DNA of 64,000 nucleotides, taken from IMG/VR virus record IMGVR_UViG_2595698451_000001, positions 91,632 through 155,631 of that record. One strand, given 5' to 3'. Below the pieces are notes generated by a model. The model ran no database searches. It had not been told where the DNA came from and worked only from the letters and a program-made list of their open reading frames with translations. A program made the translations under genes and the position numbers. The stretch comes from a virus (lineage: Duplodnaviria; Caudoviricetes). This document shows positions 1 through 64,000 of this stretch, piece after piece. Positions within the stretch are counted from its first letter, which is position 1. Every line of letters begins with the position of its first letter.

Positions 1-385
1 GCTGCTTGAGCGTTATGAGGACCGCATCTCTATCGTAGCTCTATTCTTTGCTGATGGGGACACTGAGAAGGCTAAGCAATACGTTGAAATGATGATCCAG
101 CAGGACTACCAACCAAGTACACCTACATTCCTTAACGCAGGCAGAAAAAGACGTGGAGAACTTGTCAGCTGCTTCCTGATGGAAGTCGGGGACTCCCTAA
201 ATGACATCTCTAAGGCTATTGATATGTCCATGCAGCTTTCTAAATTAGGCGGAGGAGTGTCATTAAACCTTTCTAAGCTCCGTGCTAAGGGGGAAGCTAT
301 TAAAGGTGTAGAAAACGCTACTAAGGGTGTCGTAGGGGTAATGAAGCTATTAGATAATGCTTTTAGATATGCCGATCAAATGGGT
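1..385 (+). CDS. nrdE: Class Ib ribonucleotide reductase alpha subunit, 5' exon (begins before window)
   Basis: YQPSTPTFLNAG, ELVSCFL and GGGVSLNLS motifs; frame runs to ...YADQMG and ends in U at 385, a group I 5' splice site. Confidence 0.95.
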
Positions 386-634
386 TGAGTTGGCTCCTTT
401 CGTCAGTAATGGCGATTGAAAAACCTCTTTAATTGCTGGGAACTCCTTATGGGACAATCAGCAGCGAAGCCTCGTTTGAGGAACGTTCAACGACTAGCCG
501 AAAGGCGTAGGCTACAAGCGATTGGTAGTCGAAATGGGAGGCATCCTTCGGGATGAAGATATAGTCTAATCTTCATGGTAACATGAAGCAGCCATATGGC
601 GGGACGTGCGTAGCGAACACGTCTGAATAGTCTG
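386..634 (+). ncRNA. Group I intron 1 in nrdE (249 nt, no ORF)
   Basis: Core elements AATTGCTGGGAA, AATCAGCAG, TTCAACGACTAG, AAGATATAGTCTA; ends in G; removal joins QMG to QRQGSG in frame. Confidence 0.93.
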
Positions 635-700
635 CAAAGACAAGGATCAGGTGCGGCATACCTAAACATATTCCACAGAGATATAAGTGACTTTCTCGAT
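635..700 (+). CDS. nrdE: nrdE micro-exon (22 codons, QRQGSGAAYLNIFHRDISDFLD)
   Basis: Manual translation gives the conserved NrdE segment; flanked by G| and U| splice sites; not in the ORF track. Confidence 0.93.
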
Positions 701-1058
701 TAATTGGTAGTCGCCTACGGTAGCAATACAGTAGTGAAAACTTTGTGAACGCAAGCAAAAGCGGTGTCCTTATTAAGGGCTAACGGGGGAACCTCAGCGA
801 GTAGTGTCGGTGGCAATCCCGTGCCAAGCCGAGCACCAGAGGAGGTGTTTATATGAACGCTGTATATAGGATAATAAATAAAACAAATGGAAGGTTCTAC
901 ACTAGTAGGGTTAATAATCCAAGATTTAAAAACTATTACAGGTGCTCGGAAGGTGTAGAGACTAATTAGTAAGCCAGAGATTAGCACTGGTTGAAGCGCA
1001 AAGCACCCTACAGGGGTGAAGATATAGTCCAACCCTCTTAGAAATAAGGGGATAGTTG
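701..1058 (+). ncRNA. Group I intron 2 in nrdE (358 nt)
   Basis: AATCCCGTGCCAAG, GTAGAGACTA, AAGATATAGTCC; ends in G at 1058; removal joins DFLD to TKKISADED. Confidence 0.92.
853..969 (+). pseudogene. Truncated GIY-YIG homing endonuclease relic in nrdE intron 2
   Basis: RBS GAGGAGGTG then MNAVYRIINKTNGRFYTS..., resembling a GIY-YIG N-terminus; only 38 aa. Confidence 0.7.
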
Positions 1059-2372
1059 ACCAAGAAAATCTCTGCGGACGAAGATGTACGTGTGAAGACC
1101 CTCTCTATCGGTGTAGTCATCCCTGATAAGTTCGTAGAGCTTGCACGAGAAGATAAGGACGTATTTGTGTTCTATCCACACACTGTCTATAAAGAGTACG
1201 GGCAGCACATGGATGAGATGGATATGAACGAAATGTACGACAAGTTGGTTGAGAACCCTAATGTCAAGAAAGAAGCTCTAAACGCTCGTAAACTTCTTGA
1301 GAAGATGGCAATGCTCAGATCAGAGTCAGGATACCCGTACATCATGTTCCAAGACAACGTAAACAAAGTACACGCCAATAATAACATCTCAAAAGTCAAG
1401 TTTTCAAATCTATGTTCGGAAGTTCTCCAAGCATCTCAAGTTTCTAACTACACAGACTACGATGAAGAGGATGAAATTGGATTAGATATCTCTTGTAACT
1501 TAGGTTCTATTAACATCCTGAATGTAATGAATCATAAGACGATTAAAGAAACTGTTAAGCTGGCTACAGACTCGCTAACTAGGGTTACTGATACTACACG
1601 TATTGTCAACGCTCCGGCAGTAAACCGAGGAAACCAGCTCATGAAGTCTATTGGTTTAGGTGCAATGAACCTGCATGGGTACCTTGCTACTAATGGAATT
1701 GCTTACGAAAGCCCTACTGCCCGGGAGTTTGCTAACGTCTTTTTCGCTGCTGTAAACTTCTACTCCATAGAGCGTTCTAACGAGATCGCTGTAGAAACAG
1801 GAGAGACATACGAAGGATTTGAAGGCTCTACATACGCTTCTGGTGAGTATTTTGACAAATACATTAACAACAGTTTCCTACCAGAGTCAGATAAGATTAA
1901 AGAGCTATTTGAGGGTATGGAACTTCCAACTAAAGAGGACTGGGCAGCCCTTAAAAAGAAAGTTATGAAGGGCGGCATGTATCATAGTTACAGACTATGT
2001 ATCGCCCCTACAGGATCAATCTCTTATGTACAGTCTAGTACGGCTTCTGTCATGCCTATCATGGAGAGAATTGAAGAGCGTACATACGGAAACAGCAAAA
2101 CCTACTACCCTATGCCGGGACTGTCCTCTAATAACTGGTTCTTCTTTAAAGAAGCTTATGACATGGATATGTTTAACGTAGTAGACATGATCGCTACAAT
2201 TCAGCAGCATGTTGACCAAGGGATTAGCTTCACATTGTTCCTTAAGGACACAATGACAACTAGAGACTTAAACAGAATCGACTTGTATGCACATCACAAA
2301 GGTATTAAGACCTTGTATTATGCGAGAACAAAAGATACAACTCAAGAAGGATGCCTATCGTGTGTAGTTTAA
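1059..2372 (+). CDS. nrdE: nrdE 3' exon
   Basis: FSNLCSE, ISCNLGS, IAPTGSIS, TLYYAR and C-terminal CLSC. Confidence 0.96.
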   Translation, partial: TKKISADEDVRVKTLSIGVVIPDKFVELAREDKDVFVFYPHTVYKEYGQHMDEMDMNEMYDKLVENPNVKKEALNARKLLEKMAMLRSESGYPYIMFQDNVNKVHANNNISKVKFSNLCSEVLQASQVSNYTDYDEEDEIGLDISCNLGSINILNVMNHKTIKETVKLATDSLTRVTDTTRIVNAPAVNRGNQLMKSIGLGAMNLHGYLATNGIAYESPTAREFANVFFAAVNFYSIERSNEIAVETGETYEGFEGSTYASGEYFDKYINNSFLPESDKIKELFEGMELPTKEDWAALKKKVMKGGMYHSYRLCIAPTGSISYVQSSTASVMPIMERIEERTYGNSKTYYPMPGLSSNNWFFFKEAYDMDMFNVVDMIATIQQHVDQGISFTLFLKDTMTTRDLNRIDLYAHHKGIKTLYYARTKDTTQEGCLSCVV

Positions 2373-2419
2373 AAGGTATCTCACTATGAAAAATCAATAT
2401 GAAACTAAGGAGCGAATAT

Positions 2420-2500
2420 ATGGGTGACTTTAACGTAACACCGCAACAGTCAGCAAATGGATTTACGGTACTCGAACTATTCTGCGGAGGAGGACTCTGA
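2420..2500 (+). pseudogene. N-terminal relic of a C5 DNA cytosine methyltransferase
   Basis: AAGGAG RBS, MGDFNVTPQQSANGFTVLELFCGGGL*; ends just after motif I (LELFCGxG). Confidence 0.65.
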
Positions 2501-2676
2501 TGGAGCTTGATAGAGAACTTAGCGAGTTAGGTTATCGTATTCGCAGAGCCATACACCATGGAGAGTGTTTCTACGAGGAGAGCGAGCTACTAAGCTTTCT
2601 CTCCGAGCTTAAAAAATTGGAAGAACTAACAAAGAAACATTATGCAGAGAATCAGGAGGAACGTTTAGATGACTGA
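2500..2676 (+). CDS. Small hypothetical protein (58 aa)
   Basis: GGAGGAGG RBS and TGATG overlap; overlaps the nrdF start; below ORF-track cutoff. Confidence 0.7.
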
Positions 2677-3651
2677 AAAAATTTACACCGCTGCGGACTG
2701 GTCTAAACCAGACGATGACTTTACACAGATGTTTTACAACCAGAATGTCAAACAGTTCTGGCTCCCGGAAGAAATTGCCCTTAACGGTGACTTGCTTACT
2801 TGGAAGAATCTTAGTGTACAGGAACAAGATACTTATATGAAGGTTCTGGCTGGTCTTACATTACTAGACACGGAGCAGGGGAACACAGGGATTCCTACCA
2901 TTGCTGAACATATAAACGGACACCAGCGAAAAGCTGTACTGAACTTCATGGCTATGATGGAAAACTCGGTGCATGCTAAATCGTACAGTAACATTTTCCT
3001 TACACTAGCACCTACTGAAAAGATTAATGAAGTATTCGAGTGGGTTAAGAACAACAAGTATCTTCAAAAGAAAGCGAAGATTATTGTATCTGTTTACGAG
3101 AGTATTGAAAAAGGTAACGATGCTTCACTATTTATGGCTCTAGTAGCGTCTGTGTTCCTTGAAAGTTTCTTGTTCTATAGTGGTTTCTACTACCCGCTAT
3201 ATTTCTACGGTCAAGGCAAGCTCATGCAGTCAGGAGAGATTATTAACTTAATCATCCGGGATGAAGCAATTCATGGGTCTTATATTGGCTTACTTGCTCA
3301 AGAGATTTACAATAAGCAAGATGAAGAAACCCAAGGTGTCTTTAAAGCTAAGGCTATGGAGCTGCTCAGGGCTCTGTACGATATGAGATGGACTATACAG
3401 AGGATGTGTACAGTTCAGTAGGTCTGACAGCCGATGTTAAAAAGTTTGTCCGATATAACGGGAATAAGGCTCTTAACAACTTAGGCTGGGAAGGTACCTT
3501 TGAAGAGGAAGACGTTAACCCAATTGTTATTAATGGATTGAGCACAAAGACAAAATCCTTTGACTTCTTTTCGATGAAGGGGAATGGATACAAGAAGGCT
3601 ACAGTAGAGCCACTACAAAACGAAGATTTCTATTTTGGGGAGAGAGACTAA
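2669..3651 (+). CDS. nrdF: Class Ib ribonucleotide reductase beta subunit (1-nt frameshift near 3383)
   Basis: [33 protein letters not shown]; ORFs 2669-3421 and 3388-3651 join as YD(N)EMDYTED. Confidence 0.93.
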
Positions 3652-3887
3652 TGAGTAAACTTATTCTTTTGAAAAAGCACAATTGTACAGGGTGTGAGCT
3701 AGTAGACCTGTACTTGACAAATGAAGGGGCAGACTACCGCACGTATGACGTAGAAGAGGCGCCGGAAATTGCAGCACAGTATGAGGTAATGTCTGTACCA
3801 GTCCTCATCAAGCTGGACGATGAGGGGAACGAGCAGGAGCGCATTGTAGGGTACGCCCCTAGTGCTATAAGTGAAATGATTGAGTAA
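3651..3887 (+). CDS. Thioredoxin/NrdH-like redoxin
   Basis: CTGC motif and VMSVP cis-Pro segment, directly after nrdF. Confidence 0.85.
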   Translation: MSKLILLKKHNCTGCELVDLYLTNEGADYRTYDVEEAPEIAAQYEVMSVPVLIKLDDEGNEQERIVGYAPSAISEMIE

Positions 3888-3888
3888 G

Positions 3889-3927
3889 CAAGGGAGCAGG
3901 ACTTTATGTCTTGCTCTTTTTTTTTTG
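3889..3927 (+). terminator. Intrinsic terminator after the nrd operon
   Basis: GAGCAGGAC-n5-GTCTTGCTC stem followed by a T run. Confidence 0.85.
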
Positions 3928-3989
3928 TTGACAAACTTTGGTACAGTACGGTAGACTGTAACTATCTTATAAAATACAGGAGGTTACTC

Positions 3990-4184
3990 ATGGCGTATAA
4001 TGACATGAACGGAAAACTGACTGACCCTAAAGTCAGCGACTACATCAGACTGCTTCAAGACCATATGGAGGTTTACGGAGACACCCGTGTCAGAGCTTAC
4101 TTTGAGGACGAGTTAGTACACCCTGAAGTTCAAGCAGAACACTATAAGAACGTCTTAGTGCTTAATTTTAAGGAGGAAGAATAA
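3990..4184 (+). CDS. Hypothetical protein
   Basis: GGAGG RBS before ATG 3990; upstream TTGACA promoter. Confidence 0.75.
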   Translation: MAYNDMNGKLTDPKVSDYIRLLQDHMEVYGDTRVRAYFEDELVHPEVQAEHYKNVLVLNFKEEE

Positions 4185-4248
4185 TACAGGTCAAATGAGG
4201 TTTGCGCTGCAAGGACGGGCATACATTCTTTAAGGAGGTTACACACTA

Positions 4249-4440
4249 GTGGGAACACAATTAAACACGGAAGAAATTTTCAAAAGTAAAGGTTTGATGT
4301 TAATTATTACGGGGGCAACAGCTTTAGTTGAAGAAGAGGGAATGACACCCCGAGAAGCCTTAGAACAACTAGAAAAGGTTAAAAATACGATCTGGGGCGC
4401 TCTTAATGAAATCCACGCAGAGCAGGGCGGTAAGAAGTAA
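4249..4440 (+). CDS. Hypothetical protein
   Basis: AAGGAGG RBS, GTG start. Confidence 0.7.
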   Translation: MGTQLNTEEIFKSKGLMLIITGATALVEEEGMTPREALEQLEKVKNTIWGALNEIHAEQGGKK

Positions 4441-5030
4441 TGAGGGAATCCCCTTGTATTAAATGTGGAAAGATGACGGATGCAGACATGACAATGTGCT
4501 GCGATGGTCGAGAGTGCGGCTGCATGGGACTTCCTATCCATCCGCCTCTGTGTGAGGAGTGTGGAGAGACATTTTTGAGGAGGGCATGGAGTGAGAGGTA
4601 GAGCGATCTACCTAACCCGAGAAGAAATGAAAATGATTGAGTTGTGTTTGGGTAATGTGGAACCGGAGGACTTTATTGCTACAGAAAACAAATAGGAGAA
4701 CTTGGAACCCGATCATAGAGCATACAAAGCATGGCATTCGATACCAGATAAGATTTTCAAAGCATTAAGGGAGGGTGCGGAGTGATGTATAAAAGCAGTA
4801 CCGTCTATCTTACAAGTAAAGACAAAGAAGTGATTGACGAGTTGATTGAAATGTATTACACCGCTATAAATCCCGATGAAGAAATGGAAGAAGGAATACG
4901 CAGAATACGAATGAAAATTGAGAAGTGAAGGAGGGTGTAGAGTGATTGAGGTTATCGTAAAAAGTAAAATTAGCGGCAGATTCAAGAGAGGATTATTCAC
5001 CGCAAGGCAGTTACAGCCCTTTCCGAACGG

Positions 5031-5070
5031 GAAAGCCCATCGCCTTTAGGCATGGGATGAAAGTGAGGTT
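5031..5070. mobile_element. Probable IS200/IS605-family end hairpin relic
   Basis: AAAGCCCATCGCCTTTAGGCATGGGATGAAAGTGAGG, a bulged hairpin of the IS605-end type; no tnpA/tnpB nearby. Confidence 0.5.
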
Positions 5071-5180
5071 GGATACGGAGTACCACTAAAAATCGCTAAG
5101 TTTGTGGTGCTACAGCATACTGGACCTACGAGCAGCCTGTTGATATTGATATTTACCCCTATCAGAAAGGATGATCTAGA

Positions 5181-5393
5181 TTGAAGACAGAGATGACCAT
5201 TGACGGAGGAGAGCTCACCATTAGTACCGTAGACGGTGTATTTAGTGCCACAATAGACATCGAGACTGGGGAAGTCATAAGCTTTGTATACACAGTAGCG
5301 ACAGTTCCACAGGTGGCTGCATTCGCAAACAAGGTCAAGACTCGATACAACAAATTTCTTCATAGTAAAGACATTGATGATTTTATCAACTAG
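5181..5393 (+). CDS. Hypothetical protein
   Basis: AAAGGA RBS; followed by a terminator-like hairpin. Confidence 0.6.
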   Translation: MKTEMTIDGGELTISTVDGVFSATIDIETGEVISFVYTVATVPQVAAFANKVKTRYNKFLHSKDIDDFIN

Positions 5394-5496
5394 GTAGAGG
5401 GGTTTCTGCTCCCTACCTTTTTTCCGTTCTATGTTATAATAAGGATATAGGAATATACATACAATTCTGAAAAATACATAGATAGGACGGATTAAC

Positions 5497-6263
5497 ATGA
5501 CTAGGAAGAAGAGTTTGAACATCCACAATACGGATCGTCTCTTTAACCTTAACCTCACGACAAAGCAAGAAGAAGCTGATTTTATCAAGGTTACAAGGTT
5601 AAATGAGAAACAGATCGAGAAGGATATGGATGCATTAAAGGCAGCATCGACAAGATACAACAAACGAAACAATAAAAGGTATCTATTGTACAAGCAGCGA
5701 TACGCAAACGACACAGTTCAAGACAAGGTATTTGATCACGGAGGGCACATTTACTATTACACCACAGACCGGGTACCCTTACCTGTAATCAATAAACTAG
5801 CCAGTGTACCTCAGTCGGAGGTGGTATACTACTGTAAGAAAGAGCACACCCTCGAAGATGTTATGAATGTGCAGCTGGCTTCTATGGCTACACAGGTTAC
5901 TGTAGACGTTCCAATTGTGTTACCAGACATAAACCCTTATGACTACCTGTTTTCCCTTGCACCCTGAGGTATCATGTAGACAAAGTTAAAATCTCCTTCC
6001 CAGCTCTAAAGGAAGAAGAGCTGCAAGAGCGTCACAAAGAATACTATGTCTTCTATAATGGCATGTACCACTTAAAAGCGCACTATAAGTATCAGTGCTT
6101 CAAATACATTCAGGAACCGCTGTCTACTTGGAAAATGAACATCTGGCTGGTATGTGACTCTAAGATGGATAAGGATATGGTAGAGTCTTTAGTTGTCCGT
6201 AATACAAAACGTCTAAAGAAAAAGGCTGACTCGCAGGGAGGTAACTCTGATGGTCAATCGTAA
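5497..6263 (+). CDS. Conserved phage protein upstream of HU (frameshift near 5965)
   Basis: ORFs 5497-5967 and 6063-6263 read as one gene if one base is restored at ACCCTGAGG. Confidence 0.65.
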
Positions 6264-6540
6264 GGAGTTAGCTAGACGAATTGCACATATATTAGGCTAT
6301 AACATCGGAGAAGTGGAGGAGGTCCTAGCGGTGTCAGAGGATGTCATCGCAGATGCCTTAGCCTCTGGAGAAGAAGTTAAGATGGGAAAACTGTATAAGC
6401 TGTTCCTACAGGAACTCCCAGAGAAAAAAGCTTTCGATGGACTTAATAAGAAATACTTTGTTAGAAAGGCGAAGAAGGTACCTAAGTTTAAGCCATTGTC
6501 TCGGTTACAGAATATCAGCACAGAGGATACAGAGGAGTGA
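6250..6540 (+). CDS. HU/IHF-family DNA-binding protein
   Basis: NRKELARRIA...ALASGEEVKM...KKVPKFKP pattern. Confidence 0.85.
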   Translation: MVNRKELARRIAHILGYNIGEVEEVLAVSEDVIADALASGEEVKMGKLYKLFLQELPEKKAFDGLNKKYFVRKAKKVPKFKPLSRLQNISTEDTEE

Positions 6541-6622
6541 TACTCCTCTTTTTTATGTTGACAATCGGTATATGTTATAGTAAGATTATACACATGAATA
6601 CACTGTAAAGGAGAGAGCGATA

Positions 6623-6847
6623 GTGGAAAACTCATCAGTAATATGGGTAGAGGTTCTAAAGCCCTTTGGGTACTACATCGAAGATCACCCTGTTGGAGAA
6701 GTTATGCAGGTTGATTTAGTCCACGTAAACGATCTTGTAAAAGACGGGTATGCCAAGATCGTTGTAAACAATATGGGTGAGAACAGTCCAGTTGATAGAA
6801 ACCTAGACAACTTAGACCCATTCGAAGTACAGCTATCAGAAGAGTAA
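6623..6847 (+). CDS. Hypothetical protein
   Basis: TTGACA promoter and AAAGGAG RBS. Confidence 0.7.
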   Translation: MENSSVIWVEVLKPFGYYIEDHPVGEVMQVDLVHVNDLVKDGYAKIVVNNMGENSPVDRNLDNLDPFEVQLSEE

Positions 6848-6860
6848 GGAGGGTACAATA

Positions 6861-8825
6861 TTGAAAGTTTTATTTCTACAAGATCACCTTAAAGAGAACC
6901 ATGTTAAGCAAGTAGACGGAACTCTTCGTAATGTATACTTCCAAACACAGGCAGGTAAGATTCTTAAACGTACAGCGGAGGAGACCCTCAAGCTGAAAGG
7001 GAACGAATACTACATTGACTACGCCTACCAGCTGGTTCCGAAAGTTGTACAAAGAGATAAGTTTAACCGGGCTATACGATACAAGAAAGTAAGTTTAACA
7101 GAAGCAAGACCAGAGTTTGAGCTGCTATACGAGAGAATTATCAGGGAGAAGCCAGATATTATAGTCCCACAAGGGAACCTTGGATGCAGTGCATTACTCA
7201 AGAAAAATGGAATCAAGTCACTTAGAGGCGTCCCTCAAAAGGTTGTTGTTAGGCACGGTAATGCCTCCCATGAAACATGGGTACTCCCTACATTTAGTAT
7301 TGAGCACATGTTAGTAGACTACAAGGTCAACAACCTTGTTGCTGCCGATTTTAGCACGTTAGGAAAGTACATTGAACAAGGGGATGTAGCGTTTGAATCG
7401 GAGAATCGGGACTACGAATTTGTAGACAGCATCAAGCGGGTTAGAGAAATTTTTAAAACGATCTTGCCCGCTGCTCCTATTGTCGCATGGGACTTAGAGA
7501 CCAATACGTTACATCCCGAAAAAGCTGGAGCAAAGCCACTCGTTATCTCCTTGTCTTGGCAGGAGGGTACTGGGTGTACCATACCGCTAGAACATAAAGA
7601 GTTTACATGGATTCCCGGGCATTTAGCGGAGATATACGAGCACATAAAGGCATTCGTAGCTGACCCAGATATAATCAAAGTAGGTCATAACCTGCAGTAC
7701 GACATACGGTTCCTACAACTCACTAAAGGGTTTAGAGACTTTCATAACCATCGGGATACCAAGGTCATGTACTACCTACTCGTGGATCAGGATAAAGACG
7801 CTTCATTGAAGTTGAGTAACCTGAGCTATGAAATGACTGATATGGGCGGATACGACAAACCCTTAGAAGACTTCAAGAAAAAATACGTAGAAGACTATGT
7901 TGCTAAAGAGCGAGCTCGAATCAACCAGTTGAAAGAGGATTACAAGAAAGCAGTAGCTAAAGAAAGAGCCTTAGCCAAAAAGGAGAAAAGGAAAGCGCAA
8001 TTACCTCCTAAACCAAAGTTCCCTAAAGTTACTCCTCCTGTAAACGAGATAGATGGTAGTGACTTTAACTATGAATGGATTCCTTTAGAAAGCATGTTAT
8101 CTCCTTACGCATCTGGAGACGTTGACGCTTGTCTACGTATACATAACTTTTTAGAGAAGAAAGGTCAAGCAGAAGAGAACGCTAAAATTCGAAAGCTGTA
8201 CACTGAGCATTATACAGAGTTGTCCGCATACCTCGCTAAGGTAGAGGCTGCGGGGGTCCAAATGAACACGGATTACACCAGAGGACTTATTGATGCATAT
8301 ACAGAAGAAGAAGACAGACTTCTTCAGCTGATCCGTAAGTTCCCAGAAGTGCAGAGACTTGAAGAAGAGCATGAGGCACTATACATGAAAGGTTTAGAAG
8401 AGTGGTCTAAGCCGAAAGCCATGCGGAATGAAGAAATTGCAAAGCTACGTGATAAGTACAAAAAGAAGCTAGTCTTCAACCCAAACTCCTCAGACGACAA
8501 ACAGAAGGCTCTATATAAGTACACTGGATACAGACTCCCATACAACAAAGAGTTGGTTGTTAAGTCCGCTTTTGAGGATGGAATAAGTGAGGATGAGTTA
8601 GAGTGGTATCACTATAAAGCGGATAAGACAGCTTTAGAGTACATCAAAGAGAACTTTGAGGACCTCAAAGAATTAGCTGACCTGCTGCTAACCCACTCGT
8701 TGGTTAAGACTCGGAAACAGAACTTTACATATAAGCTGTTAGACTTAGTAAATGACAAGAAGCGGCTGTATGGTACGTTTAACCCTACAGGTACTGAGAC
8801 TACACGTCTTTCCTCTAGGGACCCT
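6861..8825 (+). CDS. polA: Family A DNA polymerase exon 1 (UDG-like N-domain, 3'-5' exonuclease)
   Basis: KPDIIVPQG UDG-like segment; WDLET, GHNLQYD and YASGD exonuclease motifs; ends at TTRLSSRDP. Confidence 0.92.
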
Positions 8826-9042
8826 AAGTAGAATTGGGGTATCTCGGTGAATTGCGGGGACATCCTTAGAGCTCCATTTACCAAGCTATACTGGAAACAG
8901 ATATAGTGGCTGAACTAACTACTCAGGTAAGGTAAAAAGAATGGAGATTGGGCAAGTAAGGTTTTGGTTGTCACCCTAAATATTGGTTGAAGTGCTATAT
9001 TACATTTAGAAACCAACCAATACTTTAAGAGGTGAAGTTAAA

Positions 9043-9636
9043 ATGAGTTTTAAAGAGATTATGGACGGATTACTTTTAGGAGATGGGTGTTTACGAAAGA
9101 CAGCTAGAACAGCTAAGTACACTCACTCAGCTAAACACGAGGATTATCTTCTGTGGATTAAAAATTTCTTGGAAAAAGAAGGAGTTTCCTTTACACCTAA
9201 GATTTATAGGAAAGACGAAGGAAGAGGAATTTACTATCAGCTCCATTCAAGAGTACATGAAAGGTTAACCGAAGAGTACCATAGGTGGTACACTGAGGAG
9301 GGTAAAAAGATATTACCTTCTGACCTAAAATTAACTCCTCTATCTGCTAAGCATTGGTATATAGGGGACGGAGGTTTAGACTCCGACAAGGGTTACTTAA
9401 GACAAATAAGTTTTGCCGCTCATTCGTTTTCTTACGAAGAAAGAGATTATTTAGTGGCACAGCTTAAAGAGCTAGGGTTTAAAGCAAGTAACCGAAAAAG
9501 AGGTCAGATATGTATAGCTAAAAGTTCCGTTAAAGACTTTATTGATTGGATTGGAGAATGTCCTACTAAGTCTTACGAGTACAAGTGGGAATTAACCAAG
9601 TACCAATCAAAACAACCAAAATACCGAAAGCTCTGA
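9043..9636 (+). CDS. Intron-encoded LAGLIDADG homing endonuclease
   Basis: GLLLGDG and WYIGDG motifs. Confidence 0.9.
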   Translation: MSFKEIMDGLLLGDGCLRKTARTAKYTHSAKHEDYLLWIKNFLEKEGVSFTPKIYRKDEGRGIYYQLHSRVHERLTEEYHRWYTEEGKKILPSDLKLTPLSAKHWYIGDGGLDSDKGYLRQISFAAHSFSYEERDYLVAQLKELGFKASNRKRGQICIAKSSVKDFIDWIGECPTKSYEYKWELTKYQSKQPKYRKL

Positions 9637-9776
9637 TGGATAATCCGCAGCCAAGCCTCTGAAATGCCGATAAGTATGAGGAAGGTTCAACGACTAGATT
9701 GTGAGCTAGGCAAAGCAATAATCAATCATTAGTGCCGAGAGTTATGTAAACGGGCTGTGTATCTGAAGGAGGAAAA

Positions 9777-10343
9777 ATGGAATTAATCTGGAAAGACATT
9801 CCTGAAGCTGAAGGATACGCAATAAGCAACACAGGTAAAGTTAAAAACAAGAGTACAGGTAAAATTTTAAAGACATGGGTTAATAATAGCGGTTATGAGT
9901 GTATAAAGATCAACACAAAAAAGGCAAAATTCAGAGATACAATACACCGGATAGTTGCCAAAGCTTTCTGTGAAGGTTATAAGGAAGGGTTAGTGGTAAA
10001 TCATATTGACACTAATCGACTTAATAACCACGCTTCCAACTTAGAGTGGATGACTTACAAAGAAAGTATCTCAGAAATGAAAGATCGTAATGCGCTGAAT
10101 ACTCATACAGCCAGAGAAGCCCATAAAAAGAACCTGATAAAGAAAGTAGATATGTATAGTAAAGACGGAAAAACTTTCTTAAAAACATTCGATTCTATAC
10201 GAGAAGCCGCTAAGGAATCGGGTGCTCGTCCTGAAAAGATAACTGAAACAATTAAAGGACGAAGGTTTACTGCGGGAGGGCATCACTGGAAGTACAATAA
10301 CCCCAAAGACAACTACTCTTACTATACAAAAGGAACACGATGA
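9777..10343 (+). CDS. Intron-encoded NUMOD4-HNH-NUMOD1 homing endonuclease
   Basis: WKDIP..YAISNTGKV, IHRIVA..VNHIDTNRLNNHASNLEW, FDSIREAA. Confidence 0.9.
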   Translation: MELIWKDIPEAEGYAISNTGKVKNKSTGKILKTWVNNSGYECIKINTKKAKFRDTIHRIVAKAFCEGYKEGLVVNHIDTNRLNNHASNLEWMTYKESISEMKDRNALNTHTAREAHKKNLIKKVDMYSKDGKTFLKTFDSIREAAKESGARPEKITETIKGRRFTAGGHHWKYNNPKDNYSYYTKGTR

Positions 10344-10435
10344 AAGTATACACTAGCCCGTATACATAGCAAGATATAGTCTACTCCGACTGGTACAGCC
10401 AGTGTTAAAGTATCTCGAAAGAGACGGTATACAGG

Positions 10436-11428
10436 AACTTACAGCAGATTCCAAGGAAGACAGGGAACGTTAAGCGGTTCGACTACAAGCACCCTATTAA
10501 ACGGATGTTTGTTACAAGCTTCCCGGGAGGAGCCCTATTACAGCTTGACTACAGCTCCCTAGAGTCTCGTATCTTAGGTTTGGCGGCTGGGGACGAAGAG
10601 ATGACTCAACAGTTCTTAGATGGACGAGACTTGCACAAAGAGACAGCAACCTTCGTATACGGAGTGTCTATGGACCAAGTTACTGAAGACATGCGTTCCA
10701 TGGCTAAAGCCGTAACATTCGGACTCGCATACGGGGAGACTCCTTTCTCCTTCGCACCGAAAAACAACATGTCCGTTGAAGAAGCTGAAGTCATCTTCCA
10801 GAAATACTTCCAGAACAAGCCGAAAGTTAAACAGTTCATTGACGCTACACACGAACAAGTGAAAAAAGATGGTTTTGTAGAGTGTATGCAAGGATTCAGA
10901 CGGAACCTACGTAATGTGTTCTCACAAGATAAGTCAAAAGTAAACGAAGCCCTACGTCAATCTGTAAACACCAAGATTCAGGGTTCAGGGGCATTCTTAA
11001 CGAACTCTTCTGTAATTCTGATCATTAAGTTCATTGAGAAGAACAACTTGCGTTCTAAAGTCGTTCTAACAGTACATGACTCCATCGTAATCGACTGCCC
11101 GCCGGAAGAAATCCATATCATGGCACATGCAGCTAAACACATCATGGAGAACTTACCTATCGACTGGTTGTTCATCGACTGGAAAGGCGAGAGACTTCGT
11201 TATCCAATCAAAGCTGATGTTGAGATCGGTACTAACTACAATGACATGGTTGCTTACGACAAAGATGATCTTAACAGCTTTAAAACGGTCCAGAAATACT
11301 GTGACTTCTACTTAGCTAAGAAGGAAATCAAGAACCACAAAGAGACAGGAACTATCACTAAAGAGCGGTATGAGGAGCTTAAAGAGCTTATCGACAGCCG
11401 TAAACCAGCTTACCAAGAAGCTGTATAA
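10436..11428 (+). CDS. polA: Family A DNA polymerase exon 2 (polymerase domain)
   Basis: NLQQIP, DYSSLESR, RSMAKAVTFGLAYG and VHDS motifs; in frame with ORF 10505. Confidence 0.93.
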   Translation, partial: NLQQIPRKTGNVKRFDYKHPIKRMFVTSFPGGALLQLDYSSLESRILGLAAGDEEMTQQFLDGRDLHKETATFVYGVSMDQVTEDMRSMAKAVTFGLAYGETPFSFAPKNNMSVEEAEVIFQKYFQNKPKVKQFIDATHEQVKKDGFVECMQGFRRNLRNVFSQDKSKVNEALRQSVNTKIQGSGAFLTNSSVILIIKFIEKNNLRSKVVLTVHDSIVIDCPPEEIHIMAHAAKHIMENLPIDWLFIDWKGERLRYPIKADVEIGTNYNDMVAYDKDDLNSFKTVQKYCDFYLAKKEIKNHKETGTITKERYEELKELIDSRKPAYQEAV

Positions 11429-11545
11429 ATTTTTTATAAAATACAGTTGACATACAGCCTTGGTTATAGTAAGATATAAATACAGCGGAGGGGTAATACA
11501 GAGTGCTATGCCTCTTCTCTGTCTCTACATAAGCGAGGTGAGAGA

Positions 11546-12064
11546 GTGTTAGACGTGAATATCGGTAGCCTTGACTTTTACAAGCTAAGGCTCATAGACG
11601 AGAACGGACAATTTCAAGAGTATGACCTAGAGGACCTGCTTAGAGTTAACGAAGACAACTACATGCAAGAGATGATCGAACAGCCTTCCAAGTACATCTA
11701 CTGGTCGTCAGTGTTAGAGCGGCTTAAGTTCTACCAAGAAAGTGTAGAGTTAGAACTAGAGACCGTTGTAGCCAGTCTAGACCAAGAAGCCCGAGATTAC
11801 CTTAAGGACACAGTACCTAAACCTACAAAAGATATGGTAGAGTCTTATATCAAAAGGCAGCCAGCTTATAAAAGTGTTAGAGATAAGGAAATCCATTATA
11901 ACTACATTGTAGGCAGGGTGCAGCGTATTGTAAAAGCTTTCGAGCAACGTAAGGACATGCTACAGTCCTACGGTAAACAAGTTATTGATAACCAGCAGTA
12001 TGGTAGAGGAGCAGGGTCTACTCTAATGTACCCTTCGTATAACCCGCCAAACCCTAATCAATAA
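11546..12064 (+). CDS. Conserved helical protein, possible UvsY-like recombination mediator
   Basis: Position between polA and ssb/recA; coiled-coil character; function is inference. Confidence 0.45.
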   Translation: MLDVNIGSLDFYKLRLIDENGQFQEYDLEDLLRVNEDNYMQEMIEQPSKYIYWSSVLERLKFYQESVELELETVVASLDQEARDYLKDTVPKPTKDMVESYIKRQPAYKSVRDKEIHYNYIVGRVQRIVKAFEQRKDMLQSYGKQVIDNQQYGRGAGSTLMYPSYNPPNPNQ

Positions 12065-12167
12065 ATGGGCTATAACTTGTTTATAACAGTTGACATATGT
12101 TATAATGTATGTTAGACTGTCATTATAGTAACAAAATATTTTACATACACAGGAGGAGAAAGTTAAT

Positions 12168-13396
12168 ATGTCATTCTTAGACATCGTAAACCAAGAAGCA
12201 GGAAAGTTAAAAAGCAGCGGTAACACAGACAAAGTAGAGTACCCGAAAACAAAACATGATCGAATCTTCGCAGGAAAGGACAATCAGATCGCTGTACAGA
12301 TTCTGCCAAGTGCTGATCTAAGCGGGCAATGCTGGAAGAAGATTAGAAAGCTGTATCTTACTACTGTTTCATCTCAAGGCAAAGAAGTGAAAGCCAACTT
12401 TATTCTTGATGAGGATGAGAACCCGGGCTCTATGCTTGAGCAGAAATATATGGAGTGGGTTGAACGAGACATTTTACCTAAAGGTCGCTATGGTATCCCT
12501 ACCCCTAATGAGTTCTATCTTGTAAATGCAGTTCGATTAGTTCAGGATGCTGCGGGTAACTGGACTCAAGAGCGAGACACTACAGGTCAGTTAGTTGTAC
12601 GGGTACTAGAGCTTAAACCGTCTGCAATGCAGGATATCTTGAATAAGATTCAGAACACTATGTACAACATCTCTAATACACAATTAGCGTTCTTACACCC
12701 AGATAAATCGTGTGTAACACAAATTGAGAAACCAGCAGACAACGAGTCTCCTAAAAAATACAAGTTCCATGTATTCCCGCACTTACTTCTTCCACCATTA
12801 GGTCAAGGATGGGAACAGCAACTTGAAGACTTAGAAGAGCAAGGTACACCTACAGAACGATTAGTGAACGGAGACAAATGGGTACAAGCGTTTATCGACA
12901 TGATGGAAGGTCGTAAACCTAATCAAAACCAAGGTCAGAATGCTGCTCCAGCACCGACAGTAAACCCTTACGCTGCACAGCAACCTAATGCTAACCCATT
13001 TGCAGGGCAGCCAGCTCCAGCGGCTAATCCGTTAGCAGGTCAGGTACCTCAGCAAAATACATATGGTCAGCCAGCTCCGGCACCAGCAGCACCACAACAA
13101 CCGAATATTACAATGCCTACTGGAATGGTGAGCCAACACCTCCTCCGGTACAACCACAGGCTAACGCTAACCTAGCGACACCTCCGGTTCAGCCGCAGGC
13201 AGCGCCAGTTCAACCAGCTCAGCCTACAGGGGGGTTAGTATCAGACCCATTACCGACTGATTTCGGTACCACTCATCAGGTAGGTTCAGACCCTGCTAAC
13301 GAAGTTCCATTACACAGTGTAGAGACTAACAGCAATGGTCTTTTAGATGTTAATGCACTTCTTCAACAGGAAGTAGGAGACCTGCCAACTGAGTAA
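12168..13396 (+). CDS. SSB-like protein with Pro/Gln/Ala-rich linker (frameshift near 13135)
   Basis: Sits just before recA; low-complexity linker continues in another frame to an acidic tail ending TAA at 13396. Confidence 0.6.
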
Positions 13397-13480
13397 ATGA
13401 ATAGAGCCTAGTGTAACAACTAGGCTTTCTATATCAAATTTTATACATACAAGAAGTAAGAAACACTGGAGGGAAAACAT

Positions 13481-14676
13481 TTGGCAAAGAAGAAAAAACA
13501 GAATAATGTATCCGTAGACATTGACTTATCGTCTCTAGCACAGGACGCAGGGCTAACTATCCTCAGAGATTCAGAGTACGCATTAGTTAAGGATAGACTC
13601 CCTACTTTCCTACCGAGAATTGATAAGTCTTCGGAGGCGGTTTACCGTTTGGTCGTATGATAGAAGTTGCAGGGGTTCCGGGTGGAGGTAAGTCTACATT
13701 GGCGTTCCACATAGCCCGAGTAGGCACTCAATTAGGGTGCATTGTCGTGCTTATTGACGTGGAAGGTACAGCTGACCGGGTACGTTTAGCAGAACTAGGT
13801 ATTGATATTAGCAAAGTTCTTGTTAAGCAGCCTGATCTAGAGAAGGACATCGCTCTTACCGTTGAAGAGATCGGTAGAACGGTTGAACAGTGTCTTGAGA
13901 TTTTCGGTAAGAAATACCCGGGTGTTCCTGTAGTATTCGTTTGGGACTCGGTAGGTATCACCCCGAGTGAAGGTGAGCTGGACAAAGACTATGGTGAAAA
14001 GAACGTAGGTATGCGTGCAAAAGCCATTACCCAGTTCATCACCAAAGTAGCTCCGCAGGTGACAGCACAGAAAGCAATGCTTATCGGCATTAACCAAATT
14101 CGGGCGGATATCGGCGGAAACACAATGTTCCCTACAATGTCTGTTCCGGGGGGTAAAGCTTGGGAGCACTATGCAAGTCTACGTCTGGAAATCCAAAAGA
14201 AGGCTGCGATTAAAAAGGGTACAGAGAAGATCGGACATGAACTTGGAGTAAAAGTTAACAAGTCCAAAGTCTCTCGTCCACACCAGATCGCACTCGGATA
14301 CCTCATCTCAGATAATGGTCTGGACTACGAGTATAACCTCGCTAAGATGGCAGAGGCAGACGGACTCTTAAACTCTGTAGGTCAGAGCTATGAACACGTA
14401 GACCGATATGGTGAAATACATAAGAAGAAGAAAGACAACTTTATTGAATGGCTTAAAACGCCTGATGGTCAGCACGTCCGGGAAGAGCTGCTAAACGCAT
14501 TAATTGAGCATGAGTACCCGGGCGGTACATATCCAGCATTTGAAAATGATTCCTTAGACATCTCAGGGTGGATCGACAAAGTAGAGAGACAGGTTCCACA
14601 ACCGCTAGACTTAGATAAGCCTGTTACAGAGAGCACCAATGTTGATGATTTATTGAACACTGATGGAGAAGGGTAA
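13481..14676 (+). CDS. recA: RecA/UvsX-like recombinase (frameshift near 13627)
   Basis: GGGLPFGRMIEVAGVPGGGKST, VWDSV, INQIR, PGGKAWEHYASLRL; TTG start 13481 with GGAGG RBS. Confidence 0.9.
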
Positions 14677-14716
14677 CTCCCTTCTCTCCTAATTATTAAG
14701 AAGGGCGGGTCCAGTA

Positions 14717-15076
14717 TTGCAGAAGAGAAGGCATGGCGATATTGTAGCCAATACTCTACAGTATTATAGGGAGAGAACAAAAAGCAATAACGACAGAACC
14801 CCACACCTCTATCTTGACATCAAGAAGAAGCTACAAAAGATTGCTGAAGAAGGTAAGCGTGTCCTTATCGACACTAAAGACTCCTACAGTGTTCAAACAG
14901 TATGCTTGAAATTTGATTACATCTCGGATAGATGGGCAAGGGGCACGTCAATCTGTTACTTAGATGGTAAAGAAGTGAAGGTTCCTTATACAATCCATTA
15001 CTCTGACATTGTGTGCAGCCGCATGAATGTCAAAGTAATCATGGAGGGGGATAACCCTTTTGAGAGACCTCAATAA
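14717..15076 (+). CDS. Conserved hypothetical protein between recA and sigma
   Basis: ORF and Herelleviridae-like gene order. Confidence 0.7.
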   Translation: MQKRRHGDIVANTLQYYRERTKSNNDRTPHLYLDIKKKLQKIAEEGKRVLIDTKDSYSVQTVCLKFDYISDRWARGTSICYLDGKEVKVPYTIHYSDIVCSRMNVKVIMEGDNPFERPQ

Positions 15077-15695
15077 AGAGCAGGAGCAAATCTTGAATGG
15101 CAACCGTTTTATGGTGAATACAAACGAAGCTACAGGAGTGTTCCTTCGGGACGTGGATAAGTTGATGCACCAGTACCGTAACCTACGAATGAGTGTATAC
15201 AATCAGTTTAAAGACTGCTTACCGGACCCAGTATCCCGGGAGGAGCTTAGGAGCTACATTGATGAGCAGTTCGTCCGTCTTGTGAAGGAGTACGATATCA
15301 ATGGTCCTGTAGATTTCCCCGGGTACATAAAGACCAAACTAACTTACAGAGTTAAGCACTCTTACATCAAAGGGGAGTACCGGGACAGACACAGGGTGTT
15401 TGTAACAAAGAATGAGTTCGATGTTTCTACACTGATTGAAAGAACGCCTAGCTTAGACGAAGAGTTGGACTACTATGAAGTGTTGGAGTACACGCTGCAT
15501 GATGTGAACTTGACTAATCTTGAAAAAGAGGTATTGTTTTATATTCTACAGGAGCTAACAGACTCTCAGATAGAGCAGAAAGTGAAAGAGTCCTTTGCAG
15601 ATGAGTATAAACTTAGTACCTCCGAGATACGTACAACGATTAAACTGATGCAGACATTCTTAAGAACAAAGCTCGAAGAAGCTTTGAAGAAGTAA
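15060..15695 (+). CDS. Phage RNA polymerase sigma factor
   Basis: Region-2-like LVKEYD..VDFPGYIKTKL, region-4-like LTNLEKEVL; typical position after recA. Confidence 0.75.
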   Translation: MRDLNKEQEQILNGNRFMVNTNEATGVFLRDVDKLMHQYRNLRMSVYNQFKDCLPDPVSREELRSYIDEQFVRLVKEYDINGPVDFPGYIKTKLTYRVKHSYIKGEYRDRHRVFVTKNEFDVSTLIERTPSLDEELDYYEVLEYTLHDVNLTNLEKEVLFYILQELTDSQIEQKVKESFADEYKLSTSEIRTTIKLMQTFLRTKLEEALKK

Positions 15696-15696
15696 G

Positions 15697-15706
15697 TGCT
15701 ATATTA
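15697..15706 (+). promoter_or_regulatory. Putative late promoter TGCTATATTA before holin
   Basis: One mismatch to the TGTTATATTA late motif of Twort/K-like phages; identical copy at 8993-9002. Confidence 0.6.
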
Positions 15707-15729
15707 TACAAGTAAACCACGAAGAAGGG

Positions 15730-16035
15730 ATGATCGACATGGCTGAGAACAAAAATGCCCAAGTGCAAGAGGTAGAGATTCCAACAGAAGCTCCTAAAGT
15801 GTCTTCTAAGCTAGTTGTTACAACTATCATCTACCTAATTGCGATTGTCAACGCTGCCGCAGCTTTCCTTGGTTTTGATTTTAATATTCCAACAAACTAC
15901 GACTTTATCTATGATGGCGTTTCTCTAGTGTTCTTTGCAGGAAGCTTTTTCCACGCATACTGGAAGAACAATGACATCACTAAAAAAGCTCGTATCAAAG
16001 CAGAGGTAGCTAAACAAGTTGATCTTAAGAAATAA
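15730..16035 (+). CDS. Holin (SPP1-type)
   Basis: Two hydrophobic segments followed by AYWKNNDITKKA. Confidence 0.85.
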   Translation: MIDMAENKNAQVQEVEIPTEAPKVSSKLVVTTIIYLIAIVNAAAAFLGFDFNIPTNYDFIYDGVSLVFFAGSFFHAYWKNNDITKKARIKAEVAKQVDLKK

Positions 16036-16062
16036 TAACCTTATGGAAGGAGATATTAACTC

Positions 16063-16599
16063 ATGAAAATTTCAGAAGCGATGGCTCAAGGAACTGTTAC
16101 TCTTAACCCAGGTGACTATCTTGCAGCTAACACAGATTCAGTAGGATACCTGCCTACATATAAAGACACAAGCGATCTACACAGAGGTCAGTACCTCTTC
16201 AAGGTAGTGAGCGCAGACTCTGGTCTGGATGTTATCCCGGTTGTAATGGCTGAAGATGGCAAGTCCTTTGTAGAAGTTCCTGAGCGCCCGATCATTTCTC
16301 AGAGAGGTAATGTAATTTCTTACATGACTACTCGTAATGATCCTATATTTAAAGACGGCTACCGCCCGGCGCATGCACACGTAGTAGAAAACATCCCATC
16401 TGGTGAAGAAGCACGTAATATTCTTGCCACTTTCATTGCCTTTGTTGGCAGCGAGTACGGTATGGGTGTTAATGACTTCAACATTGAAGGTCCTGACTAT
16501 CTGAATACTGGAGCAGCACCAGAAGAGCCAGCACCAGAAGAGCCAGCACCAGAAGAGCCAGCACCAGAAGAGCCAGCACCAGAGGAACCACAAGCTTAA
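16063..16599 (+). CDS. Putative virion-associated protein with APEEP repeat tail
   Basis: Follows holin under the late-type promoter; strong RBS; function inferred. Confidence 0.5.
   Translation: MKISEAMAQGTVTLNPGDYLAANTDSVGYLPTYKDTSDLHRGQYLFKVVSADSGLDVIPVVMAEDGKSFVEVPERPIISQRGNVISYMTTRNDPIFKDGYRPAHAHVVENIPSGEEARNILATFIAFVGSEYGMGVNDFNIEGPDYLNTGAAPEEPAPEEPAPEEPAPEEPAPEEPQA
16516..16590 (+). repeat. Five tandem 15-bp repeats GCACCAGAAGAGCCA
   Basis: Directly visible; last copy degenerate. Confidence 0.95.
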
Positions 16600-16659
16600 T
16601 ACAGTGGTACTATAGTCCTAGTATAACAAATACTAAGATAGTACCACACACCAAGAATG

Positions 16660-16686
16660 GAAGGGGCTATAGCCCCTTCTTTTTTA
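16660..16686 (+). terminator. Intrinsic terminator
   Basis: GAAGGGGCT/AGCCCCTTC stem plus T run. Confidence 0.85.
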
Positions 16687-16791
16687 TATGTTAAAAACCT
16701 GAAATATTTTTAATATTTTTATTGACTATTTTAAAGAGCCCTGATAGAATATAGTTACAGGGTAAGAAACCTGTAGAAATGGAGGGAGATA

Positions 16792-17733
16792 ATGGACAAC
16801 AAACTGACCTTGCGAGTCTTTGTGCCCACAACGTTTGAGGGTGTAACAAGTGTTGCAATCTTAGAAGAGATTATACACCCTAATGTACACCTCGATGTTC
16901 GATATACACGGCACTTAGATTTTCGAGAACACTGGGAGTTCCACGGAGCAGACATTGTTCTGATACTGGGGTTGGCTTACAGAGGCTATACACTCCCGGA
17001 AGAGTTTTATACCGAAGTCGATGTGCCCTTTATGGACTTCCACCATGGCAGTACATACGGAAAACCTATTGAAGGCCGCCACATCCAGTCAATCGTTACG
17101 GAAGACGCAGACCCCATCTATGAGTTATGCCACCACATGCGTTCGTTCCCCGATCAGAGCTTATTGTCCAAGAACGTTACGATCACAGACAAAGCATGGC
17201 AGATGATTAATGCAGTGAACAGCTATCGGACGTGGACTTGGGAAGGTAACGATATTGTCCGGTTGCTTCTTGCGTTGTATCACGCCAGCTACACATTGAT
17301 GCCGGGAGCTATCAGAGGAAACAGCTTAGAAGAGACAGTTAAGAAGAACGCCATTGTCATTAAAGGGCAGATGGAGAAACTCAAAGCTTATATCGCTAGG
17401 AAGAAAGAAGTTACTCAGACATATACAGTAGACATTAATGGTACACACTGTCTGCTGAAAGTTGTGTTTGCAGACGAATACATAAACGAATTGGCTAATG
17501 AACTACTAAATGATGAAAAGACTTCGATGCCAGTTATTGTTTGTGTGGGAAGGGCTACGAAATCAAATGATATGTTTTCTATTCGTACAAAGCGTATACA
17601 CGCCGGGCAGGTTGCTAACCTGATAAACGAGGGGAACGGTAAAGAAGAAGTCGGTACTGTATTTGTAGACGTAGGCTATGCGGAACTTATGGGGAAAAGT
17701 ATTATTGCAGCGCTTACCCGTAATGTACAGTAA
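16792..17733 (+). CDS. DHH/DHHA1-like phosphoesterase fold, catalytic motifs degenerate
   Basis: FEGVTS, DFHH and FSIRT..AGQVA..GNGKEEVG resemble DHH/DHHA1 motifs. Confidence 0.5.
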   Translation: MDNKLTLRVFVPTTFEGVTSVAILEEIIHPNVHLDVRYTRHLDFREHWEFHGADIVLILGLAYRGYTLPEEFYTEVDVPFMDFHHGSTYGKPIEGRHIQSIVTEDADPIYELCHHMRSFPDQSLLSKNVTITDKAWQMINAVNSYRTWTWEGNDIVRLLLALYHASYTLMPGAIRGNSLEETVKKNAIVIKGQMEKLKAYIARKKEVTQTYTVDINGTHCLLKVVFADEYINELANELLNDEKTSMPVIVCVGRATKSNDMFSIRTKRIHAGQVANLINEGNGKEEVGTVFVDVGYAELMGKSIIAALTRNVQ

Positions 17734-17776
17734 GATTACAAGGTATGTTATAATAAAACACAGGGAGGAACTTAAT

Positions 17777-18055
17777 ATGGTGGAAGTATTAGATCAGTTG
17801 GTAGGTAGTTATGGGGTTACTACGGATGAGGAGTTCGGTAAAATCGTAGATACACTACTTAAAGTTGGTAGAGTTGTGCAAGATCAAGAAAGACCGAGCC
17901 ATCAAGCAGAGCTTATCATCCAAAAGTTCGAGGTGCCTACGCCGGATGGGAAAACAAAGTGCTACGACCTCTGGTATCAAACACGTACACCCTTTTCACC
18001 TAAAGAAATGTGCTGCTCTTTTGGTTTCGAGGAGACAGACAGAAAATATATCTAG
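17777..18055 (+). CDS. Hypothetical protein
   Basis: GGAGG RBS before internal ATG (MVEVLD). Confidence 0.7.
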   Translation: MVEVLDQLVGSYGVTTDEEFGKIVDTLLKVGRVVQDQERPSHQAELIIQKFEVPTPDGKTKCYDLWYQTRTPFSPKEMCCSFGFEETDRKYI

Positions 18056-18067
18056 GAGTGAGAGATA

Positions 18068-19378
18068 TTGAGCGATAAACGTTTAAGTGCTGAGGAGAAA
18101 ACAATACTAGGTACCGAGAATGGAGCTAAGGCAGCTTTAATGGGGTATCTTATGGCAGAACGAGGTAAGTGCGCTCCAGCGGTCTTTAACAAGTATGCTA
18201 AGCGATTAGGCTTTAGTAAAGTAAACATTGCTGAGATGAAGAAACTTCAATCTGACATTGAAAACGACACTGTATTATACAGCATCTATGGGAAAGCATA
18301 CCAGCGTGTCATCAAACTTGAAGACATCCCTACTGCTTACGACAGCGTACCTGAAATGAGAGAGGAAGACGCATTTTCTCAGGTCACCCCTTACGTAGTG
18401 TCCAATGAAGCAAATAATGCATTCCTGAGAGAGTTAAGAAGTTTGCAGCGTAAGGGCGCCCATATGGAGCTGCTGTTTAAAGGACTTAAACATTACCTCG
18501 TAGAAGAGCTTAAAGGGATGCCGAGAGCTAAATATTTAAAGACTCCGGTACCTAAGCCTCGAAAGGGAGATAAGAGCCTCATCCTCGCCTTCTCAGACTG
18601 GCATATCGGTGCCCTAGTTTTCAACGAAGACACCGGGGGATACGACTTCAAGAAGCTCACAACTCAGATGGGCGAAGTTACAGAGTTTGTGCTTGGTTTA
18701 GTTGAAGAACTAGGCATTAAGCACCTATACATATTCCACGTTGGGGATGTCATCGAACATATCTCCATGAGAAACGTGAACCAAGCTTTTGAAGCAGAGT
18801 TCCCGGCTACAGAACAGATTGCTAAGGGAACACGGCTGCTGATTGACATACTTAAAAACATATCCGCACATATTCATGTTACCTTCGGAATGGTTGCTGG
18901 TAACCACGACCGTTTCAACGGGAACAAGAACGACAAAGTGTATAACGACAACGTAGTATACTTAATCCTTGAGACACTTATTATGTCCCAAGAGGAATTT
19001 GGAGCGCTACCTAACGTCACTATTATTGACAACAGGGCTGACACTTATGAATTTACCCAAAAGGTAGCAGGTCAAAACATAAAAGTTAAGCACGGAGAGT
19101 ATGAAAAGAAAAAAGACGATCAAAAAATTCCAAAACACATCAAAGAAGAACCTATCGACCTGTATATCATGGGACACATACATACAAACAGATTCGTACA
19201 AGAAGACTACTCTAGATTCCATGTGTACACTGGTTCTACAATGGGAGCGAATAACTACTCCAAAGAACTTAACTTCCCGACCACAGCAGCCTCTCAGTTA
19301 GCAGTAGTTTTGACGGAAGGAAGCTCAACAAGAATGTTTATCCCAATTATGTTTAATAAAGACGGAAAATTAGATTAA
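18068..19378 (+). CDS. Calcineurin-like metallophosphoesterase/nuclease
   Basis: SDWH, GDVIE, GNHD, KHG and GHIH motifs. Confidence 0.88.
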   Translation: MSDKRLSAEEKTILGTENGAKAALMGYLMAERGKCAPAVFNKYAKRLGFSKVNIAEMKKLQSDIENDTVLYSIYGKAYQRVIKLEDIPTAYDSVPEMREEDAFSQVTPYVVSNEANNAFLRELRSLQRKGAHMELLFKGLKHYLVEELKGMPRAKYLKTPVPKPRKGDKSLILAFSDWHIGALVFNEDTGGYDFKKLTTQMGEVTEFVLGLVEELGIKHLYIFHVGDVIEHISMRNVNQAFEAEFPATEQIAKGTRLLIDILKNISAHIHVTFGMVAGNHDRFNGNKNDKVYNDNVVYLILETLIMSQEEFGALPNVTIIDNRADTYEFTQKVAGQNIKVKHGEYEKKKDDQKIPKHIKEEPIDLYIMGHIHTNRFVQEDYSRFHVYTGSTMGANNYSKELNFPTTAASQLAVVLTEGSSTRMFIPIMFNKDGKLD

Positions 19379-19392
19379 TTAGGAGGATGTAA

Positions 19393-19770
19393 ATGGAGAC
19401 ACTAACTGCTTTTGCTGTAACTATGTATGGGGTCGTTATAGCTTCCTTATTCGCTAACCTCCTTCAGCAATGGAGAGAAACTAAGGAGCTTAAACAGAAG
19501 GGGAAGACCCCGTTGACCGGAAAGAATACAGCCACGGTTACCTGTGCAGCACTTGGGGAAGCTGTAGTCGTCACCCTTGTATTTTTAGCTCTAGCCGCTG
19601 TACCGGCTACACTAGGTATTTGGGAACTAGGGGCGGCTGCTGTAGGCTGCTATCTTATTAAAGAGCCTGCTGCATATCTCTCCGCTTGGGCGTGCTGGTC
19701 AGTATTTCTGAAGTTCGAGAAGCGTAAAAGAGTAGCAGAGCTTAAAAAAGATCAAAAAGGAGCCATTTAA
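19393..19770 (+). CDS. Membrane protein
   Basis: Several hydrophobic segments; AGGAGG RBS. Confidence 0.75.
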   Translation: METLTAFAVTMYGVVIASLFANLLQQWRETKELKQKGKTPLTGKNTATVTCAALGEAVVVTLVFLALAAVPATLGIWELGAAAVGCYLIKEPAAYLSAWACWSVFLKFEKRKRVAELKKDQKGAI

Positions 19771-19842
19771 GGCTCTTTTTTCTATATTATAGTAGACACA
19801 TCCCTGTAGCTATGCTATACTAAGGCTATAAAATACAGAGGA

Positions 19843-20809
19843 GTGATCTGGATGTTTAAGGAGAGAAAGGTAAAGATATTTGACTCTGAAATAATCAAGG
19901 AGAGTTATATCATCACATTAGACCAGTACCGGATAAATACTACCGGATATGACTATGATGAGGACTACGAAGTTAGTTGGGACTACGTAGGGAGTATTAC
20001 TGGGGTGATCTCAGAAGCTTCGGAGGACTTGTTCACGGTAGTGTATTTAAGCCCCCGAGTACACGGACAGACTTGTGAGTACAATATATGCATTGATGAG
20101 GTTGTAGAAGGGGATTTACTTCCAAAGGATGATACTATAAGCATTATGTATAAAATCGTAGGAGTAACAGACCGAATAAAAGGAGTATCAATAAGTCAGA
20201 AGGAGTGATCTTATGAACGAGAAAGACATGGCACTACCTAACCCGGAACTGTTGACATACATTCAAACCGGAGTTTTATGGATAAAAGACGATCCTACTT
20301 ATGTCATAGACCTTATCAGAAAAGAAAATATAGCTATTGTTCACGTGTTTGCTGTTCATGACAAGACGGCTCAAAGACCTAAGAAAAGGGCAGTGCAAAT
20401 AAAGCAGCAGACAACCCGATTCAGTAACAAGACTAGGCTAGGTGAGATGGCTAATAAGTACCTACCTGCAAAGACTATAGAAAAGTGGGTGGTAAACCCT
20501 CCGCTGTTTACAGCACCTATAGTGCAGGGGTACCGAGATACCTTCTCTCAAAGACAAGAACCTGGGTTCTTTGAACGAGAGCCGGACACCGAGACGACCT
20601 TTAATGGGGAACGTAGGATCATTAGAGGAAAAAATACAGGAGTGTTTATCGGGTTGTCCTCTATTGTATGGGAAGACAAGATCAGAATATCTAAGGAGTC
20701 CCTTGTACAAGCGATCAATCAGTATAGGCAGGGTAACTCTTTCTATAACTTTACAGATAGGGACGATGACCCGAATAACCCGTTATCGAGCGGCTACAAT
20801 AACCTATAA
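19843..20809 (+). CDS. Two hypothetical proteins (19843-20208, 20213-20809)
   Basis: RBSs, tight spacing, downstream terminator. Confidence 0.7.
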
Positions 20810-20894
20810 AGAGGTAACAGAGTTACTGGCTGCTAGGCTCCGGCTTAGCAGCTTTTTGTGTACATAACCCAGACAATATTAGGAGGGAAATGTT

Positions 20895-21614
20895 ATGAAA
20901 AAGTTATACGAGGCAGAAATTAAAGAATTAATTTTAAAAAAGAGGCATATATTTGTGTCAAACGGGAATAGTAATAGTACCATCCTATTCGAGAAGGCAA
21001 TTGTTATAGGCTCCACAATCGCAGACTGTATCATCTTCTCTGAGGATAGAGGGATTATCGGTATAGAGATAAAAACAGAGTATGACAACACTAGACGGCT
21101 TAACAAACAGCTGAAGAACTACAGCCTTGTATGCGACTACGTTTATGTACTGTGTCACGATAATCACGTAGAGAAGACTGAGGAGATACTTCTCAAAAAT
21201 AATCATCATCATGTGGGGATACTAGCATATACTGAATTTAGAGGGGAGGCAGTACTAGGGGTTTATAAGGGAGCTGCTCACTCGCCATCCAAGAATGTTA
21301 GAATGGCGTATCAGATGCTGTGGAAAGAAGAAATATCTAACATACTAGGCAGCTTTAAGAAACAGATGAAGACCTTGGAAGAACAAGGACTATCAGTAGA
21401 CACTGCAAAGAGTAGGTCAAATGGTTTACACGGACTTTACACCCAGTCTAACGCATCTAAGAAGTACCTTACGAAGAGTAACATGATAAACATGATCGTA
21501 GGGCGGCTAGGCGAGCACTCTGCTAACTGTCTACTGTGTGACATCTTTATATCCGGCAGGATGCACCCTGATAGAAATTTAAAATTTCATTATTTTAAGC
21601 AGTCCGGTAAATAG
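20895..21614 (+). CDS. PD-(D/E)xK nuclease-like protein (sce7726-like)
   Basis: E..IADC...GIEIKTEYDN.RRL..QL..Y motif. Confidence 0.65.
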   Translation: MKKLYEAEIKELILKKRHIFVSNGNSNSTILFEKAIVIGSTIADCIIFSEDRGIIGIEIKTEYDNTRRLNKQLKNYSLVCDYVYVLCHDNHVEKTEEILLKNNHHHVGILAYTEFRGEAVLGVYKGAAHSPSKNVRMAYQMLWKEEISNILGSFKKQMKTLEEQGLSVDTAKSRSNGLHGLYTQSNASKKYLTKSNMINMIVGRLGEHSANCLLCDIFISGRMHPDRNLKFHYFKQSGK

Positions 21615-21712
21615 AGGAAGTTTACATTGTAATCATGCCATGATATACTTCCTGTATAAAGTCTTTTGAGAACAGATAAACTAAAAATAAAAAACCGAAG
21701 GAGAGATACACA

Positions 21713-24700
21713 ATGACTGTACACATGAATTTAGTTAAATACGCAGGAGACTTTTGGGTGACTTTAGCTGACTATACGCATACTAGGAGTGTTGAGAAAT
21801 ACTCAGATCATGCATCTGTAAAATCTGCGATCCGTACTGCGGTAGTTAGAGAAGGGGCAGATAAATACATCGCTTTTAGAGGAGAAGCACAAATTAAGGG
21901 TATTATTAGAGAAAATAAGGACAACAAGATGTTCTATCCTGAAGATTTTCAAGGACATACTCGTGCTGCTTTAATTCATTGGAGTATGCTTGATATGCTC
22001 AATAACCGATTCAAAGTAGAAAAAGGTAAAGAGCAGGCATTCGCTCGCTTTATGGAAGAGGCAGAGGAGTATATGGAGACTCTAGCTACCCCTACCGAGG
22101 AATCTACAGGACTTTTCGATAACAGGTCTGCAATGCTAAAGAGCTTACGACAAGACCTAAGCTTATTGGATAAAGAAATTGAAGTTAAAATGAATAATCG
22201 AGAGAAGATACTACAAGCTATAAACGCTCTAGAGGGTCTCGACTTAGAGAATATCCAGTAAGTATGATACAATATGAATACAGAGTATAGGAGGTGACAT
22301 TTTGTAAAAAAGTGTTGCCTTTTTCTTTTATACACTGTATAATATACATAAGACATATAGGTGGTTACAGACTATGGCAAAAAAGAAAAAACCAAATTCA
22401 GTAACAAGAGCAATGTCTCGGGGTGTCGGAGCCCGAGGAACGTCAGCAACACCTAACTCCGGTAAAGATGCCTATAATCAGGCGAGAAAGAGCACTAAAG
22501 GGCATTACAGAGTAGAGTTCACAGAGGTATTTGAGCGGATGACTGAGAAGGATATAGAGCTAAGGAAGACATACGGTATAGACTTAGTTGCAGGGAACCT
22601 AAAGGTACCTACAGACATGGTTACACTCCGAGCTAAGAAGAAAACAGGAGAACAGACTCTAACTTCTCTAGATGAGGTGTACTATGTTAAGGTTGGTCAG
22701 GAGACCTGCGGAAAGCTGTCTATACGTACACAGAGGCTATGGAAAAGCAGTAACCTTATATTTGTATTCCAGATCAAGAAAACCGCTCTAAAGCCGCCAC
22801 AGAAAGCTTTTAGCCGCAACAAGGGGTTTAAGAAACGAACCACCAGTCAGAAAAGCCAGGCTAGTAGAAATTCCTATAATAAACGCAGAGGAGGAAAGAA
22901 TTAGTGGTTGAGAAAAAATATTTTGAAGTCACTCTAGACTTTAAGGGGAAACCTTTTCTATTTGATGAGTCCTCTTTGACGGCGCTTAAAGAAAGTTATC
23001 TCGGACTTGGTCGTGGAACAATAGGGCTTTACTTCGGAGAAGACTCTAAACTAAGTGACACAAGAACAGGGTCAGAGGTAAACTGCTCTGCCGTGGAACT
23101 GTGGAACCTCTTGAGGAAAGCAGAGGGTAAATTAAAAGAACTTAGACAAGAGTTCCATAAGGAGCAGCTAAGGGAACTGCGTGAACAGAGTGCGGAGGCT
23201 GAAAGAATAAAACGGAACCAAAAGCATAAAGAGGAAGTTGAGCGTGTGGCTAGAGAGCAGCTCTTCGATGCAGGGTTCCGTAGAGTGAAGGTACTTTACC
23301 ATGATGAGAAATATATTCAGCTCAAAGGGGAAAAGAGACATTGGTTTAGCAAGCGTAGTTATGTTAAAACTTTTGAGATTGTAACAAAAAAGACTACGGA
23401 CAACTTTGGCTATGCCGGAGATTGGTTCCTAATGCCAGTTAGTAAAGGGATGCTGTAAAATGAATAAGTACACTCAATTTGAAGTCCTGTTCAAAGGAGA
23501 ATCATTCACCGTAACCATGGGGCTGATCGAATACTTTGAGAAACAGGCATATAGTAACCCTGTAGGAGAGATAGATGTAGAGTTTCTAGACGGGAGAGTT
23601 CGTAAATGGTACGGAACAGACCTGATTATTTTTTGTAGGAATGCAACCAAAGCGTATCACCAGCTAATCTATGAAGACCTTAAAGGTAATGAAAACGCCT
23701 ATGTAAAGCGTATGCGAAAAGAGAAAGACCCCTATGGAAAGGACGATGACGATGATTATTAATGGACTAAAAGAGTATAAAGGCACGCTTAAGAAGCTAG
23801 ACAACTTACTGAAAGATACAGCTAGAGGCATTCAAGGTGTGTATTACACAAACAGTTTCTTCAGCCAGAGATACCTTACAAAAGCTTTCGCTATTGCAGA
23901 CCACCTAAGCATTGCAGACAATAGTGTCAACCTCAAGATCGTTACAAGAGTTGAGAAAGCAGGCATCTTAGAGATGAATAATACTAGTGATATGCTGTTG
24001 GACTACGCTGCGGGAGAAGTCAAGGCGTTTTCTCTAGACCCGAAGGAAGCTTACGCACACAACCCTACAACACCTATCCCGGAGCCTATATCAGTAAACA
24101 TGGCATTATTTCCTTTTGACATTGAGCTATTCATGAAAGACCCGGAGGTTACATACCAAGAGGTCACAATCGCTGGAAGTAAGTTTACATTGATAAACCT
24201 ACACCAAGTATTAGATCAAGAAAAAGAGCTGGAACAGACGGTATCACTGTTATTCGGAGAACGAGACAAACTTAACTTCTTCTCTCATTTCCTCAACAAG
24301 ACTTTAACATCCAGAGACACTAAGCTAATACTAGACCTGATCGTGGATGAGAATATCACAGGTAGGGCGGTCAAGTCTGTGAGCTATCGTAACGAAGAAG
24401 GAGTAATCAGCCAAGTATTCCCTTACGAAGAGCTTATCAATTCTTATAGAAACTCTAACGGGCATTACATCTTCGGCACAGGTCATGGGTACATGAGAAT
24501 CCCTAAAGATAACCTCCATAAGTACCAAATGACTGTAGATGCGTTTAGTGACTCAAAAAGCCTAGAATATCAGCTAGTTCTAGAGTCGGCTAAGAGTAGA
24601 ATTATTCTAAATATGGACTAGGGGGTAATCGTATGCCACCCCAAGATAAAAATGGCAAGTATATAACAGACTGTAATATAGTGTACTACTTCAAGACCGT

Positions 24701-25820
24701 AGATGAGAGGATCGTCTCCAAAGAGCATCAATCTTTCGAAGATATGCAGGTAATCTCGGACGACTTCTATCAACCGTATATCGAGATGTCCACTAGAATG
24801 AGAGACGAACCTAGGAAGCCAAAGTTCCGAAGTCTATCGCAGGCAATGATTCGTAAAAGAAAGTAGTCTAAATCAAAAAACAAGGAGAGGTTACTATGTA
24901 TGCAAAGTTTACAGGAAGACAGTATGAGGCGTATAAAAAACTTAGAGAGGACTACCGCATTCAGGACTATGCTCTTCAAGTGATCTATAGGTATCACGGC
25001 ACATTAGACTGGGAGGCGGGACCTTATGCGCCTTTAAACGGGGTAGAGAGATATTCTCTAGTTCAAGCGGTTGTTAATGACCATTATGAAGTTCGTCTTA
25101 CATTCGTAGAGAAGTTAGAAAACATGATCAAGGATCAGACTAACAAAGTAGATAGCCTGACAGAGAGATTAGACAGTAGTCAGCATACTTTATCAGGACC
25201 ATTAACTGAGTATATTATCCCTGAAGTACAGACAGAGCGGGAGATAGCCTTAGCTGAGCATAATGTACTTAGAGATGTTTACTTGAAATACATTGAGGAG
25301 CAAGAGGGGTCACGGTACGAAGCTAAGAGGCGATTAAATATCCTTCTAGGCGAGGTCCCGGAGCCTACAGATGATGATGATGATAATGATGATGAAGAGC
25401 GGTACCCCTACGATATTGATGAGGATGATGAAGAAATCGTACGCAACCCGCCTGCCTCAATCCGCAGAGACATCCCGTTTACTGATAAGATAGAAAATAA
25501 GGAGGGTAACGATGAGTGATAAAAGAGAACGTCCTTGGGACATAAGTAAGTACATTTCCGACACGAGAGACAAGGACCCTGAACCCGTCTGTAAGTCCCA
25601 TGTCGAAGGGTTGTCCGAACTAAGTCCACTAGAAGCTGAGATGCATTTCCCAAGCTTACCAAAACCGTTTTCGATATCTGATGAGGATGTTAATTACCTC
25701 TTCTCTAAAGAAGCGTCAAACACAGAGTCCCGTAAGCGGCTTAGAAAAGAGCTAAAAGCTTACCGAGAGGCAAAAGCAAAGTGGGAAAGGGAAAGAGAAA
25801 GAGCAGAAGAGACCGAGTAA
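21713..25820 (+). CDS. Eight hypothetical proteins (21713-22261, 22374-22904, 22904-23458, 23460-23762, 23734-24621, 24633-24866, 24896-25519, 25512-25820)
   Basis: Abutting ORFs with RBSs; no recognisable motifs. Confidence 0.7.
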
Positions 25821-26119
25821 TCGGTCTTTTTTCTTTGTTTAGAGCGATGGTTCAAGAAACAAAAAATCTAACAAAATAGTGTATAATAGAGATAGAGGGT
25901 AAACAGGTTTTTCTGTAAAGGTCTTAAACAAGGAGTGTTCGTTCAAGATTTTATCTTATCTTGAATTGTCTAAAAGTCAACAATGTTGTGAGTTTTTCAT
26001 TAAAATTTACTGAATATTGAAAATATCTTGAACGATTTACTATATTAGTGTAGAGACCTTGATATATCAAGCTTTACCGCTATTTAATAAATACACAATA
26101 TTGGAAGGGTTGAACTAAA

Positions 26120-26860
26120 ATGGCAGATAAGAAAGACAATAAAAAGAAGTCCATGGGCTCCAGTAGCGTACTTGTACAGCTGTATAACAACAGGAAGCTG
26201 GCAACAAAAGTAGATAACATGCTGGATGAAGGGCAGACCTACGATTACATTATCGACTTCTGTAAAGAAAATGGGCTGAGTATTTCAAAAGCATCTTTGA
26301 CTAACTATAAGAAAAAGCGGGAAGAATCTATACAGACAGGTAAACCGCTGTTGCAGCTGCTGGATAAACGTGCAAAGGACAACGTTACATACATAACAGA
26401 AAAGAAAGTAGAGGCTTTCAAGGAGAAACAGTCTGAGAAAGGATCATCAGAGGACGGACATTCTCCGGCAACTATCCACGAATTTGATAAGATGGACTCT
26501 ATTTTCCACGATATTGAACTGTTAGACGATATCATCCGAAAAGGAGCCAAGGGGCTTAAGCAGTTTGATGTAGTGGACACTCCACTTGCAATGAAGGCAA
26601 TCGAATTAAAAGCAAAGATCACGAACAACCAGCTTAACGGCTTGTCTATTGCAGGGCTTAGAGAGCTAAAGCTGCGTCAACAAGCGAGAGCATCTGCATT
26701 AATGGAAGTTATCATGAAGTACGTACCAGAGGAGCAGCATGACTCTTTATTCGAGGATATGGACGCCGCAGAAAAAGCATTCTATGAGAACCTTGATCTG
26801 ACTGAAGAGGACAAACGTATCAGTAGAGCCTTAGAGCAAAGTGGGTTTGGGCTAGAGTAA
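26120..26860 (+). CDS. HTH-containing protein, possible terminase small subunit
   Basis: GQTYDYIIDFCKENGLSISKASLTNY HTH plus helical body; late-type TATATTA upstream; TerS role is inference. Confidence 0.45.
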   Translation: MADKKDNKKKSMGSSSVLVQLYNNRKLATKVDNMLDEGQTYDYIIDFCKENGLSISKASLTNYKKKREESIQTGKPLLQLLDKRAKDNVTYITEKKVEAFKEKQSEKGSSEDGHSPATIHEFDKMDSIFHDIELLDDIIRKGAKGLKQFDVVDTPLAMKAIELKAKITNNQLNGLSIAGLRELKLRQQARASALMEVIMKYVPEEQHDSLFEDMDAAEKAFYENLDLTEEDKRISRALEQSGFGLE

Positions 26861-26874
26861 CTTGAGGAAGGAGA

Positions 26875-27357
26875 ATGATAATGGCTACGTTAGACCCAGT
26901 TGAATACATATCGCTGCCTTTCGCAGTGTACACAACATTAGAAGAGAAGTTACAGGCATTATTAAATGGAGAGATGCTGCTTATTAAGAAGTTTGAGCAG
27001 CGGGAAGGTGCGGACGTACTTGTTCGACTGGAGAAGAAGAAATTCACCGTCACCCAGATTTCCTACGATGTTACATATACCGATAGGAACCCTCGATTCT
27101 GGGCTACATTTAACATAGGGATAAACGACCTATCTCTGTTTACCTGCTTTAAATTTGAGGAAGAGCTGTTTACCCATACAAACCTATTCCAGTTAAATGA
27201 TAACGTATGGTACACAAGTGAGGACGGTCGTAAGGATACTGCTCTAGTAGAGGAAGTGTACGTGTCAGTTACAGACCCTACGAAGTACGCATATAAGTTG
27301 TCCCGGGATGATGGGTTATACGCTGAAGAAGATTTATCACAAAACAAATACGCATAA
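26875..27357 (+). CDS. Hypothetical protein
   Basis: RBS and downstream terminator. Confidence 0.7.
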   Translation: MIMATLDPVEYISLPFAVYTTLEEKLQALLNGEMLLIKKFEQREGADVLVRLEKKKFTVTQISYDVTYTDRNPRFWATFNIGINDLSLFTCFKFEEELFTHTNLFQLNDNVWYTSEDGRKDTALVEEVYVSVTDPTKYAYKLSRDDGLYAEEDLSQNKYA

Positions 27358-27483
27358 GGAACGGATACAGGGTGCTTAGGACATCCTGTATTTTTTTTTT
27401 TTTATAAAAATCGTTGACAGTAACAAGGCTGTATGATATTCTCTAAATATAGAAATTACATAAGCCTAGAGGAGGACGAAAAT

Positions 27484-28044
27484 GTGGAAAAGAATAAGAA
27501 GGTTGCCCCAATACGTATTGTAGCAGAGGAAGGAAATACAGGGGAGTTTACCCGAGAGGACATTAAACTGATTGAGTCGATGTATGTTGCAGGTAAGCCT
27601 ATTGCAGACATTGAGGCAGCACTTAACATCTCAAGAGGAACATTATATAGCTACCTAGACCGTATGGGAGTGCAGCGCCGTATGGGTGCACCTATGACAT
27701 CCTCTACCCGTAAGCTACTCACAATGAGTAAAGAGGACCAGGAAACACTGATTCAGAGGTATGTTTCTGGAGAGAGAACCCAAGACCTACAGAAAGAGTA
27801 CGGCATCACAAAGCACGCATTATACAGTCTTTTAGACCGTGAAGGAGTACCTCGTAGAGGGCGAACAGGTAAAAGAACAAAGGCTAACTTCATTACAAGT
27901 TCTAAATCACTGACAGTACCTCAACCTCTTGTAGATGTTCCTGCTATGCGTATCGAACGGGTTGGGGATGCGCTACACATCAACATCTCTCAGCAGCCGG
28001 ACTGTCCAGTTACAGAAGTGAGGGTAACATTCGATAAGGAGTGA
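27484..28044 (+). CDS. Tandem HTH DNA-binding protein
   Basis: Two repeats: IEAALNISRGTLYSYL and LQKEYGITKHALYSLL; GTG start after GAGGAGG. Confidence 0.75.
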   Translation: MEKNKKVAPIRIVAEEGNTGEFTREDIKLIESMYVAGKPIADIEAALNISRGTLYSYLDRMGVQRRMGAPMTSSTRKLLTMSKEDQETLIQRYVSGERTQDLQKEYGITKHALYSLLDREGVPRRGRTGKRTKANFITSSKSLTVPQPLVDVPAMRIERVGDALHINISQQPDCPVTEVRVTFDKE

Positions 28045-28198
28045 GAGGTATGACACCTTTAGAAGTACAGGAACGATTAAAGAAAGAAAAGCTGATGAAC
28101 AGATTACAGCAGATGATCATTACAGGGGCTGCACCGGAGGGTCATATCCCCTTCTTACGAAAAAAGGTAGAGGAACTTAAAATTGAATTGGAGGGACT

Positions 28199-28459
28199 TT
28201 GATGAAGAAATTTCTTCTAGCTCCTGCGCTGCTCCTAGCGCTTGCCGGGTGCTCAGGGAACACAGAAGAGGCTACCAAGGATGTTGACTGGGACACTGAC
28301 AGGTTTACAGAGGTAGCGCAGGACGAGTTATTTGATGATTGGTCCTATGTCAAGACTACTCAGGACAATGTTACAGGCTGCCAGTATATACTAACATACA
28401 AAGATGTTGTCACTCCGGTCCTTAAAGAAGATGGAAAACCTTACTGCGTTAAGAAATAA
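28199..28459 (+). CDS. Lipoprotein
   Basis: Lipobox LAGC after a hydrophobic signal peptide. Confidence 0.8.
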   Translation: MMKKFLLAPALLLALAGCSGNTEEATKDVDWDTDRFTEVAQDELFDDWSYVKTTQDNVTGCQYILTYKDVVTPVLKEDGKPYCVKK

Positions 28460-28479
28460 AAATAAGGAGGACTCTGTAC

Positions 28480-28869
28480 GTGAAATGTGACTTTTGTAAA
28501 CAGGAAATGATTGAATCCTCCGCAGAGTGTGTGCTATGCGGTGGGGAGGGGTGTGGATTCTGTTCAAATACAGGTAAACTTAGGATTACAGGGTGTAATA
28601 ATCCTTTGTGTACCCCTCCTGATCTCTCCTTAGAGTTCGATGACGAGCTAGATGATGAATACTTTGTCCCTTGCACTCAAGAAGAAGCCACCCATATCAG
28701 AGTCGTTGAGGAGGATTTGTCCGGGACAGGTTTAACTTACGGAGAAGTATACGAATACCTTTATGATGATCACCCCTCAGAAGAAACACATTATATCATC
28801 CAAGACAACGGAGTACCCTTCTACGACTTCGAATGTGTAATTGACGTAACGTATTTAAAGCAGGTATAA
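28480..28869 (+). CDS. Cys-rich zinc-finger protein
   Basis: CDFC, CVLCGGEG, CGFCSNTG. Confidence 0.65.
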   Translation: MKCDFCKQEMIESSAECVLCGGEGCGFCSNTGKLRITGCNNPLCTPPDLSLEFDDELDDEYFVPCTQEEATHIRVVEEDLSGTGLTYGEVYEYLYDDHPSEETHYIIQDNGVPFYDFECVIDVTYLKQV

Positions 28870-29007
28870 CTTCATCTCCAAGGGGTAAGTTATATGTATT
28901 GACACGGTAACTTACCCTGTATCATTTTTTTTTTCTAAAAAGGTGTTGACTAAAAGAAAACATCGTGTTATAGTTAAGGTAACAAATGAGTTACAGAAAC
29001 AGGAGGG

Positions 29008-30655
29008 ATGGAAATGAGACAAGAGACTGTATTCAAAAAAGACAATGACGTAGCGATGGTATTCATGAATGAAAGTGGAAAGGTAGTAATCAAAAAAGGT
29101 AATGAGACTCGGGTGTTCAACCAAAGTGTGGGCTTCGATGACGTAGTAGAGAGCTTTCGAGAGGGTGGCTGGGTTGAAGGTGGGTTCGAGGACAGCAAGC
29201 GAGACATTAAAGCAGAGGTTCAAGCGCCCATTGACAGCCTTACAGAGCCTGAAGGATTTAAAGTTATATCGTCTGAAGAACCCCATATGGCTGTAGCTAA
29301 AACAGGCACAGGAACATCATATTTAGCAGAAGCAGCTCAAAACTCCTTAGATCAGGAGGTAAGCCTAGAAATTATCCAAAAAGTGGACCAATACATTGAG
29401 TTGCATAAACAGGCAGCAGAACTCAAGAGTCGTATGGAAGAACTTAAAAAACCTGTACGTACCTATATGCTAGAGAACAATCATAAGAAAATTAAAGGAA
29501 CAAGAGGTGGATCGGTGGTTCTTCAAGACGCTACAGCGTCTAACTCAACAGCTATTTATTCTAACTACGAGCTTGGTGACATCGCACCTCTAGTTTCTGC
29601 AGACTTCTTGAACAAGGTCACTGAGAGCAGAATTAACTCCGAGAAGCTTGAAGGACTGCTTAAGACTCACGAGGGCTTGGATAAGGAGACTATCGAGAAG
29701 ATCAAAGAAGCAAAGATCGTAAAACCGGGAACACCTCGCTTCACAGTTAAAAAATAGGAGGGGCATGCACATGAGTATGAAGATTAACAGGTTAAAGCGG
29801 GAAAAGACAGAGTACCGAGATAAGAAAGGTACAGTTATTCGGGATGAGGATACTATACTATGGGAGAGCCAAATCTATGAGGTCTACAAAGACCCCTTTA
29901 TAGCTGACTGGGTGCTAGACAACGTCCTTGGGGCACCTATCTCTCTAAAGGAGGTGCATAACCAAGTTTCTGTAGTTGTTGTCAAAGAAATCCCCGGACT
30001 ATCAGAAAGTATAGAAAAAGAAGCTATGAAGCACCAGAAGCTTTTAACCCTAAGACTGGCTACTATGGAGAGTGAAGAACGTATCCTTCTCATTATGTTC
30101 TACGAGCAGTACGTGCAGATAGCGATTTCTGAAGGGTTGACACCTAAGTCGATGTTAGATTTTATTGATGAGGACCTAGAGAGTATGGCAGAGGATGTAC
30201 TAAACGGTTTAGAGAAAGGATTGAATAACTAATGGAAAAGACGTATAAAGTAGAGGTAGATATTACACAGCGGTTTACTACAACAGTTACAGTGACTGGA
30301 GACTTTAAAGATGCTAATGATCCTAGAATTGATAAAGCAGCTGAACAAGAGGCTGATCGAATGAATCATGGAGCGTGGGATTGGCAAGACTCAGAGTTTG
30401 AAATTATGAATGTAAAAGAGGTATCAAAGGAGGAGTAAGGAATTTGGACCAGACACAGTGGTAGTATTTTCAGTAGATACAGGTTATGTAGGTTGCGATA
30501 GAGAGGAAAAATTTACTTTAGGGGACTTAGGTATTATAGACGAGGGTGAAACTATCTCCGTAGACGACTTAGACTCTGCATTACAAGAAGCTTATGATAA
30601 CTGGTTATGGGACAATATCAACTGTAACTATTATGTGGATGAGGAGTCTAAGTAA
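29008..30655 (+). CDS. Four hypothetical proteins (29008-29757, 29765-30232, 30232-30438, 30458-30655)
   Basis: sigmaA-type promoter near 28946, RBSs, abutting ORFs. Confidence 0.7.
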
Positions 30656-30835
30656 AGTGCACATAAAAAATGACTTAAAAAAGAGGGCTGTATGCCTTCT
30701 TTTTTTTTTATTTTTTTTTTGAAAAAAGGGGTATAAAAACTATAGACAGTAATATACCTGTATGTTACACTGTTTACAGATAGTAAATACAGGGTATATA
30801 CAGTATTCTTAAAAATGAGAGGAGAGTTAAAAAAG

Positions 30836-31828
30836 ATGGCGAAAAAAACGGAGTTATTGACGACAGGGGAGATTTTTGAACTGATTAGTGCAGCGCAATC
30901 TGGGTCAGCAGAGGCTACGAACATCTTAGTAAGTCGAAATCAGAGACTAATTTTCCATGTGTTAAAAAGAGTTTATTGTGCTCGTGTTCCCCAAGAGGAT
31001 TTAGTACAGATTGGAAATATAGGTCTCCTCAAAGCAATACAGAATTTTGACTTGAATAAAGGTGTGAGGTTCGTTACATACGCAGTTCCTTGTATCTTTG
31101 GAGAAATCATGATGTTCCTAAGAGACGATGAAGTGGTCAAAGTTTCTAGACCAATCAAAGACTTAGCGATTAAAATTGCCAACAGCGGGTTAGTGAATTT
31201 GAATACTCAAGAGGTTATTGACGCTCTAAACCTTACGGAGAAACCGGAAACAGTACACTTAGCATTAACGTTTATGGAGAATCGAATTACAATATCTACA
31301 GAGGCTGCCATACTGAACGAGGGTACAGATGAGGAAATCTGCCTCAAAGACACTGTCCACCTTAGTAAAGACCTTAACGGGGATAACTGGATGGATAATA
31401 TTGATTTAACAGAAGCAATGAAGGTACTAGACGAACGAGAACGAAGAATTATAGAACTCCGGTACTTCGGTGACAGAACACAAGACTACGTAGCTGCCGA
31501 TCTCGGAGTGTCCCAGACACATGTTTACAGGTTGGAGAGACGTGCACTAAACAAACTTAGAGACACGATGTTATACGGAGGTACTGAGTTCGTTGAGGAG
31601 AACGAATCAGAGAAGCACAGACGGGAAATGCGGGAAAAGGCGATTGAGTTATTAAAGAGCACTACGGACACCTACGCCAGTATTTCAGAAGTGACAGGGT
31701 TGTCTGCTGCTACTATCAGTGGCCTAGCTAGAGAGCATAGACCAGAGCATATGCGGAACAAGGGCAAGCGGAAAGGTATTTTGGGTCTACCTGCAAATAC
31801 TAAAGCTAAGAAAGCTGCCACAGCTTAA
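30836..31828 (+). CDS. Sporulation-type (SigF/SigG-like) sigma factor with an extra C-terminal HTH
   Basis: EDLVQIGNIGLLKAIQNFD..VRFVTYAVP.I.GEI..FLRDD..VKVSR; LDERERRIIELRYF..TQ..VA..LGVSQ..V.RLE. Confidence 0.9.
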   Translation: MAKKTELLTTGEIFELISAAQSGSAEATNILVSRNQRLIFHVLKRVYCARVPQEDLVQIGNIGLLKAIQNFDLNKGVRFVTYAVPCIFGEIMMFLRDDEVVKVSRPIKDLAIKIANSGLVNLNTQEVIDALNLTEKPETVHLALTFMENRITISTEAAILNEGTDEEICLKDTVHLSKDLNGDNWMDNIDLTEAMKVLDERERRIIELRYFGDRTQDYVAADLGVSQTHVYRLERRALNKLRDTMLYGGTEFVEENESEKHRREMREKAIELLKSTTDTYASISEVTGLSAATISGLAREHRPEHMRNKGKRKGILGLPANTKAKKAATA

Positions 31829-31845
31829 TACAGGAGGAGTTTACT

Positions 31846-32259
31846 ATGTCGAAAAGAGGAAACAAAGAACTAGCAATAGAACTACTAGGTTCTACCCAGA
31901 TGTCTTATCAGCAGATTTCTAAGGAGACGGGAGTAAGCCGATCTACAGTAGCGTACATGGCAAAGAAATACCGACCAGAGCATCTATTGAACTCAATAGG
32001 ACGCAAGCCTAAAGAGGAGCTAGGCGTACCAAACATTCAGATAGACCTCTCTGAAGAGCCACAGTCTGTTAGTGTCCCTCTCCCTGATTCGATTCCAGTG
32101 AGAAGGTCTAATGAGGGAGTAGTAGTTAGCTTTAACCTAAGTGTTGAGGAGCAAGCAGTACCTAAAGAGACAGCGGTTAATCGACTTGAGGGGGTGCTAC
32201 AGGTTCTAAAGACGTTGCCGGGGGACCAAGTATCTTTAAGCATGAAACTAGAACAGTAG
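31846..32259 (+). CDS. HTH protein paralogous to the sigma factor's C-terminal extension
   Basis: AIELL.ST..(S/T)Y..IS..TG.S..T...A...RPEH shared by both. Confidence 0.8.
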   Translation: MSKRGNKELAIELLGSTQMSYQQISKETGVSRSTVAYMAKKYRPEHLLNSIGRKPKEELGVPNIQIDLSEEPQSVSVPLPDSIPVRRSNEGVVVSFNLSVEEQAVPKETAVNRLEGVLQVLKTLPGDQVSLSMKLEQ

Positions 32260-32269
32260 GAGGTAAACT

Positions 32270-34465
32270 ATGAAAAGGGATAAGTATATCGTCTGGGAAG
32301 TAGAGGACCTGCCGGAACTAACTAAGCAGGAGCTAAATATTCTGAACAGTATTTCAGAGCGTATGGCTATGGAAAAGCAGGTGAAAGGTAAAGACACAAA
32401 TCCTAACTACCTTGTTATTAAAACCAGTGCCTCTTATGCAGGTACGGTGAGAGACCTCATGCGTCAACATGGGGACTGGGATTGATTGTTAGCCCAGTTC
32501 CTTAATTTTTAGAAAGTTGTTGACACGCAGTCAAGGGAGACTGTATAATATAGCCATTGATACAGAGTGGTTTTAGACGCTATAGAAAGTGTGACGAACG
32601 ATGCCTATGATGAAGGTGAAAAAGCAGGATACTCAGAAGGCTATGAAGAAGGTTATGATATCGCCATAGATATGAACGAAGACTAACAGACTAATACTAA
32701 TACAACACAAGGAGAATTTAGATGTCACATCCAGTAGCAGTAATCATCGCATGCGCTGTAGGAATTGTCCTAGTAAGGGTAACGATGGATATTAGAGAAA
32801 AAGCAAACAACAAGCATAACAGGAGGAGGGACTAAAATGAAAAAGAAACTTATATGAAGAAAACTGGGTTTGTTCCTGATGAGAGGGTTGTGCATATCAG
32901 CGAGGTTCAGGAGGCTGCACTAAAAGAAACTTTTTGAGGACTATGGCGGGCATGTTGAAGAAATCCTTGATGTTATTGAAGCCAACTGGGATGGCTGGAT
33001 GGACAATGAGTTCGATGATTACCACCCTCTAACTCACCTAGATCAGTACACCTTAACAAAAATCATAATGACTGGGGAGTACACAGTCCGAGATAACTTC
33101 GAACAAGTGATACTAGATCGTATTGGGGATGTGAAATCAAGGTCCACAACAGAAAGTGTCGTAACAGTTCTATATCAAGTTCTTAATGACTACAGACGAT
33201 TTAAGGAGGAAGATTTAAATGCAAAGAAAAGAGCAGCTAAATTTTATCCGAGATAGTATTGAGGCATTTGAAGGTCCCTTCACCAAGGCTGAGATGGACA
33301 CGATCATGGAGGAGGACTTCCTCCATCTTAGCGATGAAGAACTAGCAGAGCAGGCAGCTTGGTACGAGGAGTTATGGTTAAAATAAACAGGGGAGGGACT
33401 AAATAGTGCCTAAGTTTGAAGTAACATATGAGCATGAGATCGTTAGAACCTACAGAATTACAATTGAGGCGGATTCAATAGAAGACGCACAGAACAAAGT
33501 TGACTACCTAGAGTTCGATACCAGCGATGAGGAGCTTGTAGACGAAGAGGGTTTACGAATAAACGTCACGGATATTGAAGAAGTCGAGGAGGGAGAGTAA
33601 GTGGCTAAGAAAAAGCAGAACCTCGCAGACCAGATAAGTGAGTGGGATAAAGTAATCCAGAAACAGTTTGATGACAGACGTGAAAGAGATCAGCTGCTGG
33701 AACCTAGTCGACCAGCCATCCCTCGTATCGTTAATTCCGCACAGGCTTTAGGTCGGATGGCGCACTACATTCAGATGACCTCCGATATGGCACATGAAGG
33801 ACTCCTTGCAGCAGATAAATCGCAAAGGATTATAGATAACCAGATCAAGCATATGACCAATGAGATGACTTACCTCTCCATGTTCTTGAAAAAGGAGGAC
33901 GAAGAGTAATGGAGGACCTTTCAATTACTTTATTTATGATCTTCTGTACTCCTTTTGGGTGGGCAGGCATCTTCATCTTTGGATTAGCAGCCAGCTTTGT
34001 CATTAAAGCGTGGAGAGGGGTTAAAAAATGACTAACATTATAGACAAGCATATCCTGTTAAAACGACTTCGTTATGTTGCTGAAAAGCTGCGGGAGTATG
34101 AATCAAAACATCCCGAGCAAGAAGCGTATATCCTAGGCGGACTTAAGGTAGTAACTGACCTTGAATATCAGATTAGAAACGGTCTGTACGATGCTGAGGT
34201 AGGGAAGGGGCATCTTATAGGCTGTCAAACGGGTCGGTTCTCCAGCAGCGAGACCAACCTGAGTGCGGAACCTAAGAGCGGTCCTCCTGTTGTAAACGGA
34301 CATGCGCTTTATACCAAGGAGGACTTTAAAGACATGACCGGAGAAGAATTGGAGAGCAGCTATACTGCACACCTTGTCTTGGATGGCGGTCTCGCTATTT
34401 GTAAAATCTGCGGGGAAGGGGAAGCAGGGTTAGACAATCCTTGCAAACCGGAGGGAGAAAAGTAG
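32270..34465 (+). CDS. Small hypothetical genes, some broken (32270-32485, ~32853-33256, 33406-33600, 33601-33909, 34028-34465)
   Basis: RBS-led short ORFs; fragments at 32550-32690 and a frameshift near 32935. Confidence 0.6.
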
Positions 34466-34508
34466 CGGGCACCTCGTCCTATATTAGACACAGAAAGGAC
34501 GTGATGAT

Positions 34509-35942
34509 TTGAGCAAGTTTAGACCGAAATTCCATATTACACCGGAGAGTGGATGGATGAGTGATATTCAGCGCCCGCTATACCTTAACGGAGCTCATCA
34601 TTTGTTTTACCTCTATAACGGTGATTTTAGCTGGGGAGGTAATGGAACAGAGTGGGCACATGTAAAGTCCGTGGACTTGAAGAACTGGAAAAGGCTACCT
34701 ATAGCAATACCAAAGTACACAGATGAAGCCGGAGACCCATGGACCGGGAGTGCTATTGTGGACAAAGATAATACTGCGGGGTTTGGAGAGGGTGCCGTAA
34801 TCGCACTACTGACTATGCCAGCCCCAGAGTACCAATATACTCACCTGTGGTACAGTACAGATGAAGGTAGCAGCTTTAAACATTATAATCCTGGTCCTTC
34901 CTCTTCAACTCCACAGCCTGTAATGAAGAACCCGACAGGGAGTTCTGATTTTAGAGACCCGAAAGTAATTTGGCACGAAGAGACTCAAAGTTGGGTGATG
35001 CTGCTTGCAGAAGGGGACAAGGTAGGATTTTACAAGTCCAAAAATCTTAAGGACTGGGAATACCTTAGCGGGTTTGTAAGACCGGACATAGGGGTTATCG
35101 AATGTCCCGATCTTTTCCAGATCAACCTAGATGAAGACTCGAATAATAAAAAATGGGTTCTTATGATCGGGGGTAACGGGTTTAACTATGGCTTGACAAC
35201 TGGGTTCTGTTATTTTGTAGGTGACTTTGACGGGGTTAATTTTAAACCAGAGACCGACATTCAGTGGCTCGAAAGAGGGGCGGACTCCTATGCTGGAGCT
35301 ACTTGGGACGCACCGTATACAGAAGGTAACTATAGATACTACATCTCATGGATGAACAACTGGGCTTACGCATTAGAGACTCCTTGGGAAGAGTACAACG
35401 GGAACGCAAGTATAGTGAGAGAGCTGCGCCTGAAAACTGTTAAAGGCATACCTAAGCTCGTTCAGCAGCCACTCTGGAATTTGTCAGAAGGTTTCGAAGA
35501 GGTTCTATCCTTAAACCACTTTGAGCTCACAAGGGGTAACGTTATTCAGCAGTCTGACTTAAAATCGTACATAGTAAACCTAGCTGTAGAGGTAACTGAT
35601 GTCACAAGAGGTAAGTTTGGTATAGCTCTTCGAGACGGTGTAAACCACACTGATCTGGTATATGATGCAGCTAACAACGAGCTTATATTCAACCGTCAAC
35701 AGAGTGGAGCAGTAATTGACAAACCTGAGTTTAACAACTTACAACGAACAATAACCCTTCCTAAAGATGGACGAATTAAGTTAGAAATCGTAGTAGACAA
35801 CAGCACTGTGGAGATATTTGTTAATGACGGCGAAGAAGTCCTTTCAAATATGATATTCCCCGAAGAGGGCTCGACAGGATTCCGTATATGGACAGACGAT
35901 TCAGCGCTAATTGAAAGTCTGTCTATTAAGAAGGCGGACTAG
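34509..35942 (+). CDS. GH32 levanase/fructan hydrolase with no signal peptide
   Basis: WMSDIQRP, WTGSA, FRDPKV, IECPD and C-terminal DNSTVEIF beta-sandwich. Confidence 0.92.
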   Translation: MSKFRPKFHITPESGWMSDIQRPLYLNGAHHLFYLYNGDFSWGGNGTEWAHVKSVDLKNWKRLPIAIPKYTDEAGDPWTGSAIVDKDNTAGFGEGAVIALLTMPAPEYQYTHLWYSTDEGSSFKHYNPGPSSSTPQPVMKNPTGSSDFRDPKVIWHEETQSWVMLLAEGDKVGFYKSKNLKDWEYLSGFVRPDIGVIECPDLFQINLDEDSNNKKWVLMIGGNGFNYGLTTGFCYFVGDFDGVNFKPETDIQWLERGADSYAGATWDAPYTEGNYRYYISWMNNWAYALETPWEEYNGNASIVRELRLKTVKGIPKLVQQPLWNLSEGFEEVLSLNHFELTRGNVIQQSDLKSYIVNLAVEVTDVTRGKFGIALRDGVNHTDLVYDAANNELIFNRQQSGAVIDKPEFNNLQRTITLPKDGRIKLEIVVDNSTVEIFVNDGEEVLSNMIFPEEGSTGFRIWTDDSALIESLSIKKAD

Positions 35943-35962
35943 ATATAGAGGCTTATACCACT

Positions 35963-35991
35963 AAAAACAAGGGTTATCCCCTTGTTTTTTT
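35963..35991 (+). terminator. Intrinsic terminator between levanase and the parM module
   Basis: AAAAACAAGGG/CCCTTGTTTTT. Confidence 0.85.
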
Positions 35992-36003
35992 ATTTATGTA
36001 CAG

Positions 36004-36032
36004 ACATAGGATTCCGCATATGCCCATAAAGT
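36004..36032 (+). promoter_or_regulatory. Putative sigmaE-type promoter
   Basis: CATA (36005-36008), 16 nt, CATAAAGT (36025-36032); no sigmaA -35 or TATATTA motif here. Confidence 0.6.
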
Positions 36033-36087
36033 AGAATCACAAGGGTATTACAAAGTATGCGAAGGAATGACAAAGGAGGAGTTAAGT

Positions 36088-37167
36088 GTGACAAAGTATG
36101 CGGGTTTTAATGTAAAAGCGTTGGACGATGGGTATGGGGATGTAAAATTCGACAGCACAGGTTCTCCTAATCTTATCCCATCATTCGTCACAAGTTTTAA
36201 GGAAAAGCCTAAAAAGGACTTTGGGCAAGACAGCAAGCTGTGGTATGTAGCCAGCGAGATTGACGGAGAAAGATATGTAGTAGGAGACTACGCAATGAAG
36301 CTGGACCCAAACATCATCTGGGCTGGAGGGGAAAACAAACACACTGACAAGAGGTTCCCGGTCTTATTAAAAACTACCCTTGGGCTAATGAGCTCGGGAA
36401 GACATGAAGTAATCGACACACTTATGATGAACCTCCCTATCAGATACGACACAAAGGAAAGACGGCAGCAGCTTACAGAAGTAGCCCAAGGTACTCACAC
36501 CGTAGCTTTAAGTAGCGATGGGGTTAACTTCATTAAAAGAATGGTCACAGTAAATAACGTGGAGATTAAGAAGCAGCCGTTCGGTAGCCTGTGTGATGTG
36601 ATACTGGATGGTAACGGAGACATCATTGATAAGGACACAGCCAAAGGGTTCAACGTCATTGTAGATGTAGGTGCTCGGACACTAAACATCCTCACTGTAG
36701 ACGCCTTAGAGGAACAGACGGAGCTCTCACTACAAACGAACGATGGGATGTACACAGCATTCAGTCAGGTAGGTTCCTATCTAGAGAAGGAGCTTGACGT
36801 GATTATCCCGGACGGTAAGCTGCCGCAGATCATTAGCCAAAAGGAAATCAAGAATATGGATATCACACCGCTTATTAATAGCACGTACGAGAATCATGCA
36901 AACACAATACTAGCTGTACTAGATAAGGTGCTAGTCAACTCATGGGGTTTTGTTACTTCTGTCATCTTCACAGGCGGAGGAGCCGGGAAAGAGCTGCTGA
37001 GACCGTATATTGAAAAGCGCTTCAACAGAGTACCTTCTGTCTTCTTAGACCGTTATTCAAATGTCCAGGGTCTCCGTAAGTATGGAATCCGACAATCGAA
37101 AAAGAACCCTAAGAAGGTAAATAACATCAAGATTCAGGTGGGCAATCATGAGTACAGTCCGAAGTAA
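36088..37167 (+). CDS. ParM/StbA/Alp-family actin-like ATPase
   Basis: LDDGYGDVK, VDVGARTLN and IFTGGGA motifs; AAGGAGG RBS before GTG 36088. Confidence 0.9.
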   Translation: MTKYAGFNVKALDDGYGDVKFDSTGSPNLIPSFVTSFKEKPKKDFGQDSKLWYVASEIDGERYVVGDYAMKLDPNIIWAGGENKHTDKRFPVLLKTTLGLMSSGRHEVIDTLMMNLPIRYDTKERRQQLTEVAQGTHTVALSSDGVNFIKRMVTVNNVEIKKQPFGSLCDVILDGNGDIIDKDTAKGFNVIVDVGARTLNILTVDALEEQTELSLQTNDGMYTAFSQVGSYLEKELDVIIPDGKLPQIISQKEIKNMDITPLINSTYENHANTILAVLDKVLVNSWGFVTSVIFTGGGAGKELLRPYIEKRFNRVPSVFLDRYSNVQGLRKYGIRQSKKNPKKVNNIKIQVGNHEYSPK

Positions 37168-37453
37168 GAAAAACAACAGACGAACACTTTACCTTAGTGA
37201 TAGGAAGGATAAAGACATTCTGGATTACATTGAACCGCTTATGGATGATCGCTATGACTTTTCCTTTGTGATCCGGGAGCTGGTTAGAGACGGTATTAAA
37301 TATAGAACACGTCCGGCAGTAGCTCCCACACCCACTCAGGTTGTACCACAAGAAAATGGCATACAAAGTAATCCACCTGAGCTGTCCGATATCGTTCTGA
37401 AGAAGAAAGAGTTGTCCGATGAAGACATCGAGGAAAGGCTAGATAGCTTCTAA
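37148..37453 (+). CDS. ParR-like ribbon-helix-helix adaptor
   Basis: RTLYL..KDKDILDYI..FSFVIRELVRDGI plus acidic tail; overlaps the actin gene. Confidence 0.75.
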   Translation: MSTVRSKKNNRRTLYLSDRKDKDILDYIEPLMDDRYDFSFVIRELVRDGIKYRTRPAVAPTPTQVVPQENGIQSNPPELSDIVLKKKELSDEDIEERLDSF

Positions 37454-37563
37454 TTTCCCGCTTTTTTCCCTGAAAGCCATATTTCCCTTAATTCCCGCAT
37501 TTTTAGGGAAAAACGGCTGATTTATAAGGTTTCGGTGTATATGTTTTTAAGGGAAATTGGGAA
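37454..37563. repeat. TTCCC/GGGAA iteron cluster (candidate centromere-like site)
   Basis: TTCCC at 37455, 37466, 37483, 37492; GGGAA at 37506, 37551, 37559. Confidence 0.6.
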
Positions 37564-37579
37564 AGAAAAGGGATGCTGG

Positions 37580-38131
37580 TCACCCAACATCCGCCCAAGT
37601 TTTTCTTTGAATAATGTAAGAAATGGTTCTCCGATGTACCCCAAACATAGTAGATAACTTTTCGTGAGTATACTCTCCAGTTGCAGCTAGCTTTCTAATC
37701 TCAATGACATCCTGTTCTGTAAGTTCCGCCCGATTCCTACCTTTAGGTTTTGGTTTAGTTTTTTTGACTGGTTTTGTACGCTTTTTAACCGGAGGTTTCA
37801 TAAGTCCATGAGCATATGCGTGCTTATGGTTCTCACTCGATGTGCTCCACTCAAGGTTACTGATACAGTTGTTTTGTTTATTAGTATCTTTATGGTTGAC
37901 CTCTCGTTTGTTATCAGGATTAGGTATAAACACAAGAGCAACCAGACGGTGGACTCTATAATTTTTACACTGGCTGTTAGAACACAGAGACACCTGATGG
38001 TACCCTAACGGAGTAGTATAGGGTTTTAAAATACGACCAGTGTTAGCGTTTTTAACCCTACCTAACGTACTGACTGCATACTTGTCTCCATGTTTCACAA
38101 CACCTTTTAGGGATTCCCAATTTTCTTTCAT
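37580..38131 (-). CDS. Free-standing NUMOD4-HNH homing endonuclease
   Basis: YAVSTLGRV, VHRLVA, VNHKDTNKQNNCISNLEW, C-terminal HTH; own AAGGAG RBS and TG-TACAAT promoter. Confidence 0.9.
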   Translation of the reverse strand: MKENWESLKGVVKHGDKYAVSTLGRVKNANTGRILKPYTTPLGYHQVSLCSNSQCKNYRVHRLVALVFIPNPDNKREVNHKDTNKQNNCISNLEWSTSSENHKHAYAHGLMKPPVKKRTKPVKKTKPKPKGRNRAELTEQDVIEIRKLAATGEYTHEKLSTMFGVHRRTISYIIQRKTWADVG

Positions 38132-38235
38132 TATGGCAACTACTCCTTAATATATATATATTTGTCTTTATTGTACCACAATTCAGAAAACTAACAGGTG
38201 TTGAGGGAAATTTAAAATAGACAGGAGGGAAAAAG

Positions 38236-38796
38236 GTGGTCAAATACACAATCACTTCACGATTTCAGGCTACAGAAGCATTTAGGGATCATCCGCATAC
38301 AGGTGTCGATCTGGCGATGCCTGAAGGAACTGATCTGAAAGCCATAGTCGATGGAGTAATCAGAACAGCAGACTACGGTAGTTCTTCCACAGGAAAAACG
38401 GTGTTCATAGATGCGGCGGATGGAAGAACCTACATCTATGGACACCTGAAGGATTATTCAGTAAGCGATGGTCAGTCGGTCCATGTGGGTGATATTTTAG
38501 GTCATTCAGGTAATACGGGACACAGCACGGGTCCTCATCTCCACTTCGGTATAAAGGAGCACGGAGAATTTATAGACCCGACACCGTACACTTCACTCAT
38601 TCAGTATATGGATCAATTAAAAGGGGCAGCTCACGCAACCGTTAACTCTGGCTTGGATGCTCTGGAAATGCTAAACCAAGCGCTGAGCCAGTTTACTCAG
38701 ACGTTATCGGAGATGACGTTGAACTGCATCAGTCTATTACTCGAAAACCATACAGTGTCTCTAATATCCGATATAGTTCTCTCATGGTTATGTTGA
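38236..38796 (+). CDS. M23 peptidoglycan endopeptidase
   Basis: HTGVD, YGHL, GHSGNTGHSTGPHLHF; hydrophobic C-terminus, no signal peptide. Confidence 0.92.
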   Translation: MVKYTITSRFQATEAFRDHPHTGVDLAMPEGTDLKAIVDGVIRTADYGSSSTGKTVFIDAADGRTYIYGHLKDYSVSDGQSVHVGDILGHSGNTGHSTGPHLHFGIKEHGEFIDPTPYTSLIQYMDQLKGAAHATVNSGLDALEMLNQALSQFTQTLSEMTLNCISLLLENHTVSLISDIVLSWLC

Positions 38797-38890
38797 CATT
38801 CTGCTTATCCTGAATTGTGTGGAGAACAATATGATCGACATTCTGCATTTGCTTCTCGTATCTGGTCAGCGGTTTAGAATCAAAGAGCAT
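38729..38890 (-). CDS. 53-aa protein not in the ORF track (MLFDSKPLTRYEKQMQNVDH...LYGFRVID)
   Basis: Perfect AAAGGAGGT RBS (38906-38898) and sigmaG-type promoter on the minus strand. Confidence 0.75.
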   Translation of the reverse strand: MLFDSKPLTRYEKQMQNVDHIVLHTIQDKQNVNITMRELYRILETLYGFRVID

Positions 38891-38913
38891 GGTCGCTACC
38901 TCCTTTCAAGAGT

Positions 38914-38942
38914 TAGTATGTCCGATCGAATTTCAATTATAC
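38914..38942 (-). promoter_or_regulatory. Putative sigmaG-type promoter
   Basis: GTATA, 17 nt, CATACTA on the minus strand, matching the B. subtilis sigmaG consensus. Confidence 0.75.
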
Positions 38943-38956
38943 AGGGGGAATTAAAA

Positions 38957-39157
38957 ATGACGAGTATCTTTTTGGCAGTAGGTGGAGTTGCAGTTGTTTG
39001 TTCCGCAGGCACTGGTTTAGCAGCAGCTTTGAAATGGTTCCATAACTATGAGCCGGATGTGGATAAAAAGAAAAAGACCGTTAGAGAAACACGTAACCCG
39101 AACAGAAGCAGACTGGACGATTTGAGTAAAAAAGTACGTACAGATAATCACCTATAA
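38957..39157 (+). CDS. Small membrane protein
   Basis: GGGGGA RBS before ATG 38957; N-terminal hydrophobic segment, basic tail. Confidence 0.7.
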   Translation: MTSIFLAVGGVAVVCSAGTGLAAALKWFHNYEPDVDKKKKTVRETRNPNRSRLDDLSKKVRTDNHL

Positions 39158-39170
39158 GGGGGTAACTGAA

Positions 39171-39722
39171 ATGATCGTTACGATGTCATCTAGAGAGCTC
39201 AATTCAGCTGTCAGTTACAAAAGCCCGGTACAGCAGTTTAACCTTAAGGAGAAAGTTGAAGACGATGTGCTTTTTATTGCAAACACTTTACAAAAGGAGG
39301 TGATCGAGGGAACGACCGGACAGCAGAGAAAAAAGATCAAGCAGCTGAAGAAATTGCTGAAAGGGTTCGTTGTGGTTATGGGGGCGGGAATACAAGCAAC
39401 ACCCAAAGCCTTTGCCGCAGCACCCCTAACCGGAGCAACTACGTCAGCAGCAGCCAATCAGATAACACCAGCAATGGTGATGAGTTGGGGTCTGAATTTA
39501 GCTTTAATCTCTGTATCGGTGGGCGTAGCATTGTCGATGACTCTTCTGACACTAGCTGGGATCTACAGAATGATGAGGAAGAGAAAGGAAGCCCAAGAGT
39601 GGACTACCGATGTGATCAAGGGTCTCGTGCAGGTTTTAGTTGCAGTCCCGGTCGTATATCTGCTCTTTTATCTGGCGCAAACGGTATTCAAAAGCTTGCC
39701 GATTTTAAGCGGACTCTTTTAA
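39171..39722 (+). CDS. TrbC/VirB2 pilin-like membrane protein
   Basis: Basic/hydrophobic leader ending AFA, then two TM helices flanking a basic loop (RKRKEAQEW...IKGL). Confidence 0.55.
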   Translation: MIVTMSSRELNSAVSYKSPVQQFNLKEKVEDDVLFIANTLQKEVIEGTTGQQRKKIKQLKKLLKGFVVVMGAGIQATPKAFAAAPLTGATTSAAANQITPAMVMSWGLNLALISVSVGVALSMTLLTLAGIYRMMRKRKEAQEWTTDVIKGLVQVLVAVPVVYLLFYLAQTVFKSLPILSGLF

Positions 39723-40845
39723 AAGCAGCTACACTGGCACCCGTAGCGGTTCTCTCTTCTGCTGTTGTCTCTTCCATGTCGGCAAAAGCCTACGCACAAG
39801 CTACAGATGTAAAAGCACCCATCGACCTTCTTCTGCTGGGGCGTAACAAGGATCAAAATATCCTGACTGCTATACCCGATGCAGTACAGACGTTTAATAC
39901 AGCTGTAGCTAAAGTAAATGAGTTCCTTTCAGACCTCCCACACAATATCGCTGAAATGTCCGTCCATTTAATGAGCTGGCTGTATGAACTCTGTGCTACA
40001 CTGATCCTGAAGACTCCCTTGTGGCTTTTTAATAACGAGTGGTTTGAGAATACCACTTATCTGTTTAGTATGCTGGCTATTGGTATCGTTTCCGTTCTGA
40101 CCGTCATTGAATCGGTAAAGCTCATGCTCAGCAGAGGAAAGAAAAAGAGATCAGGTCCGATGGATTTTAAACTGATTATGCAACGGTGGGGAATTGTAGC
40201 AGCAGCAATGACTGGAATACCTTTCTGCTTTCAGAAAGCCTTCCAAGGACTGAACAAGATATCAGATGTACTCATCTCAATGGGAGCGAGTACGATGGAC
40301 GCTATCGCTCTCCCTACTCATATCTCTGTATGGGATGTGTGCTCGCTGGTGTTATTCGATGTAGTTCTTATTTCTACAATTGTTCCGGTGCTGTGGCAGA
40401 ATGGCAGAAGATTTTTTGATGTCATGGTTTTGGGAGTAACAGCTCCGCTGGCACTGACAGCTTGGATATTCGATCCGTACAGACATCTATTTCAGCAGTG
40501 GTGGAATAACTTGAAACACTTGTCTATGGTGCAGGTTTACTATGCGCTCTTCCTACTGATCCTTGGCTGGTTTATATTTGGCGTACCGACACCCAAGGAC
40601 GTTGTAGGGATCGTAGTGAAGATGCTTGTAGTAATCGGCGGGTTCACCAGAATGACTTCTCCACCAAGACTTATTGCTAAACATCTGGATAACGGTGGCG
40701 GGCTGGATGAGGTGTACGGCGGAGATAAAAATGATACCATTAAAAAAGTTCAACGGAACTTTAAGGATACAGCCAGATTCTCATGAAGCCATCTTCAGCG
40801 GCACAGACAGTTTACAAGCGTGTTAAAGACATGAAGAAAAAATAG
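39690..40845 (+). CDS. TrbL/VirB6-like polytopic membrane protein (start uncertain; frameshift near 40782)
   Basis: About 5-6 TM helices; RRFFDVMVLGVTAPLALTAWIFDP...FQQWW is a VirB6-type signature. Confidence 0.65.
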
Positions 40846-40856
40846 GAGGTAAAGTC

Positions 40857-40976
40857 ATGAGTGCAGGCATGCTTATTCTGATTCTGAATACAACGATGCT
40901 GCTAACAAATGCATTGGTTACATCAGTCCAAAGTAGTCTTATTATGAAAGCTGTGAGAGACGATGTTAAAAGTTAA
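40857..40976 (+). CDS. 39-aa hydrophobic peptide
   Basis: AGGAGGT RBS; overlaps the FtsK start. Confidence 0.6.
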   Translation: MSAGMLILILNTTMLLTNALVTSVQSSLIMKAVRDDVKS

Positions 40977-43197
40977 TCCAAGTTACCAGAACATTTCCAA
41001 TTACTTTGTGGAGACGCAGGAGGTGAGTACAGGGCTTTCCCGGGTCATAAAGGAAGTAACAGATTCTCTGTTTGGAGTAGAGGTCATAATGTCTTCAGGG
41101 GTGACCACTAAGTTTCTCATCACCCCTCCTCATGTTCGATTAGGAGAAGATGCCTCAAGCTTTCGAGAATCATCTGTGAGAGGTTTTACGTTCTATGAAG
41201 GGTATTTATCTCGTCCACACTTTCTACCGCTGTACGGAGCTAATAAGGGGCAATTTTTAAGTGATCTGGAGGACATTGCTTTGTACAATGGAGAGCGGTT
41301 GTGTATACAGCTGCTCTTTAAGAAAAAGTTCCATTGGAAAGAGAAAGCCTTAGACATGTATGCAAGTTACTTAGAAGGGAACGACTACCCGGCATCATCT
41401 AGAATCGGCAGACTCATTCAGGAGAAAACGTTGTCTGTACTGAATCGGGTGGCTTCTTTTGAATCGGTAAATGAGTACGTGCCGGAAGTGGAGGAGAAGT
41501 TACTTAGGGATGGCTTCCAGTTTCAAATGAGGGTAGCAATGCAATCCGAGCGAGAAGACTACTTAAAGAGCAGGGTCACTCAGGTATTGCGGGCTTACGA
41601 TTCCCATAATTCTATCCGGTTGTATAAACAAAAGCATAAACAAACCGAGACTCGATATGAAACCTGCATTATGACATCGGAGACAGGAGACCAGATAATA
41701 AGTACAAAAGAACTCTTCTCCTTATTAGGAAGCCAACACGTAGTAGCTCCCCAGACAGCCCCTGTTTCCTTATCTACACCGACAGTTACGAAAGAAATTA
41801 TTAAGCTGCTGCCGGAGCATCACAGAGAGGAAGTCCATGCAGATGAGAGCCTCGTAATGAACATAGCTGAAGCACTGAAGCGGGTAGGGCTGATTAAAAT
41901 GGCACGAGTCTACAATGAGTCTGTAACAGCAGGTATTCGGTTAACTGTAGTTCAATGCGACATCCCTAAAGGAAAGAACCTGAGTCATATTGTACAAAAA
42001 GGCAAGGACATACAGGCAGCGCTAGGTGTTCCGTCATTAGGAGTTGAGCAAGGAGATACTGCTGACACAGTTAAGTTTGTCATTCCGAATAATCAACCTG
42101 CTATCATCAGCCTTAGAGAACTGATTGGCACAGCCAACTTCCAAGAGTACAGTAAGAACAATGAACTAGCCTTTGCTGTAGGTGTGGACGAAGTGAACAA
42201 CCCAATTTATTTATCACTGGCTAAGCTTGTTCATCTCATGGTAGCGGGAACTACCGGAAGTGGTAAGTCCGTGTTCCTAAATTCGATGATCACTACGCTG
42301 CTGGTCAGTTACCCTCCTGATAGGTTACGGATGACGCTGATTGACCCTAAGCAAGTAGAGCTACAGCAGTACAAGGGATTCCCTCATGTAGACGATGTGG
42401 TCACAGACATGGGAGGTGCTGCACAAGTATTAGAAGACCTTGTTATGGAAATGGAGAAGCGGTACAAAACATTTAAAGATAACGATGTGAAGAACATTAC
42501 TCTGTATAACCAGAAGTCAAGTACACCTATGCCTTATACTGTCTGTGTTATAGATGAGTATGCGGACCTTGTGGACACGAATAAGGAAGTCGAAGAATAC
42601 ATTGCTCGCTTGGGGCAGAAGGCACGGGCAGCAGGTATTCACCTAGTCATCGCCACTCAGAGACCGAGTTCGAACATTCTTAGCGGTAGGATCAAAGCAA
42701 ACATCCCGAACGCCATTAGCTTCAACTTAAACACCAGCGTCAATTACAGAACTGTTTTTGGTACGACTATCCCTTATACTGGGTTGTTAGGTAAAGGAGA
42801 CGGAGTAATGAAGATTGAGGGATACCCTAAAGAGTTCCAACGTTTCCAGAGTGCTATAATTGCCCCGGATGAGGCGGAGGAGGAGAAAGTATACAAAGAC
42901 CTTATTGACTACTATGGGGGAGCTGAAGTTTCTCCAGAGGCAGAGGAGGTACCGGAACAGCCGGAACAAGAACCTGAAATTGAGGATGACCACCTATACC
43001 GACTAAAGCAAGTAATAGCTACTACAGAGGAAACCAGAGTAGAGCCACTTAGGAAAGCATTAGGTGTGAAGACTGCAAAGATGAAGGAACTCATGGGTAA
43101 ATTAGTGGAAGAGGGTTGGCTTGTTAAGCACAAGGAGCGGTCTAAAGGTTACGAGCTGGTCTGTCCTGAGTCAATCTTATCAGAATGGAGAGAATAA
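40963..43197 (+). CDS. FtsK/SpoIIIE-family DNA translocase
   Basis: HLMVAGTTGSGKS, IDPK, VIDEYADL, ARAAGIHLVIATQRPS, LLGKGD; C-terminal winged-helix-like domain. Confidence 0.93.
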   Translation: MLKVNPSYQNISNYFVETQEVSTGLSRVIKEVTDSLFGVEVIMSSGVTTKFLITPPHVRLGEDASSFRESSVRGFTFYEGYLSRPHFLPLYGANKGQFLSDLEDIALYNGERLCIQLLFKKKFHWKEKALDMYASYLEGNDYPASSRIGRLIQEKTLSVLNRVASFESVNEYVPEVEEKLLRDGFQFQMRVAMQSEREDYLKSRVTQVLRAYDSHNSIRLYKQKHKQTETRYETCIMTSETGDQIISTKELFSLLGSQHVVAPQTAPVSLSTPTVTKEIIKLLPEHHREEVHADESLVMNIAEALKRVGLIKMARVYNESVTAGIRLTVVQCDIPKGKNLSHIVQKGKDIQAALGVPSLGVEQGDTADTVKFVIPNNQPAIISLRELIGTANFQEYSKNNELAFAVGVDEVNNPIYLSLAKLVHLMVAGTTGSGKSVFLNSMITTLLVSYPPDRLRMTLIDPKQVELQQYKGFPHVDDVVTDMGGAAQVLEDLVMEMEKRYKTFKDNDVKNITLYNQKSSTPMPYTVCVIDEYADLVDTNKEVEEYIARLGQKARAAGIHLVIATQRPSSNILSGRIKANIPNAISFNLNTSVNYRTVFGTTIPYTGLLGKGDGVMKIEGYPKEFQRFQSAIIAPDEAEEEKVYKDLIDYYGGAEVSPEAEEVPEQPEQEPEIEDDHLYRLKQVIATTEETRVEPLRKALGVKTAKMKELMGKLVEEGWLVKHKERSKGYELVCPESILSEWRE

Positions 43198-43304
43198 AAT
43201 TGAGTTATTTTGCATAAAGGGGTTGACTTTCAGTCAGCTCCTTTTTATACTGTGTATAGAAGCTGTAACAAAGGCTATAAAATACAGAGCAGGGAGAGAT
43301 TACA

Positions 43305-46300
43305 ATGATTTCAGAACCGCAAGTACACATGTACATGAGTGAAAAGGAGTTCGATAGGCTCGTAGCGGGGGAGACTGCTTATGGGTACTCTGAGGGTTTT
43401 ACCGAGTACAACATCCATGTGAGCGTACCTATACGTTTTGTAGAGGCAGTCACAGATGTTTCTGAGAGTGGCAACCTGTATTATGAATACTACGTAAAAT
43501 ACAAGGAGGGCAAGTAACATGGTTGAAAAAGTAACGATTGAGATCACAGGAGAAAAAGCAGTAGTAAGGCTTCTAGACGGATACGGTAAAGAACTAAACC
43601 ACGCAGTAACAGTACCTGAAGAACGAGGACTTGTTACTAGGTATGCAAAAGAACCGTTTGATGAGATGGACGAGGAGGTCCTACCTGAAGAATTGGGGGA
43701 AGCTCTGGATAGCGGGTTTTTCGTTGAGGAAGTTCTCTGGGCGTTAGAGGAGCTACAATAAACTTATGGTATACTAAAAACTCCAGATTAACTAAACGGA
43801 AGCGGAGTTGAAATAATGTTTTACTTTTACATTCTACAGATGGCATTTTGGGGTGCATGCGTGTACCTGTTCATTATAGACATTATTTTTAAGCGAGGTA
43901 CGCTACTTGACTATTACGGGGATGCTGCTCTCCTGACATTAGGGTTTTATCTTATTTGGAGGTTAAACCCTGTGTTCTGGGAGCTGGTTGAGAAATTTAA
44001 AAACAAGTGGAAAAGAAAATAAGGAGGAGTGCTGCTGAATGAAGTCATTGAGAGCGAGAGCAATGCTTAAGTCATTAGGATTTATTAAAAAAGCAAACGG
44101 ACACTACGTTAAGAATGAGGAATGTACTTGGTGTGAGGGTCTTGACTCTACGGATTGCTGGGTGTGCCAAGGATCAGGGGAGTCTACTAGCTGGCTTATC
44201 TTGGACCAGTTTAAGGAAGTTATTAGAGATAGTGGTTACCACACCACAGTTGCGCCTTGCGAACATTGCGGAGAAGTAACTCAGATAGATTATGATTACT
44301 GGTGCTGTGGTGGGTACTTATGTGAATGTATGGGAGAGCGTATTAGCTACGCAGTATGTAACACCTGTAAGGAATGTGTTAATAAAGGGGAGACCGTCTA
44401 ATGAAAGCCGTTAAGATTACCACAGTTCAAGGAACTAAGAACCAACCCTCTTTCTTTATTGAGGACACAATATACGAGGAGCAAAAACGGAAGGTAGCCG
44501 CCGCAGCAGAGGTTATAGACAGGCTAAACAAGGAGGTTAAGTCATGATACCTATTCGAGTATGGGACCAACAAAACCATATGATGCATTATCTATCAGAT
44601 GATCCTGTGGCACTTACAGTTACAATATCTGATGATTCTTGGTTCCTAGGTCATGGACATTATGGTCTTGTAACAGACTACAACTCAGGAGCCCTAATGC
44701 TGGGAACAGATCAGTTTGACACTGGGGACAGAGAGTTAACTAAAGGGGACCGTATCTACGCTAACGACATCGTTTTGCAGGAAGAACAGGCACCGGGGAA
44801 CCCTACAGGTATCCTTAAGATTGTAGGTATTGTGAAGATGCTCGATGGGGCATGGGTTATAGATACTGGGAGCGAGGCTGTACCTTTGTTCTCAGAGACA
44901 GCTACAAATACAATTCTAGGGGACGTGTTCACCACCCCTTACTTAACGGAGGCACTAGGATGCGAAAGACAACAAAAATACAGTTGATGTATACTGGTAC
45001 TCTTGCAGCTATAACTCTTCTGTTCCACGTAATATACTATCAGGTTACAGGAGAGGTTAAGGAGAACGCTATAGCGCCTAACATACTTTGTATAATCGTG
45101 TACTATATAGCCTTAGGTGTTGGGTTAAATGAAGGGAGAGCTATGGGGTATAACGAATGCGTAAAGCACTTAGAGGAAAGGTTCAAAAAGAGATAAACCT
45201 ATCAGGATGGAGTGGGTACTATGGAAAAAATAAAACTGACTAGACAACTAGCAGACCTTCTTGAAGCGCAGCTCGCTGAGGTATCAATACACATTAACAG
45301 TAAGGACCATGAAGACATAAGTCACTTCCTTATCACCACTATGTTTAGCTACGAGCAAAGACCTAAACGTTATAATAAATTCTTCAGTGGGGCATACACA
45401 GACTTGCTCTCTAGTCTAGGAGATATGAAGTATATAGATGCCTTACGAGTAGGTTATGAAATAGAGACTACTCTAGAAGAGGAGTATACTGAGGCTTGGG
45501 AGCGGCAGGCAGAACACTTCCAGAAAAAATTGAAGCAAGAAGCCACCCTCCCTAATTCGAAAGAGTATTGGTACTACAAAGGTAGACGTGACGAAGCTCT
45601 AGAATCTTTAGAAACCTTTAAAACGTACCTAAAACAGAAAGATGAGCGGGGGAGCTCCGAATGAGGCTCTTGTTTAAAGATCGCTTCTGTAACATCGTAT
45701 ACGCCTGTGGTGGGGTTGCAGCGCTTTTAAATATATTTGTGTTTAAAGGCTCTGTAGAGTATACTTTTATAGCCATCTTACTGTTTATGATGTTCCGTGC
45801 AGGCTACATTTTAGGAGAATACAGTGCGGAAGCGAGGAGAAAGAGAGATGAATAAGTCTGTTGAAGATAAGTTTAGCCACCTCCCGGATGCGGAGAGGTA
45901 CATCTTACACAAATGTCAGGAAGACTTGGATGCAGCCCGAGAGGAGTTTAAAGACCACTGGGTGTCTTGGACTGCTTTAGACGGTACTACTTATGAAGGG
46001 GTTTTCCTATGTGTAGAGTTTGGAGAGTACATCGTTCTCTGCCCTAACGGAGAGTACCGAAATGTCCAAGAGGATACTAAGGGGAAGGTTACAGACCCCT
46101 ACCAACTGCTTCTTGATGAGCTAGAGGAACAAGTGAAGGAGGATAAATGAATGGCACATTATGATGACTTGTATGAGGATATCACAGAAGATGAAATCAA
46201 AGAGAGGATTTCCAATGCTGAGCGTAGAATAGATATGTACAAAGAGAGGGTATCTGAGATGAAGGCAGACCTGAACCGTTATGCCTTACTAAACAAAACC

Positions 46301-46447
46301 TCTAGGGATATTCTACAAAATGCAAAGGAGCAAGATGAATTAGCCATACGGGTTGTACAAACTTCAGTAGAGAAGATGACAAGGATGCTTGAAAGGGTAC
46401 TCAACGGAGAAAAAATACCCCGTATAAATTTTAAATATTACAGTTGA
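43305..46447 (+). CDS. Operon of small hypothetical genes, including a Cys-rich protein (44039-44401) and small membrane proteins
   Basis: sigmaA promoter near 43224; abutting RBS-led ORFs. Confidence 0.65.
44544..44987 (+). CDS. YopX-family protein
   Basis: IRVWD...LMLGT...IYANDIV...ILGDVF pattern. Confidence 0.7.
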   Translation: MIPIRVWDQQNHMMHYLSDDPVALTVTISDDSWFLGHGHYGLVTDYNSGALMLGTDQFDTGDRELTKGDRIYANDIVLQEEQAPGNPTGILKIVGIVKMLDGAWVIDTGSEAVPLFSETATNTILGDVFTTPYLTEALGCERQQKYS

Positions 46448-46535
46448 AGAGTATATTGGATTAGAGATTAGATAGGCAGGCGGTCTTAGTCTTATATTGA
46501 GATAGAGACCGTCTGTAGCAGCAGGAGGGGGATAT

Positions 46536-46781
46536 ATGGATTATAGTAAGCTAACAGACGAAGAGCTCCTTCAGACGGTCTCAGGACTGCATGACGTGGA
46601 ACTGAACGAGGAGTGGCGCCGTAGACACGGGATTAACTTCCCTTATAGACTTGATATCTTTGGTAGGATTCTAAATTGCATGTCCTATCAGATAATGCAA
46701 GACAGTGAGTGTGATAAGTTAATCGTCCAGCAGGCGAATGAAGTTCGTGTCCATAGGCAGTTCACAAACCTTAAATTCTAA
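46536..46781 (+). CDS. Hypothetical protein upstream of an XRE regulator
   Basis: GGAGGGG RBS; upstream hairpin enclosing TCTTATATTG. Confidence 0.7.
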   Translation: MDYSKLTDEELLQTVSGLHDVELNEEWRRRHGINFPYRLDIFGRILNCMSYQIMQDSECDKLIVQQANEVRVHRQFTNLKF

Positions 46782-46794
46782 AGGAGTGGACGAT

Positions 46795-47031
46795 ATGGTA
46801 AGACGTACTTATGACTTTCGAGTGAAGATTAAGGAAGTATTAGGGGAACGTGGGCTAACTCAGAAAGACCTTGCAGAGATGACCGGGATACGGGCTGCGG
46901 CTATTTCTGAGATGGCTCAAGGTACTCGCACAGTAATTAACAAAGTACATCTTTCTAAGATCATGGATGCTCTAGGGCTCACTCGCATAGATGACATCAT
47001 AGAGCTTCATATCGAAGAAATGTTCTACTAG
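46795..47031 (+). CDS. XRE/Cro-family HTH regulator
   Basis: IKEVLGERGLTQKDLAEMTGIRAAAISEM. Confidence 0.88.
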   Translation: MVRRTYDFRVKIKEVLGERGLTQKDLAEMTGIRAAAISEMAQGTRTVINKVHLSKIMDALGLTRIDDIIELHIEEMFY

Positions 47032-49275
47032 GTGTTCCACATAGGAGGAGAGAAGTTGGATTATAAAGAGATGAAAGAGTACATATCCGAGGGTAATGAA
47101 ACTATGTTGTTTGTAGATGGGTTCGATGAAGCCTTACTCGGTCTAGTTAACATTGCTGGACCTAGCGGCTCCTACGAGGCAGCATTGTATGACAAAGACC
47201 TCTGTATTAACATCTTAATGAGAAGAGATGGCATGACCGAAGAAGAGGCAGTCGAATACTTTGAGTACAATATTGCCAATGCTTATGTCGGGAGAGGTAC
47301 TCCTGCATTTGCACGTATTGTACCTATAGAGGAGGTATAAGGATGGATTTTAGAGCTATAAAGGAAAAACTAGCGAATGCGGTGTTTTGTTACAAAGTAC
47401 GGCGTTATGCTAACAGAGACGAGCATAAGGATTGTAACTGTAAGAAACCATAAAGGAGCCCTCAAGGGTTCTTCTACGATATAGGTTACAATATTGACTG
47501 GAGGGTCTTTGAGTTGGCAACAGTAAAAGACGTTATCGCAGAACTAGAAGAACAAATAAAGTATACGGAGAAAGGGGATGGCTACCAAGAGCAGCTGTCT
47601 ACCGCTATCCAGATACTTAAGAACCATGAGGAAGAGAAGGATTAAAAAATCCTTCTTTTTTTTTGCATAAAACTGTAGACAGTGCATAGTCTGTATGTTA
47701 TACTCTGGTTACAGAGTTAAACACCACCAAGATACAATAATATTATAGGAGGAGTACAGATGATCTATGTGAAGAAGTTGAACCTCAAGGAGACACCCAC
47801 AACCCCTGTTATTACAGTGGAGCAAGAGGAGGATTTAAAAAAATTAGTTGAGAAGTTCCCAGATAAGGCGTCCGCAATAAAGCACGTAAATACTAACTAT
47901 GGGATATATCCAATAGGCAAAGGCGAACCCTTTGGAGATTACCTCGGCAGCCTACATGATGTCAATAAAGATATTCTAGTAGAGATTATTGCTACAGGTA
48001 AGTATGCCGTCACACTACGTTTGAAGCTACACTTGAACTCCTTAGGCAGAAAGCAGAGGGGGAGTTAAAACAAAAGTTGCACCCTAAGGAGTGTAAGTTC
48101 ATCAGAGGAAGGGCTGAAGGGTCTTAGACTAGCAAAGGAAGCACTCCAAGAATATCTGGCGCAGAATGTCGTATTAGAACATTACTTTGATATTACGCAT
48201 GATACTGAAGAAGGACAAATGCATTCTTGCTCCTAAGCATGGTACGGACATTACAGTAGGGAATAACAACACCGTGACTATCAATCTGAAATACTTTTGG
48301 TATAGACCAGGACGCTGAGTAAGGGAGGTACTATGAACGCACTAACAAAGAGACAGCTGGCTGTACTGGTAGGAGCTATGATAGACTCGCTAGCAGCTAG
48401 CATCAGTTCTAAGCCAGAGAGCGCACCTAAATTGGAAGATTTAAAAAGACTACCTGAGTGCGTTGAGCTTATTACTAGTATGCAAGGTGTTCCGTTTACA
48501 GAATTTGAAGAGCTGTGTAACCTTTTGCTAGACATGTATAATGCAGAAGGACGGACGGAAGAGGAGCTGGACTTAATGAACCAGCCCCCTTCTAGCCCGT
48601 ACATACACTAAGAAAGGATGATATAAAATGACACAATACAAACAATTCGAATATGACAGCATGACATACCATACGGGAGCACGAGGGTTTTCGTTCTTCT
48701 TCAGAGGAGAGACATACTTTAACTTTGTAGACGCTCTAAACATTTTAGGTAAAGAGGGTTGGGAACTTGTGATGTTAGACCGGGGAGACTATATCCTTAA
48801 ACGTGAGATTGTAGGAGGAGAAGCGTAATGAATAAAAAAGAGTGTTAAGCAGCAGACCAGCGTTGGGGCTTATTCAACATAGCCGGACCGATACCAAAAT
48901 GGATAATTTTTTCAGAGGGAGGTAAATAATATGCCAAACTTAAACGGATCGAATTGGGTTAGACAGGTACCGAAGTTTACTCATAGCCAAGTAGAGGCAT
49001 TAAAACTGTTAAGCCTAGGGTCTATCGACTCACAGTTAGAGAACCTAGAGAATCATGGAGAATGGAGATTCGATTTTAAACCACTCAATAATAAACCCCT
49101 TTCAGACATCCTGTACACACTAGCTACTGGGGAGTATGATTTAGACATTGACGAACATGAGCAATATCTTATGAACATGGTAGACCACTGGCATACAAGG
49201 GACACTCTTTTATATTACGAGATGAAAAAAGTTTTAGAAGAGTACCGATTATTCCAGAAGCAAGCAGAGGAATAG
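47032..49275 (+). CDS. Small hypothetical genes (47032-47340, 47760-~48237, 48333-48611, 48628-48828, 48931-49275)
   Basis: RBS-led ORFs; one frameshift near 48020. Confidence 0.6.
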
Positions 49276-49296
49276 AGCTACGCTTAGTAGCTCCCT

Positions 49297-49908
49297 GTGC
49301 TGCTACTGAAAGGGGTGGAGAAGCTGGCAAAGACAGAACTTACAACTACACTAGAAAGAATGATCTATGCCAACACCTGCAAGATAGGGGTGTTTGGCTG
49401 CTTTGAAGTAACCATAGGTATGGGTGGTAGTGAGCGGGTAGATTATATCACTTACGACACAAAAGGGATATGGCGCTGCTATGAAATCAAGGTGTCAGTA
49501 GCCGACTTTAGGAGTACAGCTAAGAAGACCTTCTGTGGTCATTATAACTACTATGTGATGCCTAAGGAGCTTTATGATAAAGTAAAAGATGAGGTACCTG
49601 CACATATAGGAGTTTATATTGATGGTAGATACTCCATTAAGAGAGCTAAGAAGCAAGAGTTATCCGTAGACGAGCAGGTACTTAAAGACTCTCTTATTCG
49701 ATCTCTATATAGGGAAGCGGACCGGGTGTTTAAGAGTCAGAACCCTAACATTGTTGCTGCTTTGAAGAATCAAGTAGAGCGGCTGAAGAAGGAAAAGTTT
49801 GAAAATTATTTAAACTACCGCAACTTACAACAAGAGGTCGTACAAAAGTTTGGTATACGGTGGCGTGAGTATGGGGAAGAGTTCAAGCCACAAGACGAGA
49901 AGCTATAA
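49297..49908 (+). CDS. MmcB-like PD-(D/E)xK nuclease
   Basis: FEV..RVDYI..CYEIKVSVADF. Confidence 0.7.
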   Translation: MLLLKGVEKLAKTELTTTLERMIYANTCKIGVFGCFEVTIGMGGSERVDYITYDTKGIWRCYEIKVSVADFRSTAKKTFCGHYNYYVMPKELYDKVKDEVPAHIGVYIDGRYSIKRAKKQELSVDEQVLKDSLIRSLYREADRVFKSQNPNIVAALKNQVERLKKEKFENYLNYRNLQQEVVQKFGIRWREYGEEFKPQDEKL

Positions 49909-50012
49909 GGACGCTGTTTAAGGGAGGCTCTAATTAAGGAGACAGTTAAAGATAGTTAAGCCGCATTGAAGGACCTTTCGGATACAGAGCCTTCAGGGGA
50001 GGAGAGCATTTA

Positions 50013-51518
50013 ATGAACAAGGAAATTCAATTTTTAAAAGACCTACAGCAAGAGTTAAAGACACAAGACAATGACTGTCAAGCAGCTCCGAGGTTTTGGA
50101 CTCTAATGGACTATCGGTGGGTTGAGACTTCCCCTGATGAGTATGAGAGAATATCAATTGTCTTCCCTGAAGAGTATGAGGATCATGTTTTAGACGATCT
50201 AGTCAGCGATATCATTAACTATAATCCTGACTGTTCGTATTGCTACACAGTCGACCACGATGCTATTGATGACTTGCGAGAGCTGGTGGATTACTTCATG
50301 ACCGATGAGGATGAGCTGCTGAAGTGGTTTCAAACTAACATCGACAGCGTAGCGTAGCGTATCTTGTCTATACAAAAGAAGAAGAGTTTATTGTCCCTAA
50401 CACTATGTTCCTTACAAAACAAGAGGCTAAGAACCATATTAAACTTAACCATTACCACTACACTAGCAAGGTACACACATATGCTATGACAGCTTGGAGA
50501 GCACCTAAAGTAGAAAGGCTGCTGAACATTTTGGAGAACTTTGACTGGGACTCCTTAGTAACTCACTAGAAGGGGAAGAAAGCTAATGACAACTGAGAGT
50601 TATATCGTTAAACGAAGTACAAGGGACATGATAATGGAAGAAATCCAAGAGGAGTATAGTCTAAGCGAGGTTACTTAAAGAGTATTCCTTTGGATCGTGC
50701 TATAGCGGTTATTAAACGCTACTAAACCTTAGTAGCTCATTGGATTAACTATAAACGAGAGGTGGAAACGACTATGCGAGCATTCAGAGTGACCTATGAT
50801 GTTGAGGGTAGTTCAGGCAACCAAGAGGTTCTACTGGGTTACTTCCCCTATTCCACGCCAGAGGTAGACTTAGCATCTCCATTAAGCCAAAAAGACCCGA
50901 AGTTTAACCCGGACTCTCCTTTTTGTAAGATTACAGAGCAAAAGGAGATATCAATGGATCAAGTGAGAATTACAGACTTGTCAACTAGAGAACTACGGAT
51001 AGTTCTTGGTATTTAAACAGGAGAGAGGGGAGGTACAGCAATGGAACTTGATTTAAAATGGAGTTGCCCTTGTGGTAAGGAGAACATAACTACTTTGGAT
51101 CATCTGAAGAGAATCGGACCCTCCCACACAGGAACTAGATGTCCTGCATGTGGGAAAAAGAAGATGGTAAGCATCAAAATAGAGGTTGAAGACTACTCCG
51201 AATGGATGTCTAAGAACCTTATACCTTAGTAGCTCACTGGATCGAACTTGATCGGGGGTGTCATAGATGGACATAGGCATAGAGAACCAGATTACTCAAA
51301 AAGTTAGGGAGTATGAACTATGGAGGGGAAAGCTTCCAGAAAGGGTAGTCATAAGTAGGGCTGTGAAAGAACTGATTGAGGTTCAGCAATCTGATCGAGG
51401 TAGGCTCACTCCCCTCCCTATGATCGGTAAGCTAACATATAACTTCATTTATCAGGATGGCACCGTGTTAGATGTGATCGTGTTAGATCATAACGGGTTC
51501 GTTATACTTGTAGGGTAA
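50013..51518 (+). CDS. Hypothetical genes (50013-~50590 frameshifted, 50762-51016, 51041-51229, 51267-51518)
   Basis: RBS-led ORFs separated by TAGTAGCTC repeats. Confidence 0.65.
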
Positions 51519-51576
51519 GTGACTAAATCACTAGTAGCTCCCTGTATAGGGTTCAATCGAAGGAGGAAATGTTAAT

Positions 51577-51979
51577 ATGAAAAAGAAAGCTTGTAACGTT
51601 GTTTGTAGGTCTTGCGGCAATTATCTCACTGGCAGGCTGCTCTTCAGAATCAGATGTTGTATCAGAAAACCTGTCAAAATCTGCTGATTCATTCGAAGTG
51701 CAGCGGAGAGTAGTATTCTTTAACGGAATCACAGACAAGTACCTATTGACTATTGAGGGGCTTTGTGCGCTAGACACTAGTAGCTCAAAGAAATTAACTG
51801 TCACTTGTAAAATTGGAAAAGATCAGTACAAGAAGCACTACCTTGGACTAAGTGACAATGTTAGTTACTTTGTAGAGCAGACAGACGCTAAGTATGAGGA
51901 TGCTTTCCACTACAAGGTGCTATTCCGTCCAGAGCAGATTGTCCCAGACATTGACCTACAAACAAGTAAAGGGAAGTAA
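51577..51979 (+). CDS. Phage lipoprotein (extra A near 51582)
   Basis: AAGGAGG RBS; MKRKLVTLFVGLAAIISLAGC lipobox once the indel is corrected. Confidence 0.75.
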
Positions 51980-52151
51980 AAACCTTAGTAGCTCACTGTA
52001 CAGACCTTGATTGACCTTAGTAGCTCACTGGATAGGGGTCGATTGAGGTCTTTTTCATATTTTCAAAAGAAAAAAAAATATTAAAAAAGGTGTTGACCCT
52101 TCGTCAATATCATTATATACTAGAGTCAAGAAAGCAAGGGAGGGATTAACC

Positions 52152-52328
52152 GTGACACTAAATGAAAAGCGGGAACAAAAGAGAACAAAGAAATACAATA
52201 AACGCATAAAGCTATGTTTTCTCATTATACTATGTGTAATCTGCTACTATGTGGGGTTCGGGCATGGGCAAGCCTCCGCATATTTAAAAAAGCATGATGA
52301 TGTGAACCTAGCCCCCAGATCAAAATAA
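52152..52328 (+). CDS. 58-aa single-TM basic peptide
   Basis: Own promoter at 52093, GGGAGG RBS, GTG start, TM segment LCFLIILCVICYYVGFG. Confidence 0.7.
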   Translation: MTLNEKREQKRTKKYNKRIKLCFLIILCVICYYVGFGHGQASAYLKKHDDVNLAPRSK

Positions 52329-52450
52329 AAAGAGGTACTAACACAAGGTTAGCACCTTCCAAGAAAGGAACTGGTATTCATCCAGTACAATGAGGGCAAG
52401 AGGGCGTTACGTCATACATAAGGAATACGTCAGATGGTTACTAACGCCCT
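52326..52450 (-). ncRNA. Candidate small RNA (~125 nt)
   Basis: Minus-strand TTGACA-17-TATTTT promoter with TG extension, three stem-loops including a terminator with U tail, no RBS-led ORF. Confidence 0.65.
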
Positions 52451-52569
52451 CTAATAAAATAACAGATACTATAGAAGTTGTCAAGTATCGAAAAATTTTT
52501 AAAAAGGTGTTGACTTTCAATCAATACCCTGATATACTTAAGACATACCAAACAAGGGAGGAAAGTAGA

Positions 52570-55500
52570 ATGGATTACAAGGGTAGTTACGGAAAAGTAG
52601 TAAAAGTCAGGGTTGATAAGGACTTAGATGGAGGGTCTGTAAACACCAACCTCCTACATGTTGTGACATCCTACATTGACAGGGATGACAGGGTTGTGGG
52701 GGTTTATCCACTAGAACCGAATGGGTTTACCAGAGACGAGTTACTGAGCATTCAGCCATATGCACATGAAGTTTGCACTGATGATTTGGAGTTAGCGGAG
52801 TAAGAACGTAACTTCCACTCTAAAAAACTTTAAAAAGGGTGTTGACTTTAAATCAATACCCTGATATACTTAAGTTATAGCAAGGAAACATTACATAAAA
52901 CAAAAAGGGAGAGGTTAACATGGAAAACAAGAAAATGAGTACAGAGGAAATTTATGCAGCGGTACAGAACATTTTAGGGCAGCACTCTTACGTAGAGGAC
53001 AACGGAGACGGAACATACGCAGTAGAGGTTTATGTATACCCTTATGACAGGTTAAGAGATACCCAGTTAGAAGCTATTTCACAGGCAGATAACCTACACG
53101 AGGCGTTTATCGAGTCATTAGACGAGTACGTTTTCGAGTGGGAGGGGTATGCTAAATCTGCATTGTTTGATGATATTAAAAGTGAATGGGATGAAGAAAA
53201 ACACGGATACTTTGGAGATGTTAGAGATGCTGTCATAGACTTTCTTGATACAAATGTACATGCGGATTTCTCTTATAACCATTTCTTACAACAAAAGGTA
53301 CTAGTTAACCTTGTGGTAGACGCAGGAGATGCGAAATATGACTACACACTAAACAGCTTTGCAAACGTCCATTACTATGATGATGATCAGTTATCACCGG
53401 AAAGCGGTCTTGTATGGTTAGTAAAACAGCAAGGGCACAGTGTAGAAGAATTGATTGACGTGATCAACAGTGAAGAAGGGAACGGAAATAAGTTTATTGA
53501 TTCTATTGTAAATGAATCGGCTAATGTTACAACTTCAATGAACGCACTGGCATTCAGTGTACAAATGAGTTTGGAGGACTTCATCAAGATTAAAGAAAAC
53601 AAAGTTGATCTGACTTTAGGAAAGAGTACAACAGCAGGGCTTACAGATTACTGGAATGGCGCTGGAAGCCTGCATGACATTCAGCTCGATAAAGACGTTG
53701 TTCTACCACATAACATGTATGATGCTCATATTGATGGAGCACGGGGATATGGAATTATGGAGATATATAGTGTAGGCTCTGACTTTTGGACTGACACGGT
53801 TGTCTCTATGGAGGTGAAAGGCAATGAGTAACTTTACGTTACTACCTGTAAATGATATTGTAGAGCTATACTCTTCCTGTTTAAGGGAGGGTATAGCAGA
53901 CCAAGAGGAAAAGAACTACAGAACAAAAGATGGCAGTATAACCGTTATCGTGTCTCCTTCTAACCATTACATTGAAGCGTATTCTAAACATATTAGAGTG
54001 GTACGGTTATACTTTATGAGAGATAACATTACATGGGAAGGTGCAATAACAGGAGAAAGCGAAAAATATCACCTTGTAGACTTAGCGGCGGCATTGACTT
54101 TGTCCTCCAAGTATGAGATAATCAAAATTGAAAAGGGGTTGTATTTTAATGTTCAATAGGAGTAACCCTGCACCTAAAGATACTGAGGTTGGGCAAATTG
54201 TCACTAACTTATTACACACTTCTTTCTTTACAGGATATCGTACAGATAGCGGCTATTACTACCGGACACGACAGAAGAACACGACAGAAGCAGGACGAAT
54301 AGAAACAAGGGACGATGTTATCACTTTATTTCAGAAAGTGGACCAAGAAATTACCAATAATTTTCCAGCATGGGGAGCATGGGACCGCTCTTCTGGGAAT
54401 GTTTACCTATTCAGCCTTGTACACGGAGATATACTGACTGTAAGAAAGGGAAAGGTTATACAGCTGGAAGAACCTGCACTGCCTTTCTTTACAAAGGCAT
54501 CCTTCTTCTCCTATATCGACAATCTGAGTGTGTAAAAAGTTTTTAAAAAAGTATTGACTTTAAATCAATACGCTGGTATACTGTAAGTACAGAAGGGAGA
54601 GGAGGAAAACAAATGACATTATCTAATGATAAACAAGTAGATCTGTTGGTTGCGCTTCTAGACTGTTATCCTAATGATCTAACAGCACTAGAGGGTTGCC
54701 GGATTCCTATGCTCGACATTGTGGAAAGGGCGGTAGAGACTGCCGCAGAAACAGGTACAGAGGTTGACCTTAATACACTTACATGGGCTATGTTTGACAT
54801 TGCCAAGAGGGAGATACAGGACTATATTAGCACTACTGTAGACTCTTACCGCTTTGCCTTAAAAGAAGGTGGGCATCCTGAGATTGAGGAGGAATGGCTT
54901 AAAGAAGCGATAACCGCCGGAGAGCATCTAAACATCTTTTGGGACACAAACAGTAGCCATATCGGATCAGAAGTGGAGATACATTTTGTTAACAATGCTG
55001 ATAAGTACAAGAAATACTTTGAGAGCGCACTAGATCACTTTGAGGTTCTAACAGGTTATCGGATTGAGGACGCAGAATAAAAAAAAAACTTTATAAAGGG
55101 TGTTGACTTTAAATCAATACCCTGATATACTTAAGATATACCAAGTGAGGGAGAGATTAAAATGAACGAAAAGTATATTACACTGGAAGGATACAATGAC
55201 CGTACAGTAAAGTTTTCTAAAGCATGGTTAGAAATGGCAGTGGCGCCTGACACCTTAGAGGACTTCTTAGATGAGTATACTTGAGACGATACAGAGTATT
55301 TAGAAAGATGGTATCTAAATTACTTAGGGCAACTTTAGCATTAAAAATTATAAAGTCGCATATACTGTACTAATAAAGTGAGGAGGTATACACGGTGAAT
55401 TTAAATGGTATCGGTGCTCTATTGTGGCTAATCTGTGGGGTTGTGGTTTTGTTCTTCTTAATCAATATCTACCCGTTTACAATCATCTTACTGTTCTGTA

Positions 55501-58499
55501 TTGTTATCCCTGCCATTGCGGGCTGGGTATGGACAGGACAACGGATAGAGCGGGAGAGACAGGTGGAAGATGAGTTTCAGCGTCTACAAGAGGAAAATGA
55601 GCGGCTTAAAAGAGAGTTAGACAAAGACAAATAATTTTTTTTTTAGAAAAGTGGTTGACGTGTAGTCAACATGTAGCACTGGCAGAAATAAACGGCATAT
55701 CCTATGAGTTTTTTTTGAGGGATGCCTACAGGATAACGTTATCTTTTATGATGCTGGGGATATCCATATGGCGGTGTGAGTGCAACATACGTTATTGTAA
55801 AAGAGAAATATAGGAATGAGTGGTCAAGCGATCCTGTAGCTATCCTAACGGACTCGTTTGAAGAGGTACAGGACTTTGAAGAGGTTGTGAACATGTTCTA
55901 AAAATATGTTGACTTAAAATCAACTAGATGTTACAATGAAGTTAAGATAAAATAAAGGAGAGATAAGAATGAAGCAACTAGATTTAGACCTAGTAAGAAG
56001 TTTACAGCGTCTGACACAATTAAAGGATGCAGGATGGAAGTTCCTACCGGAAGGAGAGACAGGGTACTACCTAGCCGTAAAACAAGATCAAGTGGTTGTT
56101 ATAGAGGAACTGAACGACCTACAGGAATGTATGCAGGTTGAGAATAAAATGAATGTAGGAGGGGTTGCATAATGGGTTACGTTGCGGTATTAACCACAGA
56201 GGTACAGGAAGGACAGCAGAGCCTAGCCTTAAATGAGGAGCAGGCAATGGCTCTCTATATGCATATTGGTTCCTATGAGGGAAAGATCAATAGATACGCC
56301 AATCCACAGAACTGGGGTAAGTGGGATAAATACACTAGATTAAAGCGTAAAATACTACAGTGGCAACAAAATATATAGTACATAAGACCTACAAAAATAT
56401 ATAAAAAATATGTTGACAGGGTGTCAATAACTTGATAAGATTAAGGTATAGAAAGGAGCTAATAAATGAATATCGACATAGAAGCACTACAGCGGCGTAT
56501 AGAGAGCCGTACAGGGCAAAGGGTAGACATAGTATTCGTAAACTACATAAAGCCGCACACGACATCACAGATTGAATTTAGCCACTACAAGAAATTAGAA
56601 CACCAATTAAAAGAGACAGGGGAGAAGTTAAATGACAACTAAACTTAGCTTAGAGGTAGCCTTGGACAACGCATTCTGCATCATGAGTGAACATGCTAAT
56701 CTAGAAGAAGGCTACCAAGCCGCCTTTAAGTATCTATATAACTGCCCGTTGCCTCCTAGGACACGAAGCAAATCCTTCAGGGAGTTGGAAGCCGAATTTA
56801 ATAGGGCACACACTGAGGAAGGTTTTCAGCAAGTATATGACGCAAAATAATTTTCAAAAACCTGTTGACTTTAAATCAATAACAGTATATAATAAAATTA
56901 ACAAATCAAAGGGAGAGATTAAAATGAAAAATGTAACAGCTTACCTATTAGCCGAAGTAACTACTCAAGAGGAGCTTAATAGATTAACGACTACCGCAGA
57001 CCATTTGTTCGCAGATCAGGAAGATATGGGACACCCAGACAGTAACTTGTCCTCCTTCTTGGATGACGTAGTCACGCTTTTGGAGAGCCTTGGAGGAAGA
57101 GTAGAGGGTGTGGAGTATAAAGAAGAAAAATAAAAATCAAAAACATGTTGACAATAAATCAATAACAGTATATAATAAAATTAACAAATCAAAGGGAGAG
57201 ATTAAAATGACAATCAAATTCACAGACGGTATCAAAGAAGAGTTACTAGACCGGGTTGAACACTTTGAGAACGATCTTATGGAAAATCACATGTTCGATA
57301 TGCGGGAGGATGCTAAAGCAGATATAAAGTATCTTAAGTACGGAATTAAAAGAGAGAATGTAGACATTATACGTGCGGTATACGCACTCACACACGATGA
57401 TAGCGTTTGCGCCTTTGTAGCCGACCTCCTAGAAGTACTAGCTAGAAATACGAACTGGGAGGAGGGTAGCCATGAGTAAAAGTAAAAAGATGCCGCTCAT
57501 TGATATCATAGGTACTCTTCATAACTCAATAGACATGTGTAAGAAAGCCTACGGCGGGTGTAACTACATGGAAATGTCCGTACCCTTATACGAACTATAT
57601 AAGAGCTTAATGATTCCTTTCATTTACGGAGATACCTTTGTAGGGTCAGTACAGGACATAAGAGAACGAGTAGAAATAATTCTTACAGATCACAAAGGGT
57701 ACCACTGGAAGGCTTTAAAAGAAAAAGACGGGCAAGGAATAGGAATGACATTAAAATAGAGATAAGATAACAAGGGGGAGGTTAAACAATGGATACTCTG
57801 CATTTAAGTGTCTTACAACTAGGCGGGGAATTATACCACGATTGGCGGCAATTGAATGAAAATCCGAGAATCGTTACTTCATTCAAATACTTATTAGATC
57901 AAAACATGTTAGAGGAGTATAAAAACGTATTAGAGCAAGGGTTTGTTCTTGAAAGAATGGATTTTATGAGACTATCTACAGATTCAGAAGAGGATTACAA
58001 TGATTCATTAGAATGCTTCTTTGACGCTATAAACTATTATACATCAATCCCTTCAGTTCCTAGGATAGTTAAATAATGAAAATTGTATTGACTGTAAGAC
58101 AATGAGTGTGTATAATAAAAGCAGGGTAGATGCGATTATTCTATAAGGAAAGAGGGAATAACAATGACAGAGCATAAGAAATTCCGTTCTACATCGTATA
58201 GAGACTTATTAGAAGTATTTAAAGATGAGTACACAATCCACGTCACAATAAGTATATGGACGTACCGCAGTAAACGAAAGAAGTTTATCATTCCGCTCTC
58301 TAGCACATATAGCCACTTTGACAATGATCTAAACTTTACCTATAAGGACAAAGACTTTGTATTCGAAACAGTAGAGGGCAAGCAACACAAATTTCACTTC
58401 ACAGAACTAAAGACAGTTAAGGTAGATCATATTGAACTGATACCGCCGCTAGACTATATAAATGTTAGTATCGTTTCAGATAATGGGGAGGAGAAATAA
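52570..58499 (+). CDS. Early/host-takeover genes (52570-52803, 52920-53831, 53824-54159, 54128-54535, 54613-55080, 55969-56172, 56172-56378, 56632-56850, 56924-57133, 57207-57479, 57472-57759, 57789-58076, 58164-58499)
   Basis: Short, often acidic ORFs, each or each pair behind a repeat promoter and GGGAG RBS; starts corrected to the RBS. Confidence 0.75.
55162..55338 (+). pseudogene. Early gene with in-frame TGA at 55282
   Basis: ...FLDEYT*DDTEYLERWY...; frame continues after the stop (TGG>TGA or an error). Confidence 0.55.
55395..55634 (+). CDS. Two-TM membrane protein with coiled-coil tail
   Basis: GAGGAGG RBS; preceded by sigmaE-like GCATT-16-CATATACT. Confidence 0.75.
   Translation: MNLNGIGALLWLICGVVVLFFLINIYPFTIILLFCIVIPAIAGWVWTGQRIERERQVEDEFQRLQEENERLKRELDKDK
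55655..55902 (+). pseudogene. Decapitated cassette: -35 palindrome fused to a gene body
   Basis: TTGACGTGTAGTCAAC with no -10, RBS or start codon following. Confidence 0.55.
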
Positions 58500-58982
58500 C
58501 AATGACAGAGTGTAATAAATTCAAACCAACTGACATGTTTTGGCGTATACTCGATGAAGGGGCGGAAGTGGATAACAGGAAGGATTGGTCTATAGATGCT
58601 CAGATCAATAAGCGTGTAGAACAATACAGACATATATGGAGAAGTAATTACTAGGGAACAGCTATTAACCCTTATAAAAGAATGTTCTCTCTATATAGAA
58701 GAAGCATTAGAGACACTACACCCAGACACAGAGGAATATATGGACTTACTTACTCATATAGAAGCGTTACACTATAAGGGGAAACTTTATGTTATGCACT
58801 CTAGTGAATACTTTAATGGACTAGAGAACAGACAAACAGACTAAAGACAAATTGAAAACAGTCGAACCCTTTAGCAGACTAAAGGCAATTGAACCCCAGG
58901 TGTGTAAATCGAGTCCGCTTCATGCTAGACTTTATTGTTCGCATCTTGTGGAGGGGGCGGCGGGAGAATTTTCATTATTCTA

Positions 58983-58997
58983 AATATTCTGACAATT
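58983..58997. promoter_or_regulatory. CodY-box-like site
   Basis: AATATTCTGACAATT, 2 mismatches to AATTTTCWGAAAATT; exact inverted copy at 59765-59779. Confidence 0.55.
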
Positions 58998-59527
58998 CAA
59001 GGGGGCGCATATAAATGTTAGACCATCCCTTCGTCAGAATACCGCTCATCCTTCTCAGATTGCCCTGTAAGACGTTTTAATAATAATCGAGTATATTTAG
59101 CCCTAAACAGGTTAAAACGGCTTAAAACGCATTTAAATAGCAAATATTTTTCTATAATAAGTGTTGACATAACATATAGACCATGTTACACTATAGTTAC
59201 AGTAAGATATACGATACATACTATAAGGAGGTGAGGGTAAGTGGCACGCAACCAAACTGACAAATCTAAAAAGTAATTAGCAACCCGTATGCAAAGTAAC
59301 GTCTCGACTATTGACTTATATTTGACTTTTAATTAGGGGATCGTTTCTTGATAGCTCATTAACGATTAACGATTCATGTACTGCCTTGGGTTGGTGGAGG
59401 GTAAGCCGCTCTTCACCAAATTTTTTATAAAAAGGTATTGACAGTTAGTCAACATACATAGTATAATAAAAGTATAAAAAGATACTGGTGAGCTATGCAG
59501 GGGACGCATATAAAGGGGTGAATAAGG

Positions 59528-62500
59528 ATGAAGGCTTATGATGAATATACAGTAGGTCATTTCACGGTTGTAATGCGGCGGGGCAGTGGCGGCTATGTAG
59601 GTCACTATACTGATCATAGTAGTGGCTCAACATATTCCTTCCATGCAGAGGGGATGACACGTAAGCAGGTACTTAAGAGGTTTTGGAATCGTATTAAATA
59701 GTAGCTCATTTTGTAGTAGCTCTGGAATCACTAGGTATACCGGAGCTACGGCGGGCTACTGGTTAATTGTCAGAATATTTTTATTTCTTAAGAGCGGTTG
59801 ACTTGTGGTCAATGGGGTGATATACTAAAGGTGTACTAAAAACGAGGAGGAATTTTACAATGACTAAACACATTCAGTTAAAAGCAGGAAAACACAGTAT
59901 GTTTGCAGAGGAGACTGACCACGGTTTAGAATTAAGTCTAGAAGGTGAAACGGTTGCCGTATTAGAATATGATGAGGAATCTAAATCATTTAAGCTGTAT
60001 GCATATGGTGATGATGACGAACCTGCCTTCACTCATGAGTATAAGCTCTAAAAAAGAAATTAAAAAGGGTGTTGACTTTAAATCAATACCCTGATATACT
60101 TAAGACATACCAATAAGGGGGGGCTACATAATGAAACAGAGTTTAGAAACATGGAAAAACATTTTTAGAAACCTAGAGGAAGCGGGAGAGCAACTAGAAG
60201 TTATATGGTTAGAGGGTAGTGATGAATGGTGTCTATGTGCAGGTACAGAACTATTTGAAGATGGTTTTAAAACAGAGGATGAAGCAAACGACCGACTAGA
60301 ATATCTAGAGAAAACACTTCTCTAAAAAAGAAATTAAAAAGGGTGTTGACTTTAAATCAATACGATGATATACTTAAATCATACCAAACAAGGGAGAGAG
60401 TAAAATGGAAAAAGTTAAAGCTTACTTACTAGATAACATGGAAGAACTAAAGGACGTTGTAAGAGAGGTTAACAGCTGGAATAATGAACTTGAACATCTA
60501 GACTATCAGTATAACGATGAGGAATTCTTTAATGTTTTCTTTGAAGGTAAACCGATGGAAGCAGTGCGGGCGGCTACATACGGTGACTACCGCTATACGG
60601 ATGACTATGTTAAATTCGATGGTTACAGTAACCTAGTGAGCGTGTCAGAATACGACATGGAAGAAGAGTTAAAAGAAAACATTGAGGAGATCATGGACGC
60701 ATTAGAAAGCAACCTCCCTAACCTAACACTAAGCGATGAACTAACAGCGCTCATTAATGAAGAGGAGGAGGAGGAAGAAGAGGAGGAGGAATAATCCTTC
60801 TCTTTTTTCTAAAAATGTGTTGACACTAAGTCAATAATCTGATATACTTAAGTCATACCAAACAAGGGAGCGGTTAAAATGATAGGGTATAAGGGTAGAG
60901 AAGTGAAAAACGGTTGTTCTTCTAAAGTGTACTACAACCTGCATAAACACACATTCAGCGTCCAGCAGTGTGGCTTGGTGGTTCTTCATTCTGATACTGT
61001 TGTACTGACTGACGTTGAGTTCACAGTAAGAGAATCAGGGCGGCAACGTGTACTAAGGGAGAAGCGGAAAAATGTTCATGCTTTTGTAACTGGGTTTCTG
61101 TCCCTAGAACCTGTCTATCTCCCTAGCGGCTACAAAGAAGCAACTTACAATCCATATCTATATGATTCTTTTGTAGACAAGGAAACAGGACAGCGGATCA
61201 ACAAGGCTGATAAAGTGATCTTGAAAGACAAGAAAATATTTTATAAAAAGGGTTGACAGTCAGTCAATAAGCTGACATACTTAAGACATACCAAACAGGA
61301 GGTACATACATAATGACAACACTAGCAGGATATCGGGTAGACAATTGTAATGGATGCGGCAAGGTTTATCTTGTAGAAGAATCAAGGGACAGAAAGAAAT
61401 GTGAAGGTTGTGCAAAATAGGTGTTGACTTTTCGTCAATATGGTGTTATACTTATCTCATACATAAACTAATTGGAGGTATGCAGGATGTTAAAACGCTA
61501 CTACGCTATGCTTAATCGTTATTTCTTTTGTCTTGAAGATGGTGAAGAGGTGGAAGCGGTAGACGCTAAACTATTCTATGGTGTCATTGGTGGTACTATC
61601 TGTATTCTGCTGTTTATTATCGCTATTACATGGGGCAAACTGCCACTATGAAAAGGCTATGGAAGCGGCTGACACGTAGGAAGGTGCTGACGGTAGACGA
61701 ATACTGTTCACAGGTTAATACAATCTGTGAGCGGTATGACCAGTCATTAAAACGATTATTAGAAAAGTGTTGACTTTGCGTCAACGTCCTGTTATACTTT
61801 AACTATACCAAATAGGGAGGGAGTTATGATGGGACTGAAAACAACTAGTCAATGTGTGGCAACTGCTAAAGAGCTATTAGTCAGTGCGAGAAGTATTAAA
61901 AGTCAATGGGAGCATGCTGCATGGTGGGATCAGAAAGTAGAGCTATTTTGGATCATTCAAGATGCTTTAGAATCTGGAAGGTTTACAGGTGAAGCCTATG
62001 ACGAACTATGGCAGGCTAAACACATCCTAAATGAAGCGGAAAGCGTTGCTGGAAGGTATGCGAACGATTGACAGTGTAAGGCGTTACCATTAAAGGATAT
62101 GGCGCCTAGACAGGGAATGCAAGTGTTATTTGAAGGCATTACTGTTCAGATAGCAAGCAGGCGTTTGAATGGGTTCTATAAGGCTGTTGTCCTTTATGGT
62201 GACGATATGGAATACTTTGAAGGCGATATAATTCAGCTACATGAGGAAACACTCGTAAAAAAAGTTTTAAATATGGGTTGACTTCTAGTCAACTCATACG
62301 GTATACTTGAACTAACAAATTAAAGGGAGAGATCAATTATGATAGGTGAAAGCAGAACAGAGTTAACTCCAGTTTATGACAGACGTAACAGCTTCTATAA
62401 AAAAGGCTTGGGGTATTAGAGAGTGAAGGTGTTAAACAGCTATTGTCTTACCAAACGATTGTAGCAGAGATCAGGAACGGCAAAGCTGAAGTGTTCGGGA

Positions 62501-63884
62501 CACACTCAAGTACAACTTTAAGACACATTAAAGATTTTTTATACCAAAATGGGTTTGAAATTGGGACTAAAAAAGAAATTGAAAAAATGTATATTATGGG
62601 TTGACTTCTGGTCAACTCATATGGTATCATTATAACTGTAAAGAACATTACATACTAAAAACAAGGGAGCGATTTTATTATGACAAACACTAACATTCAA
62701 TGGGCGGTTAACATTCTTGAGGACAACATGGAAGGCATGAGCAAAGAGGAAAAAATCAATTACCTAGAGGACGTTACATCATATGGTTGTGTGCTCTGGT
62801 TGTGTCAGCGGGACTATTTACTACTCTGAGCTAGATGCCATTTTCACAGCACACCTGCACGACATCCTAGGGCGGCTGGATGAGATCAAAGAAGAACACG
62901 ACTATGACGTTCTTCACGAATACATGGAAAGACAGAATAAAGGGTATACGGATTTTGCTGAAAGTGCTGTTTGGCTTATCGTTGAGAACACAGCAAGCCG
63001 CCTTCTAGCAGACCTAGAGAACGAGGAGGAAGAAGAGGAGGAATAATCCTTCTCTTTTTTCTAAAAAGGTGTTGACTATCTGTCAATAAGGTGATATACT
63101 TAAGACATACCAAAACAGGAGGGAGCGATTTTACTATGAAAACACTACATATGAACACTTGGGCGGTTGAATACTTACTGGCACACGTTGACGGCGTATC
63201 ATTTGAGGAAGGTACAGCAAAGCTTGAATACATTGTCAAATACGGTTCAGACCATGTGCTTACAGAGATAGAAAAATACGAGGATAAAACATATGATGAC
63301 CTATTCCGGGAACACTTTGAAGCGATTCTAAAGGAACTAGCGTTAACAGGTAGAGAGCACACAGTGAAGAACTGTTCTATCACTAGCATTCCTTACTATT
63401 CGGTAATGTACATCCTAGAGCTTAAAGCGGAACAGATGCTTGATGGTCATCACGGCTGGTGTGATCATGAATCGATTCAGGAGGACATCAGGGGTTCATA
63501 CGAGCGGGTCACAGTCTGTGCTAAATGTGGGCAGGAATTATAAGAGCGGCAACGCTCTTTTTTTTTATGATTAGTGTTGACTTTAAGACAATAAGGTGAT
63601 ATACTAAAGACATACCAAATCAGGAGGGAATACACATGACAATGGATATACAAGCGTTACTAGATAAGCTGGAGGACATGCAGGATACACGCAATGATCT
63701 AATGGCACAATATGAGGAGACAGGAGCGGCTGAACTGTTAGACGCTATAGAGGAGCTTGATCAGGATATAGAGGAGCTACACACAGACATAGAGATCATG
63801 CAGGAGAATGAGCCATACGCACACATGACCACAATGCAAAGGGAAATGAAACTGAATGGATTGAGTCAAGCGGATTTCATTTGA
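59528..63884 (+). CDS. Early genes, probable terminal-repeat region (59528-59701, 59860-60051, 60131-60325, 60405-60794, 60879-61256, 61826-62071, 62099-62281, 62680-63046 frameshifted, 63136-63543, 63636-63884)
   Basis: One promoter cassette per gene; many strongly acidic. Confidence 0.75.
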
Positions 63885-64000
63885 GGGCGGCGGGTTCGCT
63901 CTCTTTCTTATTAGTGTGAATAGTCAGACTATTCTGTCAAACCCCTCCCCGTACCTTTTTTTCCCATAAACGACAAGGTACCCTAGCCACCTCTCTACCC

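What the first reader, a model, noticed from the sequence alone, without database searches (positions are those of the whole stretch)
36004..43197. Candidate phage machine for delivering its DNA into the developing spore (ParMR + M23 + pilin/VirB6-like + FtsK/SpoIIIE) under sporulation-sigma control
Seen: a self-contained block, bounded by a terminator upstream and a new sigmaA promoter downstream. It encodes an actin-like ATPase, an RHH adaptor, an iteron cluster, an M23 peptidoglycan hydrolase, small TM peptides, a pilin-like protein, a VirB6-like protein and an FtsK/SpoIIIE ATPase. No relaxase or VirB4 is present. Apart from the inserted HNH gene it lacks the sigmaA and TATATTA promoters used elsewhere, and has a sigmaE-type promoter at its head and a sigmaG-type promoter inside. 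Established: sigmaE is mother-cell specific, sigmaG is forespore specific, SpoIIIE pumps DNA across the sporulation septum, lytic Bacillus phage genomes can become trapped in spores, and ParM/FtsK genes have been annotated individually in related phages. Inference: a minimal relaxase-free dsDNA transfer system, analogous to Streptomyces TraB conjugation, that positions phage DNA, opens septal peptidoglycan and pumps the genome from mother cell to forespore, so a virulent phage can persist in spores.
Basis: partly seen in the sequence, partly recalled or inferred. Interest (0 to 1): 0.92.

Follow-up and report, generated by a model that had tools for sequence, protein, structure and literature searches.

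The report
Phage DNA pump with sporulation-type promoters
A large lytic Bacillus phage carries a conserved, transferable gene block that joins a DNA-positioning filament to a stripped-down conjugation-type membrane channel and DNA motor, with promoters that look sporulation-specific, so it may push phage DNA into the forming spore, though this is untested.

Summary
The block is real and is a discrete module. This scan has noted it before on other DNA: 15 findings in at least 14 genomes.

The window is part of a complete 155.6-kb Nitunavirus-like Bacillus subtilis myophage. Window 35963-43251 holds:
- a terminator;
- a ParM-like actin ATPase and a small adaptor;
- a TTTCCC repeat array, split by an inserted HNH gene;
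- an M23 peptidase;
- a conserved antisense 53-aa gene;
- a DUF7394 peptide;
- a TrbC/VirB2-like protein and a VirB6-like protein;
- a 39-aa peptide;
- a soluble ATPase.

New here: the ATPase's N-terminal domain folds like the VirB4 N-terminal domain, ahead of an FtsK-type motor and a winged helix. "No VirB4" is therefore only half right.

The same block occurs in 19 of 19 phage loci examined, including an SPbeta-like temperate phage at 95.5% identity. It also occurs on plasmids and chromosomal contigs of spore-formers.

Two promoters private to the module are conserved: a sigmaE-like one at the head and a sigmaF/G-like one on the minus strand, which drives the 53-aa gene.

Spore delivery is coherent but unproven (about 0.4). 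A related phage "DNA translocation operon" was published in 2012. Verdict: new variant of a known kind, interest 0.7.

The parts
35963..35989 (+). Intrinsic terminator closing the upstream levanase (GH32) gene; upstream boundary of the module
   Evidence: 11-pair stem followed by a T run. Retained with the block in Goe14.
36004..36032 (+). Head promoter candidate: ACATAGG, 14 nt, CATAAAGT. SigmaE-like by a consensus recalled from memory.
   Evidence: A [CT]CCATA[AT] box sits at the equivalent place in 14 of 17 phage upstream regions, against 424 of 8500 shuffled sequences. GTACWGRCA-N17-19-CATA occurs once in the 155.6-kb genome and 0 times in the controls.
36067..37167 (+). Actin-like (ParM/Alp-type) ATPase, 366 aa
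   Evidence: ALP_N 73.4 bits, MreB-like_C 66.4 bits; phrog_691, E 2e-100; tblastn E 6e-16 to SPO1 gp27.9.
37148..37453 (+). 101-aa putative adaptor (ParR-like); RHH fold not confirmed
   Evidence: phrog_3536. No Pfam, NCBIfam or PDB match. Atlas leads to Plasmid_stab_B, TacA, CcdA and MetJ at 0.77-0.85. Its start overlaps the parM stop. A small gene sits at the same place in all loci.
37454..37575 (.). TTTCCC / GGGAAA repeat array (centromere-like or motor-loading site), continued at 38205-38232 beyond the HNH insertion
   Evidence: A different repeat (TTACCC / GTTACC) lies at the same position in the bacterial loci L008 and L005.
37580..38131 (-). HNH/NUMOD4 homing endonuclease; an insertion, not part of the module
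   Evidence: Absent from Grass and Goe14. RNA-library contigs of runs X4-X6 join 37468 to 38231.
38236..38796 (+). M23 metallo-endopeptidase, 186 aa. The HxxxD and HxH motifs are present; there is no N-terminal signal peptide.
   Evidence: 98.7 bits. Motifs read in the translation; the motif names are recalled from memory.
38729..38890 (-). Conserved 53-aa gene, antisense to the last 68 nt of the M23 gene; function unknown
   Evidence: 64% and 42% identity to annotated genes of Goe7 and Atlee. Found in 15 further viral loci. No family match.
38914..38942 (-). SigmaF/G-type promoter candidate: GTATA, 17 nt, CATACTA, followed by a strong RBS
   Evidence: GTAT[AT]-N17/18-xAxxxTA is present in 16 of 16 sequences from 5 lineages, with divergent spacers. 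The exact pattern occurs once in the window against 0.0 +/- 0.2 expected. Similar sites were found by pattern in 4 of 8 bacterial or plasmid loci.
38957..39157 (+). DUF7394 single-pass membrane peptide, 66 aa, with a basic tail
   Evidence: A homologue in the Sporosarcina locus scores 34.5 bits against a cut-off of 27.
39171..39722 (+). TrbC/VirB2-like protein, 183 aa: a long leader ending A-x-A, then two hydrophobic helices around a basic loop
   Evidence: phrog_3528. Alignment A3. Homologues hit Pfam TrbC: Niallia 31.0 bits against 27.9; NEB577 plasmid 22.4 bits and Fictibacillus 16.8 bits, both below the cut-off. The window's own protein does not hit.
39776..40786 (+). VirB6/TrwI-like polytopic membrane protein. 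Coordinates run from the first ATG; conserved coding continues upstream to about 39707.
   Evidence: Model with pLDDT 72. The Foldseek top 5 are all TrwI/VirB6. VIA Z 10.3-11.0 over 225-239 residues; the next unrelated match is 7.4. phrog_3750.
40857..40976 (+). 39-aa hydrophobic peptide whose stop overlaps the ATPase start
   Evidence: phrog_4802, E 1.5e-18. tblastn hits in 13 of 19 phage loci.
40963..43197 (+). Soluble hybrid ATPase, 744 aa: VirB4-type N-terminal domain (1-262), FtsK-type motor, C-terminal winged helix
   Evidence: FtsK motor 2ius, E 2e-54. NTD model pLDDT 82.8. TrwK/VirB4 residues 33-397 match at Z 11.4-12.5, rmsd 3.3-3.7 A over 207-209 residues; the next unrelated match is 6.7. 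A MarR-type HTH is found in the Sporosarcina homologue. No hydrophobic segment (read).
43223..43251 (+). SigmaA-type promoter of the next transcription unit; downstream boundary
   Evidence: (TTGACT-17-TATACT, 10 of 12).

Best explanation
The block is a mobile module for handling the element's own double-stranded DNA. It has three parts.

1. A type-II partition cassette: a ParM-like actin ATPase, a small adaptor and a repeat array. It positions the DNA, probably towards a pole.

2. A reduced type-IV-secretion-like translocon.
- An M23 endopeptidase thins peptidoglycan.
- A VirB6-like protein, a VirB2-like protein and two small peptides form the membrane part.
- A soluble ATPase docks on it through a VirB4-type N-terminal domain. 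It pumps dsDNA with an FtsK-type motor and chooses its substrate with a C-terminal winged helix, perhaps at the repeat array.

3. A divergent 53-aa gene of unknown role.

Favoured biological role: during sporulation, the module is expressed in the mother cell from the sigmaE-like head promoter and carries the phage or plasmid genome into the forespore. There, the sigmaF/G-type promoter switches on the 53-aa gene.

Shown here: gene content, folds, synteny, horizontal transfer, repeat array, and conservation and uniqueness of the promoter motifs.

Inferred: all binding, the direction and substrate of transport, which sigma factor reads the promoters, and the effect on spores.

My odds: about 0.65 for a segregation cassette plus T4SS-like DNA translocon, and about 0.4 for the whole statement including the spore role.
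For: Parts of the translocon.
- Family and fold assignments.
- The VirB2-like, VirB6-like and VirB4-NTD parts lie together. This is the triad that makes up the archaeal Ced DNA-import system (PMC11868833, passages read).

A selected unit.
- Gene order is the same in 19 of 19 phage loci and in 5 of 5 bacterial genome loci.
- The core is on 3 plasmids inspected.
- The block is 95.5% identical in an SPbeta-like temperate phage with unrelated flanks.

A cis site.
- A repeat array sits at a fixed position, but its motif differs between phage and bacterial copies.

Link to sporulation.
- Every nameable carrier is a spore-former. Phages: 156 of 158 records are named Bacillus. Plasmids: Bacillus, Niallia, and a plasmid labelled Arthrobacter that carries a SASP gene. 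Genome contigs: Fictibacillus, Metabacillus, Sporosarcina and two Bacillus.
- The two promoter motifs are conserved and unique to the module.
- A sigmaF/G-like site lies ahead of the antisense small genes in plasmid and chromosomal copies too.
- There is no strong sigmaA promoter inside the block.

Consistent with a role outside laboratory lytic growth.
- Deleting the analogous operon of phage 0305phi8-36 gave no growth defect (PMC3357382, abstract and sections read).
Against: - No experiment links the block to spores.
- The sigma assignments rest on consensus sequences that I recalled from memory.
- The phage has its own SigF/G-family sigma factor, which could serve the antisense promoter in ordinary infection.
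- The M23 protein has no signal peptide, so how it would reach septal peptidoglycan is open.
- Canonical VirB4 and T4CP domains are absent.
- The VirB6 fold match (Z about 11) is below the level at which helical bundles are safe (note).
- The window's own VirB2-like protein does not reach the Pfam TrbC cut-off.
- Contigs holding the block occur in RNA libraries of two studies, with unknown growth state. If those were vegetative cultures, this would count against sporulation-only expression.
- The host restriction is confounded by descent: one phage subfamily plus a few elements, and only 2 of 401 sampled genomes of the class carry it.
- 0A boxes are not enriched: 3 against 5.4 expected.
Confidence: 0.4

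Rival explanations
1. The module only maintains the DNA inside one cell line. The actin cassette partitions the phage or plasmid genome in a carrier or plasmid-like state. The FtsK-type ATPase clears DNA caught by closing septa, as SftA, SpoIIIE and FtsK do. The membrane proteins merely anchor the ATPase at the septum. No new channel is made.
For: - The motor is much closer to true FtsK than to coupling proteins (2ius E 2e-54 against 6o1w E 1.6e-17).
- The carriers are large, low-copy, 'non-mobilizable' plasmids (12 of 12).
- The ParM link is universal.
- Phages are known to use chromosome-segregation genes for plasmid-like states (PMC10294663, passage read).
Against: - This does not explain a VirB2-like protein with a cleavable leader, a peptidoglycan hydrolase, or a VirB4-type docking domain.
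- The host already supplies SpoIIIE and SftA (my own knowledge).
Confidence: 0.2
2. The module gives capsid-independent, conjugation-like spread of dsDNA between neighbouring cells, such as chains or biofilms. This was proposed for the 0305phi8-36 operon and is known for Streptomyces TraB.
For: - PMC3357382 proposes exactly this for a related phage operon (discussion read).
- The parts are of T4SS type.
- No relaxase was found, as in dsDNA transfer.
- The block has moved between unrelated phages.
Against: - The plasmids that carry it are typed non-mobilizable, although that typing keys on relaxases.
- Nothing in this model explains the restriction to spore-formers or the sporulation-type promoter motifs.
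- The NCBIfam TraB model scores 57.7 bits against a cut-off of 800.
Confidence: 0.15
3. The module belongs to the ordinary lytic programme. Its private promoters are read by the phage's own SigF/G-family sigma factor or another phage factor. The proteins organise phage DNA for replication or packaging, or remodel the envelope, independently of sporulation.
For: - A SigF/SigG-family sigma gene lies 4.2 kb upstream of the block (187 bits, below the family cut-off of 311).
- Related phages carry such sigma factors too (PMC3601020 and PMC9429907, passages read).
- Contigs in RNA libraries cover the block.
Against: - Plasmid and chromosomal copies keep a similar antisense promoter. Whether those elements encode a phage-type sigma factor was not checked.
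- The head promoter has a CATA-type -10, not a sigmaF/G type.
- When induced in B. subtilis, the Goe3 sigma factor changed expression of fewer than 50 host genes (PMC9429907, passage read).
Confidence: 0.15
4. The apparatus does not move DNA. It exports a protein, excludes superinfecting phage, or alters the wall. The FtsK-type ATPase would act as in type VII secretion (EssC/EccC).
For: - The ATPase also matches EssC and EccC models (TIGR03928 E 1.9e-31; 7np7 E 3.9e-23).
- An ESX-3 translocon chain is the next fold match of the N-terminal domain (6umm_A, Z 9.1).
Against: - The matches to FtsK are far stronger.
- A C-terminal winged helix, a repeat array and a partition cassette all point to DNA.
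Confidence: 0.1

Closest known systems
'DNA translocation operon' of Bacillus phages 0305phi8-36 (orf200-207) and SPO1 (gp27.3-27.9); Pathria et al. 2012, PMC3357382 (abstract and sections 7-9, 15, 16 read)
   Same: - A non-essential island in a lytic Bacillus phage.
- It holds an actin-like gene, small membrane peptides, a translocase without transmembrane helices and, in 0305phi8-36, a VirB6 homologue.
- The window's ParM matches SPO1 gp27.9 at E 6e-16.
   Different: - Those operons have an AAA_10-type ATPase and a Replic_Relax relaxase (SPO1 gp27.3, 47.5 bits).
- The window's genome has neither (with the control).
- No sequence match between the ATPases or to a VirB6-like gene in SPO1 (E > 1).
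- The paper mentions neither spores nor promoters (0 occurrences of 'spore').
Archaeal Ced/Ted DNA-import system (CedA = VirB6-like, CedA1 = VirB2-like, CedB/CedD = VirB4-like); PMC11868833, passages read
   Same: - A minimal T4SS-like set of just VirB2-, VirB6- and VirB4-type parts.
- No relaxase and no outer-membrane complex.
- It moves DNA between compartments or cells.
   Different: - It is archaeal and imports DNA.
- Its ATPase domain is of HerA/VirB4 type, not FtsK type.
- It has no partition cassette or hydrolase.
- No sequence relation to the window's proteins was tested here.
Canonical conjugative T4SS (R388 Trw: TrwL/VirB2, TrwI/VirB6, TrwK/VirB4)
   Same: - Fold-level matches to TrwI (Z 10.3-11.0) and to the TrwK N-terminal domain (Z 11.4-12.5).
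- Pfam TrbC hits in homologues of the 183-aa protein.
- A dedicated wall hydrolase.
   Different: - No VirB4-type ATPase domain, no VirD4 and no relaxase were found.
- VirB3, VirB5 and VirB8-11 were not searched for.
- The motor is of FtsK type with a winged helix.
Streptomyces TraB / clt dsDNA conjugation
   Same: - An FtsK-like hexameric motor with a C-terminal winged helix and short repeats as the cis site.
- No relaxase; a dsDNA substrate. (These TraB properties are from my own knowledge.)
   Different: - TraB works essentially alone and is itself membrane-associated.
- Here the ATPase is soluble and comes with T4SS-type membrane parts.
- The NCBIfam TraB model scores 57.7 bits against a cut-off of 800.
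SpoIIIE / FtsK chromosome translocases
   Same: The motor domain: PF01580 at 162 bits and PDB 2ius at E 2e-54. A winged-helix tail in the position of the gamma domain.
   Different: - The N-terminal four-helix membrane anchor is replaced by a soluble VirB4-like domain.
- The NCBIfam FtsK model scores 195.6 bits against a cut-off of 1566.
Minimal FtsK-type transfer modules of Gram-positive plasmids (pELF2 traC/traD/traG; pCW3 Tcp); PMC13492992, passages read
   Same: An FtsK/VirD4-type ATPase lacking transmembrane helices, a VirB4-like partner function and a VirB6-like membrane protein, all in one operon.
   Different: - There, two separate ATPases are stacked; here, one hybrid protein.
- Those systems give conjugation between cells of a non-sporulating host.
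- No sequence relation was tested here.

Membership tests
Type IV secretion / conjugation system | VirB4-family ATPase (the only ubiquitous T4SS protein, per PMC4027160 abstract in the listing) | tested here: inconclusive
   No AAA_10 or CagE_TrbE_VirB match in the whole genome. But the ATPase's N-terminal domain matches TrwK/VirB4 residues 33-397 at Z 11.4-12.5, while the motor domain is of FtsK type.
Type IV secretion / conjugation system | VirB6/TrbL polytopic channel protein | tested here: inconclusive
   No Pfam or NCBIfam hit. Profile against PDB gives TrwI at E 2.4. At fold level the top 5 Foldseek hits and the top 3 VIA hits are TrwI (Z 10.3-11.0), which is below the safe level for helical bundles.
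Type IV secretion / conjugation system | VirB2/TrbC pilin | tested here: inconclusive
   The window's protein has no TrbC hit. Of 6 homologues scanned, 1 is above the cut-off (31.0 against 27.9), 2 are below it and 3 have no hit. The shared architecture is shown in A3. Profile against PDB found nothing.
Type IV secretion / conjugation system | Relaxase with oriT | tested here: not met
   PF03432 and PF13814 are absent from the complete genome. PF13814 was found in SPO1 as a positive control. Other relaxase families were not searched.
FtsK/SpoIIIE translocases | FtsK-type RecA-like motor with Walker A/B | tested here: met
   PF01580 at 162.1 bits against a cut-off of 24. 2ius at E 2e-54. The Walker A GxxGSGKS motif and the DEY motif are invariant across 11 sequences.
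FtsK/SpoIIIE translocases | N-terminal multi-pass membrane anchor that targets the septum | tested here: not met
   There is no hydrophobic segment in residues 1-320 (read). The N-terminal domain is modelled as a soluble alpha/beta domain with pLDDT 82.8.
FtsK/SpoIIIE translocases | C-terminal gamma winged helix that reads polarity motifs | tested here: inconclusive
   TrmB-type HTH at E 0.0044, below the cut-off, in the window's tail. MarR at 26.4 bits against 24.6 in the Sporosarcina homologue. The tail is conserved in 11 of 11 sequences. DNA binding cannot be tested here.
Type II (ParMRC) partition system | Actin-like ATPase | tested here: met
   ALP_N and MreB-like_C are above their cut-offs. 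It is not an equivalog of R1 ParM: NF010498 scores 73.6 bits against a cut-off of 417.
Type II (ParMRC) partition system | RHH adaptor (ParR) encoded directly after the ATPase | tested here: inconclusive
   Position and size fit. No family or PDB match. Atlas leads only.
Type II (ParMRC) partition system | Centromere made of short iterated repeats | tested here: met
   Six of 35 TTTCCC copies lie within 111 bp. Arrays with another motif lie at the same place in L008 and L005. The array is downstream of the adaptor gene rather than upstream. Binding was not tested.
Streptomyces TraB-type transfer | TraB equivalog acting without T4SS membrane parts | tested here: not met
   NF041214 scores 57.7 bits against a cut-off of 800. 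VirB2- and VirB6-like genes are present.
SigmaE and sigmaF/G regulons of Bacillus sporulation | Promoter read by the sporulation sigma factor in vivo | not testable with these tools
   Only motif matches (consensus recalled from memory), their conservation and their uniqueness. The contigs from RNA libraries show neither start sites nor growth conditions.
0305phi8-36 / SPO1 'DNA translocation operon' | Replic_Relax relaxase plus AAA_10-type translocase beside an actin-like gene | tested here: not met
   The actin-like gene is shared (E 6e-16). The relaxase and AAA_10 are absent. The ATPases are not alignable by tblastn.

The most novel reading that the evidence does not exclude
Large virulent phages, a temperate phage and megaplasmids of endospore-formers share a dedicated, relaxase-free, T4SS-derived dsDNA translocon. 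Its motor is a VirB4-NTD/FtsK hybrid, guided by an actin partition system. Compartment-specific sporulation sigma factors switch it on: the mother cell for the pump, the forespore for the 53-aa gene. [quoted passage not shown] This would be a programmed route to 'virospores' and to plasmid inheritance through spores, and the first T4SS-like machine that works between the two compartments of one sporangium.
Probability: 0.35. Interest if true: 0.9.

Novelty: new variant of a known kind. Interest (0 to 1): 0.7.

Why it matters
How lytic phage genomes and large low-copy plasmids get into the small forespore is an old open question. For phi29 it is explained by host Spo0J/parS and Spo0A (cited in PMC9429907 and PMC12991052, passages read). 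For other phages it has been left to chance.

A conserved module with a positioning filament, a channel and a motor, plus promoter motifs of mother-cell and forespore type, makes the question directly testable. Standard B. subtilis genetics would do, using laboratory phages that carry the block (SBSphiJ, Grass, the Goe phages).

Independently of function, the ATPase is a natural hybrid of a VirB4 docking domain and an FtsK motor. It bears on how T4SS ATPases, coupling proteins and FtsK are related. It also adds a bacterial counterpart to the minimal VirB2/VirB4/VirB6 set of the archaeal Ced system.

The block has moved between a virulent myophage and an SPbeta-like temperate phage at 95.5% identity. 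That shows it is exchanged as a working cassette.

Tried and rejected
Searches that found nothing useful.
- Megablast of the block against plasmids: no match.
- Sequence-only PDB searches were not significant. VirB2-like profile: best FliQ, E 9.8. VirB6-like profile: TrwI, E 2.4. 101-aa protein: E 0.4 or worse.
- Atlas search of the ATPase N-terminal domain: best 0.81, unnamed clusters, no lead.
- 0A boxes: 3 in the window against 5.4 expected, one of them inside parM at 36148-36154. Not enriched.
- SPO1 upstream region of gp27.9: no recognisable shared promoter.
- Papers holding 'Bacillus phage', 'VirB6' and 'FtsK': 0. Papers holding 'DUF7394': 0. The 'VirB4/FtsK/Bastille' search listed nothing that describes this module. 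These searches cover open-access text only.

Distribution.
- The VirB6-like gene was found in 2 of 401 genomes sampled from the class of the Sporosarcina genome, one of them the query genome itself. No taxonomy is given, so this cannot test the link to spore-formers.

RNA libraries.
- In runs X4-X6 (study P3) contigs cover only 36044-43194. The flanks 30000-35873 and 43350-46000 have no cover.
- Contig depths differ 5- to 10-fold within the block, which hints at RNA rather than contaminating DNA, but contigs cannot rank genes.
- The contigs run on beyond 43194 into sequence like that after the ATPase gene in Goe14. I compared by eye: 2 differences in 30.
- I did not try to identify the study or the organism.

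Ideas rejected.
- A sigmaH reading of the head: an AGGA-type box plus GAAT is present, but the spacing is 18 rather than about 14 (consensus recalled from memory).
- A sigmaK reading: CATAnnnTA is met in the window but not in the other lineages.
- A sigmaA reading of the head: TAGAAT in the window and TATAAT in Grass, but no -35 box. This reading is not excluded if an activator exists.
- A slippery-site -1 frameshift at the VirB2-like stop: the codons before the stop are TTT, TTA, TTC or TAT and are not uniformly slippery. Left open.

Not consulted.
- Supplementary files of papers were not opened. The supplementary tables of PMC9429907 and PMC10294663 may list this ATPase among phage sporulation homologues.

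Full report
WHAT THE WINDOW IS

The window is bases 91632-155631 of a complete 155,631-bp virus record with direct terminal repeats. The block 36004-43197 matches 51 phage records, all named Bacillus. In 28 of them one place covers at least 80% of the query. Identity is 97% to BSP15 and 94-96% to SPG24, SBSphiJ and Grass (genus Nitunavirus, Herelleviridae, Bastillevirinae).

CHECK OF THE OBSERVATION

Boundaries.
- The upstream terminator (35963-35989) and the downstream sigmaA-type promoter (43223-43251, 10 of 12) are both present.
- Promoter-like sites overall are no more frequent than in shuffles: 21 against 22.7 +/- 4.7.

Genes confirmed by family searches.
- An actin-like ATPase.
- A 101-aa protein with no family beyond phrog_3536.
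- An HNH/NUMOD4 gene on the minus strand.
- An M23 peptidase. The HxxxD and HxH motifs are readable in the translation; the motif names are recalled from memory.
- A DUF7394 peptide.
- A 183-aa two-helix membrane protein (phrog_3528).
- A polytopic protein (phrog_3750).
- A 39-aa peptide (phrog_4802).
- A 744-aa ATPase with an FtsK_SpoIIIE domain.

HNH insertion. The HNH gene is missing from Grass and Goe14. Contigs of runs X4-X6 skip it.

SigmaA promoters. Strong sigmaA-like promoters (10 or more of 12) stand in 28 of the 61 intergenic gaps I scanned. None stands in the 5 gaps inside the block, where the best match is 8-9.

THE MEMBRANE PARTS

VirB6-like protein.
- The AlphaFold model was built from an alignment of 29 sequences (pLDDT 72, pTM 0.59).
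- Its five best Foldseek matches are all TrwI/VirB6 chains of the R388 system (E 0.04-0.28, probability 0.97-1.00).
- In the VIA second look, TrwI scores Z 10.3-11.0 (rmsd 5.2-5.6 A over 225-239 residues). The next, unrelated match is 7.4.
- The tool warns that helical bundles need about Z 13 to be safe. I therefore treat this as good but not conclusive support.
- One GenBank record (phage Atlee) already labels the homologue 'conjugal transfer protein TrbL'.

VirB2-like protein.
- The 183-aa protein itself does not reach Pfam TrbC.
- Its plasmid homologue in Niallia does: 31.0 bits against a cut-off of 27.9.
- Two further homologues match below the cut-off over nearly the whole profile.
- All seven aligned members share three features: a long leader ending A-x-A, two hydrophobic helices, and a basic loop between them. 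That this is the propilin layout is my own knowledge.

THE ATPASE IS A HYBRID

- The motor is closest to genuine FtsK (2ius E 2e-54). The NCBIfam FtsK, EssC and TraB models are all far below their cut-offs.
- The protein has no hydrophobic segment.
- I modelled residues 1-262 from 11 sequences of phage and bacterial loci (pLDDT 82.8, pTM 0.81).
- The best Foldseek matches are TrwK/VirB4 chains (E 0.012-0.05).
- In VIA-align the five best entries are all TrwK/VirB4, residues 33-397: Z 11.4-12.5, rmsd 3.3-3.7 A over 207-209 residues.
- Next come an ESX-3 translocon chain (Z 9.1) and unrelated folds at 6.7 or below.
- This is an alpha/beta domain, so the margin is meaningful.
- The tail is a conserved winged-helix-like segment. 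Evidence: TrmB at E 0.0044 in the window; MarR above its cut-off in the Sporosarcina homologue; conservation in 11 of 11 sequences.
- The module therefore has VirB2-, VirB6- and VirB4-NTD-type parts but an FtsK-type engine.
- The genome has no AAA_10, CagE_TrbE_VirB, Relaxase (PF03432) or Replic_Relax (PF13814) match. The last search was validated on SPO1.

THE BLOCK IS A CONSERVED, MOBILE UNIT

Phages.
- tblastn with the VirB6-like protein finds 158 phage records. Of these, 156 are named Bacillus. Two carry other labels: 'Phage f2b1', host written as Staphylococcus aureus, and a 'Xanthomonas phage'.
- With the window's eight proteins as queries, 19 of 19 phage loci show ParM, adaptor, DUF7394, VirB2-like, VirB6-like and ATPase in the same order. 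The loci are Grass, Goe14, Goe7, Atlee and 15 viral contigs.
- M23 sits after the adaptor in 8 of the 19. In Atlee it lies just downstream of the ATPase gene.
- Goe14 is an SPbeta-like temperate phage. It carries the block at 95.5% identity between yonO-type and aimR genes. The homology begins in the 3' end of the levanase gene and ends at the ATPase's last sense codon.

Plasmids and chromosomes.
- Twelve plasmids carry the VirB6-like gene: 10 Bacillus, 1 Niallia, 1 labelled Arthrobacter citreus. All are typed non-mobilizable.
- In the three I inspected, the VirB2-like, VirB6-like and ATPase genes are adjacent. The 'Arthrobacter' plasmid has a small acid-soluble spore protein gene beside them.
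- Five genome contigs (Fictibacillus, Metabacillus, Sporosarcina, two Bacillus) carry the whole order: actin-like, small gene, M23, DUF7394-like, VirB2-like, VirB6-like, ATPase. Four of the five also have an HTH gene between M23 and the DUF7394-like gene.

THE CIS SITE

- TTTCCC is not enriched in the window as a whole: 35 against 36.6 expected.
- But 6 copies lie within 111 bp after the adaptor gene, four direct (one as TTCCC) and four inverted by reading. Two more lie beyond the HNH insertion.
- At the same position, the Sporosarcina and Fictibacillus loci carry arrays of a different motif, TTACCC / GTTACC.
- A fixed place with a changing motif is what a protein-bound site would show.

PROMOTERS

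Head promoter.
- It reads ACATAGG, 14 nt, CATAAAGT.
- However, a [CT]CCATA[AT] box sits at the alignable place in 14 of 17 phage upstream regions, which form five lineages with divergent flanks. It occurs in 424 of 8500 shuffled sequences. The three exceptions are L016, L020 and L022.
- The extended motif occurs once in the whole genome. It is therefore not a general phage promoter class.

Antisense promoter.
- The second promoter is on the minus strand: GTATA, 17 nt, CATACTA, then a strong RBS and a 53-codon ORF.
- That ORF is a real gene. It is 64% and 42% identical to annotated genes of Goe7 and Atlee and is found in 15 further viral loci.
- All 16 sequences keep GTAT[AT], 17-18 nt, xAxxxTA, while the spacers differ.
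- The matching pattern hits the genome twice; its reversed control hits three times. The pattern is thus not a class either.
- In bacterial and plasmid loci, my pattern finds a like site ahead of minus-strand small ORFs at the equivalent place in 4 of 8 loci.
- By eye, three more loci have GAATA- or GTATA-type near-matches. The second small ORF there ends like the phage protein. This was read by eye, not aligned with a tool.

Caveats on the promoters.
- The consensus sequences for sigmaE, F, G, K and H are recalled from memory.
- The phage encodes a SigF/SigG-family sigma factor at 30815-31828 (187 bits, below the family cut-off of 311).
- For the related phage Goe3, such a factor reduced spore yield by more than 50% and changed expression of fewer than 50 host genes (PMC9429907, passages read).
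- Host or phage sigma is therefore an open question.

RNA LIBRARIES

- Contigs of one food metatranscriptome run (X1, study P1) and three runs of another study (X4-X6, study P3) hold the block at 90-99% likeness. They bridge parM, the adaptor and M23, and also the VirB2-like, VirB6-like and ATPase genes.
- The tool states that this does not show transcription. The growth state is unknown.
- An earlier follow-up in this scan reported expression in lysogens. I did not verify that beyond the above.

WHAT IS IN PRINT

- The Grass announcement lists FtsK/SpoIIIE and ParM as features of unknown role (PMC3853049, passages read).
- The Bc431v3 paper lists the FtsK/SpoIIIE-like protein, a segregation protein and sigma F/G genes (PMC3601020, passages read).
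- Two papers speculate that phage segregation genes raise entrapment in spores (PMC10294663 and PMC12991052, passages read).
- Pathria et al. 2012 described a 'DNA translocation operon' in 0305phi8-36. It has a relaxase, a translocase without transmembrane helices, a VirB6 homologue and an actin homologue. Its deletion gave no growth defect. They noted a similar operon in SPO1 and proposed cell-to-cell spread in biofilms (PMC3357382, abstract and sections read). I learned of this paper from earlier notes of this scan and then read it.
- I checked SPO1. Its ParM matches at E 6e-16. Its ATPase gp27.4 and relaxase gp27.3 have no counterpart in the window.
- The window's module is thus a cousin of that operon: the same idea, with a different engine and no relaxase.
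- The archaeal Ced system (PMC11868833, passages read) and the pELF2 tra operon (PMC13492992, passages read) are the nearest functional parallels.
- My three searches found no paper on the VirB2/VirB6/VirB4-NTD content of the Bastille-type module, nor on DUF7394.

HOW IT MOST LIKELY WORKS

1. The actin cassette binds the repeat array and moves the DNA.
2. The M23 enzyme opens peptidoglycan.
3. The VirB6-like and VirB2-like proteins and the small peptides form a membrane conduit.
4. The hybrid ATPase docks on the conduit by its VirB4-type domain. It loads on DNA through its winged helix and pumps dsDNA.

I give about 0.65 to this molecular reading.

For the biological role I favour transfer or retention of the genome in the forespore, at about 0.4 for the whole chain. 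Four things point that way:
- every nameable carrier is a spore-former;
- large phage and plasmid genomes share the need to enter the forespore;
- the two conserved private promoters have mother-cell-type and forespore-type motifs;
- the block lacks ordinary promoters.

Against this reading:
- the M23 protein has no export signal;
- the ATPase's docking is untested;
- the host restriction is confounded by descent;
- the phage has its own sigma factor.

The rivals are pure intracellular maintenance (0.2), cell-to-cell spread (0.15), an ordinary lytic function under phage sigma control (0.15) and non-DNA transport (0.1).

VERDICT

- The thing is a new variant of a known kind: minimal FtsK- or T4SS-type DNA translocation modules, foreshadowed for phages in 2012.
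- This scan has met it repeatedly on other genomes.
- Interest is 0.7. The spore hypothesis is now sharply testable in a model organism, and the VirB4-NTD/FtsK hybrid motor is unusual.

Noticed in passing
window 39683-39790; also L002, L003, L005-L009, L011, L013, L014, L017, L020, L023, L033: In 15 of 15 loci the VirB6-like frame is -1 relative to the VirB2-like frame. The VirB2-like stop abuts a conserved signal-peptide-like segment of the VirB6-like ORF. A canonical start codon ahead of that segment exists in only 4 of the 15 (L003, L005, L006, L007), and not in the window or the 6 other phage loci. Database start sites disagree, and Grass leaves the gene unannotated. Possible causes are a non-AUG start, re-initiation or a -1 frameshift.
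   Followed up: partly
window 30815-31828 and 31846-32259: The phage encodes a SigF/SigG-family sigma factor of 337 aa (187 bits, below the cut-off of 311). It is followed by a 137-aa protein with a weak HTH match. They lie 4.2 kb upstream of the block.
   Followed up: partly
window 34509-35942: A GH32 levanase-type gene lies directly upstream of the block (233.8 bits). Its last ~60 bases and terminator travelled with the block into the SPbeta-like phage Goe14.
   Followed up: partly
window 46608-46737 compared with L004 11544-11660: The sequence that follows the ATPase gene in Goe14, and in the contigs of runs X4-X6, resembles window 46608-46737. The window therefore has about 3.4 kb (43198-46607) that those copies lack (compared by eye).
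   Followed up: no
window 37580-38131; L011 6969-7694: Homing endonucleases have entered the module at different places. In the window an HNH gene splits the repeat array. In Atlee another HNH gene lies between the VirB6-like gene and the small peptide gene.
   Followed up: no
L033 (CP053689.1) 10447-10647: The plasmid labelled Arthrobacter citreus NEB 577 carries an alpha/beta-type small acid-soluble spore protein gene next to the module. The organism label is doubtful, and a spore-former is likely.
   Followed up: no
L005 8200-8600, L009 8350-8720, L002 6900-7500, L008 8567-8718 (minus strands): Bacterial and plasmid copies have two small minus-strand ORFs: one of about 25 aa, then one of about 50 aa that ends like the phage 53-aa protein. 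They are divergent from an HTH gene that the phages lack (read by eye).
   Followed up: partly
window 36045-36061 and 36086-36102: A 17-nt direct repeat (88% identity) straddles the parM ribosome-binding site and its first codons (family D2). It might be an autoregulatory site.
   Followed up: no
L034 (SPO1) 11820-17330, minus strand: SPO1 gp27.9-27.3 form an analogous operon: a ParM homologue, a 141-aa protein, three peptides of 48-73 aa with hydrophobic stretches (read by eye), a 906-aa P-loop ATPase with no hydrophobic stretch noticed by eye, and a Replic_Relax protein. It has no VirB6-like gene detectable by tblastn.
   Followed up: partly
L003 (Niallia plasmid) 3010-5132: An sdpABC-like sporulation-delaying toxin operon lies about 3 kb upstream of the module on the Niallia plasmid.
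   Followed up: no

Follow-up and report, generated by a model that had tools for sequence, protein, structure and literature searches.

A small conserved antisense gene with a putative forespore-type promoter in virulent Bacillus myophages

Spores are regarded as a refuge from phages, yet the virulent phage SPO1 can ride inside them. Entrapment of the genome of SPO1, a member of the Herelleviridae, in spores was shown experimentally in a report that also discusses Spo0A boxes and Par-like elements as phage adaptations to spore entrapment (PMC12991052). It is in such virospores, as described for phi29 and SPO1, that a virulent phage would have a use for a forespore promoter. Phage genes that are wired to sporulation sigma factors are described in a report on SPbeta, where they include sspC of SPbeta and phi3T, which is controlled by the host forespore sigma factor sigmaG, and SPbeta sprB, which has sporulation-sigma promoters besides other modes of expression (PMC8270828). 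In our own reading of the phi3T sequence, sspC is preceded by GTATA-N17-CACAATA, a candidate promoter with the start codon 44 nt further on. As an integrated temperate phage, SPbeta enters the forespore with the chromosome. Phage sigma factors that resemble SigF and SigG were the subject of Schwartz et al. (2022), and that work concerns the sporulation network and the same phage group as the phage considered here, which has such a sigma factor itself (PMC9429907). A literature search found no description of a virulent-phage gene that is switched on by forespore sigma factors. To our knowledge, nothing is known beyond Spo0A repression about how a strictly lytic phage stays quiescent in the forespore and wakes at germination.

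The locus described here belongs to a Nitunavirus-like Bacillus subtilis myophage (Herelleviridae, Bastillevirinae) and lies in the window, the 64,000-nt stretch of the phage record that was analyzed. Our main reading, to which we assign a probability of about 0.55, is that a small minus-strand ORF in this window is a real, conserved gene with its own promoter of the forespore-sigma class, and that this promoter is used when the phage DNA is trapped in the forespore.

The small antisense gene and its neighborhood

The original prediction described GTATA and CATACTA boxes separated by 17 nt and, behind them, an ORF of 53 codons on the minus strand. All of these are present, together with a strong ribosome-binding site, at the positions in Table 1. 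What it said of the neighboring genes agrees as well, in that the small ORF runs over the final 68 nt of the M23 gene, and a single base separates GTATA from the GGGGG ribosome-binding site of the DUF7394 gene. The surrounding module consists of ParM, M23, membrane-protein and FtsK-SpoIIIE genes. The small gene was also said to be one of only two convincing minus-strand coding sequences in the window, which is consistent with our results, as the other is the HNH gene and eight further minus-strand ORFs of at least 90 aa gave no PHROG match. The divergent arrangement with the DUF7394 gene is present in all inspected relatives, and the small gene is always antisense to its neighbors. The description of the gene as hidden applies to Grass, Goe14, Goe3, phiAGATE and Mater, where it is uncalled, but not to the other 12 of the 17 inspected relatives, where it is annotated as a hypothetical protein. 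Contigs from RNA libraries (X1, X2, X3 and X7), which are strandless and carry neither starts nor levels, contain relatives of the region and span the locus (for example, 38595-39377 and 38738-39790).

Table 1. Features of the locus and of the phage sigma gene, by position in the window
Feature	Position	Strand	Remark
-35 box GTATA	38938..38942	-	inside invariant block CCTGTATAATT
Spacer, 17 nt	38921..38937	-	ends in GGA
-10 box CATACTA	38914..38920	-	23 nt before start codon
Ribosome-binding site AAAGGAGGT	38898..38906	-	7 nt before start codon
53-codon gene, phrog_5065 member	38729..38890 including stop, ATG at 38890	-	function unknown
M23 peptidase gene	38236..38796	+	Pfam Peptidase_M23, E 2.2e-28
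DUF7394 small membrane-protein gene	38957..39157	+	Pfam DUF7394, E 6.7e-34
HNH endonuclease gene	37580-38131	-	Pfam matches
Phage SigF/SigG-family sigma gene	30815..31828	+	candidate alternative reader of the promoter

The 53-residue product matches the phrog_5065 profile over its entire length (E 3.6e-22, 79.1 bits; residues 1-53 against profile positions 1-53 of 53). Relatives of the gene were found by tblastn in 154 phage records, 152 of which are named Bacillus, and 21 protein relatives were found among 1.84 billion representative proteins. Three of these 21 were omitted from the protein alignment (A2), namely P0005 (5144 aa), P0020 (830 aa) and P0021 (1655 aa), which are long and two of which match as repeated short stretches. 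In annotated relatives the ORF has a fixed length of 162 nt. The small gene is under strong purifying selection. Within codons 2-31, which do not overlap the M23 gene, the numbers of variable columns at codon positions 1, 2 and 3 are 18, 7 and 29 of 30, respectively. The comparison of the window with Goe3 gave a pN of 0.20 and a pS of 0.94 (pN was 0.20 and pS 0.94-0.99 across the Goe3 and Goe17 comparisons), and dN/dS was 0.07-0.20 in other phage pairs. Where the two genes overlap, the C-terminal tail of the M23 protein is poorly conserved, whereas the antisense frame is conserved. The minus-strand ORF is a real protein-coding gene that is conserved throughout the Bastillevirinae, which are virulent Bacillus myophages. 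Since selection is strong at the protein level, the product probably matters and not an antisense RNA alone.

Database searches placed the protein in no described family. It had no Pfam match reaching the cut-off (best E 0.028) and no NCBIfam match, the best hits of a PDB profile search were not significant (E 0.055; IF3 and FliS), and a search of the ESM Atlas returned unnamed clusters only (0.78-0.79). A small forespore regulator, an anti-sigma factor and a described Pfam, NCBIfam or PDB family were each considered as identities for the protein and rejected, as it showed no similarity to them. A search with single-protein patterns, which reaches close relatives only, found no close relative in genomes representing 185,579 species, one per species, and the family appears to be restricted to phages.

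Conservation and class of the promoter-like element

In 10 phages from three genera, the -35 box is invariant at all five columns in every phage, CATACTA at all seven columns, and the ribosome-binding site AAGGAGGT at all eight. Third codon positions of the small ORF vary at 44 of 53 codons in the same phages and are invariant at nine. The length of the spacer is fixed, with 8 of its 17 columns invariant. A wider tally covered 25 phage loci and excluded L140 and L141, which duplicate Goe3 and Mater, as well as L142, where the ORF was not located by motif. GTAT[AT] occurs within 95 nt upstream of the small ORF in 24 of these loci, CATACTA is identical in 16 (counted from the printed sequences), and the strict sigmaG-type and the sigmaF-type patterns are found in 15 and 18 loci, respectively. 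GTAT[AT]-N13-15-G.. is kept in nine genera, and GG occupies spacer positions 15-16 in Nitunavirus, Siophivirus, Caeruleovirus, Tsarbombavirus, Bequatrovirus (BigBertha) and Bastillevirus. In phages of the B. cereus group, the -10 region reads GG.AA..(C/A)TA instead of CATACTA. Such a pattern is what an element footprinted by evolution is expected to leave, and we regard the element as one. The original prediction had staked itself on the ORF and promoter being conserved in relatives that carry the module, and tblastn and the alignments bear this out.

The element matches GHATR-N17/18-CATNHTA, which we take to be the sigmaG consensus of the B. subtilis literature, in both boxes, in the 17-nt spacing and in its position upstream of a gene, but the T at the second base does not fit one older notation in which this base is A or C. 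It also fits, as GTATA-N14-GGACATACT, a sigmaF pattern drawn from the spoIIR and sigG promoters of four genomes, which has a -35 of G(C/T)(A/T)TA, a gap of 14-15 nt and then a -10 box with an upstream G, which together follow G..(C/G)A(T/C)A(C/A)T. These comparators, which were assigned by eye without mapped transcript starts and come from Brevibacillus, Sporolactobacillus, Aneurinibacillus and Tepidibacillus rather than from B. subtilis, read GTTT[AG]-N15-GTCCA[TC]A[CA]TG at spoIIR in all four genomes and GCATA-N14/15-GG[AG]GATACT[TG] at sigG, again in 4/4. The sigmaG-type pattern was validated on 21 SASP genes, of which 4 have G.ATR-N17/18-CAT..TA in the 160 nt that precede them, with a distance of 22-37 nt to the start codon, compared with about 0.05 expected by our own arithmetic. 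One of them, from a Brevibacillus genome (L111), has GAATA-N17-CATACTA, with the same heptamer and spacing as in the phage. The SASP genes of the SPO1-like phages SP8 and Goe9 gave no sigmaG-type match under the strict pattern.

Promoters read by sigmaF are marked by a G upstream of the -10 box and those read by sigmaG by an A on the -10's downstream side, as set out in PMC3789822, and the sigG promoter, which has a 14-nt spacing, has first sigmaF and later sigmaG as its reader (PMC5942855). The GGA at the end of the phage spacer provides the upstream G that is retained in sigmaF-type promoters, and with the preceding GG included the element reads GTATA-N14-GGACATACTA. By its sequence, the element would be classed as a sigmaF/sigmaG hybrid that joins the upstream G seen typically with sigmaF to the CATnnTA -10 box seen typically with sigmaG, and that is nearest to the sigG, spoIIR and SASP promoters of the four Bacilli genomes. 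The original prediction of a near-perfect sigmaG promoter thus holds with regard to the forespore type of the sigma factor but not with regard to pure sigmaG character, as the element fits the sigmaF-read sigG and spoIIR promoters equally well.

Neither the motif alone nor the ORF alone exceeds the chance level. With at most one mismatch allowed, the window has a single GTATA-N17-CATACTA where 0.52 are expected, and at least one match was present in 44 of 100 shuffles. For GHATR-N17/18-CATNHTA, the full 155.6-kb genome gave two matches, compared with 2.9 +/- 1.75 in 30 Markov-1 simulations, and 6 kb contain 52 ORFs of at least 30 aa. The sigmaF-type pattern has only seven occurrences in the 155.6-kb genome. 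It is the conservation across relatives that raises the feature above chance.

The conserved blocks could instead be explained by a different host polymerase. If the conserved TGTATAAT block were the -10 box of a sigmaA promoter (TCGTCA-16-TATAAT), the housekeeping polymerase would transcribe the gene and CATACTA would lie in the 5' leader. A sigma-70 scan does place TCGTCA-16-TATAAT at 38963-38936 on the minus strand with 10 of 12 matches, including a perfect TATAAT in the -35 block, and TATAAT is kept in Nitunavirus, Grisebachstrassevirus, Siophivirus, Mater and BCP78. SigmaA-like matches are at chance in the region, however (9 versus 9.3 in shuffles), and the -35 hexamer, which overlaps the start codon of the plus-strand gene and is shifted in Goe3, is not conserved. 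TATAAT loses its last T in B4, BigBertha, Evoli and C30-1 (TATAAG or TATAAA) and becomes TATTTT in phiAGATE, but GTAT[AT] is kept in all of these. Moreover, the evident sigmaA promoters of the phage look different (GTGTTGACTT-N17-TGATATACT), and a sigmaA promoter leaves the conservation of CATACTA or GG..A...TA at a fixed distance unexplained. The unconserved -35 and the lost T take the element out of the sigmaA class, and we consider transcription by the housekeeping polymerase decidedly improbable.

A stress or mother-cell sigma factor of the host (sigmaB, or sigmaE or sigmaK with ATA or AC at -35 and CATA...T at -10) is an improbable reader as well. The sigmaB consensus is GTTTAA-N12-15-GGGTAT, with which GTATAA-N13-GGACAT agrees at 9 of 12 positions, but conservation does not extend to the third G of GGG, as the three bases read GGA, GAG, GGT, GTA, GCT or GGC, and the conserved CTA end falls beyond the sigmaB hexamer. 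A case for sigmaE can be made from B. subtilis-group phages, where GTATAAT-N15-CATACTAA resembles retrieved spoIIM-type promoters such as ACATAAT-N14-CATACAAT, and from the ATA at -35 and CATA at the start of the -10 that PMC3789822 gives for sigmaE. Against this, the phage spacing exceeds that of the sigmaE-type comparators by 1-2 nt, and the CATA core is absent in B. cereus-group phages (AATACTA, AAAACTA, AATGATA) while GG..A...TA is kept.

Finally, the conserved blocks might serve the plus strand as an RNA structure or translation signal between the M23 and DUF7394 genes, with the minus-strand gene being expressed by other means. The -35 block does adjoin the ribosome-binding site of the plus-strand gene, and RNAalifold proposes small plus-strand hairpins in which the complement of the minus-strand ribosome-binding site takes part. 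At -10.75 kcal/mol over 176 columns, however, the consensus structure is weak, and Rfam gave no match at E up to 1 over 37000-40500. The leader folds no better than shuffles (z 0.80 and -0.95), a result that also led us to reject a leader hairpin masking the ribosome-binding site in read-through transcripts. Since base pairs within the blocks never vary, the alignment is silent for or against an RNA structure. A minus-strand promoter predicts just the order that is seen, with two boxes at a fixed spacing followed by a ribosome-binding site and a start codon, and the element persists in B. cereus-group phages despite differing flanking sequence on the plus strand. A plus-strand function as the cause of the conservation is accordingly very hard to credit.

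Host and phage sigma factors as readers of the promoter

The original prediction allowed that the phage's own SigF/G-like factor might be the reader. In that case the small gene would be a normal middle or late gene, transcribed during ordinary lytic infection of growing cells and having no link to the forespore. The phage protein is a full region 2-4 sigma factor, the only Sigma70_r2 match in the genome, with 36-42% identity to bacterial proteins of the SigB/F/G family. Its best NCBIfam matches are to SigF/SigG families (NF004052, 187 bits; TIGR02885, SigF, 178 bits; both below the cut-offs). Its nearest chromosomal relatives lie just after a spoIIAB-like coding sequence, the inferred position of sigF, at 8 of 8 Bacilli loci. 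A SigF/G-family sigma factor (NF004052) accompanies the small gene in the source phage and in 9 of 10 relatives tested.

The Siophivirus-like phages KKP_4047, fHSPT3 and Yucatan, on the other hand, gave no Sigma70_r2 match and no tblastn match to the phage sigma factor in searches that found the positive controls Goe3 and phiAGATE, and KKP_4047 gave no NF004052 match either. All three phages nevertheless keep an identical promoter and ORF. Conservation of the promoter thus appears, at the level of these genomes, to be independent of the phage sigma gene, and its presence in three of three Siophivirus-like phages lacking a detectable sigma factor favors host forespore sigma factors over the phage SigF-like one. 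Alternatively, Siophivirus-like phages could possess a sigma factor that is too divergent to be detected. The sigma factor of the source phage shares only 35% identity with g157 of Goe3, yet the boxes are invariant. Its region 4.2 has SQTHVYRLE where bacterial proteins have SQVQVSRLE. As the invariance of the boxes holds among close genera, there is no co-variation that would tie the boxes to any one sigma factor. Induction of Goe3 g157 changed the expression of fewer than 50 host genes, among which sporulation genes were not enriched (PMC9429907).

A regulon of the phage sigma factor would be expected to leave further sites. Forespore-type motifs are not enriched in the genome (7 versus 6.1 expected and 17 versus 18.2), and a ribosome-binding site and start codon follow this site only. 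The only promoters recovered by a k-mer enrichment search upstream of genes were early ones of the sigmaA type within the terminal repeats; no class attributable to the phage sigma factor emerged. Membership of the element in such a regulon was rejected on the promoter's presence in the three Siophivirus-like genomes and the lack of a second gene-associated site. Taken with the low identity to Goe3 g157 and the outcome of its induction, these results make the phage factor the less likely reader, and we consider lytic-cycle transcription by it unlikely, though it deserves to be kept in view.

Proposed role and comparison with known systems

What we infer for sigma identity, compartment specificity and the role of the protein is as follows. 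In a sporulating host that traps phage DNA in the forespore, RNA polymerase carrying host sigmaF and later sigmaG would initiate transcription near 38907; the usual distance after the -10 box predicts a start near 38906-38908. The resulting transcript would have a short leader with a perfect Shine-Dalgarno sequence, from which the small protein would be translated. The product would act as a protein in the forespore and may keep the entrapped genome quiescent or ready for germination. Other candidate roles, put forward in the original prediction, are an arrival signal, exclusion, repression of lytic development and antisense shut-off. As a possible secondary effect, transcription would run head-on into the plus-strand operon and the M23 gene's 3' end. 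More speculatively, and with the odds against it, this might be a spore-state gene of virulent Bastillevirinae that is silent in growing cells and is turned on by host sigmaF and sigmaG only once the genome has been pumped into the forespore or trapped there. Its product would then enforce dormancy, perhaps through a block on early phage transcription driven by sigmaA or on some other early function, so that the spore lives on as a virospore and the phage resumes at germination.

A conserved gene with a forespore-type promoter offers a concrete handle that is genetically testable in the cultured phages Goe3, Grass, SPG24 and SIOphi, whose element is identical. If our main reading is true, host developmental sigma factors would serve as a compartment sensor for virulent phages too, besides prophages (sspC and sprB of SPbeta), and a role would be suggested for the puzzling ParM / M23 / FtsK-SpoIIIE module. 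A spore-state gene would amount to a lysogeny-like latency switch that is built into this module and needs neither integrase nor repressor. If it is the phage sigma factor that reads the promoter, a target promoter of that factor would have been identified for the first time.

Among bacterial promoters the sigG promoter shares the architecture of the phage element, with GCATA-N14/15-GG[AG]GATACT[TG] in the four genomes set against GTATA-N14-GGACATACTA in the phage. The second base of the phage -35 is T and not C, a C replaces the G before ATACT, and the last base is A, as in sigmaG-type promoters. In addition, the phage element precedes the gene for a 53-residue phage protein and not for a sigma factor. 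The sspC product is a host-type SASP that protects spore DNA, whereas the present gene belongs to a virulent phage and to a phage-only family of unknown function. SPbeta sprB is transcribed from mother-cell promoters of sigmaE and sigmaK that time excision of a temperate phage, and it encodes a known recombination directionality factor. For virospores, the known adaptations are Spo0A repression and segregation elements, to which a forespore-responsive promoter would be an addition of a different kind. Schwartz et al. (2022) dealt with phage sigma factors that act on host genes; here, by contrast, a phage promoter is apparently built for a sigma factor of the forespore type and is conserved even in phages that have no detectable sigma factor.

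The small gene as a coding sequence

The phage genome is 155,631 bp long with direct terminal repeats, and the window is its right-hand 64 kb. The region of the small gene is 92-98% identical to that of the B. subtilis myophages BSP10, SPG24, BSP38 and Grass (Herelleviridae, Bastillevirinae, Nitunavirus), and its neighbourhood encodes an actin-like ParM homologue, an HNH endonuclease (minus strand), an M23 peptidase, small membrane proteins and an FtsK/SpoIIIE ATPase.

Features of the small-gene locus and of other parts of the phage genome (window coordinates unless stated)
Feature	Position	Strand	Remarks
Candidate -35 box	38942-38938	minus	GTATA
Spacer	between -35 and -10 boxes	minus	17 nt
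Candidate -10 box	38920-38914	minus	CATACTA
Ribosome-binding site	38906-38898	minus	AAAGGAGGT
Small ORF	38890-38729	minus	starts with ATG; 53 codons, stop codon ending at 38729
M23 peptidase gene	38236-38796	plus	final 68 nt overlapped by the small ORF
DUF7394 protein gene	38957-39157	plus	its GGGGG ribosome-binding site is 1 base from the -35 box
HNH/NUMOD4 homing-endonuclease gene	37580-38131	minus	ParM-side genes on one side, M23 gene on the other
Glycoside hydrolase family 32 gene	34509-35942	plus	477 residues
Phage sigma gene, SigB/F/G family	30815-31828	plus	sole sigma of the phage
SigmaA-type promoters of the direct terminal repeats	60131-63636; whole genome 1234-4987		

Without comparison to relatives, the boxes and the small ORF are not above chance. 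The two-box pattern with at most one mismatch occurs once (0.52 expected), the degenerate sigmaG consensus occurs twice in the 155.6-kb genome (2.9 expected), and small ORFs are numerous in the region.

The small ORF matches the profile phrog_5065 over its full length (E 3.6e-22). Neither Pfam nor NCBIfam has a family for it, and searches of these, of PDB profiles and of the ESM Atlas gave no relative of a described kind. HMMER against 1.84 billion representative proteins returned 21 matches, 18 of which are 52-81 residues long and share the pattern P-RYERQ..NV..LVL.TI..KK.V.I...EL..ILE.LYE[YFW]RVI[DE], which extends to the C-terminus. A tblastn search located the gene in 154 phage records, of which 152 bear the name Bacillus. 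It is also carried by 'Phage f2b1' (listed host Staphylococcus aureus; 161 kb) and 'Xanthomonas phage Xoo-sp15' (157 kb), whose host labels may be wrong because such sizes are typical of Bastillevirinae. In all 17 annotated relatives inspected the gene runs antisense to those flanking it and diverges from a DUF7394-like gene, and 12 of them call it a hypothetical protein. B. cereus-group phages have neither an M23 gene nor an overlap at this site, so the overlap is incidental.

Variable columns at codon positions 1, 2 and 3 number 18, 7 and 29 in the 30 codons outside the overlap. Comparison with Goe3 gives pN 0.20 and pS 0.94, and dN/dS for the whole ORF against BSP15 is 0.07. Within the overlap the antisense frame of the small gene is the better conserved, and the M23 tail drifts. 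Judged by these substitution patterns, selection on the small gene acts at the protein level and the coding gene is real.

Relatives of the region also occur in RNA libraries, as unstranded contigs. The HNH gene is absent from several close relatives, as matches in Grass and Goe14 skip its stretch, and contigs of two RNA libraries (X2 and X3) have 109 other letters in place of what lies between 37468 and 38231. The gene has the look of a mobile insertion. Since it lies downstream of the small gene on the same strand, read-through could reach it. The record of Goe14 (vB_BsuS-Goe14, OL580764.1) is labelled Spbetavirus, 125 kb and circular, and has sspC as well as the present Nitunavirus-type module, the latter 96% identical; either a hybrid genome or a mixed assembly may lie behind this record. 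The glycoside hydrolase protein, with both domains of family 32 (at E 4.4e-69 and 1.8e-27), is a levanase/sucrase-type enzyme and might degrade host levan matrix.

Conservation and type of the candidate promoter

Among 10 phages of three genera, all columns of the -35 box (5/5), the -10 box (7/7) and the ribosome-binding site (8/8) are invariant, as against only 9 of the 53 third codon positions of the ORF. The spacer is constant in length with only 8 of 17 bases kept. A wider set of 25 loci covers nine Bastillevirinae genera by record taxonomy, several loci being IMG/VR contigs. GTAT[AT] is present in 24 of these; 15 fit the strict sigmaG-type pattern and 18 a sigmaF-type pattern that occurs only seven times in the whole genome. 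The loci outside the latter are phiAGATE (GTATT-N18-CATACTA), B4, BigBertha, Evoli and C30-1 (GTATA-N13/14-GGTAA[CT]GATA), one contig with GTATA-N14-GGTTACAATA and one lacking GTATA itself. The element is thus conserved as a promoter would be, and its sequence is of the forespore class with a perfect Shine-Dalgarno sequence.

It is quite improbable that the conserved -35 block is instead a sigmaA -10 box read by the housekeeping polymerase: a sigmaA-like TCGTCA-16-TATAAT does overlap the block, but conservation does not extend to its -35 box, and four B. cereus-group phages have lost the last T of TATAAT while retaining GTATA. A plus-strand RNA structure or signal behind the conserved blocks is highly improbable, as that structure is weak and allows no co-variation test, the region has no Rfam match, and leader folds equal those of shuffles. 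Another alternative host sigma (sigmaE/sigmaK or sigmaB) is an improbable reader. SigmaE-type comparators (spoIIM) do have ATA...CATAC-type boxes, but at a shorter spacing than in the phage element, and the CATA core is absent from B. cereus-group phages; the third base after GG varies, which does not support a sigmaB reading.

Comparator promoters were taken from four Bacilli genomes, reached via their sigF loci. Upstream of SASP genes, which are sigmaG-dependent, G.ATR-N17/18-CAT..TA occurs in 4 of 21 cases (about 0.05 expected), once as GAATA-N17-CATACTA. In all four genomes spoIIR has GTTT[AG]-N15-GTCCA[TC]A[CA]TG and sigG has GCATA-N14/15-GG[AG]GATACT[TG]. With its preceding GG, the phage element reads GTATA-N14-GGACATACTA. 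SigmaF promoters are marked by a G ahead of the -10 box and sigmaG promoters by a final A (PMC3789822), and the sigG promoter, read by sigmaF and then sigmaG, has the same 14-nt spacing as the phage element (PMC5942855). The element bears both marks. For the near-perfect sigmaG promoter of the original prediction, sigmaF/sigmaG hybrid is therefore the better name: with its upstream G and 14-nt gap the element fits sigmaF-read promoters equally well. The B. cereus-group versions (GGCAATACTA, GGTAAAACTA, GGTAATGATA) seem closer to the sigmaF type.

Host or phage sigma factor

The promoter could be read by the phage's own SigF/SigG-family sigma in ordinary lytic infection, which is rather unlikely. 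KKP_4047, fHSPT3 and Yucatan have an identical promoter and ORF, yet no Sigma70_r2 match or tblastn match to the phage sigma, in searches for which Goe3 and phiAGATE were positive controls; KKP_4047 also lacks an NF004052 match. A very divergent sigma could escape such detection. The phage sigma is only 35% identical to that of Goe3, although the boxes are identical, and when the Goe3 sigma (g157) was induced in B. subtilis, fewer than 50 genes responded, with no enrichment of sporulation genes (PMC9429907). Forespore-type motifs are not enriched in the genome, and no other such site precedes a gene. Together these points make the phage sigma unlikely as the required reader, though where present it may also read the promoter. 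Across the genomes compared, conservation of the candidate promoter is independent of the phage sigma gene.

The phage sigma falls below equivalog cut-offs, is 36-42% identical to bacterial members, and probably starts at the second ATG (MAKK...), as in P0034. Its C-terminus extends about 85 residues beyond region 4, a stretch that is absent from the bacterial SigF/G proteins of alignment A3, and region 4.2 reads SQTHVYRLE, as against SQVQVSRLE in bacterial proteins. Among 10 Bastillevirinae-like relatives tested, nine carry SigF/G-like genes, either one or two each, and BCP78, Bcp1 and phiAGATE have two in tandem; the Siophivirus-like KKP_4047, fHSPT3 and Yucatan have no detectable sigma-70 family gene.

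Proposed role and known counterparts

With the host forespore sigmas as readers, phage DNA in the forespore would be transcribed by sigmaF-RNA polymerase and then sigmaG-RNA polymerase from a predicted start near 38907, head-on into the M23 gene and the plus-strand operon, and the small protein would be made there and act as a protein. Entrapment of a Herelleviridae genome in spores was demonstrated experimentally for SPO1 (PMC12991052). Our guess is that the small protein maintains quiescence of the entrapped genome.

In the terminal repeats, small genes are preceded by at least five strong promoters of the sigmaA type that are nearly identical to one another: GTGTTGACTT-N17-TGATATACT, then ATACCAA and a ribosome-binding site. 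They are similar to the units for early host takeover in SPO1-like phages. A tblastn search with a SASP gave matches in 56 phage records. The virulent SPO1-like Okubovirus phages SP8 and Goe9 carry an alpha/beta-type SASP gene (283-525 in each retrieved locus) that is antisense to both neighbours, as is the small gene here; the strict sigmaG pattern is absent upstream of it.

That phage genes can be under the control of sporulation sigmas is already known from SPbeta, which carries the sigmaG-dependent sspC and the sigmaE/K-dependent sprB (PMC8270828). The literature searched, seen in part, gave no prior description of a gene of this kind in a virulent phage, and promoter tables in paper supplements might bear on the consensus. 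SPbeta is temperate, whereas the present phage is virulent and its gene belongs to a family found only in phages; what is new is such a phage-only gene family in virulent phages, with a putative forespore-class promoter kept across the subfamily.
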